A DNA stretch of 48,253 bases, taken from a virus (lineage: Duplodnaviria > Heunggongvirae > Uroviricota > Caudoviricetes). The position numbers were made by a program, and so were the translations under genes. Of this stretch, positions 1 to 48,253 are shown in pieces; the stretch's first letter is position 1, and every line of letters starts with the position of its first letter. The stretch is taken from IMG/VR virus record IMGVR_UViG_2531839665_000024, one strand, 5' to 3'. The notes under the pieces were generated by a model. It searched no databases and was not told the DNA's origin. It saw nothing but the letters and a program-made list of their open reading frames with translations.

Positions 1-1164
1 TTACGCCTTCTTTATATCCTCCATAATTCCAGAGTGGGACATATTTGGGACATTATCACCAAAAATGTCGTCTATTTTCCTCGCATGCTCTGTCAAATGA
101 TTAGGCGCAAGGTGAGCATACCTACGAACCATTTCTATGGACTCCCATCCGCCCATTTCCTGAAGCACTGATAATGGGACGCCTGACTGAATCAGCCAGC
201 TTGCCCAGGTGTGTCTGAGGTCATGGAAACGGAAATCTTCAATTCCTGCACGACGACAAGCTGATAGCCATGATGTCTTGCTGTCGATGCGCATCTTCCT
301 GACCGCAGGCGTTGATGTTCCATCTGCTCGCTTAGCCGCCTTGGTATGTACAAACACCCATTTGTGATGCTTGCCTATTTGATCACGCAACACTTTACAG
401 GCGGTATCGTTCAGCGCCACACCAATGGCGCGGTTTGATTTGCTCTCTTCTGGATTCACCCAGGCAACTCGTCGCTGCATGTCGATTTGTTGCCATTCCA
501 GATTTATGATGTTCGACTTTCTCAGACCAGTTGCCAGCGCAAACTTGACGACAGATTTCAGTGGTTCGGGGCACTCATCAATAAGGCGTTTTGCTTCCTC
601 CTTTTCCAGCCATCTGACTCGCTTGTTTCTGACCGCTGGTATCTTGATGACAGGCGCTTTTTCCAGCCACTTCCAGTCGCGTTCTGCAGCACGGAGAATG
701 GCCTTTATCATGGCAAGATGCTTTGCCTTTGTCTGAGTTGATACTGGCTTTGGTTCATAAACAGGCGGTTCTTTACCTTTCCTGATGGCGGCCTGAACTT
801 TCTGTTTCCATATTTCTTTCGTCTTTCTGTTATGCATTCTGCTTACAGCAGAGTAAATCTTTGCCTCCGAGATATCTTTAAGCCTTATACCCTCAAAATG
901 TTCAAGCCAGAACTCAATCCGGCTTTTATCTGAATCGAGAGATTTTTTATCAGCTTTTTCCTCAAGCCATCTTAGGCAGGCCTCTTCAAAAGTGACATCA
1001 GGTAAATCCCCTAGCTTTTCTACTCGCCAGAGTTCTGCTTTTCGCTTGTCGTGCAACTCCTGAGCTTGCCGCTTGTCCTTTGTGCCAAGAGATTCCTTAA
1101 TTCGTTTCCCGCCCGGGAGCGAATACGAGGCATACCATATTTCATTTCTGCGGAAGAGTGACAT
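1..1164 (-). CDS. intD: Phage integrase, tyrosine recombinase (DLP12 IntD type)
   Basis: 387-aa ORF; C-terminal HDLRHTWAS...RRYAHL motif region typical of tyrosine recombinases; matches my recollection of DLP12 IntD; sits at prophage end next to xis. Confidence 0.9.
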
Positions 1165-1391
1165 TTTCTTTCCTCTGTTATGCCATCACCCGCGCTCACC
1201 TGGACAGTATGCAGCGGAGACTGAAGCGCCGCAATGCAGGCTTGCCGTGTTGTGAGGTAAGGAGATTTTGGCTTGGTTGGATCTTTACGTGTTGCCTGTA
1301 GGCGGCCTGTTCGTATCCAGTTGGTGGCGGTTGGTCTGGATATCTTAAGAAACTGACAGGCCTCATCGAGTGTGAGGCTGTATGATTCCAT
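1020..1391 (-). CDS. xis: Excisionase-like HTH protein (AlpA/Xis family); start taken at internal ATG with upstream GAGGTAACC; 3' part overlaps int in another frame
   Basis: N-terminal [26 protein letters not shown] helix-turn-helix directly upstream of int; the long overlap with int is unusual, so the true 3' end is uncertain. Confidence 0.45.
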
Positions 1392-1641
1392 GGTTACCTC
1401 TGCTTTTTGAACGCATGTCACGTAACTTCTTAATGTGTTCTGCCGTTTCGATCTCTTCTGCTATCCGATCTGCATCAGCTTTATTCACAGGTTCAAAGTC
1501 ATGATTAAAGCGGAACATGCTGGCGATACATGTTCTGCCTTTTCGGATGTAGTGAACTTTGTTGTGGGTAGAACGCAGGATTTTGCAGGGAGTGCCGTGG
1601 TGGTCGACGTACCAGGTGTTAGGAAAAATGATTCTGAACAT
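1363..1641 (-). CDS. Hypothetical early-left operon protein
   Basis: 92-aa ORF co-oriented with early-left genes; no family recognised. Confidence 0.3.
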   Translation of the reverse strand: MFRIIFPNTWYVDHHGTPCKILRSTHNKVHYIRKGRTCIASMFRFNHDFEPVNKADADRIAEEIETAEHIKKLRDMRSKSRGNHGIIQPHTR

Positions 1642-1688
1642 TTTTACACCTCAGTTGGACGATGTTGAAATTTGCTGCTTTGAGGCCA

Positions 1689-1907
1689 TCACAGTCCCCA
1701 TTGTTTGTTCTTAAGTTCGATCTCCTCCTGGCAACTTGCACAAGTCCGACAACCCTGAACAGCCAGGCGTCTTCGCTCATCTATCGGATCGCCACACTCA
1801 CAACAATGAGTTGCGGATACAGTCTGGTAGTTCAGACGACGCATTTTTATTGCTGTATTGCGCTGTAATTCTTCGATTTCTGATGCCGAATCAATGATGT
1901 CTGCCAT
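1689..1907 (-). CDS. TraR/DksA-family C4 zinc-finger protein
   Basis: 72-aa ORF with CxxC-X17-CxxC (CCECGDPIDERRRLAVQGCRTCASC) typical of phage TraR-like proteins. Confidence 0.6.
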   Translation of the reverse strand: MADIIDSASEIEELQRNTAIKMRRLNYQTVSATHCCECGDPIDERRRLAVQGCRTCASCQEEIELKNKQWGL

Positions 1908-2005
1908 CTTCCATTAATCCCTGAATTGTTGGTTAATACGCTTGAGGATGAATGCGAACAATAAAAAAGGAGCCTGTAGCTCCCTGATGATTTTGCTTTT
2001 CATGT

Positions 2006-2317
2006 TCACCGTTCCTTAAAGACGCCGTTTAACATGCCGATCGCCAGGCTTAAATGAGTCGGTGTGAATCCCATCAGCGTTACCGTTTCGCGGTGCTTCT
2101 TCAGTACGCTACGGCAAATGTCATCGACGTTTTTATCCGGAAACTGCTGTCTGGCTTTTTTGATTTCAGAATTAGCCTGACGGGCAATGCTGCGAAGGGC
2201 GTTTTCCTGCTGAGGTGTCATTGAACAAGTCCCATGTCGGCAAGCATAAGCACACAGAATATGAAGCCCGCTGCCAGAAAAATGCATTCCGTGGTTGTCA
2301 TACCTGGTCTCTCTCAT
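2006..2317 (-). CDS. Hypothetical early-left protein (true start may be an internal Met)
   Basis: 103-aa ORF co-oriented in the operon between exo and xis. Confidence 0.3.
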   Translation of the reverse strand: MRETRYDNHGMHFSGSGLHILCAYACRHGTCSMTPQQENALRSIARQANSEIKKARQQFPDKNVDDICRSVLKKHRETVTLMGFTPTHLSLAIGMLNGVFKER

Positions 2318-2489
2318 CTGCTTCTGCTTTCGCCACCATCATTTCCAGCTTTTGTGAAAGGGATGCGGCTAACGTATGAAATTCTTCGTCTGTTTCTACT
2401 GGTATTGGCACAAACCTGACTCCAATTTGAGCGAGGCTATGTGCCATCTCGATACTCGTTCTTAACTCAACGGGAGATGCTTTGTGCAT
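2298..2489 (-). CDS. Hypothetical small protein
   Basis: 63-aa ORF, co-oriented, acidic. Confidence 0.25.
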   Translation of the reverse strand: MHKASPVELRTSIEMAHSLAQIGVRFVPIPVETDEEFHTLAASLSQKLEMMVAKAEADERDQV

Positions 2490-2650
2490 ACAGCTCCCCG
2501 TTTATTATTTATCTCCTCAGCCAGCCGCTGTGCTTTCAGGGGATTTCGGATAACAGAAAGGCCGGGAAATACCCAGCCTCGCTTCGTAACGGAGTAGACG
2601 AAAGTGATCGTGCCTACGCGGATATTATCGTGAGGATGTTTCATCGCCAT
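2462..2650 (-). CDS. Hypothetical small protein immediately downstream of exo
   Basis: 62-aa ORF whose start overlaps the exo stop region (coupled arrangement). Confidence 0.3.
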
Positions 2651-3321
2651 TGCTCCCCAAATACAAAACCAATTTCAGCCAGTGCCTCGTCCATTTTTTC
2701 GATGAACTCCGGCACCATCTCGTCAAAACTCGCTATATACTTTTCATTCCGCTCAATCACGACATAATGCAGGCCTTCACGCTTCATACGCGGGTCATAG
2801 TTGGCAAAGTACCAGGCATCTTTTCGCGTCACCCACATGCTGTACTGCACCTGGGCCATGTAAGCCGACTTTATGGCCTCGAAACCACCGAGCCGGAATT
2901 TCATGAAATCCCGGGAGGTAAACGGGCATTTCAGCTCAAGGCCATTGCCGTCACTGCATAAACCATCGGGAGAGCAGGCGGTGCGCATACTTTCGTCGCG
3001 ATAGATGATCGGGGATTCAATAACATTTACGCCGGAAGTGAACTCAAACAGGGTTCTGGCGTCGTTCTCGTACTGTTTTCCCCAGGCCAGCGCTTTAGCG
3101 TTAACTTCCGGAGCCACACCGGTGCAAACCTCAGCCAGCAGGGTGTGGAAGTAGGACATTTTCATGTCAGGCCACTTCTTTCCTGATCGGGGCTTTGCTA
3201 TCACGTTGTGAACTTCTGAAGCGGTGATGACGCCGAGCCGTAATTTGTGCCATGCATCATCCCCCTGTTCGACAGCTCTCACGTCGATCCCGGTACGCTG
3301 CAGGATAATGTCCGGTGTCAT
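2641..3321 (-). CDS. exo: Lambda-type 5'-3' exonuclease (Red alpha)
   Basis: 226-aa translation matches my recollection of lambda Exo nearly end to end ([40 protein letters not shown]...). Confidence 0.95.
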
Positions 3322-4103
3322 GCTGCCACCTTCTGCTCAGTGGCTTTCTGTTTCAGGAATCCAAGAGCTTTCACTGCTTCGGCCTGTGTCAGTTCTGACG
3401 ATGCGCGAATGTCGCGGCGAAATATCTGGGAACAGAGCGGCAATAAGTCGTCATCCCATGTTTTATCCAGGGCTATCAGCAGAGTGTTAATCTCCTGCAT
3501 GGTTTCATCGTTAACCGGAGTGATGTCGCGTTCTGGCTGACGTTCTGCAGTGTATGCAGTATTTTCGACAATGCGCTCGGCTTCATCCTTGTCATAGATA
3601 CCAGCAAATCCGAAGGCCAGACGGGCACACTGAATCATGGCTTTATGCCGTAACATCCGTTTGGGATGCGACTGCCACGGCCCCGTGATTTCCCTGCCTT
3701 CGCGAGTTTTGAATGGTTCGCGGCGGCATTCATCCATCCATTCGGTAACGCAGATCGGATGATTACGGTCCTTGCGGTAAATCCGGCATGTACAGGATTC
3801 ATTGTCCTGCTCAAAGTCCATGCCATCAAACTGCTGGTTTTCATTGATGATGCGGGACCAGCCATCAACGCCCACCACCGGAACGATGCCGTTCTGCTTA
3901 TCAGGGAAGGCGTAAATTTCTTTCGTCCACGGATTAAGGCCGTACTGGTTGGCGACGATCAACAATGCGATGAACTGCGCATCGCTGGCATCACCTTTAA
4001 ATGCCGTCTGGCGAAGAGTGGTGATCAGTTCCTGTGGGTCGACAGAATCCATGCCGACACGTTCAGCCAGCTTCCCTGCCAGCGTTGCGAGTGCTGTACT
4101 CAT
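3318..4103 (-). CDS. bet: Lambda-type single-strand annealing protein (Red beta)
   Basis: 261-aa translation matches lambda Bet ([66 protein letters not shown]...); start overlaps exo stop. Confidence 0.95.
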
Positions 4104-4108
4104 CCGTT

Positions 4109-4405
4109 TTATACCTCTGAATCAATATCAACCTGGTGGTGAGCAATGGTTTCAACCATGTACCGGATGTGTTCTGCCATGCGCTCCTGAAACTCAACAT
4201 CGTCATCAAACGCACGGGTAATGGCTTTTTTGCTGGCCCCGTGGCGTTGCAAATGATCGATGCATAGCGATTCAAACAGGTGCTGGGGCAGGCCTTTTTC
4301 CATGTCGTCTGCCAGTTCTGCCTCTTTCTCTTCACGGGCGATCTGCTGGTAGTGACGCGCCCAGCTCTGAGCCTCAAGACGATCCTGAATGTAATAAGCG
4401 TTCAT
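4109..4405 (-). CDS. gam: Gam, RecBCD inhibitor (98-aa form)
   Basis: [21 protein letters not shown]... matches lambda Gam short form. Confidence 0.9.
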
Positions 4406-4480
4406 GGCTGAACTCCTGAAAATGGCTGTGAAAAAATCGCCCGCGGAATGCCAGGCTGATTCGGAAAACAGGAAAGGGGA

Positions 4481-4771
4481 TTAGTGATTCAGACCGTTGC
4501 CGCGTCCGTCGAGAAAAACTTCCACGAGCAAGTCACGGGTATAAGTGCGCTCAATGCCGCGATGCAGATAAAGTCGTCCGCGTAAATTAGCTGATGCAGT
4601 CCAGGTACCATCTTTGCGTTTGACCAGCATTCCTAGCATGACCGCACCGCGATTAACGGTCTGCGTTCCGTAATGTTGATGAACCATAAAAACTCCTGCC
4701 CGTAAGCTGGGCTGCTGAACATATAAAGACTTCTGCGCGTATTCAGGCGGTGGATGGCCGCCGGTTGTCAT
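4481..4771 (-). CDS. Hypothetical protein in the kil/cIII position of the early-left operon
   Basis: 96-aa ORF (possibly 68 aa from internal Met); does not resemble lambda Kil or CIII as far as I can recall. Confidence 0.35.
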   Translation of the reverse strand: MTTGGHPPPEYAQKSLYVQQPSLRAGVFMVHQHYGTQTVNRGAVMLGMLVKRKDGTWTASANLRGRLYLHRGIERTYTRDLLVEVFLDGRGNGLNH

Positions 4772-4964
4772 AACTAAGCCGCCTCGTTGAAGCGACTAAG
4801 GTATGAAATGTTGAGTTGATTTCAGCTGGTCACACCGACGTTCACGCGTCCGTTTCATCCCTCGCACTCCCCGAAGCCTGCTGAAATTCAAGCTGCGGAT
4901 CTAAGCGGTCATCGCAACGGTGAATCAGGTGGTTGCCGTATCGTTGTGTTGTTGCGATATGGTG

Positions 4965-5010
4965 ATAATAGCTATTGCTATTGGTGATATCAATACTTAT
5001 TGCTATTAGT
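4965..5010. promoter_or_regulatory. Putative OL operator region (repeated TTGCTATT motifs, AATAGCTATT palindrome)
   Basis: TTGCTATT at 4975-4982 and 5000-5007 plus palindrome 4967-4976; the same 8-mer recurs twice in the cI-cro intergenic region. Confidence 0.35.
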
Positions 5011-5127
5011 TGATGTGTTTTGATATTAAATGTTTGATAGCAAAAAGAATTAATTTTGTGACTTGCATCGCATAGCGATAACTGAAGTGAGGTCGTGGTG
5101 GTTTTTTGAACGGTGTGTGATGAGGGG

Positions 5128-5161
5128 AGGGCAAAAGAAAACCCGGCACGGTGGCCGGGTT
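5128..5161 (-). terminator. Rho-independent terminator closing the cI-distal operon
   Basis: Minus-strand hairpin CCCGGC-N6-GCCGGG (plus 5142-5159) followed by a U-run (TTTTCTTTTG), immediately after the stop of the 149-aa membrane protein gene. Confidence 0.55.
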
Positions 5162-5609
5162 ATTGTTCTTGATTGATCTTATCGAAGATATCATGACTTA
5201 ATTTTTGCACATTTAGGAAATTTACTATGAAGAAGACAATTGCGTAAATTATTAATGTGAAAAAAAGTATTGAAGGAGAGAATTTTAGTATCAGGGATTT
5301 AAATTCAAAGCTGAACTCATACTCTTTTAAATATTCACTAAGCACAAGGCATAAAGTAGAAAGAGTGAAAAAGCGCAAAAAAGAATTTCGTATAGATACC
5401 AATTCTTTTCTGATAACTTTAACATAATTAATGTTTTTAATGCCAGACATGTTAAAAGTTACAATCAACCCTAACCCGATAGAAAACATTATGCCACAGA
5501 CAGAATACAATGTAGAAATCAAAAACTGATCAGGCCTCCAAGCTAAAAATGATGGAAGCCCGATAGTAATTATCAGAACAATTAGCAAGCTAGCTATTTG
5601 TCGCTTCAT
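5160..5609 (-). CDS. Small integral membrane protein, about four predicted TM helices (RexB-position, RexB-like topology)
   Basis: 149-aa ORF in about 30 percent GC DNA; hydrophobic segments IASLLIVLIITIGLPSFLAW, ISTLYSVCGIMFSIGLGLIVTF, FLRFFTLSTLCLVL, ILFFTLIIYAIVFFIVNFL; start overlaps the upstream gene by 20 nt. Confidence 0.6.
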   Translation of the reverse strand: MKRQIASLLIVLIITIGLPSFLAWRPDQFLISTLYSVCGIMFSIGLGLIVTFNMSGIKNINYVKVIRKELVSIRNSFLRFFTLSTLCLVLSEYLKEYEFSFEFKSLILKFSPSILFFTLIIYAIVFFIVNFLNVQKLSHDIFDKINQEQ

Positions 5610-6615
5610 TTTCTATCTCTTTTAAATATCTGCTCATTTCTTGAAATACCTCTTGTTCTACAAGCTTGCCTGAATCAGTAACCTCAATTGTTACATTTTT
5701 AATCTTAAGAAGATCTTTGCCTTTTATTTCTGAGCGACCATCACTTCGTTTGAATACAATGTTATCAAGATCACTAACAGGTTTTAATGTTGCACTTAAT
5801 AGTTTAGCATAACTATCTTCATCCATGCTCCTTGGTTTACTAAACTTTATCAACAGTTCAGCTGATACTATTTGATTGTCAATTATTTCTTTTAGATTTG
5901 GGAAATTTGGTACAGCTGATTTCAATGCATTTAAAACAGCGTGTGAAAGTTTTATTTTTGTATTTTTTTCTTCAATTTCTGATGGTGGCGATTTCATATC
6001 GGATGACTGAACCAATACTTCTTTTGGAAGAGGAGATGGATCTCTCACAGAAATTGATTTTATATCCTTAAGCTGAACTTTATTACCTTTAACAATCATC
6101 GGTGTGAATTCAATCATTTCATTCCCAACCAGCCAGCGTATATAAGTTTGTAGAGATGATATAGTCCTATTCATCTGCAGATTGGTAACTAAATAATTAT
6201 CACTTATACAGAAGTAGAAATGGTTTTTGCATACGACCTCTGTATCAATGTCAGCATTATGGAGATCACTAATTGTAAATGATTTTTTGTTAAAAAGTTG
6301 ATCGGGAATCTTTTCAACTCCCTCGCTTGGGGCAATTCTAACCATTGTACAAAAAACAGAATTACTGTTGTCTGATGTCTGATAGAACGATATCAAATCT
6401 TGTTCTTGCCTAAGATCGTCAGAGTTTAAAACCATGCAACGTTCTTTTACGGTAGATGAGTCAACTAGCTTTTGTAATAAAAGCTTTTTCGCGGGGCTAG
6501 ATTTTTCTGTTAGATTATTGTTTTCTATCTTAAAAGCTCTTAATTTCACTTGTTTAGGTTTATTATGTTTTTTATTTACAGAGCTGCTATTTTCACTATT
6601 CATAGAATCAACCAT
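5590..6615 (-). CDS. Uncharacterised 341-aa soluble protein (RexA-position); candidate sensor/effector of a phage-exclusion system
   Basis: 1026-nt ORF in AT-rich DNA (a long ORF is statistically unlikely by chance in AT-rich sequence); directly downstream of cI on the same strand; no recognisable family. Confidence 0.6.
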   Translation of the reverse strand: MVDSMNSENSSSVNKKHNKPKQVKLRAFKIENNNLTEKSSPAKKLLLQKLVDSSTVKERCMVLNSDDLRQEQDLISFYQTSDNSNSVFCTMVRIAPSEGVEKIPDQLFNKKSFTISDLHNADIDTEVVCKNHFYFCISDNYLVTNLQMNRTISSLQTYIRWLVGNEMIEFTPMIVKGNKVQLKDIKSISVRDPSPLPKEVLVQSSDMKSPPSEIEEKNTKIKLSHAVLNALKSAVPNFPNLKEIIDNQIVSAELLIKFSKPRSMDEDSYAKLLSATLKPVSDLDNIVFKRSDGRSEIKGKDLLKIKNVTIEVTDSGKLVEQEVFQEMSRYLKEIENEATNS

Positions 6616-6708
6616 TGATTATGTGTAGTTTTATAATGTAGTAAGCATCAAGTATTTTTATAATTTGAGTTTGGTTTATCACACAAACATTTAAACCAAC
6701 TTGCTAAG

Positions 6709-7437
6709 TCATCCATGCTTTCTGTATGTCTGCGGCATGCTCCCAATAACTTTCCCGAAGATAAACACCCGGTTCATCTCGTCTTTCTCGATCGGGTCCC
6801 ACGGTGAGTAGCTCTTGTTATCAGAGATAACCAGCAGCTTATCCTTCATCATTTGCAGGCGCTTTACATGGGCTGTGTCGTCATACAGAAACGCATAGAT
6901 ACCATCACCGTCGAAAGATTTAACCGTGATATCAACGAACAGAAGATCACCTGGTTCGATCGTTCCTGACATGCTGTCACCACGCACGTTAATGATGCGG
7001 ATATTTTCCGCCTTCCTGCCATCGAACATGTGACGAGCATCGTCAAACGAGTACTCAACCGAGCGTAGAACTTCTACAAACTCACGGTTGATTACACCCG
7101 GCCCGGCACTGACTTCTATATCAAGAACGTCAATCTTGAAGTATTTTGAATGGCTGACAGCAGGCTTCCCTGATTGTTGACCGTCATTTCTCATCGGGCC
7201 TATGCCTGATGAGAGCCATTCTGTTCGAACACCCAATGCATTAGCTATTTCAACAATTTTTGTTGAGCCGCGCGCGTTGCCGCTTGTCAGTCTCCAGATT
7301 GTGGGTTGAGCTACGCCAGACGCCTTTGCAAGAGCGCCTTGAGACATTCCAGATTGTTCCATCGCTAGGTTTAAGCGATCAGCAAGAGTTTCTTTTTTCA
7401 TAAGTTTTAATTTATACGCTTGCGTATTGATGGTCAA
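6709..7437 (-). CDS. cI: CI-like prophage repressor with N-terminal HTH and C-terminal S24 (LexA-like) autopeptidase domain
   Basis: HTH (MSQGALAKASGVAQPTIWRL), Ala-Gly cleavage-site candidate (VSAGPG), GDSM serine and downstream lysine of S24 fold; annotated ORF begins at TTG, true start could be the internal ATG 36 nt downstream. Confidence 0.85.
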   Translation of the reverse strand: MTINTQAYKLKLMKKETLADRLNLAMEQSGMSQGALAKASGVAQPTIWRLTSGNARGSTKIVEIANALGVRTEWLSSGIGPMRNDGQQSGKPAVSHSKYFKIDVLDIEVSAGPGVINREFVEVLRSVEYSFDDARHMFDGRKAENIRIINVRGDSMSGTIEPGDLLFVDITVKSFDGDGIYAFLYDDTAHVKRLQMMKDKLLVISDNKSYSPWDPIEKDEMNRVFIFGKVIGSMPQTYRKHG

Positions 7438-7511
7438 AACACGTTTTGCTATTGCTTTGATTAATACGCATTGCTATTATTCATTCATTGCAATACCAAT
7501 AGGAATTGATA
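7438..7511. promoter_or_regulatory. Putative OR operator/divergent promoter region between cI and cro
   Basis: TTGCTATT at 7446-7453 and 7471-7478, palindrome ATTGCAAT at 7487-7494; divergent gene arrangement. Confidence 0.45.
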
Positions 7512-7739
7512 ATGACAAATCAAACCATTCAACTCGCAATCAGTATTACAGGTAGTCAAAAACGACTGGCAGATCTATGCGGTGTAGCCCAACCCACAGT
7601 TTGGCGTTGGCTACACGGTGGCGGAATTGATGCCCGCTATGTAATGAAAATTGTCTCAGCCACTGGTGGAAAGATTAAACCAGCAGATATTCGTCCCGAC
7701 CTCGCACCATTGTTTAACGCGAGTAATTCTGCCGCCTAA
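7512..7739 (+). CDS. cro: Cro-like HTH regulator (YdaS-like)
   Basis: 75-aa ORF from ATG with AGGA SD; HTH QKRLADLCGVAQPTVWRW; divergent from cI. Confidence 0.75.
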   Translation: MTNQTIQLAISITGSQKRLADLCGVAQPTVWRWLHGGGIDARYVMKIVSATGGKIKPADIRPDLAPLFNASNSAA

Positions 7740-7763
7740 ACTGCGGCGTTAACTGATAAGGCA

Positions 7764-8309
7764 ATGACTATGCAACCACTTACATACCAACAGACTAGCG
7801 GATTTAGCCCGACTGCGGTGATAAATCGTTCTCAAATAAAACAAGCTCCAGACCACGAAAAAATCCGTGATGCCGTCCGCGCCTGGTCGGCTGTAGATAA
7901 TCAGGATGTCGTTGCCGCACTCATTGTGAATGAGTATCGGGAGCAGGGCGACGGCACCATCGATTTCCCTGATGATGTCAGCCGTGCACGCCAGAAGCTG
8001 TTCCGCTTCCTCGATAACAAATTCGATTCTGAAAAATACCGAAATAACGTGCGTGAACTGACCCCGGCAATTCTGGCGGTACTACCGCTGGAATATCGCG
8101 GTTACCTGGTTGAGCAGGATAGCTTCATGACTCGGCTGGCTGAAATGGAAAAGGAACTCAGTGAGGCAAAACAGGCTGTCATTCTCAACGCACCACGCCA
8201 CCAGAAACTGAAGGAAATTAGTGAAGGTATTGTGTCGATGTTTCGTGTGGACCCGGATCTGGCTGGTCCATTGATGGCGATGGTTACCACCATGTTGGGG
8301 GCAATATGA
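7764..8309 (+). CDS. YdaT-like protein in the cII position
   Basis: 181-aa ORF directly after cro with SD AAGG; family assignment from memory only. Confidence 0.45.
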   Translation: MTMQPLTYQQTSGFSPTAVINRSQIKQAPDHEKIRDAVRAWSAVDNQDVVAALIVNEYREQGDGTIDFPDDVSRARQKLFRFLDNKFDSEKYRNNVRELTPAILAVLPLEYRGYLVEQDSFMTRLAEMEKELSEAKQAVILNAPRHQKLKEISEGIVSMFRVDPDLAGPLMAMVTTMLGAI

Positions 8310-9325
8310 CAGGCTCAGAAATGGCGAAAGCCGGTCTGCGGGAACAGAGCCGACTTTCAGGTGCAAATCGTAACGCACTCATTGCGGGAGGAATTATGGC
8401 AAACACTGCTGAGATATTCAATTTTCCAGTGCCGGATGTGGCACAAAAGGAGCCGCGCGTGGCAGATCTCGATGATGGTTATACGCGCATTGCAAATGAG
8501 TTGCTGGAAGCTGTGATGCTGGCCGGATTAACACAGCACCAGCTTCTGGTCTTTCTGGCTGTCATGCGCAAAACATATGGCTTTAATAAAAAACTGGATT
8601 GGGTTAGCAACGAGCAACTTTCCGAATTAACCGGGATATTGCCGCACAAGTGTTCTGCTGCAAAAAGTGTTCTGGTAAAGCGTGGGATTTTTATTCAGAG
8701 CGGGCGGAATACCGGCATTAATAATGTGGTCAGTGAATGGTCAACATTACCCGAATCAGGTAAGAAAAATAAAGTTTACCTGAAAGAGGTAAATTTACCT
8801 GAATCAGGTAAAAAAAGTTTACCCAAATCAGGTAAAGGCGTTTACCCGAATCAGGTAAACACAAAAGACAAACTAACAAAAGACAATATAAAACCTTTTT
8901 CGTCCGAGAATTCTGGCGAATCCTCTGACCAACCAGAAAACGATCTTCCTGTGGTGAAACCGGATGCTGCAATTCAGAGCGGCAGCAAGTGGGGGACAGC
9001 AGAAGACCTGACCGCCGCAGAGTGGATGTTTGACATGGTGAAGACCATCGCGCCATCAGCCAGAAAACCGAATTTTGCAGGGTGGGCTAACGATATCCGC
9101 CTGATGCGTGAACGTGACGGACGTAACCACCGCGACATGTGCGTGCTGTTCCGCTGGGCATGCCAGGACAACTTCTGGTCCGGTAACGTGCTAAGTCCGG
9201 CCAAACTCCGCGACAAGTGGACCCAACTCGAAATCAACCGTAACAAGCAACAGGCAGGCGTGACAGCTAGCAAACCAAAACTCGACCTGACAAACACAGA
9301 CTGGATTTACGGGGTGGATCTATGA
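8306..9325 (+). CDS. O: Replication initiator O (lambda-type C-terminal P-interaction domain, distinct N-terminal DNA-binding domain)
   Basis: C-terminal about 110 aa match lambda O (ARKPNFAGWANDIRLMRERDGRNHRDMCVLFRWACQDNFWSGNVLSPAKLRDKW...); iterons embedded in coding sequence. Confidence 0.85.
   Translation: MTGSEMAKAGLREQSRLSGANRNALIAGGIMANTAEIFNFPVPDVAQKEPRVADLDDGYTRIANELLEAVMLAGLTQHQLLVFLAVMRKTYGFNKKLDWVSNEQLSELTGILPHKCSAAKSVLVKRGIFIQSGRNTGINNVVSEWSTLPESGKKNKVYLKEVNLPESGKKSLPKSGKGVYPNQVNTKDKLTKDNIKPFSSENSGESSDQPENDLPVVKPDAAIQSGSKWGTAEDLTAAEWMFDMVKTIAPSARKPNFAGWANDIRLMRERDGRNHRDMCVLFRWACQDNFWSGNVLSPAKLRDKWTQLEINRNKQQAGVTASKPKLDLTNTDWIYGVDL
8746..8859. repeat. Replication origin iterons (five about 19-bp near-palindromic repeats TTTACCYGAATCAGGTAAA) followed by an A/T-rich region to about 8900
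   Basis: Repeats at 8746, 8775 (degenerate), 8794, 8818, 8841 with about 24-bp periodicity inside the O gene, as in lambda ori. Confidence 0.75.
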
Positions 9326-10023
9326 AAAACATCGCCGCACAGATGATTAACTTTGACCGTGAGCAGATGCGTCGGATCGCCAACAACATGCCGGAACAGT
9401 ACGACGAAAAGCCGCAGGTACAGCAGGTAGCGCAGATAATCAACGGTGTATTCAGCCAGTTACTGGCAACTTTCCCGGCGAGCCTGGCTAATCGTGACCA
9501 GAACGAACTGAACGAAATCCGCCGCCAGTGGGTTCTGGCTTTCCGGGAAAACGGGATCACCACGATGGAACAGGTGAGCGCCGGAATGCGTGTTGCCCGT
9601 CGGCAGAATAGACCATTTCTGCCATCACCCGGGCAGTTTGTTGCATGGTGCCGGGAAGAAGCATCCGTTACCGCCGGGCTGCCAAACGTCAGCGAGCTGG
9701 TTGATATGGTTTACGAGTATTGCCGGAAGCGTGGTCTGTATCCGGATGCAGAGTCTTATCCGTGGAAATCAAACGCGCACTACTGGCTGGTTACCAACCT
9801 GTATCAGAACATGCGGGCCAATGCGTTGACTGACGCGGAATTACGGCGCAAGGCTGCCGATGAACTGTCCTGTATGACCGCGCGAATTAACCGTGGTGAG
9901 GCGATACCTGAACCAGTAAAACAACTTCCTGTCATGGGCGGTAGACCTCTAAATCGTGCACAGGCTCTGGCGAAGATCGCAGAAATCAAAGCTAAGTTCG
10001 GACTGAAAGGAGCAAGTGTATGA
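9322..10023 (+). CDS. P: Replication protein P (DnaB helicase loader)
   Basis: 233-aa translation essentially matches lambda P (MKNIAAQMINFDREQMRRIANNMPEQYDEKPQVQQVAQIINGVFSQLL...). Confidence 0.95.
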   Translation: MKNIAAQMINFDREQMRRIANNMPEQYDEKPQVQQVAQIINGVFSQLLATFPASLANRDQNELNEIRRQWVLAFRENGITTMEQVSAGMRVARRQNRPFLPSPGQFVAWCREEASVTAGLPNVSELVDMVYEYCRKRGLYPDAESYPWKSNAHYWLVTNLYQNMRANALTDAELRRKAADELSCMTARINRGEAIPEPVKQLPVMGGRPLNRAQALAKIAEIKAKFGLKGASV

Positions 10024-10322
10024 CGGGCAAAGAGGCAATTATTCATTACCTGGGGACGCATAAGAGCTTCTGTGCACAGGACGTTGCCGCGGTAACAGGC
10101 GCAACCGTAACCAGCATAAATCAGGCTGCGGCTAAAATGGCGCGGGCAGGAATCCTGGTCGTTGATGGTAAGGTCTGGCGAACGGTGTATTACCGGTTCG
10201 CTACCAGAGAAGAACGGGAAGGAAAGGTGAGCACGAATCTGATTTTTAAGGAGTGTCGCCAGAGTGCCGCGATGAAACGGGTACTGAGGGTATATAAAAG
10301 AACATCAATGGGAACACAATGA
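10020..10322 (+). CDS. ren: Ren protein
   Basis: MTGKEAIIHYLGTHKSFCAQDVAAVTGATVTSINQAAAKMARAGILVVDGKVWRTVYYRFATREEREGK... matches lambda Ren. Confidence 0.9.
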   Translation: MTGKEAIIHYLGTHKSFCAQDVAAVTGATVTSINQAAAKMARAGILVVDGKVWRTVYYRFATREEREGKVSTNLIFKECRQSAAMKRVLRVYKRTSMGTQ

Positions 10323-10389
10323 TGAAACAGGTGAGTTGAGTTCAAACTGTAGTACAATTCTCTCCAGTTTGAACAGGAAAGAATATGCT

Positions 10390-10722
10390 ATGAACCCTTA
10401 TATTTATCTTGGTGGTGCAATACTTGCAGAGGTCATTGGTACAACCTTAATGAAGTTTTCAGAAGGTTTTACACGGTTATGGCCATCTGTTGGTACAATT
10501 ATTTGTTATTGTGCATCATTCTGGTTATTAGCTCAGACGCTGGCTTATATTCCTACAGGGATTGCTTATGCTATCTGGTCAGGAGTCGGTATTGTCCTGA
10601 TTAGCTTACTGTCATGGGGATTTTTCGGCCAACGGCTGGACCTGCCAGCCATTATAGGCATGATGTTGATTTGTGCCGGTGTGTTGGTTATTAATTTATT
10701 GTCACGAAGCACACCACATTAA
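10390..10722 (+). CDS. emrE: EmrE small multidrug resistance (SMR) efflux transporter
   Basis: 110-aa four-TM protein MNPYIYLGGAILAEVIGTTLMKFSEGFTRLWPSVG... with conserved Glu14; matches E. coli EmrE, a known DLP12 cargo gene. Confidence 0.9.
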   Translation: MNPYIYLGGAILAEVIGTTLMKFSEGFTRLWPSVGTIICYCASFWLLAQTLAYIPTGIAYAIWSGVGIVLISLLSWGFFGQRLDLPAIIGMMLICAGVLVINLLSRSTPH

Positions 10723-10752
10723 AATAATTTGTTTCTAAACGACTAAAATATG

Positions 10753-10793
10753 GAGGCTCTTATATTTATATGAGCCTCGTTTTATGCTTTTTG
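10753..10793 (+). terminator. Rho-independent terminator downstream of emrE
   Basis: Hairpin GAGGCTC-N12-GAGCCTC followed by a T-rich tract (GTTTTATGCTTTTTG). Confidence 0.6.
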
Positions 10794-10976
10794 TTAATGT
10801 CTTTATTTTTTATGTATTCTTTTGTGCTTTCAAGATTATGGCGTAAGAAAATTGCAATACGATTATTGTTGTATATTCAAGATAATGTGACCTTAATTGT
10901 CTTTTTAAATAAAAATTAAACAAAAATTATATCCCACCACTAAGGTTTATAAAAGCATACGTTAGCAGGTGTCACC

Positions 10977-12503
10977 ATGAAAAAAGCCATAGCATATATG
11001 CGATTTTCATCACCAGGTCAGATGTCTGGCGACTCATTAAACCGACAGAGAAGACTTATTGCTGAATGGTTAAAGGTAAATAGTGATTATTATCTTGATA
11101 CCATAACATATGAAGATTTAGGATTAAGTGCATTCAAAGGAAAGCATGCACAATCAGGAGCTTTTTCGGAATTTTTAGATGCTATAGAGCATGGTTATAT
11201 ATTGCCAGGAACTACATTGTTAGTTGAAAGTCTGGACAGACTTTCAAGAGAAAAAGTCGGTGAAGCGATTGAACGTCTGAAATTGATTTTGAATCACGGT
11301 ATTGATGTTATAACTCTTTGCGACAATACAGTCTATAATATTGACTCTTTGAATGAGCCATATTCATTAATAAAAGCCATACTTATAGCACAAAGGGCAA
11401 ATGAAGAAAGCGAGATAAAGTCAAGTCGGGTTAAATTATCATGGAAGAAAAAACGGCAGGATGCACTGGAATCAGGTACGATTATGACGGCGTCTTGTCC
11501 GAGATGGCTCTCCTTAGATGACAAAAGAACGGCTTTTGTTCCAGACCCCGACAGGGTGAAAACTATTGAGCTAATTTTTAAACTCAGGATGGAAAGGCGC
11601 TCATTGAATGCAATAGCCAAGTATTTAAATGATCATGCTGTAAAGAATTTCTCAGGAAAAGAAAGTGCATGGGGACCTTCTGTAATTGAAAAATTATTAG
11701 CGAATAAAGCTCTGATAGGTATATGCGTACCTTCATATCGTGCAAGAGGGAAAGGGATAAGTGAAATCGCTGGCTATTATCCCAGAGTCATATCAGATGA
11801 TTTGTTTTACGCTGTACAGGAAATTCGGTTGGCACCTTTTGGTATTAGCAATAGTAGCAAGAATCCTATGCTAATAAATCTACTTCGAACAGTTATGAAG
11901 TGTGAGGCTTGTGGTAATACCATGATTGTTCATGCGGTATCTGGAAGTTTGCATGGCTATTATGTTTGTCCGATGAGAAGATTACATCGATGTGACAGGC
12001 CATCAATAAAAAGAGATTTGGTTGATTATAATATCATTAATGAATTGCTTTTTAATTGTAGCAAAATTCAACCAGTTGAAAACAAGAAAGATGCTAATGA
12101 AACTTTAGAGTTAAAAATTATTGAGCTTCAGATGAAAATTAATAATTTAATCGTTGCATTGTCTGTCGCGCCTGAAGTTACCGCTATAGCAGAGAAAATA
12201 AGACTATTAGATAAGGAATTACGAAGGGCTTCGGTATCATTGAAAACTTTGAAGAGTAAAGGTGTAAATTCATTCAGTGATTTTTATGCTATTGACTTAA
12301 CCAGTAAAAATGGACGAGAGTTATGCCGTACACTTGCCTATAAAACATTCGAAAAAATCATAATTAATACGGATAATAAAACCTGTGATATCTATTTTAT
12401 GAATGGCATTGTTTTTAAACACTATCCTTTAATGAAAGTAATATCCGCCCAGCAGGCGATAAGTGCTCTCAAATATATGGTTGATGGTGAGATTTATTTC
12501 TAA
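10977..12503 (+). CDS. ybcK: Large serine recombinase family protein
   Basis: 508-aa ORF with N-terminal resolvase-like catalytic domain (AIAYMRFSSPGQ...SLNRQ) and Cys-rich recombinase/zinc-ribbon region; matches DLP12 YbcK from memory; low-GC gene. Confidence 0.8.
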   Translation: MKKAIAYMRFSSPGQMSGDSLNRQRRLIAEWLKVNSDYYLDTITYEDLGLSAFKGKHAQSGAFSEFLDAIEHGYILPGTTLLVESLDRLSREKVGEAIERLKLILNHGIDVITLCDNTVYNIDSLNEPYSLIKAILIAQRANEESEIKSSRVKLSWKKKRQDALESGTIMTASCPRWLSLDDKRTAFVPDPDRVKTIELIFKLRMERRSLNAIAKYLNDHAVKNFSGKESAWGPSVIEKLLANKALIGICVPSYRARGKGISEIAGYYPRVISDDLFYAVQEIRLAPFGISNSSKNPMLINLLRTVMKCEACGNTMIVHAVSGSLHGYYVCPMRRLHRCDRPSIKRDLVDYNIINELLFNCSKIQPVENKKDANETLELKIIELQMKINNLIVALSVAPEVTAIAEKIRLLDKELRRASVSLKTLKSKGVNSFSDFYAIDLTSKNGRELCRTLAYKTFEKIIINTDNKTCDIYFMNGIVFKHYPLMKVISAQQAISALKYMVDGEIYF

Positions 12504-12701
12504 ATAATGATCTCGGATTTTAAGTTATGCTATGGTGATAAAGTGCAAGACAGAATTAATTATCTTTGACGAAACTTAATGGGTAATTACTTTGTTTGCT
12601 CCCACAAGCGAGTTTTGTACGGCTGTATTGGGGTAGTAAATGAGCTATACAATCTTAATCATTTGTTAGGTGAGAACTCTTGGTCGCAGATTCAAATACT
12701 G

Positions 12702-12751
12702 AAAATACGTGACAAATTATTATGAGCAAAATGGTGTATGTCACGTATTTT
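12702..12751. promoter_or_regulatory. Perfect 13-bp inverted repeat (AAAATACGTGACA ... TGTCACGTATTTT) upstream of ybcL
   Basis: Arms at 12702-12714 and 12739-12751 with 24-nt spacer; function unknown. Confidence 0.3.
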
Positions 12752-12967
12752 GAATGGTAGGTTAAAAAATAACACCGACTTTCGTAGGTATTACTAATAA
12801 TAAAGCAGAGTTTTTAGATAGTATCAATGTGCTTTGTGTATATTGTGGCAAATAATTGGGTTGGGGGTACAATTGTGATTGCTTTTGCATGAACATTGCG
12901 CCTTTATGCATAATGAGATAAAGGAATATCAAATAAAATAACGATAGGTCATAACAAAGAGGTTTTT

Positions 12968-13519
12968 ATGAAAACACTTATCGTTTCAACTGTATTGGCA
13001 TTCATAACATTTTCTGCGCAGGCTGCAGCATTTCAGGTCACTAGTAATGAAATAAAAACAGGAGAGCAACTTACAACGTCTCATGTCTTTTCTGGATTTG
13101 GGTGTGAAGGTGGTAATACATCGCCCTCATTAACCTGGTCTGGTGTTCCTGAAGGTACCAAAAGCTTTGCCGTAACTGTATATGATCCAGATGCACCTAC
13201 AGGCAGTGGTTGGTGGCATTGGACTGTTGTTAATATTCCAGCAACAGTAACATATTTGCCCGTTGATGCAGGGAGACGTGATGGAACAAAACTGCCGACT
13301 GGTGCTGTTCAAGGCCGAAATGATTTTGGCTATGCTGGGTTTGGTGGCGCATGTCCTCCTAAAGGAGATAAACCACATCATTACCAGTTTAAAGTATGGG
13401 CTCTAAAAACTGAAAAGATTCCTGTAGATTCTAACTCCAGCGGAGCGTTAGTTGGTTATATGCTTAATGCTAATAAAATCGCAACCGCTGAGATAACACC
13501 AGTTTATGAGATAAAGTAG
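12968..13519 (+). CDS. ybcL: Periplasmic PEBP/RKIP-family protein with signal peptide
   Basis: 183-aa ORF with N-terminal signal peptide MKTLIVSTVLAFITFSAQA; matches DLP12 YbcL from memory. Confidence 0.85.
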   Translation: MKTLIVSTVLAFITFSAQAAAFQVTSNEIKTGEQLTTSHVFSGFGCEGGNTSPSLTWSGVPEGTKSFAVTVYDPDAPTGSGWWHWTVVNIPATVTYLPVDAGRRDGTKLPTGAVQGRNDFGYAGFGGACPPKGDKPHHYQFKVWALKTEKIPVDSNSSGALVGYMLNANKIATAEITPVYEIK

Positions 13520-13528
13520 GGTGAGAGT

Positions 13529-14326
13529 ATGCTGGCAAGAGGTAAGACTAACTTAAAGATCGAAGAAATACGGATGCATAAACATCATGAGATTCATAGG
13601 GTTAAGCCTCTTATGCCAGCTTTGTGTCGTATCCGTCAGGGAAAGAAAGTTATCAATTGGGAGACGCATACTTTAACTGTTGATAATAATCAAATAATAT
13701 TATTTCCTTGTGGTTATGAATTTTATATTGAGAATTATCCTGAAGCAGGGCTTTATCTTGCAGAAATGCTTTACTTACCCATTGATTTAATTGAGAGTTT
13801 CCAAAAACTTTATACGGTAACTGATCAAATACGTAACAAAACAAGTTTCTTTTTACCTCAGAATCCTGAGTTAATATATTGTTGGGAGCAACTAAAAACA
13901 TCTGTTTCCCGAGGCTTCTCAACTAAAATTCAGGAGCACTTAGCAATGGGCGTTCTACTTTCGTTAGGAGTGAATCATGTTAATCATTTACTTTTATCAT
14001 ATAGTAAACAATCATTGATAAGTCGTTGTTATAACCTGCTGCTATCCGAACCCGGCACAAAATGGACAGCAAACAAGGTTGCTCGATATCTCTACATTTC
14101 TGTTTCTACATTACATCGCCGTCTAGCAAGCGAGGGGGTAAGTTTCCAAAGTATACTGGACGATGTGAGGTTAAATAATGCGTTGTCTGCTATACAAACG
14201 ACGGTAAAACCTATAAGCGAGATTGCCAGAGAAAATGGTTATAAGTGTCCTTCTCGTTTTACTGAAAGATTTCATAATCGTTTTAATATAACACCAAGAG
14301 AGATAAGAAAAGCTTCCAGAGAGTAA
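13529..14326 (+). CDS. ybcM: AraC-family transcriptional regulator
   Basis: 265-aa ORF with C-terminal AraC-type HTH ([20 protein letters not shown]...); start may be an internal Met. Confidence 0.8.
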
Positions 14327-14390
14327 AAGTGTTTTAAGAAGGAGCAATTCTATCGATTTTGATTTTGGGAAATCAACACGGCATAATTAT

Positions 14391-14419
14391 GTCACCGGAG
14401 CCTGAACAACTCCGGTGAC
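14391..14419 (+). other. Perfect 10-bp stem hairpin (GTCACCGGAG-N9-CTCCGGTGAC), possible weak terminator or protein-binding site between ybcM and ybcN
   Basis: Seen directly; no strong U-run follows. Confidence 0.3.
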
Positions 14420-14540
14420 TTCTGCGCTAAACGGGGACGTTTATGCGCACATACAATCCAAACTCTCTTCTCCCTTCACAGATGCAGAAATGCACCTGCA
14501 ATTCTTTGCATCTAGCGTTTGACCTCTGCGGAGGTGAAGC

Positions 14541-14996
14541 GTGAACCTCTCACAAGACGGCATCAAATTACATCGCGGCAACTTCACCGCTATCGGTCGG
14601 CAGATCCAGCCTTATCTGGAGGAGGGCAAATGCTTTCGCATGGTGCTTAAACCGTGGCGTGAGAAACGCAGTCTTTCCCAGAATGCACTCAGCCACATGT
14701 GGTACAGCGAAATCAGTGAATACCTCATCAGCAGGGGTAAAACGTTCGCCACTCCAGCTTGGGTAAAAGATGCTCTCAAACACACATATCTCGGTTATGA
14801 AACCAAAGACCTGGTTGATGTCGTAACCGGTGATATCACCACTATCCAGTCGTTACGCCATACCTCCGATCTTGATACCGGAGAGATGTATGTCTTCCTG
14901 TGTAAGGTTGAAGCCTGGGCGGTGAATATTGGCTGCCACCTGACTATTCCGCAGAGCTGCGAGTTCCAGCTGCTCCGCGACAAGCAGGAGGCGTAA
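14541..14996 (+). CDS. ybcN: NinB/Orf-family recombination protein
   Basis: 151-aa ORF (GTG start) in nin-region position upstream of ninE; matches DLP12 YbcN from memory. Confidence 0.8.
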
Positions 14997-15166
14997 TGGC
15001 TACACCGCTTATTCGTGTCATGAACGGACACATCTACAGAGTATCAAATCGTCGTAAGCGTAAGCCTGAGCTGAAGCCATCCGAAATACCAACACTGCTC
15101 GGATATACCGCTAGCCTGGTTGATAAAAAATGGTTGCGACTGGCAGCAAGGAGGAATCATGGCTGA
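14996..15166 (+). CDS. ninE: NinE-like small protein
   Basis: 56-codon [40 protein letters not shown]... starting at a TAATG overlap with the ybcN stop; below the ORF-track length cutoff. Confidence 0.65.
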   Translation: MATPLIRVMNGHIYRVSNRRKRKPELKPSEIPTLLGYTASLVDKKWLRLAARRNHG

Positions 15167-15449
15167 TTTGAGAAAAGCAGCGCGTGGTCGGGAATGCCAG
15201 GTAAGAATCCCTGGCGTATGTAATGGCAATTCTGAAACGTCTGTACTGGCACATATCCGGCTGGCTGGATTGTGCGGTACCGGTATCAAACCGCCAGACC
15301 TGATTGCCACCATTGCATGTTCTGCCTGCCACGACGAAATCGACCGCCGCACACATTTTGTCGATGCTGCATATGCAAAAGAATGCGCGCTGGAAGGTAT
15401 GGCGAGAACACAGGTTATCTGGCTGAAAGAGGGGGTTATTAAGGCGTGA
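15159..15449 (+). CDS. ybcO: YbcO-like nin-region protein (Cys-rich, putative nuclease)
   Basis: ORF from internal ATG ([24 protein letters not shown]...) overlapping the ninE end; Cys/His-rich. Confidence 0.65.
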
Positions 15450-15808
15450 ATACCTACAGTATCACATTACCCTGGCCTCCGAGCAATAATCGCTATTACC
15501 GCCATAATCGCGGGCGCACGCACGTCAGTGCAGAGGGGCAGGCATACCGCGATAACGTCGCCCGAATCATTAAAAACGCAATGCTGGATATCGGCCTGGC
15601 TATGCCTGTGAAAATCCGCATTGAGTGCCACATGCCGGATCGCCGTCGCCGTGACCTGGATAATCTGCAAAAAGCCGCTTTTGACGCACTCACCAAAGCA
15701 GGTTTCTGGCTGGATGATGCTCAGGTCGTTGATTACCGCGTTGTGAAGATGCCTGTTACCAAAGGTGGGAGGCTGGAACTGACCATCACCGAAATGGGGA
15801 ATGAATGA
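15446..15808 (+). CDS. rusA: RusA Holliday junction resolvase
   Basis: 120-aa translation matches RusA ([38 protein letters not shown]...). Confidence 0.9.
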
Positions 15809-15951
15809 TGTTTGAGTTTTATATGGCAGAACTTCTTCGCCACCGCTGGGGGCATCTGCGCTTATATCGTTTCCCCGGTTCTGTTTTGACCGATTACCGA
15901 ATACTGAAGAATTACGCCAAAACCCTGACAGGAGGTAAGCGTACAGCCTGA
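15805..15951 (+). CDS. ylcG: YlcG-like small protein with C-terminus altered by the IS insertion
   Basis: [46 protein letters not shown] then runs into the IS left end (GKRTA stop); the uninterrupted sequence reconstructed from the target duplication would read ...KTLTGAGV. Confidence 0.55.
15927..15934. repeat. Left copy of 8-bp target site duplication GACAGGAG
   Basis: Identical octamer occurs at 19327-19334 immediately outside the opposite IS end. Confidence 0.8.
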
Positions 15952-16005
15952 ACCGTCTGGTCAGAATCTGACGAATTAGACAAAGTGGTGTCCACCAAAT
16001 AAGTA

Positions 16006-16407
16006 GTGGGAACCAAAGTGTCAGATATGCAGAAAAATGTGACTCCCGGCAGGCGAAAAGGCTGCCCTAATTATCCTCCCGAATTTAAACAGCAGCTCGT
16101 TGCTGCCTCCTGTGAACCCGGGATATCCATCTCAAAACTTGCTCTTGAAAATGGCATTAACGCCAATCTGTTGTTCAAATGGCGACAACAATGGCGCGAG
16201 GGAAAGCTGCTATTACCTTCTTCAGAGAGCCCCCAGCTACTTCCTGTGACTCTCGATGCAGCTGCCGAACAGCCAGAATCGCTCGCAGAGGACCCGGAAA
16301 CCCTCAGTATCAGCTGTGAGGTAACGTTCCGGCACGGGACGCTCCGCTTCAATGGCAATGTCAGCGAAAAGCTCCTGACTCTGCTGATACAGGAACTGAA
16401 GCGATGA
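16006..16407 (+). CDS. tnpA: IS66-family accessory protein TnpA (orf1)
   Basis: 133-aa ORF, first gene of IS66-type operon; start codon uncertain (GTG or downstream ATG). Confidence 0.75.
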   Translation: MGTKVSDMQKNVTPGRRKGCPNYPPEFKQQLVAASCEPGISISKLALENGINANLLFKWRQQWREGKLLLPSSESPQLLPVTLDAAAEQPESLAEDPETLSISCEVTFRHGTLRFNGNVSEKLLTLLIQELKR

Positions 16408-16751
16408 TCCCGTTACCTTCCGGGACCAAAATTTGGCTGGTTGCCGGTATCACCGATATGAGAAATGGCTTCAACGGCCTGGCTGCGAAAGTACAGACGG
16501 CGCTGAAAGACGATCCCATGTCCGGCCATGTTTTCATTTTCCGGGGCCGCAGCGGCAGTCAGGTTAAACTGCTGTGGTCCACCGGTGACGGGCTGTGCCT
16601 CCTGACCAAACGGCTGGAGCGTGGGCGCTTCGCCTGGCCGTCAGCCCGTGATGGCAAAGTGTTCCTTACGCAGGCGCAGCTGGCGATGCTGCTGGAAGGT
16701 ATCGACTGGCGACAGCCTAAGCGGCTGCTGACCTCCCTGACCATGCTGTAA
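16404..16751 (+). CDS. tnpB: IS66-family TnpB (orf2)
   Basis: 115-aa ORF with ATGA overlap to tnpA; conserved IS66 Orf2-like sequence ([22 protein letters not shown]...). Confidence 0.8.
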
Positions 16752-16800
16752 ATCTCTTTATCCTGGTTGTCACAGAATAAGCCCGGTAAAATACGGGCTT

Positions 16801-18339
16801 ATGAACGACATCTCTTCTGACGACATCTTCCTGCTGAAACAGCGCCTGGCCGAACAGGAAGCGCTGATCCACGCCCTGCAGGAAAAGCTGAGCAACCGGG
16901 AGCGCGAAATAGACCATCTGCAGGCGCAGCTGGATAAACTCCGCCGGATGAACTTCGGCAGTCGTTCCGAAAAAGTCTCCCGCCGTATCGCACAAATGGA
17001 AGCCGATCTGAACCGGCTTCAGAAAGAGAGCGATACGCTGACTGGTAGGGTGTATGACCCGGCAGTACAGCGTCCGTTGCGTCAGACCCGCACCCGTAAG
17101 CCGTTCCCTGAATCACTACCCCGTGACGAAAAGCGACTGTTGCCTGCGGCGCCGTGCTGCCCGAACTGCGGCGGTTCACTGAGCTATCTGGGCGAGGATA
17201 CCGCCGAACAGCTGGAGTTGATGCGTAGCGCCTTCCGGGTTATCCGGACGGTACGGGAAAAACATGCCTGTACTCAGTGCGATGCCATCGTGCAGGCACC
17301 TGCACCTTCGCGGCCCATCGAGCGGGGTATCGCCGGACCGGGGCTGCTGGCCCGCGTGCTGACCTCGAAGTATGCAGAGCACACCCCGCTGTATCGCCAG
17401 TCAGAAATATACGGCCGGCAAGGTGTGGAGCTGAGGCGTTCACTGCTGTCGGGCTGGGTGGATGCATGCTGCCGGCTGCTGTCTCCGCTGGAAGAGGCGC
17501 TTCATGGCTATGTCATGACTGACGGCAAACTCCATGCCGATGATACCCCGGTCCAGGTACTGCTGCCGGGTAATAAGAAGACGAAGACCGGGCGGTTGTG
17601 GGCGTATGTTCGTGATGACCGCAATGCAGGGTCAGCGTTGGCACCTGCAGTGTGGTTCGCTTACAGCCCGGACAGAAAAGGCATCCATCCGCAGACTCAT
17701 CTTGCCTGCTTCAGCGGTGTGCTGCAAGCGGATGCGTACGCCGGGTTCAACGAGCTGTATCGCAATGGTGGGATAACGGAAGCTGCCTGCTGGGCTCATG
17801 CCCGCCGAAAGATCCACGATGTGCACGTCCGCATCCCGTCAGCACTGACGGAAGAAGCCCTGGAGCAGATCGGTCAGTTGTACGCCATAGAGGCGGATAT
17901 AAGGGGAATGCCGGCAGAGCAGCGGCTTGCTGAACGTCAGCGAAAAACGAAACCGTTGTTGAAATCCCTGGAAAGCTGGTTGCGTGAAAAGATGAAGACC
18001 CTGTCGCGACACTCAGAGTTGGCGAAGGCGTTCGCGTACGCACTTAACCAGTGGCCGGCACTGACGTACTATGCGAACGATGGCTGGGTGGAAATCGACA
18101 ACAACATCGCTGAAAATGCCCTGCGGGCGGTCAGTCTGGGTCGTAAAAACTTCCTGTTCTTCGGCTCTGATCATGGTGGTGAGCGGGGAGCGCTACTGTA
18201 CAGCCTGATCGGGACGTGCAAACTGAATGACGTGGATCCAGAAAGCTACCTTCGCCATGTGCTTGGCGTCATAGCAGACTGGCCGGTCAACCGGGTCAGC
18301 GAACTGCTTCCGTGGCGCATAGCACTGCCAGCTGAATAA
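16801..18339 (+). CDS. tnpC: IS66-family transposase TnpC (DDE)
   Basis: 512-aa ORF with N-terminal leucine-zipper-like region, CxxC...CxxC zinc motif and DDE-type core, typical IS66 transposase. Confidence 0.85.
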
Positions 18340-18422
18340 CACATCCCCGTCAATACGGCCCTCGCTGTACGCTTACGGTATTTCTGACTCATGGCCGTTT
18401 TTATAATGCGGCCAGGTGTTTT

Positions 18423-31532: not shown

Positions 31533-31886
31533 GTGGCTGATTCCGATAACCTGTTCGATGCTGCCATTGCCCGCGCCGATGAAACGATACGCGGGTACAT
31601 GGGAACGTCAGCCACCATGACATCCGGTGAGCTGTCCGGTGCTGTGATACGTGGTGTTTTTGATGACCCTGAAAATATCAGCTATGCCGGACAGGGGGTG
31701 CGCGTTGAAGGCTCCAGCCCGTCCCTGTTTGTCCGGACTGATGATGTGCGGCAGCTGCGGCGTGGAGACACACTGACCATCGGCGAGGAAAACTTCTGGG
31801 TGGACCGGATTTCGCCGGATGATGGCGGAAGCTGTCATCTCTGGCTTGGGCGTGGCGTGCCGCCTGCCGTTAACCGTCGCCGCTGA
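31533..31886 (+). CDS. FII: Head completion protein FII
   Basis: 117-aa translation (GTG start) matches lambda FII. Confidence 0.9.
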   Translation: MADSDNLFDAAIARADETIRGYMGTSATMTSGELSGAVIRGVFDDPENISYAGQGVRVEGSSPSLFVRTDDVRQLRRGDTLTIGEENFWVDRISPDDGGSCHLWLGRGVPPAVNRRR

Positions 31887-31897
31887 AAGGGGGATGT

Positions 31898-32476
31898 ATG
31901 GCCATAAAAGGTCTTGAGCAGGCCGTTGAAAACCTCAGCCGTATCAGCAAAACGGCGGTGCCTGGTGCCGCCGCAATGGCCATTAACCGCGTTGCGTCAT
32001 CCGCGATATCGCAGTCTGCGTCACAGGTTGCCCGTGAGACAAAGGTACGCCGGAAACTGGTAAAGGAAAGGGCCAGGCTGAAAAGGGCCACGGTCAAAAA
32101 TCCGCAGGCCAGAATCAGGGTTAACCGGGGGGATTTGCCCGTAATCAAGCTGGGTAACGCGCGGGTTGTCCTTTCCCGCCGCAGACGTCGTAAAAAGGGG
32201 CAGCGTTCATCCCTGAAAGGTGGCGGCAGCGTGCTTGTGGTGGGAAACCGTCGTATTCCCGGCGCGTTTATTCAGCAACTGAAAAATGGCCGGTGGCATG
32301 TCATGCAGCGTGTGGCCGGGAAAAACCGTTACCCCATTGATGTGGTGAAAATCCCGATGGCGGTGCCGCTGACCACGGCGTTTAAACAGAATATTGAACG
32401 GATACGGCGTGAACGTCTTCCGAAAGAGCTGGGCTATGCGCTGCAGCATCAACTGAGAATGGTAATAAAGCGATGA
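31898..32476 (+). CDS. Z: Tail completion protein Z
   Basis: 192-aa translation matches lambda Z. Confidence 0.9.
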   Translation: MAIKGLEQAVENLSRISKTAVPGAAAMAINRVASSAISQSASQVARETKVRRKLVKERARLKRATVKNPQARIRVNRGDLPVIKLGNARVVLSRRRRRKKGQRSSLKGGGSVLVVGNRRIPGAFIQQLKNGRWHVMQRVAGKNRYPIDVVKIPMAVPLTTAFKQNIERIRRERLPKELGYALQHQLRMVIKR

Positions 32477-32868
32477 AACATACTGAACTCCGTGCAGCCG
32501 TACTGGATGCACTGGAGAAGCATGACACCGGGGCGACGTTTTTTGATGGTCGCCCCGCTGTTTTTGATGAGGCGGATTTTCCGGCAGTTGCCGTTTATCT
32601 CACCGGCGCTGAATACACGGGCGAAGAGCTGGACAGCGATACATGGCAGGCGGAGCTGCATATTGAAGTTTTCCTGCCTGCTCAGGTGCCGGATTCAGAG
32701 CTGGATGCGTGGATGGAGTCCCGGATTTATCCGGTGATGAGTGATATCCCGGCACTGTCAGATTTGATCACCAGTATGGTGGCCAGCGGCTATGACTACC
32801 GGCGCGACGATGATGCGGGCCTGTGGAGTTCAGCCGATCTGACTTATGTCATTACCTATGAAATGTGA
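32473..32868 (+). CDS. U: Tail terminator protein U
   Basis: 131-aa translation matches lambda U. Confidence 0.9.
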
Positions 32869-32875
32869 GGACGCT

Positions 32876-33616
32876 ATGCCTGTACCAAATCCTGTAATGC
32901 CGGTGAAAGGTGCCGGGACCACCCTGTGGGTTTATAAGGGAAGCGGTGACCCTTATGCGAATCCGCTTTCAGACGTTGACTGGTCGCGTCTGGCAAAAGT
33001 TAAAGACCTGACGCCCGGCGAACTGACCGCTGAGTCCTATGACGACAGCTATCTCGATGATGAAGATGCAGACTGGACTGCGACCGGGCAGGGGCAGAAA
33101 TCTGCCGGAGATACCAGCTTCACGCTGGCGTGGATGCCCGGAGAGCAGGGGCAGCAGGCGCTGCTGGCGTGGTTTAATGAAGGGGATACCCGAGCCTATA
33201 AAATCCGCTTCCCGAACGGCACGGTCGATGTGTTCCGCGGCTGGGTCAGCAGTATCGGTAAGGCGGTGACGGCGAAGGAAGTGATCACCCGCACGGTGAA
33301 AGTCACCAACGTGGGCCGTCCGTCGATGGCAGAAGATCGCAGCACGGTGACGGCGACAACCGGCATGACTGTGACGCCTGCCAGCACCTCGGTGGTGAAA
33401 GGGCAGAGCACCACGCTGACCGTGGCATTCCAGCCGGAAGGCGCAACCGACAAGAGCTTCCGTGCGGTGTCTGCGGATAAAACAAAAGCCACCGTGTCGG
33501 TCAGTGGTATGACCATCACCGTGAAAGGTGTTGCTGCAGGCAAGGTCAACATTCCGGTCGTATCCGGTAATGGTGAACTTGCTGCGGTTGCAGAAATCAC
33601 CGTCACCGCCAGTTAA
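32876..33616 (+). CDS. V: Major tail tube protein V
   Basis: [36 protein letters not shown]... matches lambda V. Confidence 0.95.
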
Positions 33617-33631
33617 TCCGGGGAGTCAGCG

Positions 33632-34054
33632 ATGTTCCTGAAAACCGAATCATTTGAACATAACGGTGTGACCGTCACGCTTTCTGAACTGTCAGCCCTG
33701 CAGCGAATTGAGCATCTCGCCCTGATGAAACGGCAGGCAGAACAGGCGGAGTCAGACAGCAACCGGAAGTTTACTGTGGAAGACGCCATCAGAACCGGCG
33801 CGTTTCTGGTGGCGATGTCCCTGTGGCATAACCATCCGCAGAAGACGCAGATGCCGTCCATGAATGAAGCCGTTAAACAGATTGAGCAGGAAGTGCTTAC
33901 CACCTGGCCCACGGAGGCAATTTCTCATGCTGAAAACGTGGTGTACCGGCTGTCTGGTATGTATGAGTTTGTTGTGAATAATGCCCCTGAACAGACAGAG
34001 GACGCCGGGCCCGCAGAGCCTGTTTCTGCGGGAAAGTGTTCGACGGTGAGCTGA
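33632..34054 (+). CDS. G: Tail assembly chaperone G
   Basis: 140-aa translation matches lambda G. Confidence 0.9.
   Translation: MFLKTESFEHNGVTVTLSELSALQRIEHLALMKRQAEQAESDSNRKFTVEDAIRTGAFLVAMSLWHNHPQKTQMPSMNEAVKQIEQEVLTTWPTEAISHAENVVYRLSGMYEFVVNNAPEQTEDAGPAEPVSAGKCSTVS
34030..34036 (+). other. Programmed -1 ribosomal frameshift slippery heptamer G GGA AAG (G to G-T fusion)
   Basis: Heptamer GGGAAAG near the 3' end of G; the -1 frame continues as the T ORF (KVFDGELSFAL...). Confidence 0.8.
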
Positions 34055-34470
34055 GTTTTGCCCTGAAACTGGCGCGAGAGATGGGGCGACCCGACTGGCG
34101 TGCCATGCTTGCCGGGATGTCATCCACGGAGTATGCCGACTGGCACCGCTTTTACAGTACCCATTATTTTCATGATGTTCTGCTGGATATGCACTTTTCC
34201 GGGCTGACGTACACCGTGCTCAGCCTGTTTTTCAGCGATCCGGATATGCATCCGCTGGATTTCAGTCTGCTGAACCGGCGTGAGGCTGACGAAGAGCCTG
34301 AAGATGATGTGCTGATGCAGAAAGCGGCAGGGCTTGCCGGAGGCGTCCGCTTTGGCCCGGACGGGAATGAAGTTATCCCCGCTTCCCCGGATGTGGCGGA
34401 CATGACGGAGGATGACGTAATGCTGATGACAGTATCAGAAGGGATCGCAGGAGGAGTCCGGTATGGCTGA
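34036..34470 (+). CDS. T: T portion of the G-T frameshift fusion tail assembly chaperone
   Basis: 144-aa -1 frame ORF matching lambda T; expressed only as a G-T fusion in lambda. Confidence 0.85.
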   Translation: MFDGELSFALKLAREMGRPDWRAMLAGMSSTEYADWHRFYSTHYFHDVLLDMHFSGLTYTVLSLFFSDPDMHPLDFSLLNRREADEEPEDDVLMQKAAGLAGGVRFGPDGNEVIPASPDVADMTEDDVMLMTVSEGIAGGVRYG

Positions 34471-37042
34471 ACCGGTAGGCGATCTGGTCGTTGATTTAAG
34501 TCTGGATGCGGCCAGATTTGACGAGCAGATGGCCAGAGTCAGGCGTCATTTTTCCGGTACGGAAACTGATGCGAAAAAAACAGCGGCAGTCGTTGAACAG
34601 TCGCTGAGCCGACAGGCGCTGGCTGCACAGAAAGCGGGGATTTCCGTCGGGCAGTATAAAGCCGCCATGCGTATGCTGCCTGCACAGTTCACCGACGTGG
34701 CCACGCAGCTTGCAGGCGGGCAAAGCCCGTGGCTGATCCTGCTGCAACAGGGGGGTCAGGTTAAGGACTCCTTCGGCGGGATGATCCCCATGTTCAGGGG
34801 GCTTGCCGGTGCGATCACCCTGCCGATGGTGGGGGCCACCTCGCTGGCGGTGGCGACCGGTGCGCTGGCGTATGCCTGGTATCAGGGCAACTCAACCCTG
34901 TCCGATTTCAACAAAACGCTGGTCCTTTCCGGCAATCAGGCGGGACTGACGGCAGATCGTATGCTGGTCCTGTCCAGAGCCGGGCAGGCGGCAGGGCTGA
35001 CGTTTAACCAGACCAGCGAGTCACTGACGGCGCTGGTGAATGCCGGTGTGCGTGGTGGTGAGCAGTTTGAGGCGATCAGCCAGAGTGTGGCGCGTTTCTC
35101 CTCTGCATCCGGCGTGGAGGTGGACAAGGTCGCTGAAGCCTTCGGGAAGCTGACCACAGACCCGACGTCGGGACTGACAGCGATGGCACGTCAGTTCCAT
35201 AACGTGACGGCGGAGCAGATTGCGTATGTTGCTCAGTTGCAGCGTTCCGGAGATGAAGCCGGGGCATTGCAGGCGGCGAACGAGGCCGCAACGAAAGGGT
35301 TTGATGACCAGACCCGCCGCCTGAAAGAGAACATGGGCACGCTGGAGACCTGGGCAGACAGGACAGCACGGGCATTCAAATCCATGTGGGATTCGGTGCT
35401 GGATATTGGTCGCCCGGACACTGCCCAGGGAATGCTGGAGAAAGCAGAAAAGGCTTTTGATGAGGCGGACAAAAAATGGCAGTGGTATCAGAGCCGGAGC
35501 CACCGGCGCGGTAAAACCTCAGCATTTCTTGCCAATCTCCGGGGAGCATGGGAGGACAGAGCGAATGCGCAACTTGGGCTTTCAGCCGCCACGTTGCAGG
35601 CCGATCTTGAAAAGGCCAGAGAGATGGCAGCAAAGGACTGGGCCGAGTCTGAGGCATCACGGCTGAAATATACCGAAGAGGCGCAGAAGGCTTACGAACG
35701 GCTGCAGACGCCGCTGGAGAAATATACCGCCCGTCAGGAAGAACTGAACAAGGCACTGAAAGACGGGAAAATCCTGCAGGCGGATTACAACACGCTGATG
35801 GCGGCGGCGAAAAAGGATTATGAAGCGACGCTGAAAAAGCCGAAACAGTCCGGCGTGAAGGTGTCTGCGGGCGATCGTCAGGAAGACAGTGCTCATGCTG
35901 CCCTGCTGACGCTTCAGGCTGAACTCCGGACGCTGGAGAAGCATGCCGGAGCAAATGAGAAAATCAGCCAGCAGCGCCGGGATTTGTGGAAGGCGGAGAG
36001 CCAGTTCGCGGTACTGGAGGAGGCGGCGCAACGTCGCCAGCTGTCTGCACAGGAGAAATCCCTGCTGGCGCATAAAGATGAGACGCTGGAGTACAAACGC
36101 CAGCTGGCTGCACTTGGCGACAAGGTTACGTATCAGGAGCGCCTGAACGCGCTGGCGCAGCAGGCGGATAAATTCGCACAGCAGCAACGGGCAAAACGGG
36201 CCGCCATTGATGCGAAAAGCCGGGGGCTGACTGACCGGCAGGCAGAACGGGAAGCCACGGAACAGCGCCTGAAGGAACAGTATGGCGATAATCCGCTGGC
36301 GCTGAATAACGTCATGTCAGAGCAGAAAAAGACCTGGGCGGCTGAAGACCAGCTTCGCGGGAGCTGGATGGCAGGCCTGAAGTCCGGCTGGAGTGAGTGG
36401 GAAGAGAGCGCCACGGACAGTATGTCGCAGGTAAAAAGTGCAGCCACGCAGACCTTTGATGGTATTGCACAGAATATGGCGGCGATGCTGACCGGCAGTG
36501 AGCAGAACTGGCGCAGCTTCACCCGTTCCGTGCTGTCCATGATGACAGAAATTCTGCTTAAGCAGGCAATGGTGGGGATTGTCGGGAGTATCGGCAGCGC
36601 CATTGGCGGGGCTGTTGGTGGCGGCGCATCCGCGTCAGGCGGTACAGCCATTCAGGCCGCTGCGGCGAAATTCCATTTTGCAACCGGAGGATTTACGGGA
36701 ACCGGCGGCAAATATGAGCCAGCGGGGATTGTTCACCGTGGTGAATTTGTCTTCACGAAGGAGGCAACCAGCCGGATTGGCGTGGGGAATCTTTACCGGC
36801 TGATGCGCGGCTATGCCACCGGCGGTTATGTCGGTACACCGGGCAGCATGGCAGACAGCCGGTCGCAGGCGTCCGGGACGTTTGAGCAGAATAACCATGT
36901 GGTGATTAACAACGACGGCACGAACGGTCAGATAGGTCCGGCTGCTCTGAAGGCGGTGTATGACATGGCCCGCAAGGGTGCCCGTGATGAAATTCAGACA
37001 CAGATGCGTGATGGTGGCCTGTTCTCCGGAGGTGGACGATGA
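34463..37042 (+). CDS. H: Tail tape measure protein H
   Basis: 859-aa ORF matching lambda H in position and sequence. Confidence 0.95.
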   Translation: MAEPVGDLVVDLSLDAARFDEQMARVRRHFSGTETDAKKTAAVVEQSLSRQALAAQKAGISVGQYKAAMRMLPAQFTDVATQLAGGQSPWLILLQQGGQVKDSFGGMIPMFRGLAGAITLPMVGATSLAVATGALAYAWYQGNSTLSDFNKTLVLSGNQAGLTADRMLVLSRAGQAAGLTFNQTSESLTALVNAGVRGGEQFEAISQSVARFSSASGVEVDKVAEAFGKLTTDPTSGLTAMARQFHNVTAEQIAYVAQLQRSGDEAGALQAANEAATKGFDDQTRRLKENMGTLETWADRTARAFKSMWDSVLDIGRPDTAQGMLEKAEKAFDEADKKWQWYQSRSHRRGKTSAFLANLRGAWEDRANAQLGLSAATLQADLEKAREMAAKDWAESEASRLKYTEEAQKAYERLQTPLEKYTARQEELNKALKDGKILQADYNTLMAAAKKDYEATLKKPKQSGVKVSAGDRQEDSAHAALLTLQAELRTLEKHAGANEKISQQRRDLWKAESQFAVLEEAAQRRQLSAQEKSLLAHKDETLEYKRQLAALGDKVTYQERLNALAQQADKFAQQQRAKRAAIDAKSRGLTDRQAEREATEQRLKEQYGDNPLALNNVMSEQKKTWAAEDQLRGSWMAGLKSGWSEWEESATDSMSQVKSAATQTFDGIAQNMAAMLTGSEQNWRSFTRSVLSMMTEILLKQAMVGIVGSIGSAIGGAVGGGASASGGTAIQAAAAKFHFATGGFTGTGGKYEPAGIVHRGEFVFTKEATSRIGVGNLYRLMRGYATGGYVGTPGSMADSRSQASGTFEQNNHVVINNDGTNGQIGPAALKAVYDMARKGARDEIQTQMRDGGLFSGGGR

Positions 37043-37368
37043 AGACCTTCCGCTGGAAAGTGAAACCCGGTATGGATGTGGCTTCGGTCCCTTCTGTAAG
37101 AAAGGTGCGCTTTGGTGATGGCTATTCTCAGCGAGCGCCTGCCGGGCTGAATGCCAACCTGAAAACGTACAGCGTGACGCTTTCTGTCCCCCGTGAGGAG
37201 GCCACGGTACTGGAGTCGTTTCTGGAAGAGCACGGGGGCTGGAAATCCTTTCTGTGGACGCCGCCTTATGAGTGGCGGCAGATAAAGGTGACCTGCGCAA
37301 AATGGTCGTCGCGGGTCAGTATGTTGCGTGTTGAGTTCAGCGCAGAGTTTGAACAGGTGGTGAACTGA
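37039..37368 (+). CDS. M: Tail tip protein M
   Basis: 109-aa translation matches lambda M. Confidence 0.9.
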   Translation: MKTFRWKVKPGMDVASVPSVRKVRFGDGYSQRAPAGLNANLKTYSVTLSVPREEATVLESFLEEHGGWKSFLWTPPYEWRQIKVTCAKWSSRVSMLRVEFSAEFEQVVN

Positions 37369-38066
37369 TGCAGGATATCCGGCAGGAAACACTGAATGAA
37401 TGCACCCGTGCGGAGCAGTCGGCCAGCGTGGTGCTCTGGGAAATCGACCTGACAGAGGTCGGTGGAGAACGTTATTTTTTCTGTAATGAGCAGAACGAAA
37501 AAGGTGAGCCGGTCACCTGGCAGGGGCGACAGTATCAGCCGTATCCCATTCAGGGGAGCGGTTTTGAACTGAATGGCAAAGGCACCAGTACGCGCCCCAC
37601 GCTGACGGTTTCTAACCTGTACGGTATGGTCACCGGGATGGCGGAAGATATGCAGAGTCTGGTCGGCGGAACGGTGGTCCGGCGTAAGGTTTACGCCCGT
37701 TTTCTGGATGCGGTGAACTTCGTCAACGGAAACAGTGACGCCGATCCGGAGCAGGAGGTGATCAGCCGCTGGCGCATCGAGCAGTGCAGCGAACTGAGCG
37801 CGGTCAGTGCCTCTTTTGTACTGTCCACGCCGACGGAAACGGACGGTGCCGTTTTTCCGGGACGTATCATGCTGGCCAACACCTGCACCTGGACCTATCG
37901 CGGTGATGAGTGCGGTTATCACGGTCCGGCGGTCGCGGATGAATATGATCAGCCGACGTCCGATATCACGAAGGATAAATGCAGCAAATGCCTGAGCGGC
38001 TGTAAGTTTCGCAATAACGTCGGCAACTTTGGCGGCTTCCTTTCCATTAACAAACTTTCGCAGTGA
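37368..38066 (+). CDS. L: Tail tip protein L
   Basis: 232-aa translation matches lambda L (Cys-rich C-terminus). Confidence 0.9.
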   Translation: MQDIRQETLNECTRAEQSASVVLWEIDLTEVGGERYFFCNEQNEKGEPVTWQGRQYQPYPIQGSGFELNGKGTSTRPTLTVSNLYGMVTGMAEDMQSLVGGTVVRRKVYARFLDAVNFVNGNSDADPEQEVISRWRIEQCSELSAVSASFVLSTPTETDGAVFPGRIMLANTCTWTYRGDECGYHGPAVADEYDQPTSDITKDKCSKCLSGCKFRNNVGNFGGFLSINKLSQ

Positions 38067-38815
38067 ATCCCATGACAGAGACAGAATCAGCGATTCTGGC
38101 GCACGCCCGGCGATGTGCGCCAGCGGAGTCGTGCGGCTTCGTGGTGAGAACACCGGAGGGGGAAAGATATTTTCCCTGCGTGAATATCTCCGGTGAGCCG
38201 GAGGCGTATTTCCGGATGTCGCCGGAGGACTGGCTGCGGGCAGAGATGCAGGGTGAGATTGTGGCGCTGGTCCACAGCCACCCCGGTGGTCTGCCCTGGC
38301 TGAGTGAGACCGACCGGCGGCTGCAGGTGCAGAGTGATTTGCCGTGGTGGCTGGTTTGCCGGGGGGCGATTCACAAGTTCCGCTGTGTGCCACATCTTTC
38401 CGGGCGGCGCTTTGAGCACGGGGTGACGGACTGTTACACGCTGTTCCGGGATGCTTACCATCTGGCGGGGATTGAGATGCCGGATTTTCATCGCGAGGAT
38501 GACTGGTGGCGTCACGGTCAGAATCTCTATCTGGATAATCTGGAGGCCACAGGGCTGTATCAGGTGCCGTTGTCATCAGCACAACCGGGCGATGTGCTGC
38601 TGTGCTGTTTTGGTTCATCGGTGCCGAATCATGCCGCCATTTACTGTGGTGACAGCGAGCTGCTGCACCATATTCCTGAACAACTGAGCAAACGAGAGAG
38701 GTACACCGACAAATGGCAGCGACGCACACACTCCCTCTGGCGTCACCGGGAATGGCACGCATCTGCCTTTACGGGGATTTGCAACGATTTGGCCGCCGCA
38801 TCGACCTTCGTGTGA
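38063..38815 (+). CDS. K: Tail tip assembly protein K (JAB/MPN and NlpC/P60-like domains)
   Basis: Translation matches lambda K (HSHPGG motif); exact start codon uncertain. Confidence 0.85.
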   Translation: MNPMTETESAILAHARRCAPAESCGFVVRTPEGERYFPCVNISGEPEAYFRMSPEDWLRAEMQGEIVALVHSHPGGLPWLSETDRRLQVQSDLPWWLVCRGAIHKFRCVPHLSGRRFEHGVTDCYTLFRDAYHLAGIEMPDFHREDDWWRHGQNLYLDNLEATGLYQVPLSSAQPGDVLLCCFGSSVPNHAAIYCGDSELLHHIPEQLSKRERYTDKWQRRTHSLWRHREWHASAFTGICNDLAAASTFV

Positions 38816-39384
38816 AAACGGGGGCTGAAGCCATCCGGGCGCTGGCCACACAGCTACCGGCGTTTCGTCAGAAACTGAATGAGGGCTGGTATCAGGTACG
38901 GATTGCCGGGCGGGACGTCAGCACGTCCGGGTTAACGGCGCAGTTACATGAGACTCTGCCTGACGGCGCTGTGATTCATATTGTTCCCAGAGTCGCCGGG
39001 GCCAAGTCAGGGGGCGTATTCCAGATTGTTCTGGGGGCTGCCGCCATTGCCGGATCATTCTTTACTGCCGGAGCCACCCTTGCAGCATGGGGGGCAGCCA
39101 TTGGGGCCGGTGGTATGACCGGCATCCTGTTTTCTCTCGGTGCCAGTATGGTGCTCGGTGGTGTGGCGCAGATGCTGGCACCGAAAGCCGGAACTCCCCG
39201 TACACAGACAACGGATAACGGTAAGCAGAACACCTATTTCTCCTCACTGGATAACATGGTTGCCCAGGGCAATGTTCTGCCTGTTCTGTACGGGGAAATG
39301 CGCGTGGGGTCTCGCGTGGTTTCTCAGGAGATCAGCACGGCAGACGAAGGGGATGGTGGTCAGGTTGTGGTGATTGGTCGCTGA
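38713..39384 (+). CDS. I: Tail assembly protein I
   Basis: 223-aa translation matches lambda I; overlaps K 3' end as in lambda. Confidence 0.9.
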   Translation: MAATHTLPLASPGMARICLYGDLQRFGRRIDLRVKTGAEAIRALATQLPAFRQKLNEGWYQVRIAGRDVSTSGLTAQLHETLPDGAVIHIVPRVAGAKSGGVFQIVLGAAAIAGSFFTAGATLAAWGAAIGAGGMTGILFSLGASMVLGGVAQMLAPKAGTPRTQTTDNGKQNTYFSSLDNMVAQGNVLPVLYGEMRVGSRVVSQEISTADEGDGGQVVVIGR

Positions 39385-39443
39385 TGAAAAACGTTTATGT
39401 GAAACCGCCTCCGGGCGGTTTTGTCGTTTATGGAGCGTGAGGA

Positions 39444-42400
39444 ATGGGTAAAGGCAGCAGTAAGGGGCATACTCCGCGCGAAGCGAAGGACAACCTGAAG
39501 TCCACGCAGTTGCTGAGTGTGATCGATGCCATCAGCGAAGGGCCGATTGAAGGTCCGGTGGATGGATTAAAAAGCGTGCTGCTGAACAGTACGCCAGTGC
39601 TGGACAGTGAGGGGAATACCAACATCTCCGGCGTCACGGTGGTGTTCCGGGCCGGTGAGCAGGAGCAGACACCGCCGGAGGGATTTGAATCCTCCGGCTC
39701 CGAGACGGTGCTGGGTACGGAAGTGAAATACGACACGCCGATCACCTGGACCATCACGTCGGCAAACATTGACCGACTGCGTGTTACCTTCGGCGTGCAG
39801 GCACTGGTGGAAACCACCTCAAAGGGGGACAGGAATCCGTCGGAAGTCCGCCTGCTGGTTCAGATACAGCGTAATGGTGGCTGGGTGACGGAAAAAGACA
39901 TCACCATTAAGGGCAAAACCACCTCGCAGTATCTGGCCTCGGTGGTGGTGGGTAACCTGCCGCCGCGCCCGTTCAGTATACGGATGCGCAGGATGACGCC
40001 GGACAGCACCACAGACCAGCTGCAGAACAAAACGCTCTGGTCGTCATACACCGAAATCATCGATGTGAAACAGTGCTACCCGAACACGGCACTGGTCGGT
40101 GTGCAGGTGGACTCGGAGCAGTTCGGCAGCCAGCAGGTGAGCCGTAATTATCATCTGCGCGGGCGTATTCTGCAGGTGCCGTCGAACTATAACCCGCAGA
40201 CGCGGCAATACAGCGGTATCTGGGACGGAACGTTTAAACCGGCATACAGCAACAACATGGCCTGGTGTCTGTGGGATATGCTGACCCATCCGCGCTACGG
40301 CATGGGGAAACGTCTTGGTGCGGCGGATGTGGATAAATGGGCGCTGTATGTCATCGGCCAGAATTGCGACCAGTCGGTGCCGGACGGCTTTGGCGGCACG
40401 GAGCCGCGCATCACCTGTAATGCCTGGCTGACCACACAGCGCAAGGCGTGGGATGTGCTCAGTGATTTCTGCTCGGCGATGCGCTGTATGCCGATATGGA
40501 ACGGGCAGACGCTGACGTTCGTGCAGGACCGACCATCAGATAAGGTGTGGACCTATAACCGCAGTAATGTGGTGATGCCGGATGATGGCGCGCCGTTCCG
40601 CTACAGCTTCAGCGCCCTGAAGGACCGCCATAATGCCGTTGAGGTGAACTGGATTGACCCGGATAACGGCTGGGAGACGGCGACAGAGCTTGTGGAGGAC
40701 ACGCAGGCCATTGCCCGTTACGGTCGTAACGTCACGAAGATGGATGCCTTTGGCTGTACCAGTCGGGGGCAGGCGCACCGCGCCGGGCTGTGGCTGATTA
40801 AAACGGAACTGCTGGAAACGCAGACCGTGGACTTCAGCGTGGGTGCGGAAGGGCTTCGCCATGTACCGGGGGATGTCATTGAAATCTGCGATGATGACTA
40901 TGCGGGTATCAGCACCGGCGGGCGCGTGCTGGCGGTGAACAGCCAGACCCGGACGCTGACGCTCGACCGTGAAATCACGCTGCCATCCTCCGGTACCACG
41001 CTGATAAGCCTGGTTGACGGAAGTGGCAATCCGGTCAGCGTGGAGGTCCAGTCCGTCACCGACGGCGTGAAGGTAAAAGTGAGCCGTGTTCCTGACGGCG
41101 TTGCCGGATACAGCGTGTGGGGGCTGAAGCTGCCGACGCTGCGCCAGCGACTGTTCCGCTGCGTGAGTATCCGTGAGAACGACGACGGCACGTATGCCAT
41201 CACCGCCGTGCAGCATGTGCCGGAAAAAGAGGCCATCGTGGATAACGGGGCGCACTTTGACGGCGACCAGAGCGGCACGGTGAATGGTGTCACGCCGCCA
41301 GCGGTGCAGCACCTGACTGCCGAAGTCACCGCAGACAGCGGGGAATATCAGGTGCTGGCGCGCTGGGACACACCGAAGGTGGTGAAGGGCGTGAGCTTCC
41401 TGCTCCGTCTGACCGTAACAGCGGACGACGGCAGTGAGCGGCTGGTCAGCACGGCCCGGACGACGGAAACCACATACCGCTTCACACAACTGGCGTTGGG
41501 GAACTACAGGCTGACAGTCCGGGCGGTAAATGCGTGGGGACAGCAGGGCGATCCGGCATCGGTATCGTTCCGGATTGCCGCACCGGCAGCGCCGTCTCGG
41601 ATTGAGCTGACACCGGGCTATTTTCAGATAACCGCCACGCCGCATCTTGCGGTTTATGACCCGACGGTACAGTTTGAGTTCTGGTTCTCGGAAAAACGGA
41701 TTGCGGATATCAGGCAGGTTGAAACCAGCGCGCGTTATCTTGGTACGGCACTGTACTGGATAGCCGCCAGTATCAATATCAAACCGGGCCATGATTATTA
41801 TTTTTACGTTCGCAGTGTGAACACCGTTGGCAAATCGGCATTCGTGGAGGCTGTCGGTCAGCCGAGCGATGATGCGGAAGGTTATCTGAATTTTTATAAA
41901 GGGTTGATCAATAAAACGCATCTCGGCAAGGAGCTACTGGAAAACTTTGAGCTGACGGAAGATAACGCCAGCAAACTGGAGCAGTTTTCGAAAGAGTGGA
42001 AGGACGCCAACGATAAGTGGAATGCCATGTGGGGCGTCAAAATTGAGCAGACCAAAGACGGCAAACATTATGTCGCGGGTATTGGCCTCAGCATGGAGGA
42101 CACGGAGGAAGGCAAACTGAGCCAGTTCCTGGTTGCCGCTAACCGTATCGCGTTTATTGATCCGTCTAATGGCAACACAAGACCAATGTTTGTTGGTCAG
42201 GGCGATCAGATATTCATGAATGAAGTGTTCCTGAAACGCCTGACGGCCCCCACCATTACCAGCGGCGGTAATCCTCCGGCATTTTCCCTGACATCAGACG
42301 GGAGACTGACGGCGAAAAATGCGGATATCAGTGGCAGTGTGAATGCGAACTCAGGAACGCTCAACAATGTCACGATTAACCAGAACTGTACGATTAAGGG

Positions 42401-42857
42401 CATGCTGGAGGCGACCCAGGTCAGAGGAGATTTCGTTAAAGCTGTATCAAAAGCCTTCCCGAAAAAAGTCGGTACGTGGGGTAACACGGAAACACCAAAC
42501 GGTACGGTTACAGTCACCATCAGCGATGATCATAACTTTGACCGCCAGATTATTATTCCGCCCATTATTTTTAACGGTATAGCGTATGACGATCCGGGGA
42601 GCGGAAATAACCCAGGAGGCACGCGATACACGGGTTATGGTTTTGAAGTTCGCAAAAACGGCGTATTAATCGCATCCAGAGAAACTAAAGGGGCCATTCC
42701 CGGTAGTTACAGTGCAGTTATTGATATGCCGAGTGGCAGGGGAAGCGTCACTCTGGAGTTTAAGATTTTCCAGAAAGGCAATCAGGGGGCAGGCAATATC
42801 ACCGACTGTACGGTGATTGTGACCAAAAAAGCCGCTTCCGGCATCAGTATTCGTTGA
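39444..42857 (+). CDS. J: Central tail fibre / host specificity protein J
   Basis: 1137-aa ORF matching lambda J over its length as far as I can judge. Confidence 0.95.
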
Positions 42858-42927
42858 AATATTTATAACCCCAATAAAGGGCGTCAGGAATGACGCCTTT
42901 TTTATTGCAGAAAAGCGAGAGGTAATT

Positions 42928-43527
42928 ATGCGTAAAGTTTGTGCAGCAATTTTGTCCGCAGCCATTTGTCTGGCCGTATCCGGTGCGCCTGCATGGGCGT
43001 CTGAACATCAGTCCACGCTGAGCGCGGGGTATCTTCATGCCTCGACGAACGTCCCCGGCAGCGATGATCTGAACGGGATTAACGTGAAATACCGTTATGA
43101 GTTTACGGACACACTGGGGCTGGTGACGTCATTCAGCTATGCAGGAGACAAGAATCGCCAGCTGACCCGTTACAGCGATACCCGCTGGCATGAAGATTCC
43201 GTTCGTAACCGCTGGTTCAGCGTAATGGCGGGGCCGTCTGTGCGCGTGAATGAATGGTTCAGCGCGTATGCGATGGCGGGTGTAGCTTACAGCCGTGTGT
43301 CGACTTTCTCCGGGGATTATCTTCGCGTAACTGACAACAAGGGGAAAAAGCACGATGTGCTGACCGGAAGTGATGACGGTCGCCACAGCAACACGTCTCT
43401 GGCGTGGGGGGCTGGCGTGCAGTTTAACCCGACCGAATCCGTGGCCATTGATATTGCTTATGAAGGCTCCGGCAGTGGTGACTGGCGCACTGACGGTTTC
43501 ATCGTGGGTGTCGGTTATAAATTCTGA
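42928..43527 (+). CDS. lom: Lom outer membrane protein (Ail/Lom family)
   Basis: 199-aa ORF with signal peptide and C-terminal GYKF beta-barrel signature; matches lambda Lom. Confidence 0.9.
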   Translation: MRKVCAAILSAAICLAVSGAPAWASEHQSTLSAGYLHASTNVPGSDDLNGINVKYRYEFTDTLGLVTSFSYAGDKNRQLTRYSDTRWHEDSVRNRWFSVMAGPSVRVNEWFSAYAMAGVAYSRVSTFSGDYLRVTDNKGKKHDVLTGSDDGRHSNTSLAWGAGVQFNPTESVAIDIAYEGSGSGDWRTDGFIVGVGYKF

Positions 43528-43554
43528 TTAGCCAGGTAACACAGTGTTATGACA

Positions 43555-43582
43555 GCCCGCCGGTTCAGGCGGGCTTTTTTGT
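43555..43582 (+). terminator. Rho-independent terminator downstream of lom
   Basis: Hairpin GCCCGCC-GGTTCA-GGCGGGC followed by TTTTTT. Confidence 0.65.
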
Positions 43583-43591
43583 GGGGTGAAT

Positions 43592-46500
43592 ATGGCAGTA
43601 AAGATTTCAGGTGTACTGAAAGACGGCACAGGAAAACCGGTACAGAACTGCACAATCCAGCTGAAAGCAAAACGTAACAGCACCACGGTGGTGGTGAACA
43701 CGCTGGCCTCAGAAAATCCGGATGAAGCCGGGCGTTACAGCATGGACGTTGAGTACGGGCAGTACAGCGTTATTCTGTTGGTGGAGGGATTCCCGCCGTC
43801 ACATGCCGGGACCATCACCGTGTATGAAGATTCCCGACCCGGTACGCTGAATGATTTTCTCGGTGCCATGACGGAGGATGATGCCCGTCCTGAGGCACTG
43901 CGCCGTTTTGAACTGATGGTGGAAGAGGTGGCGCGTAACGCGTCCGCGGTGGCACAGAACACGGCAGCCGCGAAGAAGTCAGCCAGCGATGCCAGCACAT
44001 CAGCCCGTGAGGCGGCAACCCATGCGACTGATGCTGCAGGCTCAGCACGCGCAGCCAGCACGTCAGCCGGACAGGCCGCGTCGTCGGCTCAGTCAGCATC
44101 TTCCAGCGCAGGAACGGCATCAACAAAGGCCAGTGAAGCATCGAAAAGTGCTGCTGCTGCAGAGTCCTCAAAAAGCGCGGCAGCTACCAGTGCCGGTGCG
44201 GCGAAAACGTCAGAAACGAATGCGGCAGCGTCACAACAATCAGCAGCCACTTCTGCATCCGCCGCGACCACGAAGGCGTCAGAAGCAGCCACCTCAGCCA
44301 GGGATGCGTCGGCTTCAAAAGAGGCAGCGAAATCATCAGAAACGAACGCATCATCAAGCGCCAGTAGTGCCGCTTCCTCGGCAACGGCGGCAGGCAATTC
44401 CGCGAAGGCGGCAAAGACGTCTGAGACAAACGCCAGGTCTTCTGAAACGGCAGCGGGACAGAGCGCCTCGGCTGCGGCAGGCTCAAAAACAGCGGCTGCG
44501 TCGTCTGCCAGTGCCGCGTCAACAAGTGCCGGGCAGGCCTCAGCCAGTGCCACCGCCGCCGGAAAATCGGCAGAAAGCGCCGCATCGTCTGCTTCAACAG
44601 CCACAACGAAGGCTGGCGAAGCCACTGAACAGGCCAGCGCAGCAGCAAGGTCTGCTTCCGCAGCGAAGACATCCGAGACGAACGCGAAAGCGTCGGAAAC
44701 CAGCGCAGAATCCTCAAAAACGGCTGCCGCATCGTCCGCCAGTTCGGCGGCGTCATCGGCATCATCGGCGTCTGCTTCAAAAGATGAGGCGACCAGACAA
44801 GCGTCCGCAGCGAAGGGCAGCGCCACGACGGCATCCACGAAGGCGACAGAGGCAGCTGGCAGTGCGACGGCGGCAGCACAGAGCAAAAGTACGGCGGAAT
44901 CCGCGGCAACGCGCGCCGAGACAGCGGCAAAACGGGCAGAGGATATTGCATCCGCCGTGGCGCTTGAGGATGCAAGTACGACGAAAAAGGGGATAGTACA
45001 GCTCAGCAGTGCGACCAACAGTACGTCTGAAACGCTGGCGGCAACGCCAAAGGCAGTAAAATCAGCCTATGACAATGCAGAGAAACGTCTGCAGAAAGAC
45101 CAGAACGGCGCTGATATACCCGATAAGGGACGCTTCCTGAACAACATTAACGCGGTCAGTAAAACAGACTTTGCTGATAAGCGTGGTATGCGTTATGTGC
45201 GGGTTAACGCTCCTGCAGGTGCAACATCTGGAAAATATTACCCTGTTGTTGTTATGCGTTCTGCTGGCTCAGTAAGCGAACTGGCATCAAGGGTCATTAT
45301 CACCACGGCAACGCGAACCGCAGGCGATCCGATGAATAACTGCGAGTTTAACGGATTTGTTATGCCTGGTGGCTGGACTGACAGGGGGCGTTATGCTTAT
45401 GGAATGTTCTGGCAATATCAAAACAATGAACGAGCCATCCACTCAATAATGATGAGTAATAAGGGCGATGATTTGCGCTCTGTGTTCTATGTTGATGGCG
45501 CTGCTTTCCCTGTTTTTGCGTTTATCGAAGATGGCCTGTCAATATCCGCACCTGGTGCTGATCTCGTTGTTAATGATACGACCTATAAGTTTGGGGCAAC
45601 AAATCCGGCGACTGAATGTATCGCGGCGGACGTTATCCTTGATTTTAAGAGTGGGCGTGGTTTTTATGAGTCTCATTCGTTAATCGTTAACGATAACTTG
45701 TCGTGCAAAAAACTTTTTGCCACAGACGAAATTGTAGCGCGTGGTGGTAATCAGATTCGAATGATAGGTGGGGAGTATGGGGCATTATGGCGTAATGATG
45801 GCGCTAAAACTTACCTGCTGCTTACCAATCAAGGTGATGTTTATGGTGGCTGGAATACATTAAGACCGTTTGCTATTGATAACGCAACCGGCGAACTGGT
45901 TATTGGAACCAAACTGTCCGCAAGTCTGAACGGTAATGCATTAACAGCAACAAAGCTGCAAACGCCAAGACGGGTTTCTGGTGTTGAGTTTGATGGTTCC
46001 AAAGATATTACTTTAACCGCCGCGCATGTGGCTGCTTTTGCCAGAAGGGCAACGGATACATATGCCGATGCGGATGGTGGCGTTCCCTGGAATGCCGAAT
46101 CAGGCGCTTATAATGTCACCCGCTCTGGCGACAGCTATATTCTGGTTAACTTCTATACCGGAGTCGGAAGTTGCCGGACCTTGCAGATGAAGGCGCATTA
46201 CAGAAATGGTGGTCTGTTCTACCGTTCTTCAAGAGACGGTTATGGTTTTGAGGATGACTGGGCAGAAGTTTATACCTCGAAAAATCTTCCACCAGAAAGC
46301 TACCCAGTCGGCGCACCAATCCCGTGGCCATCAGATACCGTTCCGTCTGGTTATGCCCTGATGCAGGGGCAGACTTTTGACAAATCTGCTTACCCGAAAC
46401 TTGCAGCCGCTTATCCGTCAGGCGTGATCCCTGATATGCGTGGCTGGACGATTAAGGGCAAACCTGCCAGTGGTCGGGCCGTATTGTCTCAGGAACAGGA

Positions 46501-46990
46501 CGGCATTAAATCGCATACCCACAGCGCCAGCGCATCCAGTACAGATTTGGGGACGAAAACCACATCGTCGTTTGATTACGGCACTAAATCCACGAATAAC
46601 ACTGGTGCGCATACCCATAGTTTAAGTGGCAGCACGAATGCAGCTGGTAATCACAGCCATAGAGATGGCCGTCGATTTAACCCCAGTGTTTTTAAAGATA
46701 CTTATCAATATGGTTATACAAGCTCAGGTCAAAATACCTGGGGTGTACAAGGCTCAGTAGGTATGTCTACGGGGTGGTTAGCGAATACCAGTACAGATGG
46801 TAATCATAGCCATTCACTGTCCGGCACAGCAGCATCTGCAGGTGCACACGCGCATACTGTCGGTATTGGTGCTCATACGCACTCCGTTGCGATTGGTTCA
46901 CATGGACACACCATCACCGTTAACGCTGCTGGTAACGCGGAAAACACCGTCAAAAACATCGCATTTAACTATATTGTGAGGCTTGCATAA
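43592..46990 (+). CDS. stf: Side tail fibre protein (Rac StfR-like) with long Ala/Ser/Thr-rich repeat region and C-terminal HxH motifs
   Basis: 1132-aa ORF from ATG ([27 protein letters not shown]...); low-complexity repeats; C-terminal SHTHS, AHTHS, NHSHS, AHAHT, SHGHT motifs. Confidence 0.9.
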
Positions 46991-47565
46991 TGGCATTCAG
47001 AATGAGTGAACAACCACGGACCATAAAAATTTATAATCTGCTGGCCGGAACTAATGAATTTATTGGTGAAGGTGACGCATATATTCCGCCTCATACAGGT
47101 CTGCCAGCAAACAGTACCGATATTGCACCACCAGATATTCCTGCTGGCTTTGTGGCTGTTTTCAACAGTGATGAGGCATCGTGGCATCTCGTTGAAGATC
47201 ATCGGGGTAAAACGGTTTATGACGTGGCTTCCGGCGACGCGTTATTTATTTCTGAACTCGGTCCGTTACCGAAAAATGTTACCTGGTTATCGCCGGAAGG
47301 GGAGTTTCAGAAGTGGAACGGCACAGCCTGGGTGAAGGATACGGAAGCAGAAAAACTGTTCCGGATCCGGGAGGCGGAAGAAACAAAAAACAACCTGATG
47401 CAGGTAGCCAGTGAGCATATTGCGCCGCTTCAGGATGCTGCAGATCTGGAAATTGCAACGGAGGAAGAAATCTCGTTGCTGGAAGCATGGAAAAAGTATC
47501 GGGTATTGCTGAACCGTGTTGATACGTCAACTGCACAGGATATTGAATGGCCAGCACTGCCGTAG
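46990..47565 (+). CDS. tfa: Tail fibre assembly protein
   Basis: 191-aa ORF immediately after stf (TAATG overlap); matches Tfa family. Confidence 0.9.
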
Positions 47566-47662
47566 GGTAAAACATATAAATTCTATAATTAGATGTATCT
47601 TTCCATTTACGGCAAGGAAGGGGGCTTGGAAGACGTAAAGCATCTCACACCGAGATTATTTT

Positions 47663-48253
47663 TTATATGTCAGGTGTCTGAAGTTTTGCTTTGGCTCTTA
47701 AAATGGTTTGCCGCGAGGTTTTGAATTCCCGGGCAATGGCACTTATACTTACACCTGACTTAATTCGTTCGAATACCGCCTGTTTCTGTTCTTCATTTAA
47801 CACAGGTGGTCGACCAAAACGTTTCCCTGCGCCGCGGGCTCTTACTATCCCGGAATGAGTGCGTTCAAGTAAAAGGTCTCGTTCAAATTCAGCGACTGCT
47901 GAAATTACTTGCATCATCATTTTTCCTGTTGGACTGGTCAGGTCAATGCCCCCCAATGCTAAGCAATGCACTCTGATACCTGTTTCGGTCAGTTGTTCCA
48001 CTGTTTTCCTGATATCCATTGCATTACAACCAAGGCGATCCAGTTTTGTCACAATCAATTGATCACCACATTTCAGGCGAGCAAGCAACCGGTTAAAACC
48101 AGGACGCTCACTGGTTGCTGCTGAGCCGCTAATGTGTTCTTCGATTATTTGCTGAGGTTTGATTTTAAAACCTGCACTTTCGATTTCCCAGCGTTGATTT
48201 TCGGTGGTCTGATCCAGCGTTGATATCCGACAGTAAGCAAAAATTTGAGACAT
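47663..48253 (-). CDS. pin: Pin/Gin/Hin-family serine DNA invertase; start codon is the last 3 nt of the window
   Basis: 196-aa ORF with resolvase catalytic N-terminus (CRISTLDQ, catalytic Ser) and C-terminal HTH; matches PinR/PinQ from memory. Confidence 0.9.

Follow-up and report, generated by a model that had tools for sequence, protein, structure and literature searches.

Which signal, if any, stands in for N in a lambdoid prophage whose early-left genes are lambda's own? The question is posed by the pL leader of a viral DNA of 48,253 nucleotides (Caudoviricetes; IMG/VR record IMGVR_UViG_2531839665_000024), hereafter the window. The slot immediately downstream of pL is the one used by N and nutL in lambda, and an earlier note on this DNA had reported neither an N-like ORF nor lambda-like boxA or boxB motifs there, offering N-independent transcription, an RNA element resembling HK022 put or a non-homologous factor in explanation.

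A lambda-derived early-left operon and its terminators

Across the window the genes are arranged as in an intact DLP12-type lambdoid prophage. The minus strand carries the early-left genes int (1-1164), exo, bet, gam (4109-4405) and kil (4481-4687), then two genes in the rex position (5160-6615) and cI (6709-7437), whilst the plus strand carries cro (7512-7739), a YdaT-type 'cII' gene (7764-8309), O, P and ren, and also emrE, ybcK-ybcN, ninE, rusA and a phage-82-type Q. Over the stretch tested, identity to Escherichia phage PhiR68_2 is 99.9%, and the Bievrevirus phages 4A7, 4C10, Perceval and others are ~95% identical; relatives of the PhiR68_2 and 4A7 types are inducible and have been isolated as phages. 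Positions 1712-4487 are 97% identical to lambda 30,418-33,193 (orf61 through gam), terminator-like hairpins included, and this homology stops inside lambda kil, beyond which the window encodes a different Kil (PHROG 294).

Read leftward from pL, the first hairpin held in common with lambda is a weak terminator-like stem-loop with a U tract in the gap between kil and gam (4456-4439, minus strand; dG -8.5), homologous to lambda ~33,141-33,166 and presumably equivalent to the tL2 cluster. Directly 3' of exo, a strong hairpin followed by UUCUGUU (2580-2558, minus strand; dG -14.3) is identical to lambda ~31,264-31,286; we take it to be tL3, which is in use as a terminator in vectors. Upstream of a TraR-like gene, xis and int lies a further terminator-like hairpin followed by UUUUUAUU (1985-1967, minus strand), again identical in lambda. 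Only the weak hairpin stands between pL and exo in the family of this window, and this family also lacks the intrinsic terminator found ahead of the kil module in most other phages, so the recombination genes are probably reachable without help. This arrangement favours the plainest account of the locus, namely that the operon is N-independent, that no processive antitermination takes place and that the leader is no more than a 5' UTR of the ordinary kind, its conserved parts serving RNA stability or the translational control of kil. We consider this account the main rival of the reading proposed below and somewhat less likely, in part because the lambda hairpins at 2580-2558 and 1985-1967 lie between pL and xis/int and yet the phages are inducible.

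The early-left promoter and the absence of N and nut

We assigned pL to 4993-4965 on the minus strand, with a -35 box TTGATA (4993-4988), a 17-nt spacer, a -10 box TATTAT (4970-4965) and a predicted start at the A at 4958; no other sigma-70-like promoter was found between 4300 and 5300. Pattern searching located an OL operator at 4967-4982, a perfect AATAGC-N4-GCTATT palindrome that is overlapped by pL and is the only perfect one in the whole window, and a copy with two mismatches at 4992-5007, with related sites clustering at OR (7438-7507). The position previously proposed for pL and OL is thereby upheld. Directly upstream of OL/pL, the operon of cI and the rex-slot genes ends in an intrinsic terminator (5161-5140, minus strand; 8-bp stem with six GC pairs, U tract, dG -13.7). 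A promoter is kept at identical spacing in three immunity types (the window and two other operator/promoter sequences), and in relatives of other immunity types homology to the window starts at the predicted +1 (4958) or at +35.

Between 4958 and 4771 the sole minus-strand ORF comprises 31 aa from a TTG, or 20 aa from an ATG at 4858, and it matched nothing in Pfam or PHROG; lambda N, used as a positive control, matched PF11438 at 2.5e-26. A boxA (YGCUCUUWA, up to one mismatch) was found neither on the minus strand from 4687 to 4958 nor on the plus strand near cro (7440-8400), and a scan of the window for boxB-like hairpins, which recovered nutL and nutR from lambda, returned none. The gap between cro and cII is ~24 nt and thus has no room for a nutR at the lambda position. 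The window accordingly shares the slot and the downstream operon with lambda but differs in lacking the N ORF, boxA, boxB and space for nutR, as the earlier note had described for N and for boxA/boxB. Nor did the leader contain an ops element (GGCGGTAG, up to one mismatch), and an Rfam 15 scan of 4300-8400 with E-values up to 10 gave nothing within 4687-4958, its sole matches being weak terminator look-alikes at 5131-5239. Among these, a sub-threshold isrJ match on the minus strand (5138-5201) scored 29.1 bits, short of the gathering score of 37; it falls on the terminator of the cI operon and is most likely itself a terminator look-alike.

The pL leaders of phi80/HK225 type provide a second comparison, since they belong to the same early-left module family as the window, with the same kil hairpin and upstream ORF, and have their first ~45 nt in common with certain leaders discussed below (L099 type; L numbers designate individual loci). 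They differ in having a CUGCUUUUUAACAA-type boxA together with long downstream leaders or an annotated N, whereas the leader of the window has no boxA, including the rrn-like form (UGCUCUUUAACAA). We observed an rrn-like boxA (CUGCUUUUUAACAA or CUGCUCAUUAACAA) after a 5' hairpin in phi80 (L005; 1060-1100), L111 (10860-10880) and L015 (4245-4262), and several boxA-bearing pL leaders have a second block, AGCUCUUUGCGAGGGGCUGACGG, shortly 5' of the first gene. Judged by these motifs, the boxA-bearing pL leaders of this phage group may constitute another, Nus-factor-dependent type.

The leader is not an HK022-type put RNA

The put RNAs of HK022 act in cis, binding the zinc-binding domain of the RNA polymerase beta-prime subunit and suppressing termination without protein factors, and the family is a key model for a nascent RNA that reprogrammes RNA polymerase. 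To our knowledge, protein-free, RNA-mediated processive antitermination in phages is represented by essentially this one family. A covariance model (R1) was built from an alignment of eight sequences, putL from HK022, phiEt88, UPF_BP1, CobraSix, S9-5, HK639 and PdC23 together with HK022 putR, and was searched with filters off. As a control, the model found the putR sequences of UPF_BP1 and phiEt88, on which it had not been trained, at 55-57 bits, and it identified putL or put in 23 loci. The same search over the whole window, including the leader for which the earlier note had suggested it, produced a best score of 10.6 bits, outside the leader, and nothing within the leader. An HK022-type put is thereby excluded, whilst the broader notion of an RNA-based element gained support from a conserved, structured element that we found in the putL slot and designate B.

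A conserved RNA element in the pL leader

Element B occupies 4819-4913 on the minus strand (~95 nt, +46 to +140 of the pL transcript). A second covariance model, R2, matched the window once (4810-4918; 122.9 bits) and detected exactly one copy of B in each of 64 loci. Sensitive BLAST across all fetched loci picked out L099, in which leader positions 46-139 have a homologue of 82% identity preceded by another 5' segment; B was then found in 19 viral contigs by a pattern scan from which the type of the window had been left out, and in three more by a metagenome scan. RNAalifold applied to nine representatives predicted two adjacent irregular stem-loops. In the window the predicted paired core (4907-4824) consists of helix 1 (4907-4905 with 4865-4863) enclosing P2 (4898-4871), and of helix 3 (4862-4857 with 4830-4824) enclosing P3 (4853-4834).

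Partial support for this two-domain fold came from 25 distinct sequences, in an alignment that was itself fitted to the model. Four pairs showed compensatory changes, which derive from two or three lineages (A-U to C-G and G-C to A-U in P2, A-U to G-C at two pairs in P3), and 99.5% of pair cells held standard pairs, as against 25-39% when the partners were slid by one to three columns. Helices 1 and 3 are uninformative in this respect because they are invariant. A competing or pseudoknotted long-range pairing of UUUCAGCAGG with CCAGCUGAAA is also possible, both strings being invariant. The folding energy of B was no better than that of shuffled sequences (z from +0.3 to -1.3), a measure that is uninformative here because real put RNAs also lie near zero.

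The commonest type of lambda-like prophage in E. coli carries B. Positions 4790-4958 matched 2,210 of 5,426 complete E. coli genomes (~40%), nearly all at 90-100% identity and nine at 80-90%, and no gene was annotated at the leader in the matching genomes. The leader is also present in 16 GenBank phages, and B occurs in relatives that are absent from the 5,426 genomes. Two exact 20-mers of the leader gave no matches, or only chance ones, among species-representative genomes; these strings are specific to the type of the window, so this negative says little about other hosts. B had no match in Rfam 15, and its sequence strings were not found in the searchable literature. Over 25 collinear loci, with the start of kil taken as 4687, nucleotide diversity was 0.026 in the leader, compared with 0.04-0.06 for third codon positions and for the spacer between kil and gam.

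Exchange of B with putL and a possible role in antitermination

The context of B changes on both sides. Homology begins at about +46 whichever of three 5' segments and promoters precedes it, and what follows may be the kil hairpin (the window), a boxA-like block with an HNH gene (L099) or a tiny ORF with a long leader (L141 and L142). Since B is kept with such unrelated downstream contexts, it is not the translational operator of one gene, and this also counts against the N-independent account with which we began, in which the leader could be tied to kil. In leaders of the L099 and L142 types, the -10 region and the first ~60 nt are common to CobraSix and HK639 (100% and 96% identity over 47 nt), and after this shared 5' leader there is one junction, followed by putL in CobraSix and HK639 and by B in L099 and L142. 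Lambdoid phages usually exchange functional equivalents by module swaps at a fixed junction. Put was found in 23 loci, B in 64 and both together in none, a pattern that the N-independent account does not readily accommodate.

B and the put RNAs (HK022, HK639, CobraSix, phiEt88 and others) are alike in lying in the pL leader of an N-less lambdoid phage, in taking the slot that follows one and the same 5' leader segment, in being of about equal size, in their similar layout of two stem-loops (predicted in the case of B) and in their unexceptional thermodynamic stability. They differ in that B has no sequence or covariance-model similarity to put and contains none of the invariant put blocks GAACGGC, GUCGG, GGCGGG and CAAU; having failed the match to the put profile, B is not a member of that family. 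A further difference concerns copy number, as HK022 has a second copy, putR, downstream of pR, whereas every B locus is single-copy: neither short-word BLAST nor model R2 revealed the leader a second time, whether near pR or at any other place, and model R2 found no B-like element in the right operon. CobraSix, whose cro/YdaT-like layout matches that of the window, has putL and no putR within 3 kb to the right of pR, so a missing right-hand copy is not fatal to an antiterminator role for B.

Taken together, the independence of B from its neighbours, its place in the putL slot, its mutual exclusion with put and the presence of terminators to overcome suggest that B concerns transcription elongation. 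Our best reading, advanced tentatively from comparative sequence data and placed ahead of plain N-independence, is that B may represent a second, independent class of cis-acting phage antiterminator RNA, equivalent to put in function and unrelated to it in sequence and fold. On this proposal, transcription from pL would produce an untranslated leader in which B, at about +46 to +140, folds into its two adjacent irregular stem-loops and works in cis, like a put RNA, on the polymerase from which it has just emerged. The polymerase would thereby become resistant to the lambda-derived terminators at 4456-4439, 2580-2558 and 1985-1967, and gam-bet-exo, followed by xis-int, would be expressed after induction. 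That B binds polymerase and suppresses termination is postulated by analogy with put; if it does so, its kind would be that of cis-acting leader RNAs replacing N in lambdoid phages.

Several observations weigh against this proposal and are shared by the N-independent account as points in its favour, alongside the absence of N, nut and put: there is no strong terminator between pL and exo in the family of the window, fold energies do not exceed those of shuffles, and the constraint on the leader is only about twofold, third codon positions and the spacer between kil and gam being roughly twice as diverse. The narrow lineage base of the covariation is a further weakness of the antiterminator proposal. 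No partner element exists on the pR side either, where the emrE terminator (10752-10779) and another candidate near 12748 lie on the way to Q. Relatives of the window nevertheless present B with strong intrinsic terminators between it and kil (7627-7611 and 6734-6717 in L099, 5945-5928 in L141), in the absence of both an N-like ORF and put, which counts against unaided transcription.

If the antiterminator proposal is correct, RNA-mediated antitermination has evolved more than once, B offers a new RNA-polymerase interface for study, and the early programme of very common E. coli prophages (Bievrevirus, intact DLP12-type) is explained without N. Even if B is no antiterminator, the analysis defines a widespread RNA element new to Rfam 15 and to the literature that could be searched, a start-codon-occluding hairpin ahead of kil and a group of phages that keep lambda terminators without the lambda antiterminator.

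As separate observations on the right operon, the emrE moron (10390-10779, plus strand), flanked by ren and ybcK on the stretch that leads from pR to Q, includes its strong intrinsic terminator at its end (10752-10779; dG -12), and we noted another candidate terminator near 12748 and a promoter-like site ahead of ybcN (14359-14387).

Arginine-rich reading frames in the leader

The ATG at 4858 opens an Arg-rich mini-ORF (MKRTRERRCDQLKSTQHFIP; 4858-4796, minus strand) inside B, whose peptide (MKRTRERRCDQLK...) resembles the RNA-binding motif of N. This ATG is a minority allele, most relatives having GTG, and the common G at 4858 re-forms a G-C pair predicted for helix 3, which the A of the window breaks. 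At the same place, leaders of the L099 type read GUG UAA, and in other relatives a 5-nt indel shifts the frame. On these grounds, and with no match in Pfam or PHROG, we judged the mini-ORF not to be a gene and rejected it both as a remnant of N and as a peptide gene.

A related possibility is that a nutL-N region was deleted and that the leader is what is left of it, the mini-ORF representing the remains of the N RNA-binding motif, without present function. A 33-nt stretch does resemble a part of the lambda pL leader that lies equally far from +1 (75-108 here, 77-108 in lambda), and by eye KRTRERR resembles TRRRERR of lambda N. The former resemblance was equalled by five of 500 shuffles, and we rejected homology to the lambda pL leader as a marginal match confined to those 33 nt. 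The two resemblances also conflict, as the lambda-like stretch is non-coding in lambda, 120 nt before the N ATG; the mini-ORF is not conserved, the leader was found with an intact N in none of the 5,426 genomes or the phage collection, and the region has compensatory changes and is to some degree constrained. We therefore consider this origin very improbable.

B could instead be a nut-like landing site at which polymerase is modified by a factor acting in trans, be it supplied by the host, a very short Arg-rich peptide or some phage protein with no relation to N. Two leader types have Arg-rich mini-ORFs, that of the window and one in L141 (MPVKQRERQKRTGYKRR), and recognition could take place at conserved blocks that are single-stranded, UUGAAUUUCAGCAG and GGGGAGUGCGAGGG among them. 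Against this, neither mini-ORF is conserved, no match to the N family was obtained, the first genes after B differ by lineage (kil, an HNH gene, a zinc-ribbon protein or an acidic protein) and the window lacks a boxA for Nus factors. B is not a nut site, and we think the involvement of such a factor unlikely, preferring the cis-acting antiterminator proposal. The L141 frame is a 17-codon Arg/Lys-rich ORF with a Shine-Dalgarno sequence (6436-6383, minus strand), ~170 nt 3' of B in leaders of the L142 type, and recalls the mini-ORF of the window without being conserved across types.

The exchangeable 5' segment

The first 45 nt of the leader (4958-4914, minus strand) are exchangeable among relatives and begin with a terminal hairpin in which AUCG (4958-4955) pairs with CGAU (4943-4940) around a CA-rich loop. 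The string CAACAACACAAC (4954-4943, minus strand) in this loop is a perfect 12-nt complement of the seed of the host sRNA GcvB, and neither strand of the window has another 12-mer of this kind. It raises the possibility that on induction the 5' end of the pL transcript serves as a sponge for GcvB, in the manner of the prophage anti-sRNA AgvB, which would be compatible with any role of B. AgvB and AsxR are short, Hfq-bound prophage anti-sRNAs of 51-60 nt whose genes occupy the pR' moron site and which share a conserved 3' module, ~42 nt long (Tree et al. 2014, PMC4104026). The window shares with them the kind of sequence, a prophage-encoded RNA with a CA-rich 5' stretch resembling GcvB targets, but that sequence forms the 5' end of the pL mRNA rather than an sRNA at pR', and we rejected the leader as an AgvB-type anti-sRNA on account of this location.

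A sponge at pL also seems improbable to us for other reasons: CAACAACACAAC and the GcvB seed are both of low complexity, the duplex energy is equalled by 2.5% of 60-nt windows, pL is repressed in lysogens, and the segment is replaced by unrelated sequences in relatives of the O157 type (L122) and the L099 type. The complementarity is real and, by these comparisons, statistically modest. L111 and L015 have comparable hairpins with a CA loop, and CAACAACACAAC could be a by-product of the CA-rich loop that the window shares with such leaders.

The kil module

Beyond B lies a second structured element, a hairpin at 4805-4769 (minus strand) in which CAUA (4805-4802) pairs with UAUG and buries the AUG at 4771-4769. 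Seven of its 14 pairs showed compensatory changes in an alignment of 29 variants (A2), in which CAUA was invariant, and its fold z-score was -3.39. The hairpin belongs to the kil module and not to B. In most other phages it is preceded by a strong intrinsic terminator and then by TTTTTCATACC, and we found the module of hairpin and upstream ORF in more than 120 viral contigs, usually straight after an intrinsic terminator.

The ORF at 4771, which the earlier note had taken as the first leftward gene, does exist (4771-4481, minus strand; MTTGGHPPP..., PHROG 294 (Kil), 1.8e-35), but the true gene start lies further downstream, as this frame begins with a small, conserved upstream ORF (4771-4688) that in the window is fused in frame to kil. 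A good Shine-Dalgarno sequence precedes the ATG at 4687, and the pattern of diversity over codon positions fits coding from 4687, which places kil proper at 4687-4481. In phi80 and HK225 the upstream ORF is a separate frame of 21 codons, and it contains a polyproline run. By their arrangement, the hairpin and upstream ORF look like a translational control device for a toxic Kil; in the scheme proposed above, the hairpin would be a device separate from B, masking the AUG with which the small upstream ORF begins. Elsewhere in the early-left region of phi80-like phages (L005, L006, L099 and L141), CATTTCTCCCGCATCAGCGGGTAACGACAGAGGGTAAGG recurs at several intergenic sites, 5' of successive genes, and may be a conserved element that marks a boundary or acts as a linker.

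Genes in the rex position

At the position of rexB/rexA, 3' of cI, the window encodes on its minus strand a 149-aa membrane protein (5160-5609) and a 341-aa protein (5590-6615), neither of which had a match in PADLOC, Pfam or PHROG. Phage 4A7 has another pair in this slot, an ASCH-domain protein and an uncharacterised protein. Such gene pairs are candidates for a prophage-encoded exclusion system.

Follow-up and report, generated by a model that had tools for sequence, protein, structure and literature searches.

Gene content of the immunity region

The window analysed here (the whole stretch of phage DNA, 48,253 nucleotides) contains a repressor gene with a divergently transcribed cro gene on one side and a two-gene cassette on the other, arranged as follows.

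4481..4771, minus strand: Kil-like cell-division inhibitor (phrog_294 'Kil protein', E 1.8e-35; Kil annotation in related phages)
5140..5161, minus strand: intrinsic terminator of the cI-cassette operon (scan: stem of 8 bp, 6 of them GC, followed by TTCTTTTGCC)
5160..5609, minus strand: 149-aa protein in the RexB position (hydropathy: three strongly hydrophobic segments)
5590..6615, minus strand: 341-aa protein in the RexA position, predicted RexA/RdgC fold
6709..7401, minus strand: cI repressor, 230 aa (Pfam HTH_3 and Peptidase_S24)
7512..7739, plus strand: Cro, YdaS family (Pfam YdaS, E 9.6e-15; Cro of a Xylella prophage, 3bd1, E 1e-3)
7764..8309, plus strand: YdaT-family protein (Pfam YdaT, E 2.8e-30)

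The repressor joins an N-terminal 434-like helix-turn-helix (HTH) domain to a C-terminal S24 self-cleavage domain. Its residues 6–66 align with the whole DNA-binding domain of the 434 repressor (PDB match), and its 40% identity to the HK022 cI lies mostly in the C-terminal domain. The recognition helix of Cro (GVAQPTVWR) is a near match to that of cI (GVAQPTIWR). By analogy with CP-933P of E. coli O157:H7, where YdaS and a YdaT homologue have been shown experimentally to act as the analogues of Cro and CII, respectively (PMC8630535), the YdaT-family protein would be the CII analogue of this type of switch.

[quoted passage not shown] Membership of the RexAB sequence family was not found (no Pfam, PADLOC or PHROGs match), and a BLASTP comparison with lambda proteins gave no similarity (E 20 for RexA, 5.5 for RexB). 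The 149-aa reading frame, likewise devoid of RexB similarity, overlaps the end of the 341-aa gene and is followed by the terminator, at which the backbone homology with other phages ends.

A repeated 8-mer is half of a 16-bp unit

The first-pass annotation had drawn attention to an 8-mer, TTGCTATT, and its four plus-strand copies are indeed found at 4975–4982, 5000–5007, 7446–7453 and 7471–7478. They form two pairs about 2.47 kb apart, with a spacing of exactly 25 bp in each. The count by itself is weak, only marginal evidence (5 in the 48-kb window vs 1.62 ± 1.23 expected; 1 of 100 shuffles reaches 5), and it is the arrangement of the copies that carries weight. The suggested window-wide motif search did return one extra copy (45870–45877), which we judge to be a chance occurrence and not an operator because the 16-mer around it has a site-matrix score of 11.3, a value reached by 71.5% of simulated sequences.

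As the 8-mer had been picked by a reader after seeing it, the control was run over any 8-mer: two separate close pairs arose in 1 of 300 first-order Markov simulations, and equal spacing in both pairs in none of the 300. These figures speak against the idea that an AT-rich 8-mer has merely clustered by chance in the AT-rich DNA of intergenic promoters, without specific recognition by a protein. Such an explanation could draw on the marginal raw enrichment, on the AT-richness of the regions and on promoter hexamers in them that have letters in common with the motif, but we regard it as extremely unlikely.

Rather than being the functional unit itself, the 8-mer makes up the right half of a longer, 16-bp pseudo-palindrome, AATA-SS-NA-TN-SS-TATT. 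Two such sites lie at OL (4967–4982 and 4992–5007) and three at OR (7413–7428, 7438–7453 and 7463–7478), every neighbouring pair within OL and OR being exactly 25 bp apart. The perfect form, AATA-N8-TATT, occurs only three times in the 48-kb window (from 4967, 4992 and 7463), each time in OL or OR, and with up to one mismatch there are 29 matches vs 15.0 ± 4.1 expected (reached by 0 of 100 shuffles). A site matrix trained solely on Salmonella and Klebsiella phage sites placed its top six window positions, with scores of 16.1–22.0, all in OL or OR (simulated per-sequence maximum 12.7 ± 2.1), this matrix being partly dependent on the window in that the OR sites of the relatives are near-identical to its own and only the OL sites differ. 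Two palindromes previously noted beside the 8-mers, AATAGCTATT (4967–4976) and ATTGCAAT (7487–7494), are both present. The counterpart of the former in relatives is AATAGCATTG or AATAGCAATG, and that of the latter is ATTGTAAT in Perceval and O157:H7 and absent from BTP1, ST104 and Klebsiella; neither being conserved, they are incidental.

Predicted left operator region

4959..5052, no strand assigned: immunity-specific OL module, ~94 bp (backbone alignment and blastn boundaries)
4965..4970, minus strand: pL -10 TATTAT (promoter scan, TTGATA-17-TATTAT, 10/12)
4967..4982, no strand assigned: predicted operator OL1, AATAGCTATTGCTATT, contains the 8-mer at 4975–4982 (matrix score 20.5, 0/200 simulations)
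4988..4993, minus strand: pL -35 TTGATA, overlaps OL2 by 2 bp (promoter scan)
4992..5007, no strand assigned: predicted operator OL2, AATACTTATTGCTATT, contains the 8-mer at 5000–5007 (matrix score 20.7)
5036..5051, no strand assigned: candidate weak third left-hand site, GATAGCAAAAAGAATT (matrix score 8.0 only)

The OL module is replaced wholesale in phages of other immunity with the same flanking backbone: in the alignment, identity of the backbone extends to 4958 and resumes at ~5053, with unrelated sequence between these points in PhiR5_1 and PhiR34_1. OL1 has an orthologous site in all 11 lineages compared, with an invariant left half AATAGC, and the OL pair at 25-bp spacing is present in every relative compared. 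The first four bases of the pL -10 hexamer are the TATT end of OL1, and BTP1, ST104, Klebsiella and O157:H7 have the pL hexamers at the same positions. The stretch 5036–5051 may be a further, weak left-hand site; it lies inside a conserved block (5033–5058) whose TTGATAGCAAAA(A/T)GAATT(A/T)ATTTT is kept in BTP1, ST104 and Klebsiella. The Kil-like reading frame is the first of the pL operon. No N-like gene lies between it and pL, and, unlike in lambda, neither an N gene nor a nut site is evident downstream of pL.

Predicted right operator region

7409..7414, minus strand: pRM -10 TAAATT (promoter scan, TTGACC-17-TAAATT, 9/12)
7413..7428, no strand assigned: predicted operator OR3, TATACGCTTGCGTATT, without the 8-mer, between the pRM hexamers (matrix score 17.6)
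7432..7437, minus strand: pRM -35 TTGACC, directly abuts OR2 (promoter scan)
7438..7453, no strand assigned: predicted operator OR2, AACACGTTTTGCTATT, contains the 8-mer at 7446–7453 (matrix score 16.1)
7452..7457, plus strand: proposed pR -35 TTGCTT, overlaps OR2 by 2 bp (by eye)
7463..7478, no strand assigned: predicted operator OR1, AATACGCATTGCTATT, contains the 8-mer at 7471–7478 (matrix score 22.0)
7475..7480, plus strand: proposed pR -10 TATTAT (by eye)
7492..7507, no strand assigned: candidate fourth site on the right, AATACCAATAGGAATT (matrix score 16.6, attained in 4.5% of simulations)

In an alignment of the cI-cro spacer from 10 lineages, the invariant blocks are the three sites and the promoter hexamers, with variation in the spacers and at the site centres; as 87% of the spacer is conserved, this footprint contrast rests on ~25 variable columns. 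Given the AT-richness of the sites and their overlap with promoter elements, part of the conservation could reflect promoter function and not repressor contacts. Both pRM hexamers (TAAATT, and TTGACC read as GGTCAA) are invariant in the alignment. The pRM -10 lies 7 nt from the cI ATG, implying a leaderless cI mRNA, and no conserved Shine-Dalgarno sequence for cI was seen in the 10 aligned spacers.

OR1 has the best matrix score of the window and is conserved, with changes confined to central positions 6–7, and OR2 is identical in 10 of 11 lineages, its deviant left half AACACG included. The third OR site, which lacks the 8-mer, had been missed in the first-pass annotation. One could argue for a two-plus-two design in which only the 8-mer-bearing pairs are functional and 7413–7428 is merely a palindrome within pRM, given that this site has no TTGCTATT, begins with T, and is built of ATACG-type halves vs the AATAGC halves dominant at the other sites. 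We consider such a design highly improbable. OR3 occupies the same 16-bp frame exactly 25 bp from OR2 and is the most symmetric of the sites; 1.5% of simulations attain its score, and 10 of 11 lineages have it unchanged, BTP1 differing by one base. Its halves are always ATACG/ATACG, a type found also on the left side of OR1 and OR2, and it lies between the pRM hexamers just as OR3 does in lambda. The AATAGC-type halves lie towards the lytic promoters in every case (on the right in OR1 and OR2, on the left in OL1), where they build the TATTAT -10.

The proposed pR (TTGCTT-17-TATTAT) agrees with 8 of 12 consensus positions; it is weak in that its -35 hexamer matches only 3 of 6, for which reason the promoter scan did not call it. 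The TTG of this hexamer is invariant in the alignment and the next three bases vary; the -10 hexamer is TATTAT in 9 of 10 aligned sequences (TATCAT in Kluyvera intermedia). The TATT end of OR1 supplies its first four bases, with the same geometry as at pL and OL1: at both promoters and across lineages, the -10 TATTAT begins at operator position 13 and the -35 TTG at the penultimate base of the neighbouring operator. The scan independently placed pL (10/12) and pRM (9/12) on the sites, these being consensus matches only.

The candidate fourth site (7492–7507) lies downstream of the pR start, at a distance of 29 bp from OR1, and overlaps the cro Shine-Dalgarno sequence. It is found at the same position in all lineages, with invariant ATAC and GGAAT; the conservation of GGAAT may be due simply to the ribosome-binding site.

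The sites co-vary with the repressor DNA-binding domain

The sites and their spacing are kept, along with the same cI HTH, in prophages of Salmonella, Klebsiella, Kluyvera, Citrobacter, Raoultella and E. coli O157:H7. PhiR5_1 and PhiR34_1, with an identical backbone and the same cI C-terminal domain joined to a different HTH, have unrelated repeats at OL and OR and zero matrix matches. In Kluyvera georgiana the same N-terminal domain is coupled to a different C-terminal domain and all sites are present, and Klebsiella grimontii, with the other HTH, has none of them. This pattern amounts to a double dissociation. The O157:H7 prophage, which has the same cI and an unalignable OL, served as a test of the prediction, and in it exactly two strong sites 25 bp apart do lie between kil and a SIR2 cassette; the 8-mer half-site is on the other strand in OL1 and missing from OL2, so that neither orientation nor exact sequence is fixed. 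The recurrence of the 16-bp frame and 25-bp spacing in six genera despite turnover of the OL sequence, and the disappearance of the sites exactly when the cI HTH changes, effectively refute chance clustering.

Overall, these data support the earlier reading of the two clusters as OL and OR: they flank the CI-type repressor gene together with its two-gene cassette, overlap pL and the divergent pRM/pR, and are accompanied by a divergent cro. The further claim that they define immunity specificity agrees with the co-variation of operators and cI DNA-binding domain across many phages.

The segment between the motifs is also a hotspot of cargo exchange, with the RexA-fold pair here and SIR2, ASCH plus a hypothetical protein, HipA/HipD, GevT/GevA, st313-td or a ParA-like protein in relatives, and the OL and OR clusters constitute a 50-nt direct repeat with 74% identity. 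It could be proposed on these grounds that the motifs are recombination or junction sequences for the cassette and not transcriptional operators. We find this hardly credible, as the cassette boundaries (~5160, just past the terminator, and ~6712, at the cI stop) are off the motifs, cI separates the OR cluster from the cassette, which has no associated recombinase, and the sites fall precisely on promoter hexamers.

A different question is which protein the sites serve. Cro always travels in the same module as the cI N-terminal domain, and therefore the co-variation cannot separate the two; moreover, the presence of only ATACG-type halves in OR3 vs an AATAGC half at the lytic-promoter sites hints at two preferences. 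Real binding sites used mainly by another regulator (Cro/YdaS alone, YdaT or a host factor) and not by cI nevertheless seem very unlikely. The peptide GVAQPT(I/V)WR is common to the recognition helices of cI and Cro, so that the two would be expected to share sites, as they do in lambda, 434 and CP-933P, and the presence of site pairs at pL, a long way from cro, suits a prophage repressor, which must silence both lytic operons. As for the remaining candidates, in CP-933P the target of the YdaT homologue is a separate promoter, located between ydaS and ydaT (PMC8630535), and co-variation with a phage HTH would not be expected for a host factor.

Comparison with known switches

Lambda immunity was rejected: among PDB entries the cI N-terminal domain is closest to 434, and the matches did not include lambda cI. 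The lambda immunity region has no matrix match (maximum 8.6), which upholds the earlier statement that this is not the lambda imm. The two systems have in common divergent pL and pR/pRM, each under multiple imperfect palindromes that serve, or here are predicted to serve, cI and Cro, three OR sites, and a repressor operon that runs into a gene for a RexA fold (predicted here) and a small gene for a membrane protein (putative here) and ends in a terminator (5140..5161 here, the analogue of t-imm). In geometry the region comes close to annotated lambda: neighbouring sites are 25 bp apart here vs 23–24 bp, the distance from the cI ATG to OR3 is 12 vs 11 bp, with a leaderless mRNA implied in both, and that from OL1 to OR1 is 2496 vs 2407 bp. 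They differ in the sites themselves (16-bp AATA-N8-TATT vs 17-bp TATCACCGC-type), in their spacing (uniform 25 bp vs 20–24 bp) and in the number at OL (two clear sites vs three). The cI HTH, Cro, RexA and RexB of lambda have no counterpart similar in sequence, and, unlike in lambda, Cro here belongs to the YdaS family and the putative CII analogue to the YdaT family.

Among solved structures, the 434 repressor is the nearest relative of the cI DNA-binding domain (shared ...ALGV..(D/E)WL..G), and phage 434 has the same operator logic, in which each half-site has four almost invariant bases on the outside and the centre varies. Its 14-bp operator, ACAA-N6-TTGT, differs from the 16-bp site in the outer tetranucleotide, the recognition helices being QQSIEQ and QPTIWR, respectively, and the C-terminal domain of the present cI is HK022-like, not 434-like.

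HK022 immunity was rejected as well. The two repressors have the same family of C-terminal domain (oligomerisation and cleavage), in which their similarity is concentrated; the HTH is alignable but largely non-identical, and the specificity is therefore not that of HK022. The matrix found 0 matches in 20.7 kb of HK022, and its scan of the window found no counterpart of the extra operator of HK022 located 300 bp downstream of OR. The Nun gene and put RNAs of HK022 lie downstream of pL, a region to which there is no similarity here. HK022 CI, whose operators go back to Carlson & Little 1993 (cited via PMC8053113), binds adjacent operators cooperatively and loops OL to OR (PMC8053113), a precedent for the present system.

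ST104/BTP1 encodes a repressor of the same family (86% amino acid and ~76% nucleotide identity) with an identical recognition helix, GVAQPTIWRL. Its OR2 is identical, its OR1 and OR3 differ at central bases only, and its homologous OL pair keeps the 25-bp spacing with different inner bases. It represents the same specificity type on a different phage chassis, with P22-like virion and replication modules, an N-type antiterminator downstream of OL, unlike here, and other cargo (st313-td in BTP1, orf23 in ST104). The type has been listed as an unstudied specificity, its operators not being described (PMC2629481). As 86% is below the 92% used there as a rule of thumb, cross-immunity is predicted but not proven. 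The ST104 annotators labelled its cI and cro 'similar to HK022'.

Experiments on CP-933P have established a leaderless repressor gene, evenly spaced palindromes over divergent PRM and PR, and a PL/OL analogue (PMC8630535). Its four OR sites parallel the candidate fourth site here, and it also has cargo genes downstream of the repressor (a toxin-antitoxin pair, unlike here). On the other hand, its repressor, PaaR2, has no sequence similarity to CI-type repressors, unlike the present cI, and its operators are 18-bp palindromes with a different consensus, GTTTAGTAA.

A proposed lambdoid switch

We conclude that the TTGCTATT copies are very probably half-sites of the cognate operators of the prophage's cI and Cro. 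The system would appear to be an ordinary lambdoid switch with an operator sequence of which no description was found in the searchable literature; nor did that search return any footprints, mapped transcripts, or data on binding or immunity for this type of repressor. What the sequences show is the sites with their spacing, their overlap with promoter-like hexamers, their conservation and their co-variation with the cI HTH. Binding of cI to the sites is what we infer, and the order of occupancy, cooperativity, pRM activation, OL-OR looping and leaderless translation are argued purely by analogy.

In such a switch, a dimer of the 434-like HTH domain would read the 16-bp AATA-SS-NA-TN-SS-TATT. 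OL1 and OL2 would cover the -10 and -35 hexamers of pL, with OR1 over the pR -10, OR2 between the pR and pRM -35 hexamers, and OR3 between the hexamers of pRM. In the lysogen, cI at OL1/OL2 and OR1/OR2 would shut off pL (kil-gam-bet-exo) and pR (cro-ydaT-O-P), while cI at OR2, abutting the pRM -35, would probably activate pRM, from which a leaderless cI mRNA would run on across the genes for the RexA-fold protein and the putative membrane protein as far as the terminator at 5140–5161. OR3 would provide negative autoregulation by cI and the site where Cro shuts off cI, and RecA-stimulated self-cleavage of the S24 domain would induce the prophage. Looping between OL and OR over 2.5 kb is plausible. 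The viability and plaque formation of PhiR68.2 (bioRxiv 10.1101/2025.11.03.685801) were counted in favour of this switch.

A bolder version, which we put forward tentatively and consider unlikely, is that the two half-site types have a fixed division of labour and form a code that sets opposite orders of occupancy for cI and Cro despite their near-identical helix. The conserved fourth site (7492–7507), over the cro ribosome-binding site, would moreover add a post-initiation level of control that lambda lacks.

The operator-like sites of the immunity region

Over the 3.4 kb of the immunity region that was searched, the window is 99.9% identical to Escherichia phage PhiR68_2 of E. coli ECOR13, a viable, plaque-forming member of a published lambdoid phage panel (bioRxiv 10.1101/2025.11.03.685801). 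The left arm carries, in this order, int, exo, bet, gam, a Kil homologue, a first motif cluster, a two-gene cassette and cI, followed by a second motif cluster, cro, a YdaT-family gene, O, P, ren, emrE and ybcK. The genes and signals that matter here are:

4481-4771, Kil homologue
5140-5161, minus strand, terminator closing the cI-cassette operon (terminator scan)
5160-6615, minus strand, two-gene cassette
6709-7401, minus strand, cI
7512-7739, cro

The emrE gene (SMR multidrug efflux) and ybcK, encoding a 508-aa serine recombinase, lie directly after ren (10336-12503), the same arrangement as in the DLP12 remnant of K-12; the window is therefore an intact relative of DLP12.

The first-pass annotation proposed that the 8-mer TTGCTATT marks OL and OR operators bracketing cI and a rex-like cassette. 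All four copies reported (starts 4975, 5000, 7446 and 7471) are indeed present, and a genome-wide motif search of the window added a fifth at 45870. The count itself is marginally enriched (5 versus 1.62 expected, with 5 reached in 1 of 100 shuffles). As this 8-mer had been chosen post hoc, our control counted any 8-mer: just one of 300 Markov simulations produced two separate close pairs, and none had the same spacing in the two. The sole other 8-mer in the window with two separate close pairs is CTGGCGTG (33125/33164 and 43399/43412), located in a GC-rich context of the late-gene part with unequal spacings (39 and 13 bp); these pairs are probably coincidental. A literature search with the bare 8-mer TTGCTATT returned primer sequences only.

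Each of the four OL/OR copies constitutes positions 9-16 of a 16-bp pseudo-palindrome, and an additional site in the same frame, lacking the 8-mer and previously overlooked, was recognized on the right. The predicted operators, left (OL) and right (OR), are:

4967-4982, OL1, AATAGCTATTGCTATT
4992-5007, OL2, AATACTTATTGCTATT
7413-7428, OR3, TATACGCTTGCGTATT (without the 8-mer)
7438-7453, OR2, AACACGTTTTGCTATT
7463-7478, OR1, AATACGCATTGCTATT

The start-to-start distance is exactly 25 bp for every adjacent pair. Perfect AATA-N8-TATT sequences occur only three times in the 48 kb, all within the OL/OR clusters. The half-site consensus derived from 22 distinct sites of 11 lineages is A-A-T-A-(C/G)-(C/G/T)-N-A, each of the four outer AATA positions being kept in 40 to 44 of 44 half-sites and the inner bases being variable. 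The two palindromes that the first-pass annotation quoted beside the 8-mers are present but, as alignments showed, not kept in relatives, and are thus incidental.

A scoring matrix for the 16-bp site, trained on Salmonella and Klebsiella phage sites only, placed its six best scores in the window all within OL or OR. Since the OR sites of the relatives are nearly identical to those of the window, only the OL sites represent a truly independent test of the matrix. No site outside OL and OR scored 12 or more, and an HK022-like extra operator downstream of cro, or more copies in the prophage, were rejected on this basis; a third left-hand candidate (5012-5027) scored 3.2 and was discarded.

Two further elements are no more than candidates. 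The first, a candidate fourth right-hand site at 7492-7507 (AATACCAATAGGAATT, matrix score 16.6), lies beyond OR1 at a distance of 29 bp, on the downstream side of the pR start, where it covers the Shine-Dalgarno sequence of cro. All lineages have it at the same position and its ATAC and GGAAT never vary, a conservation that may be partly due to the ribosome-binding site; four palindromes are present at OR of CP-933P, another YdaS-type switch. The second, a conserved block upstream of pL at 5033-5058 (TTGATAGCAAAAAGAATTAATTTTGT), contains a weak site (matrix score 8.0) and is kept in the Salmonella P22-like phages BTP1 and ST104 and in a Klebsiella phage despite a background identity of ~76%. 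It could be a distal OL3, an UP element or a host-factor site.

Overlap with predicted promoters

A consensus scan independently called pL (TTGATA-17-TATTAT, 4993 to 4965, minus strand, 10/12) and pRM (TTGACC-17-TAAATT, 7437 to 7409, minus strand, 9/12) on the sites. The predicted pR, TTGCTT (7452-7457)-17-TATTAT (7475-7480), was assigned by eye, the scan having left it uncalled because its -35 matches at just three of six positions; all lineages have its TTG, and 9 of 10 have TATTAT. pL and pR have a common, mirrored geometry: in each, position 13 of the first operator (OL1 or OR1) is where the -10 TATTAT begins, and the last base but one of the second operator (OL2 or OR2) is where the -35 TTG begins. 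The same geometry of operators and hexamers is seen in BTP1, ST104, Klebsiella and O157:H7. The two hexamers of pRM flank OR3, and its -35 directly adjoins OR2. The dimensions are remarkably similar to those of lambda: the site spacing is 25 bp versus 23-24 bp in the annotated lambda record, the OL1-OR1 distance 2496 versus 2407 bp and the distance from the cI ATG to OR3 12 versus 11 bp.

Within window 6709-7437 the annotated start of cI varies among records, being internal in PhiR68_2 (window 7347; locus L001, 6710-7348) and, in BTP1 (L002, 2497-3222), a TTG that lies within OR and corresponds to window 7437. The ATG at 7401 agrees with the alignment to the 434 repressor, and its equivalent is the annotated start in PhiR70_1, Perceval, Klebsiella phi8.2 and RefSeq E. 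coli homologues. The predicted pRM -10 ends 7 nt before this ATG, and the lineage alignment revealed no conserved Shine-Dalgarno sequence before cI, which together would imply that the cI mRNA is leaderless, as is the case in lambda and CP-933P.

The sites track the DNA-binding domain of cI

In a footprint of the cI-cro spacer across ten lineages, the blocks free of variation are OR1, OR2 and OR3, both pRM hexamers and, within pR, TTG and AT; the variable columns lie between the sites and at their centres. On the left, a pair of perfect AATA-N8-TATT sites, again spaced by 25 bp, follows the repressor operon in BTP1, in ST104 and in a Klebsiella phage (~76% nt identity), the inner bases being different (e.g. 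AATAGCATTGAGTATT). In an O157:H7 prophage with the same cI and an unalignable OL, the matrix picked out exactly two sites, with the 25-bp spacing, in the interval from kil to a SIR2 gene; the 8-mer half-site is on the opposite strand in OL1 and is missing from OL2.

The backbone of PhiR5_1 and PhiR34_1, two phages of other immunity, equals the window base for base up to 4958 and from ~5053. The C-terminal half of their cI is also common with the window; the cI HTH and Cro differ, and unrelated repeats (AACAAC...GTTGTT type) occupy the OL and OR positions alike. No matrix matches were found in these two phages, HK022, a Klebsiella phage with a 63%-identical cI, or lambda, the last result bearing out the original statement that this is not lambda immunity. 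HK022 immunity, to which the ST104 annotation ('similar to HK022 cI/cro') would point, was rejected, as only the C-terminal domain is common, the HTH differs and matching sites are absent from HK022.

A one-genome-per-species scan identified further prophages in Kluyvera, Citrobacter and Raoultella, all of them with OR3, OR2 and OR1 at -27, -52 and -77 relative to the cI ATG and, 1.1-2.2 kb past cI, a pair of OL sites. In Kluyvera georgiana the same cI N-terminal domain is joined to a different C-terminal domain (56% identity overall) and every site is present; Klebsiella grimontii, with a PhiR5_1-type HTH, has no sites. The presence of the sites thus goes with the DNA-binding domain rather than with the backbone, the C-terminal domain or the cargo. 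Overall, the 16-bp frame, the promoter overlap and the co-variation with the cI HTH support the reading of these predicted sites as OL and OR operators.

The repressor, Cro and the proposed switch

The cI protein combines HTH_3 and Peptidase_S24 domains (Pfam). [quoted passage not shown] Cro is assigned to the YdaS family and 'cII' to the YdaT family (Pfam). Experiments on their homologues in CP-933P established these as the Cro and CII counterparts of a switch whose repressor gene is leaderless and which has several palindromes at even spacing in OR as well as a PL/OL analogue (PMC8630535).

The recognition-helix peptides of cI (GVAQPTIWR) and Cro (GVAQPTVWR) are encoded with 22 of 30 nucleotides identical, a likeness that fits operators common to both proteins and suggests helices related by common descent or gene conversion. 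An 18-nt inverted repeat (7300-7317 and 7581-7598, 89% complementary) arises because the two genes, on opposite strands, encode nearly the same peptide. The cI and Cro helices of PhiR5_1 are also alike (VSQAAIQK versus VSQQAVYK).

Judged from sequence, the predicted sites would be the cognate operators of both cI and Cro. Dimers of cI occupying OL1/OL2 and OR1/OR2 in a lysogen would block pL and pR, and cI at OR2 would probably activate pRM; OR3 would provide negative autoregulation of cI as well as the route by which Cro shuts cI off. Induction of the prophage would come about by self-cleavage of the S24 domain. Pairwise cooperative binding of cI is suggested by the constant 25-bp register together with the weak, conserved left half of OR2, and OL-OR looping is plausible by analogy with HK022 (PMC8053113). 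The operator set is that of a standard lambdoid switch. In the prophage of E. coli O157:H7 SS TX 754-1, cro (ydaS) is annotated as frameshifted (L011, 6343-6565), with cI, all operators and the SIR2 cargo intact; this prophage may be locked in the repressed state.

No gene for an N-like antiterminator is present between pL and kil, and phages of another immunity type also retain the 185-nt leader of pL (4772-4958, minus strand). A put-type antitermination RNA was considered since no N gene follows pL, and was rejected: nothing in the leader resembles the pL-nun region of HK022, and the stability of its fold does not exceed that of shuffled sequences (z = -0.15). Rfam searches of window 1-12000 gave nothing above threshold, the best match being isrJ (29 bits versus a gathering score of 37) over the terminator.

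The cassette and its exchange slot

The rex-like nature of the cassette holds at the level of structure, fold comparison assigning a predicted RexA fold to its 341-aa protein, but not of sequence, as Pfam, PADLOC, PHROGs and BLASTP against RexA/RexB were all negative for its proteins. A comparison of phages with the same flanks or the same repressor revealed that the slot running from the terminator of the operon to the stop codon of cI (~5160 to ~6712) is a cargo-exchange hotspot with sharp boundaries. It is occupied here by the RexA-fold pair and in relatives by SIR2, ASCH plus a hypothetical gene, HipA/HipD, GevT/GevA, st313-td or a ParA-like gene. Its counterparts in the comparison loci are:

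L011 (O157:H7 SS TX 754-1), 3826-5427
L012, 4043-5459
L008, 2301-3874
L002 (BTP1), 1485-2408

The possibility that the repeated motifs are themselves the junctions of cassette exchange was rejected, as the cassette boundaries map elsewhere.

Occurrence and significance

The repressor type is a common one: the module of cI N-terminal domain, OR and cro is found in 723 of 5,426 complete E. coli genomes (13%), O157:H7 included, and the particular OL version of the window in 260 genomes; the same module is present in Salmonella P22-like phages (BTP1, ST104) and in prophages of Klebsiella, Kluyvera, Citrobacter and Raoultella. Our literature search found no description of the operators of this repressor type; the exact 16-mers occur in no searchable paper, the BTP1 papers do not describe operators, and 'ST104' is given as an unstudied specificity in the epsilon-34 genome paper (PMC2629481).

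The finding brings no conceptual advance over the lambda paradigm. With the 16-bp site defined, along with its 25-bp register and the overlapping promoters, homoimmune prophages can be predicted, the sites are targets for virulent or non-inducible PhiR68.2 and BTP1-type derivatives, and cI with its sites offers a new orthogonal repressor/operator pair for synthetic circuits. The sites also mark the fixed boundaries of a hotspot exchanging defence genes (the RexA-fold pair, SIR2 and HipA-type).

Follow-up and report, generated by a model that had tools for sequence, protein, structure and literature searches.

Does the AT-rich block of about 4 kb between ren and ybcN/ninB of a lambda-like prophage form a mobile element of its own, nested in the prophage and moved by the large serine recombinase (LSR) that it encodes, or is it phage cargo? 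The block lies in a window of 48,253 nucleotides (the whole stretch of DNA that was analysed), which is opened by the tyrosine integrase of DLP12 (1-1164, minus strand, Phage_integrase E 5e-47). In lambda, the nin region lies between ren and ninB and is removed by nin deletions.

Position and composition of the island

The initial annotation described a low-GC island at 10330-14340 with the genes emrE, ybcK, ybcL, and ybcM. A GC profile bears this out, with 36.3% GC at 10323-14356 versus about 51% in the flanks (50.6% for O-P-ren and 51.4% for ybcN-rusA) and 50.7% for the whole window. Comparison with related prophages places the variable interval between about 10283/10323 and 14356, so the limits first given are essentially right. 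All four genes are present and, according to their Pfam matches, belong to the families claimed for them. A further island gene, ylcJ (49 aa), was absent from the original list. The island genes, which all lie on the plus strand, and their borders are as follows:

10020..10322, plus strand: ren, an ORF annotated as 'protein ren' in matching genomes; last conserved backbone gene left of the slot
10390..10722, plus strand: emrE, SMR efflux pump (Pfam PF00893 Multi_Drug_Res, E 2e-35; PHROG 1395, category 'moron')
10770..10919, plus strand: ylcJ, hydrophobic small protein of 49 aa (Pfam PF23688 YlcJ, E 2e-35)
10977..12503, plus strand: ybcK, LSR of 508 aa (Pfam Resolvase, Recombinase, Zn_ribbon_recom)
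12968..13519, plus strand: ybcL, PEBP family (Pfam PF01161 (PBP), E 3e-42)
13529..14326, plus strand: ybcM, AraC-family regulator (Pfam HTH_18, HTH_AraC)
14357..14540, plus strand: conserved 'link' 5' of ybcN, right border of the slot, from the alignment across slot variants
14541..14996, plus strand: ybcN (NinB-like), an ORF annotated as 'ybcN' in all relatives; first backbone gene right of the slot

The translation of ybcL starts with a hydrophobic, signal-like stretch, and the NinB match of ybcN falls just under the Pfam cut-off (22.3 vs 23.8 bits). The link contains a promoter-like TTGATT-17-CATAAT, a hairpin (GTCACCGGAG..CTCCGGTGAC), and a ylcH-like ORF of 33 codons. ylcJ, including its sequence, is given in a table of short-ORF annotations (PMC6001520).

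Positions 9800-15200 are 100% identical to E. coli C5, and the K-12 genomes (DLP12) match the window at 99.7% over 10560-11160 and at 99.6% over 12545-12812, the two segments compared. The stretch is the already known emrE-ybcK-ybcL-ybcM region of an E. coli DLP12-type lambda-like prophage. The island itself is no news, because it corresponds to the DLP12 segment of K-12 and the product of emrE is among the best-studied small efflux pumps.

YbcK is an intact large serine recombinase

The assignment of ybcK as a 508-aa LSR was confirmed at the level of individual residues, as all catalytic and zinc-ribbon residues are present. YbcK matches the catalytic domain PF00239 (E 5.5e-19), PF07508 (E 2e-14), and PF13408 (E 8e-8). 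In sets of 32 and of 18 family members, the residues Y7, R9, S11, Q15, D87, R88, and R91 show no variation; E144 is likewise family-invariant, and the zinc-ribbon residues C309, C312, C331, and C339 are nearly so. The motifs 'YxRxSS..Q' and 'LDRLSR' align with those of the catalytic domain of TP901-1 integrase (3bvp). A search with the single YbcK sequence detected no characterised LSR; the family profile alone finds them, matching SprA, A118 Int, and phiC31 Int as well as solved structures (9dxd, 3e-24; 4kis, 6e-17; 3bvp, 1e-5). Next to the Recombinase and four-Cys zinc-ribbon domains, YbcK has a long C-terminal region that is covered by the alignment of profile positions 143-481 with SprA and 189-491 with A118 Int.

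The gene is intact in 79 of 80 copies from E. coli provirus contigs, and dN/dS amounts to about 0.05-0.08 among 50 alleles with dS up to 0.2. ybcK is under strong purifying selection. Given these values and the retained catalytic and zinc-ribbon residues, the gene is no relic. It is plausible that YbcK mediates an uncharacterised site-specific recombination, since its residues are complete, its gene is under purifying selection, and a member of its family sits at the edge of an integrated element (see below); nothing links such a putative reaction to the island's own flanks. In K-12 ybcK mutants, the excision of an unrelated island was unaffected (PMC5426353), and the only reported phenotypes, which are indirect, concern sabinene tolerance upon overexpression or knock-out (PMC7181518).

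Slot contents assort independently

Related prophages contain at least seven different contents between ren/P and ybcN, and homology resumes at 14357 in all of them. The link is conserved in all slot variants and also in a prophage remnant beside fliE; one variant (L009) has a second, partial copy of it upstream of part of its cargo. On the left side, ren homology stops at 10282 or at 10033 when compared with two variants that have neither emrE nor ybcK (L008 and L009, respectively). In other E. coli prophages the slot holds YajG-like, HEPN, P22AR-C, and esterase genes, and relatives from other genera have SIR2 or methylase genes there. No arm adjoining the link is shared among the cargo classes.

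In a sample of 80 E. coli provirus contigs, emrE-ylcJ lies directly 5' of ybcK in 74 of the 74 contigs that extend far enough, and emrE is always found directly left of ylcJ-ybcK in phage contexts. The DNA 3' of ybcK, on the other side, forms at least 11 classes, and their joints are staggered. Two segments lie at this transition:

12504..12580, plus strand: diverged tail 3' of ybcK, from the alignment; homologous across cargo classes, with mosaic joints beginning here
12545..12812, plus strand: 268-bp segment restricted to the full-island (ybcL) class, from the genome census

Per-column variability in the tail is 0.12-0.19 versus mostly 0.00-0.05 within ybcK. The 268-bp segment occurs in 675 genomes, with one copy in each and never split; neither the fliE remnant nor the remaining ybcK-positive classes contain it. 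On its right, the ybcK segment ends at about 12544-12580 when compared with other ybcK-positive prophages and at 12812 when compared with the fliE remnant.

In a census of 5426 complete E. coli genomes, ybcK was found in 1400, an intact emrE-ylcJ-ybcK junction in 1402, and an intact ren-emrE junction in 1413; the genes ren-emrE-ylcJ-ybcK form a fixed block in some 1400 of these genomes. No genome has more than two copies of ybcK, and none of the 5426 carries it outside the ren-emrE context or at a prophage edge. ybcK was not found on plasmid-sized records, and the matches in plasmid collections that contain it are chromosome-sized. Split or inverted forms of the region, which the use of a local att site would produce, were not seen in the E. 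coli genomes. The slot of O104:H4 lacks ybcK.

The genes were also found separately: emrE-ylcJ-ybcK with 11 downstream cargoes, emrE-ybcL-ybcM without ybcK, and slots with neither. The emrE-ybcL-ybcM arrangement adjoins fliE in about half of E. coli, within a decayed prophage remnant that is colinear with window positions 10314-10729, 12813-14543, and 19716-21423 at 90-92% identity (92% for the emrE copy and about 90% for the ybcL copy). For about 2700 genomes, the best match to the region falls in the band of 90-95% identity, and every match inspected there was this remnant. It retains only emrE, ybcL, ybcM, the link, and a porin, so that ybcM accompanies ybcL in both contexts, and ylcJ lies inside the missing segment. 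ybcK was lost along with the phage genes. The initial annotation saw a phage function in none of the island genes; for ybcK this is doubtful, because the fliE remnant kept the cargo genes and lost ybcK together with the phage genes.

The suggestion that the island is a separately mobilisable integrative element does not hold, as comparative genomics shows no discrete insertion. The modules assort separately and with differing boundaries; the island is therefore not one insertion, and no single unit with the same two boundaries was found. ybcK is internal to the block, between emrE-ylcJ to the left and cargo to the right, and the matching junction counts, the low copy number, and the chromosome-sized records show no independent movement.

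A probable composite of phage cargo modules

We consider it probable that the block combines two or more modules that assort independently, in the ren-ninB (ybcN) slot of a DLP12-family lambdoid prophage and that ybcK encodes a functional phage-type LSR. The first module would be emrE-ylcJ-ybcK, from about 10323 to 12544-12580, and the second would be ybcL-ybcM with the upstream 268 bp (12545-14356). Ordinary recombination between related phages would have joined both by way of conserved backbone, which is the 3' end of ren to the left and the 185-bp link preceding ybcN to the right. emrE, ybcL, and ybcM would be host-useful cargo (morons) that was retained as the sister prophage beside fliE decayed. 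ybcK, on the other hand, would be a phage gene, encoding an intact LSR that descended from a mobile-element integrase family and being retained by strong purifying selection in lambda-like phages that integrate via their own tyrosine integrase. YbcK would catalyse conservative site-specific recombination in trans between att sites outside the island, and its most likely role would be that of an auxiliary or second integrase. Against such a role, one and the same LSR module is present at three different host loci in three Ewingella prophages, which speaks against these relatives setting the integration site.

ybcK is carried by at least 11 isolated Escherichia phages, including phage 4A7, where a tyrosine Int and Xis adjoin an icd fragment and ren-emrE-ylcJ-ybcK is present as well. 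Relatives occupy the same slot in Atlantibacter (L019, 60% identity), in a lambdoid contig (L180, 59%), in Ca. Pantoea alvi (L034, 48%), and in Pantoea dispersa (L018, 42%), the last with its own tyrosine integrase.

Lambdoid moron slots have the same map position. As observed here, conserved backbone genes enclose AT-rich genes not connected with phage growth, the contents differ between related phages, and the joints at the conserved flanks are sharp. Both the alternative contents between backbone genes and a base composition unlike that of the backbone were found for the island. Unlike a typical lysogenic-conversion gene, its occupant is a full-length LSR under purifying selection with relatives in the same slot of other genera. 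YbcK shares its three-domain architecture, catalytic motif, and zinc ribbon with the phage LSRs SprA of SPbeta, A118 Int, phiC31 Int, and TP901-1 Int. Unlike these, it adjoins neither a prophage end nor a recognisable attP, and its host phage has a tyrosine Int and Xis.

Relatives of YbcK at element edges

In E. coli 22AR0750, a defective prophage (L179) is integrated in yecE as an 11.3-kb element that interrupts this gene. Its edge gene encodes an LSR of the same family and length as YbcK (35% identity), with the junction 71 bp 5' of the ATG; attB as reconstructed is 100% identical to intact yecE. This LSR is likely the integrase of the yecE element, and with it the YbcK family includes an edge LSR with an att junction just upstream of the gene. 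The edge position, the split target, and the lack of an annotated tyrosine integrase set the yecE element apart from the window, where none of these applies. In L029-L035, inferred junctions lie near -60 of the LSR gene.

It could be asked whether ybcK, together with about 65 bp of upstream DNA and in some cases a small ORF downstream, makes up a minimal self-mobilising LSR element that was inserted into cargo slots of temperate phages (nin slot or tail-fibre end) and has since become fixed in the lineage of E. coli. We regard this as unlikely. The unit conserved between phages is indeed just the gene: the Atlantibacter copies at the tail end (L010) and in the nin slot (L019) have in common only the stretch from -68 to the stop codon, and in Ewingella the stretch common to L016 and L021/L022 only runs from -62 through a 67-aa ORF. 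On the left, these boundaries agree with the yecE junction at -71 and with the inferred junctions near -60, and partial duplicates of a neighbour gene flank the LSR block in L034 (a P fragment) and in L180 (a DUF1367 fragment). However, a boundary at about -65 fits an ordinary moron unit equally well, because the gene's own promoter would start there, and other comparisons give different edges (-113 for L019 vs L180 and -247 for the fliE remnant). Moreover, ybcK has one fixed location in 1400 E. coli genomes and at most two copies per genome despite the dS of up to 0.2, and in a purely selfish element, strong purifying selection without movement would not be easily explained.

In the IS607 family and in Tn4451/Tn5397 (TnpX/TndX), the mobile unit can consist of no more than a serine recombinase gene and a short site next to it; the conserved LSR module of about 1.6-2.0 kb shared between phages may resemble this. 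Unlike these elements, ybcK shows no multi-copy spread, circular form, or consistent ends in E. coli. The IS607 enzymes belong to the small serine recombinases, whose domains follow another order.

A broader proposal, likewise with a low probability, is that YbcK-type LSRs form a distinct class of phage-borne 'orphan' recombinases, that is, single-gene modules of 1.6-2 kb with an att about 65 bp upstream of the start codon, which home into cargo slots of Enterobacterales temperate phages (nin slot or tail-fibre end) and are kept for a second site-specific recombination activity. If so, this activity might serve to integrate at an alternative site or to capture cargo lying next to the module.

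Search for att sites

No att-like sites or repeats were found flanking the island or ybcK; the repeats present are at chance level, and the boundaries shift with the comparator. An inverted-repeat attP-like site was also not found in the always-linked DNA at 10723-11000, a search that weakly symmetric att sites would escape. Downstream of ybcK, one candidate stands out:

12702..12751, no strand: perfect 13-nt inverted repeat AAAATACGTGACA-N24-TGTCACGTATTTT with attP-like geometry

This palindrome, 199 bp 3' of ybcK, is one of only two perfect repeats of such kind in the 48-kb window, and a 50-bp site whose 13-nt arms enclose a 24-nt spacer has the geometry typical of an LSR attP. Were it the attP of YbcK, the full-island phage would carry a complete second integration module, for which we see very little chance. 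The palindrome is absent from the cargo classes without ybcL-ybcM, which comprise more than half of the sampled ybcK-positive proviruses, although YbcK is equally conserved across the sample. Its segment was not split in any of the 675 genomes, and relatives have their att junction upstream of the LSR gene, not downstream as the palindrome would need. As RNA it folds into a stable hairpin (-18.9 kcal/mol, z -3.2) with flanking A and T runs, which is terminator-like; an RNA hairpin or insulator is more likely than an attP.

That the whole island from emrE to ybcM is one integrative element with YbcK as its integrase appears very improbable as well. The uniformly low GC content, the intact LSR inside the block, and the integrase position of YbcK family members at the edge of an integrated element would suit it, but the modules are separate in hundreds to thousands of genomes, ybcK is internal, the boundaries vary, flanking repeats or att-like sites were not found, and the block was never seen at another site. 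Slightly less probable still is that ybcK is the inert relic of a former integrase: it has no known target, is Rho-silenced in K-12, and its loss from the fliE remnant and O104:H4 had no apparent cost, but viable phages carry it, and its intact copies, low dN/dS, and full set of catalytic and zinc-binding residues speak against decay.

The claim of a nested mobile element should not be propagated. With the composite reading, the evolutionary context of emrE, ybcL, and ybcM becomes clearer, as these would be phage cargo kept by about half of E. coli in a domesticated fliE remnant. ybcK is one of 16 site-specific recombinases listed for K-12 and stands out as a selected, phage-linked LSR. Its substrate, if found, would close a small gap in the K-12 annotation and could provide genome engineering with a Gram-negative serine integrase whose att pair is defined.

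Expression signals

A Rho-dependent terminator has been reported upstream of ybcK (PMC4150792). In a lysogen, this terminator would keep ybcK expression low, and upon infection or induction, N-antiterminated rightward transcription would read through into ybcK, as the gene order and the published terminator suggest. Promoter-like and terminator-like matches in the island are no more numerous than in shuffled sequence. A hairpin followed by a T run was read by eye 3' of emrE:

10752..10783, plus strand: hairpin GGAGGCTC-N12-GAGCCTC, then GTTTT, overlapping the ylcJ start

The terminator scan missed it because its loop exceeds 8 nt; it is a possible terminator of emrE.

Organization of the ren-ybcN interval

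The window holds a DLP12-family lambdoid prophage in which the O and P replication genes come after the cI-like repressor and are followed by the region studied here. A low-GC cargo island had been proposed between ren and ybcN (NinB-like). GC content is 36.3% across 10323-14356 vs ~51% on either side, and emrE, ybcK, ybcL, and ybcM are all present on the plus strand, accompanied by a fifth gene, ylcJ, missing from the first list. With the genes found and the GC contrast clear, the island is therefore confirmed as real, essentially where it had been placed.

Main features of the window around the island
1-1164, minus strand: tyrosine integrase (Pfam Phage_integrase, E 5e-47), at the window start
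6709-7437, minus strand: cI-like repressor
10020-10322: ren
10390-10722, plus strand: emrE
10770-10919, plus strand: ylcJ
10977-12503, plus strand: ybcK
12968-13519, plus strand: ybcL
13529-14326, plus strand: ybcM
14541-14996: ybcN

The region is already known from K-12: K-12 genomes match the two segments compared at 99.7% (10560-11160) and 99.6% (12545-12812). E. coli C5 is 100% identical over 9800-15200, and its prophage adjoins tRNA-Arg (argU), with intD adjacent. No Rfam family was matched in the island, and none of its proteins matched a PADLOC defence-system model.

YbcK as a large serine recombinase

YbcK, a large serine recombinase (LSR), consists of Resolvase, Recombinase, and zinc-ribbon domains. 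The initial annotation had named a lack of catalytic residues as grounds for rejecting its proposal; alignment found them in place, with Y7, R9, S11, Q15, D87, R88, R91, and E144 invariant (32 full-length relatives; 18 N-terminal domains aligned). The four zinc-ribbon cysteines are nearly invariant among aligned relatives. A single-sequence PDB search with YbcK gave no matches and a family profile was needed, in which YxRxSS..Q and LDRLSR align with their counterparts in the catalytic domain of the TP901-1 integrase, and the remainder of the protein aligns with SprA of SPbeta, the A118 integrase, and the phiC31 integrase. ybcK is a real recombinase gene, and its conservation supports the idea of YbcK as an active recombinase.

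The gene is intact in 79 of 80 provirus copies, and dN/dS is ~0.05-0.08 (Nei-Gojobori; 50 ybcK alleles, dS up to 0.2). ybcK is thus under strong purifying selection, which rejects the idea that it is a relic. No recombination function was reported for ybcK in the literature searched, where only indirect phenotypes are described (PMC7181518; PMC5426353). A 62-sequence variability profile showed no conserved non-coding block standing out near ybcK, and palindromes near 21 YbcK relatives showed nothing consistent.

Variable contents of the slot

Positions 9800-15200 were compared with 5426 complete E. coli genomes, which gave a ladder of coverage classes; examples of each were opened and aligned to the window.

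Contents of the ren-ybcN slot
emrE-ylcJ-ybcK-ybcL-ybcM: the window's form (669 genomes with at least 80% query coverage)
emrE-ylcJ-ybcK, then the ybcN leader directly: O157:H7
emrE-ylcJ-ybcK, a P22AR-C fragment, and a hypothetical gene
emrE-ylcJ-ybcK and an alpha/beta hydrolase on the opposite strand
internal emrE'-'ybcK deletion: O104:H4
YajG-like lipoprotein and a hypothetical gene, without emrE or ybcK
HEPN-containing gene set, without emrE or ybcK

The left border of the variable interval is ren/P, and in all variants homology returns at 14357. This is the start of a conserved 185-bp 'link' ahead of ybcN, comprising a promoter-like TTGATT-17-CATAAT, a hairpin (GTCACCGGAG..CTCCGGTGAC), and a ylcH-like 33-codon ORF that runs into ybcN. 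E. coli N5D43 carries a second, partial link copy (L009 2475-2603) upstream of part of the slot cargo, a repeat at which homologous recombination could exchange cargo.

Among 80 E. coli provirus contigs from IMG/VR, emrE-ylcJ lies immediately 5' of ybcK in all 74 that were sufficiently long, and the DNA from ybcK to the link comprises 11 classes, the shortest 319 bp and the longest 3189 bp. All classes except ybcL-ybcM have ~66 to 420 bp in common after ybcK and diverge beyond; the window's class has only a diverged ~75-bp tail in common with the others. The right ends of the 11 classes, when compared, had nothing in common. The island is therefore a composite, in which the ren-emrE-ylcJ-ybcK block is fixed and the cargo downstream of ybcK is variable. 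A breakpoint at 12544 was considered as a shared site-specific crossover and rejected, as multiple alignment showed gradual homology decay and staggered class joints. Such joints are the expected product of phage mosaicism and would not be yielded by crossover at a single att site.

The copy at fliE

In ~2700 genomes the best match to the region lies in a 90-95% identity band, and every inspected match of this band was a copy sited between fliE and yedK that holds emrE-ybcL-ybcM without ybcK (L001/L002 8001-11858, from E. coli p11B and NC101). The copy is colinear with window 10314-10729 and 12813-14543, and in NC101 additionally with 19716-21423, where the nmpC-like porin region follows the Q-like antiterminator gene; identity to the window is 90-92%. 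Given this colinearity, it looks like a decayed DLP12-like sister prophage that kept only emrE, ybcL, ybcM, and the nmpC-like porin and lost ylcJ-ybcK and ybcN through Q. Roughly half of complete E. coli genomes appear to carry the remnant. The link (14357-14540) is also kept in it, as far as the ybcN start codon.

The right edge of the ybcK segment is 12812 when measured against the fliE copy and ~12544-12580 against other ybcK-positive prophages, so that there is no unique element boundary. The 268 bp between the two edges are confined to the full-island class (675 genomes, one copy each) and are never split. The slot variants, the staggered joints, and this shifting edge contradict a single discrete insertion.

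Mobility of ybcK and the island

Probes for the ybcK module, the emrE-ylcJ-ybcK junction, and the ren-emrE junction matched near-equal numbers of complete E. coli genomes (1400, 1402, and 1413, respectively). ybcK occurs at most twice per genome, and plasmid-collection matches that include it lie in chromosome-sized records of 1.3 and 4.9 Mb. A repeat finder and gapped alignment found only short, chance-level direct or inverted matches flanking the island or ybcK, and no att-like sites. Neither split nor inverted arrangements were seen among the E. coli genomes searched. Taken with the copy number, these results refute, as it was stated, the reading of the island as a nested integrative element with ybcK as its possible integrase, a reading that the initial annotation had itself tied to the island being a discrete insertion. 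An inverted match between the emrE 3' end and 12708-12722 was only apparent, as gapped alignment did not extend it.

A perfect inverted repeat, AAAATACGTGACA-N24-TGTCACGTATTTT, lies at 12702-12751, 199 bp past ybcK; the window has just one other of this kind. Its geometry resembles that of an LSR attP. A role as general YbcK attP is rejected, as the repeat is restricted to the cargo class with ybcL-ybcM and was never found split. As RNA it forms a stable hairpin flanked by A and T runs, and we tentatively regard it as a terminator or insulator of the ybcL module.

Relatives in other phages and elements

Isolated, viable Escherichia phages with ybcK exist. Phage 4A7 combines ren-emrE-ylcJ-ybcK-esterase-ybcN with a tyrosine integrase and excisionase located next to an icd fragment. 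Relatives are also found in this slot, between the replication genes and NinG/Q, in other lambdoid prophages.

Same-slot relatives of YbcK
Atlantibacter sp. RC6: 60% identity; preceded by a C5 methylase
Lambdoid contig L180: 59%; preceded by a SIR2 gene
Candidatus Pantoea alvi (L034): 48%; inverted, between P and a P fragment
Pantoea dispersa: 42%; prophage with its own tyrosine integrase

In L034 (9352-12859) and L180 (9673-13249) a neighbouring gene (P and DUF1367, respectively) is present both as a fragment and in full, one on each side of the LSR block, a pattern that could be the footprint of a single-crossover circle insertion or of unequal recombination between phages.

Other relatives (43-59%) lie at or near the prophage end, downstream of a tail-fibre assembly gene, in Atlantibacter (next to ssrA), Yersinia, Erwinia, Ewingella, and Pantoea. 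In the 10-kb flanks, the Ewingella copies prove to lie at three different host loci, which argues against the tail-end relatives being the sole integrase of their prophages.

A Shigella relative (L036) was used to seek E. coli paralogues; its matches were mostly IS600, and one led to an element in yecE. This element (L179 19766-31100) is an 11.3-kb defective prophage of E. coli 22AR0750 that splits yecE; it has a 35% relative as the gene at one edge, a small resolvase/invertase at the other, and no annotated tyrosine integrase. The junction lies 71 bp upstream of the LSR ATG, the reconstructed attB matches intact yecE at 100%, and of 5424 genomes, 5139 have the site uninterrupted and ~285 interrupted. 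This relative appears to be a true integrase. Relatives of 37-39% identity in five genera have, by eye, a similar apparent junction ~60 bp upstream of the gene. They form a subgroup of 518-541 aa (L029-L035, from Mixta, Serratia, Rahnella, Erwinia, and Klebsiella), with a Pin-like small serine recombinase 2-4 kb downstream; the LSRs appear to interrupt a conserved host gene, and a marker panel found no phage genes near them. In Citrobacter koseri (L181 8145-11530), a 50% relative lies beside a protein with a faint Shufflon_N match and TraD, pilin-like, and MobA/MobL genes, which points towards a conjugative or mobilisable element, not a phage.

Conserved unit and possible role of YbcK

The unit conserved between phages is little beyond the LSR gene itself. 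Tail-end and nin-slot copies of Atlantibacter have only the stretch from -68 to the stop codon in common (76% nucleotide identity), and in the Ewingella copies, from three prophages at three host loci, the common stretch only begins at -62 and closes with a 67-aa ORF. E. coli shows no variation upstream of ybcK. If an LSR had inserted a minimal element, composed of the gene and a short upstream stretch, the left edges would be expected at the att junction of integrated relatives, with which they do coincide; the edges coincide equally with the expected start of the gene's own promoter, however, and another pair of relatives breaks at -113, which makes such insertion an improbable explanation of the unit edges.

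We infer that emrE, ybcL, and ybcM are host-useful cargo and that ybcK has a role for the phage, since the fliE remnant lost it along with the phage genes. Its expression would depend on N-antiterminated rightward transcription; a Rho-dependent terminator is described in the ybcK leader (PMC4150792). The most plausible role for YbcK would be that of an auxiliary integrase, which may act in trans at att sites beyond the island.

Other features of the window

A second low-GC block (5001-7000, 34.7% GC) lies just beside the cI-like repressor and contains two ORFs.

ORFs of the second low-GC block
5160-5609, minus strand: 149 aa
5590-6615, minus strand: 341 aa

Neither protein had a Pfam, PADLOC, or PHROG match. 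The block corresponds roughly to the position of rexAB in lambda, and phage 4A7 has an ASCH-domain gene and a hypothetical gene in the same place. The two ORFs are possibly an uncharacterised exclusion or defence pair.

An IS66-family element (15935-18376) with 22-nt imperfect terminal inverted repeats carries an HTH_Tnp_1 ORF, a TnpB_IS66 ORF, and a 512-aa ORF that is presumably the transposase. Its insertion point is between rusA and the Q-like antiterminator gene, and the otherwise identical region of C5 is without it. The other perfect repeat with 13-nt arms, AAGGAAACGACAG-N25-CTGTCGTTTCCTT at 24037-24087, lies a short way 5' of the nohD-like small terminase gene and may fall within the cos region. 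Close to the window's right end, 47333-47531 matches the Rfam IS009 RNA family at 220.9 bits, above the gathering score.

Follow-up and report, generated by a model that had tools for sequence, protein, structure and literature searches.

Organisation of a Rac-type side tail fibre gene with a heptad-periodic coiled-coil shaft and a T4 gp37-like tip

The side tail fibre (Stf) of Ur-lambda is a trimer, present as four fibres per virion, that speeds adsorption; its N-terminal domain makes a dodecameric collar on the tail, and the map of the protein comprises an N-domain (residues 1–91), a proximal coiled coil (residues 102–393) and an OmpC-binding distal part that resembles gp37 (PMC12617516). 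A 2005 list of long coiled-coil proteins includes the side tail fibre (PMC1322226), and recombination between lambda stf and the Rac stfR gene has been carried out in the laboratory (PMC3945230). In the needle of T4 gp37, seven iron atoms are held on His motifs, H929/H931 being among the sites; needles of this type coordinate metal (Fe in T4) octahedrally through six His residues from three chains (PMC6957217). Earlier publications already cover the gene analysed here, its coiled-coil shaft, the HxH needle that binds iron and the mosaic kinship with T4 gp37 and lambda Stf.

The stf gene and its closest relatives

The window analysed is a stretch of 48,253 nucleotides of viral DNA, in which the stfR-type side tail fibre gene (stf) occupies positions 43592–46990 of the plus strand. 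The open reading frame starts with the ATG at 43592, stops with the TAA at 46988–46990 and encodes a product of 1132 amino acids. A GTG codon at 43586 is in the same frame and was used as the annotated start in phage PhiR34_1, whereas the annotation of K-12 stfR starts at the ATG. A terminator-like hairpin followed by a T-run (43554–43585, plus strand) lies between lom and stf, with a GGGGTGA Shine-Dalgarno sequence after it. Upstream of the gene there are a J-like ORF (39444–42857) and an Ail/Lom gene (42928–43527). Downstream, tfa (46990–47565, plus strand; Caudo_TAP, Pfam PF02413, E=6.8e-43) encodes the tail fibre assembly chaperone, so that the fibre gene has a dedicated chaperone gene beside it, as is typical of gp37-type fibres. 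The ATG of tfa shares one base with the stf stop codon (TAATG). This J-lom-stf-tfa order is that of the lambdoid late operon and is the same in PhiR34_1 and in K-12 Rac. Genes annotated as stfR in many E. coli genomes share 99.9% of their nucleotides with stf, as does the fibre gene of the isolated phage PhiR34_1; for that of Kati, another isolated phage, the DNA identity was 99.0%. No family for Stf or Tfa was returned by the NCBIfam search.

The N-terminal tail-attachment domain (residues 1–105, 43592–43906, plus strand) was recognised by Pfam PF08400, whose full profile covers residues 1–134 (E=1.6e-71). Residues 1–94 align end to end with the N-domain of lambda Stf (PDB 9E7M/9MGH, E=2e-51). 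By analogy with Ur-lambda, residues 1–105 would dock four trimers as a collar onto the tail tip. The PF08400 domain and the J-lom-stf-tfa context bear out the preliminary description of the gene as a side tail fibre, and we estimate a probability of about 90% that its product is the side tail fibre of a lambdoid prophage of the Rac type, built as a modular homotrimeric rod.

Alignments to the two closest described proteins were also performed. StfR of K-12 Rac (b1372, NP_415890.2) is 95% identical over the full length; it shares the lom, tfa and pin neighbours, the 51-heptad coil, the modules similar to Mu S and T4 gp34, the collar and the seven HxH motifs. The cassette between HxH 3 and HxH 4 has 48 residues here and 36 in K-12 StfR (proteins of 1132 and 1120 amino acids, respectively), and this window contains an intact lom as well as the surrounding phage genes, whereas the K-12 lomR is split by IS5. 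The K-12 orthologue is located in a defective prophage. The Ur-lambda Stf (774 amino acids; PDB 9E7M/9MGH) is 80% identical over 352 amino acids, comprising the N-domain and the first ~28 heptads, and 71% identical over 248 amino acids in the collar and needle. It has the same 25-residue junction and a Tfa chaperone gene downstream, but lacks the ~410-residue middle part similar to Mu S and gp34 and carries a hinge and a distal segment of its own. It also differs in having eight HxH motifs (with an extra IGAHQHPVV unit), an extra SFDYGTKTTG unit and a different tip cassette.

The Ala/Ser/Thr-rich tract

Residues 106–462 (43907–44977, plus strand) form 51 uninterrupted heptads with the consensus A-[ASK]-[TS]-S-A-[ST]-[ASE]. 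Ala, Ser and Thr together account for 70–80% of residues 151–450, versus 16–30% in most other 50-residue blocks. The DNA of the tract is GC-rich (0.59–0.64 versus 0.44–0.53 downstream) with a strong A>T skew. For lags up to 56, the autocorrelation of residue identity reached z=8–12 at each multiple of 7; the Ala indicator peaked at a period of 3.50. Heptad position 1 is Ala in 47 of 50 cases, position 4 is Ser in 37/50 and position 5 is Ala in 35/50. Repeated 5- to 7-mers were far above those of shuffled sequences (20 repeated 7-mers observed versus 1.1 ± 1.3, maximum 7), including KTSETNA at residues 205, 275 and 359 and ASSASSA at residues 380 and 387. In the AF2 monomer model residues 92–520 were almost wholly helical (mean pLDDT 69); the helix turned back at two low-confidence turns to give a three-helix hairpin, which makes the model unusable for geometry. 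The same kind of fold-back artefact has been reported for lambda Stf, the homologous segment of which was modelled as a coiled coil (PMC12617516), and for this reason we only infer the straight-rod geometry of the shaft.

The 51 heptads and the helical AF2 model place behind the N-domain the long proximal coiled coil that characterises the lambda Stf/Rac StfR family. This indicates that the Ala/Ser/Thr-rich tract is the proximal coiled coil known from Ur-lambda Stf, with a trimeric state predicted by homology. The earlier claim of an Ala/Ser/Thr-rich region at residues ~110–470 was thus right as regards composition and repeated peptides, but the term "low-complexity repeats" does not suit a strictly heptad-periodic coiled coil. 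Residues 106–462 would form one continuous, parallel and presumably trimeric coil, in which both core positions are Ala, with Ser adjacent. Such a shaft may act as a thin spacer of ~53 nm (a length that assumes the canonical rise of 0.148 nm per residue), carrying the distal modules beyond the central J fibre.

Alternatively, the tract could be read as a disordered low-complexity linker or contingency repeat in which replication slippage often alters the length, slippage being a mechanism that the preliminary description had proposed together with recombination. Its Ala, Ser and Thr content would suit this reading. TRF, run on positions 43000–47500 (4.5 kb, covering the 3.4-kb gene), found one DNA tandem repeat within it, a 9-nt unit in 2.4 copies at 44748–44769 (plus strand) that encodes ...SSASSAS...; two related protein clusters (P0052 and P0082) lack three residues exactly at this site, and single variants with three or four additional residues exist. 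No other head-to-tail repeat of high identity was detected in that interval apart from this 22-nt array. The remaining repetitiveness of the DNA is weak, consisting of dispersed families of 23–37 nt with 62–85% identity, mostly at spacings that are multiples of 21 nt, and identical peptides are encoded with synonymous differences in 6–7 of 9 codons. The periodicity lies in the protein, where the 7-residue period is strict and unbroken across 357 residues, the tract is predicted to be helical and the homologous segment of lambda has been modelled as a coiled coil. The frequent copy-number differences among close relatives that are expected of a contingency tract were not found either: the coil showed no net indel in any of the 48 E. 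coli genomes sampled, the most divergent of which had 89% nucleotide identity; its length was equal in 113 of 117 close protein clusters and in 77 of the 78 loci bearing the 12-residue end motif of lambda (lambda itself left out). Coil-bearing places number ~8,900 in 5,426 E. coli genomes. The TRF scan and the repeat search, with a single 22-nt site, rule out DNA tandem repeats and slippage as the main mechanism. The claim of slippage is therefore unsupported, since most synonymous sites vary between the DNA copies and the length is nearly constant, and the slippage or disordered-linker reading, already largely refuted, is very improbable.

The coiled-coil DNA also contains three long alternative-frame ORFs (43989–45018): one of 335 aa on the plus strand (43989–44996) and two on the minus strand, of 309 aa (44089–45018) and 263 aa (44184–44975). 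Could any of them, especially the last one, be a real overlapping gene? The antisense frame at 44184–44975 has one stop, versus 8.0 ± 2.2 in synonymous-codon shuffles (P=0.0005), a depletion that survives shuffling within heptad positions and is present in lambda and in divergent tracts too. It is, however, entirely due to avoidance of NCT|A codon junctions, which is general in the genes of this phage (22 observed versus 53.4 expected in the pooled control genes, ratio 0.41); with this general avoidance ~3 antisense stops are expected, against the one seen. The tracts of E. ruysiae and Escherichia sp. carry four stops in the antisense frame, and the other two open frames (335 aa, plus; 309 aa, minus) are fully accounted for by codon content. 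Substitutions cluster at third codon positions of the stf frame (32/41, 50/69 and 52/62), indicating purifying selection on stf. An overlapping antisense gene was consequently rejected, the shuffle signal being matched by the NCT|A avoidance of the control genes and the divergent tracts carrying stops; that any of these frames is a gene is extremely improbable. Synonymous shuffles, control genes and divergent tracts all agree with the earlier judgement that these ORFs are spurious products of the composition of the tract; they are compositional artefacts and should not enter annotation as genes. The same purifying selection bears on whether stf as a whole is in decay, like its counterpart in the defective Rac prophage of K-12, and yields no functional fibre. 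The Rac prophage of K-12 is cryptic, its stfR is annotated as "putative", and stf is frameshifted in laboratory strains of lambda. In this window, however, the ORF of 1132 codons is intact and flanked by intact J, lom and tfa genes, and its near-identity to the fibre genes of PhiR34_1 and Kati is with phages that have been isolated. Decay is therefore very improbable, and a side tail fibre with a coiled-coil shaft is the preferred reading.

Distal modules, needle and tip cassette

The coil is followed by the conserved junction and a segment similar to Mu gpS (residues 463–521, 44978–45154, plus strand; PDB 5YVQ/8JU3); residues 91–172 of the Mu tail fibre protein S match Stf residues 441–521, and the junction motif is kept in lambda and in all Rac-type fibres. 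A T4 gp34-like trimerization domain was identified at residues 663–777 (45578–45922, plus strand; Pfam PF21446, E=3.4e-27), with matches of the gp34 structures PDB 4UXE/5NXF/5NXH to residues 706–777. A domain similar to the C-terminal part of Mu gpS/S' occupies residues 813–907 (46028–46312, plus strand) and matches residues 322–415 of PDB 8JU3 (domain E=2.7e-20). The homology to Mu S (residues 441–521 and 813–907) and to gp34 (residues 706–777) is local, confined to separate modules of a protein whose overall architecture is different. From these matches, the order after the coil is the conserved KGIV junction, the modules similar to Mu S and T4 gp34, and then a collar of the gp12/gp37 type. 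Folding of the C-terminal part is probably chaperoned by Tfa, encoded in translational coupling downstream; T4 uses gp38 and gp57A instead (PMC6957217).

Residues 901–1132 (46292–46987, plus strand) are homologous to the tip of T4 gp37 (PDB 2XGF, E=4.9e-85) and comprise the collar, with Pfam PF07484 at residues 907–954, and the needle. Kinship with gp37 is limited to these last 232 residues. Exactly seven HxH motifs (SHTHS, AHTHS, NHSHR, NHSHS, AHAHT, AHTHS and SHGHT) are clustered at residues 975–1106 (46514–46909, plus strand), and they contain 14 of the 20 His residues of the protein. In the 2XGF alignment all seven are colinear with the HxH motifs of the gp37 needle, and H1021/H1023 correspond, by arithmetic from this alignment, to gp37 H929/H931. 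The preliminary description had listed these same motifs, counting five or more, and had likened them to metal-coordinating trimeric fibre tips; the alignment supports both points. The HxH cluster would then be part of a metal-coordinating trimeric tip, in which, by analogy with T4, the seven motifs of three chains would bind seven metal ions (iron in gp37) that may stiffen the interdigitated beta-structure of the terminal needle.

Nearly all the differences between this protein and K-12 StfR fall in the variable tip cassette located between HxH 3 and HxH 4 (residues 1024–1071, 46661–46804, plus strand), which also differs from those of lambda, 2H10 and T4. The tip subdomain is ~14 residues longer than that of gp37 and unrelated to it in sequence. 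Related fibres carry at least nine cassettes, set between HxH motifs that are conserved; the cassettes assort independently of the shaft modules, and that of this protein is present on fibres of 942–1176 amino acids. This variability is consistent with the proposal that the tip determines the receptor: the 48-residue loop cassette at the end of the needle would presumably contact the cell-surface receptor. No receptor for this tip type or for the PhiR/mEp460 phages was found in the literature search.

An invertase gene lies beside the fibre genes. It encodes a Pin-type serine recombinase (47663–48253, minus strand; PF00239 and HTH_7) and is separated from tfa by only ~100 bp. A fibre segment inverted by this adjacent Pin, like the Mu G, P1 C or e14 P segments, was considered and rejected for this window: no AAACCNNGGTTT-like crossover core of the gix/hix type was present near stf, tfa or pin, in a window that stops at the pin start codon, and a second tfa or stf C-terminus was absent. 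The inverted repeats within stf measure 14–16 nt, and two-copy matches that short often arise by chance.

Shaft length and in-register recombination

The length of the coil, near-identical within the Rac type, differs across the wider family. The lambda coil is 105 amino acids shorter, which is exactly 15 heptads, and that of one cluster is 28 amino acids (four heptads) shorter. Measured between the N-domain anchor and the KGIV motif, the spacing was 7n+3 in 23 of 28 representative clusters and 7n+2 in the other five. Classes of 19, 20, 22, 35, 36, 44 and 51 heptads were distinguished among these 28 clusters on the basis of the anchor-to-motif distances, heuristic heptad counts being too low where aromatic residues lie within the coil. 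Rare variants of -3, +3 and +4 residues indicate that the register is strongly but not absolutely kept. A recombinant junction in register, after AAKTSETN at about residue 280, was observed in L099, L108, H113–H117 and an S74-peptidase fibre. Because the length in the wider family differs in whole heptads, together with the exchange of modules, recombination rather than slippage is indicated; of the two mechanisms initially proposed for length variation, only in-register recombination, in the wider family, was upheld.

New combinations are produced by homologous or homeologous recombination in conserved segments, namely the coil heptads, the KGIV junction, the collar and the HxH boxes; the length of the coil therefore shifts only by whole heptads and the tips assort independently of the shaft modules. 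Tentatively, the coil may be a length-quantised spacer under stabilising selection, with register-preserving recombination as the general route for swapping distal modules and with reach as a selectable property, although we consider this possibility rather doubtful at present. No statement on whole-heptad quantisation of shaft length was found in the literature searched.

For the analysis of these genes, the Ala/Ser/Thr-rich tract should be neither masked nor treated as a slippage-prone repeat. The conserved heptads, the KGIV junction and the HxH boxes offer natural places at which chimeric fibres can be spliced in register, and lambda Stf has already been engineered in this way. If the spacer reading is true, the 51-heptad form would be fixed in thousands of E. 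coli prophages although their nucleotide sequences diverge by as much as 11%, and the reach of the fibre, ~20–53 nm in steps of ~1 nm, would be a selectable host-range trait.

The stf gene and its surroundings

The largest ORF of the region is located on the plus strand and extends from 43586 (GTG) or 43592 (ATG) to a TAA codon at 46988–46990. Counted from the ATG, the encoded side tail fibre protein (Stf) has 1132 residues, and its N-terminal sequence (12 residues) has the same start as lambda Stf. This ATG is preceded by a terminator-like hairpin with a T-run (43554–43585) and then by the Shine-Dalgarno sequence GGGGTGA; the hairpin, placed between lom and stf directly 5' of the ribosome-binding site, is strong (8-bp stem, 7 GC pairs). 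Upstream of stf are a J-like ORF (1137 aa, 39444–42857) and an Ail/Lom gene (42928–43527), and downstream is the Caudo_TAP tail-fibre assembly gene tfa (46990–47565); the stf stop and the tfa ATG have one base in common (TAATG). On the minus strand, opposite to stf, a gene for a Pin-type serine invertase (47663–48253) abuts tfa, like pinR in Rac. The K-12 Rac prophage and phage PhiR34_1 share the order J-lom-stf-tfa-pin. Neither a gix/hix-like crossover core nor an alternative fibre segment was found in the window, which stops exactly at the invertase start codon.

The fibre observed in the preliminary description was confirmed by Pfam, PDB and PHROGs matches, the last being to tail-fibre families only. 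Residues 1–134 match PF08400 (E=1.6e-71), residues 1–94 the lambda Stf N-domain solved in 9E7M/9MGH, residues 441–521 and 813–907 the Mu tail fibre protein S (5YVQ/8JU3), residues 663–777 the T4 gp34 trimerization domain (PF21446; 4UXE, 5NXF), residues 907–954 the phage tail collar domain (PF07484) and residues 901–1132 the crystallised T4 gp37 receptor-binding tip (2XGF, E=4.9e-85).

Each of the 30 E. coli records listed as best matches contains the 3399-nt gene in full length at 99.9% identity, mostly annotated as stfR. At least 80% of it was detected in 1231 of 5426 complete E. coli genomes, and some part in 5170. In DNA, identity is 99.9% with the side tail fibre gene of PhiR34_1 and 99.0% with that of phage Kati, and the K-12 StfR protein is 95% identical to Stf, with nearly all the differences in one block (residues 1021–1072). 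The window's stf is thus one allele of a gene that is very common and has been annotated before. Partial Stf proteins (P0010, P0020, P0023, P0029 and P0036) bear the NCBI name 'short-chain fatty acid transporter', an evident misannotation, possibly driven by their Ala/Ser-rich composition.

The C-terminal needle and its tip

A metal-binding tip with five or more His-x-His (HxH) motifs had been proposed. The cluster is present and its count is exactly seven (H975/977, 1007/1009, 1021/1023, 1072/1074, 1086/1088, 1095/1097 and 1104/1106), comprising 14 of the 20 histidines of the protein. In the HMMER alignment to 2XGF each of them lies opposite an HxH of gp37, in agreement with the proposal. By arithmetic from this alignment, H1021/H1023 corresponds to gp37 H929/H931, the motif that binds one of that needle's seven iron atoms (PMC6957217), and we infer that the gp37-like needle of Stf would also bind metal.

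The segment between the third and fourth motifs is the equivalent of the gp37 'tip' subdomain (gp37 residues 932–959). In the window this cassette has 48 residues, with a sequence unrelated to its counterparts in T4, lambda or K-12 StfR. At the tip position, 62 related fibres that have this needle carry at least nine types of cassette, 32–53 residues long; the window's type is the commonest and is present on fibres of 942–1176 aa. The tip is thus hypervariable and, as suggested previously, presumably determines the receptor; a literature search for the receptor of this tip type found no paper. Seven HxH motifs occur in 59 of the 62 fibres, two fibres have fewer and lambda has eight. Compared with window residues 997–1000 and 1090–1100, the lambda needle (locus L003) contains one extra 10-residue unit (SFDYGTKTTG) and one extra 9-residue unit (IGAHQHPVV), the latter providing the eighth HxH, which places unit duplication in the needle and not in the coil.

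A heptad coiled coil in the Ala/Ser/Thr-rich tract

The Ala/Ser/Thr-rich composition described for residues of about 110–470 and the peptides quoted from it were borne out, with repeated k-mers far above shuffles, but the tract is not low-complexity repeat. Identity autocorrelation reached z=7.9–11.9 at lags 7, 14 and so on to 56, other lags being near or below zero, and the Ala indicator peaked at a period of 3.50 (power 9.4, versus a shuffle 95th percentile of 1.7). Set out in rows of seven, the register is unbroken from F106 to S462 (51 heptads, DNA 43907–44977). Of the 50 heptads that start at residue 113, 47 have Ala at position 1 (the remaining three have Val), 37 have Ser at position 4 and 35 have Ala at position 5. 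Alanines at positions 1 and 5 follow the 4+3 spacing typical of the two core positions in a coiled coil. The canonical coiled-coil rise is ~0.148 nm per residue, from which the 357-residue coil would form a rod of ~53 nm. An AF2 single-chain model of residues 92–520 (mean pLDDT 69) was helical throughout except for two turns of low confidence at which the chain folds back on itself, the same artefact reported by the Ur-lambda authors for AlphaFold3 on full-length Stf (PMC12617516). Residues 102–393 of lambda Stf are described as the proximal coiled coil of a trimeric fibre (PMC12617516), and as early as 2005 the side tail fibre appeared in a list of long bacterial coiled-coil proteins (PMC1322226).

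In the DNA itself, TRF detected a sole array of 22 nt (9 nt x 2.4 copies, 44748–44769). Dispersed repeat families of 23–37 nt show 62–85% identity, spaced mostly by multiples of 21 nt, and AAKTSETNA, a peptide present in three copies, is encoded with pairwise differences in 6–7 of nine codons, all of them synonymous. The repeat is kept in the protein and is degenerate in the DNA.

Three long alternative-frame ORFs lie wholly inside the coil DNA, and the earlier view that they are spurious was upheld. Most substitutions between alleles affect the third codon position of stf (32/41, 50/69 and 52/62), and codon content alone accounts for the openness of two of the frames. The third, antisense, contains one stop versus 8.0 ± 2.2 in synonymous shuffles (P=0.0005), a depletion that remains when shuffling within heptad positions. 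It is explained by a general avoidance of NCT|A codon junctions in the genes of this phage (22 observed versus 53.4 expected under synonymous shuffling in 16 control segments located between 8306 and 47562, from 14 ORFs with stf divided into two). A codon that ends in CT is seldom followed by one beginning with A, which keeps some antisense frames open; in divergent tracts the third frame is interrupted by stops. The three ORFs are artefacts. A 461-aa antisense ORF inside J (40536–41921, minus strand), overlapping a GC-rich stretch (0.59–0.65, 41000–41600), is probably another compositional artefact.

Length variation of the shaft

Length variation by slippage or recombination had been predicted for the tract. 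Of the most similar protein clusters, 117 had both of two 12-residue motifs, and in 113 of these the motifs lie 359 residues apart, as they do in 77 of 88 fetched loci carrying both; of the 11 remaining loci, ten belong to lambda itself or to contigs of contaminating lambda DNA. E. coli genomes were also sampled at even intervals: the 48 matches to a 1131-nt coil query, covered fully (46) or minus its first 12 bases (2), all had equal record and query spans and hence no net indel, also where nucleotide identity was as low as 89%. The exceptions found were a loss of 28 residues, or four heptads (P0114), of three residues at a 14-residue site where the 9-nt mini-repeat is located (P0052 and P0082), and gains of three (P0057) and four residues (L072).

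Across the wider family, length varies in heptads. The lambda coil is shorter by exactly 105 residues (15 heptads), and other Escherichia fibres have about 22–35 heptads. In 28 representative clusters (50% identity level, both anchors present), the distance from the anchor to the KG motif, the conserved junction after the coil, was 7n+3 in 23 and 7n+2 in five, with classes of 19, 20, 22, 35, 36, 44 and 51 heptads; the window allele belongs to the longest class observed.

Recombinant fibres (L099, L108, H113–H117 and one S74-peptidase-type fibre) change partner after a conserved AAKTSETN heptad, near residue 280, with the register kept. The fibres of L099, L108 and L129 (E. coli CX12, NZ_CP073719.1, 3213–6815) have the window's N-domain and first ~25 heptads, followed by a different coil in register; the L129 gene is annotated with a terminal S74-family endopeptidase domain and has a truncated tfa and pinQ downstream. 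Red-dependent recombination of lambda stf with Rac stfR has been demonstrated experimentally (PMC3945230). The tract is thus a substrate for recombination in which length changes are rare and come in whole heptads; it is not a slippage-prone repeat.

The frameshifted stf of lambda (401-aa orf, N-domain 92% identical to the window's) was found in L013–L020, L023 and other loci, in assemblies that bear the names Pseudomonas, Shewanella, Leeuwenhoekiella, Neobacillus, Oceanobacillus, Kitasatospora and others. The contigs reach ~48.5 kb, and several have a coverage close to 1x; these look like cases of public genomes contaminated by lambda DNA.

All the essentials of this fibre were known beforehand from lambda Stf, Rac StfR and T4 gp37; the sole small addition concerns the shaft, whose conservation and variation in whole heptads are quantified here.
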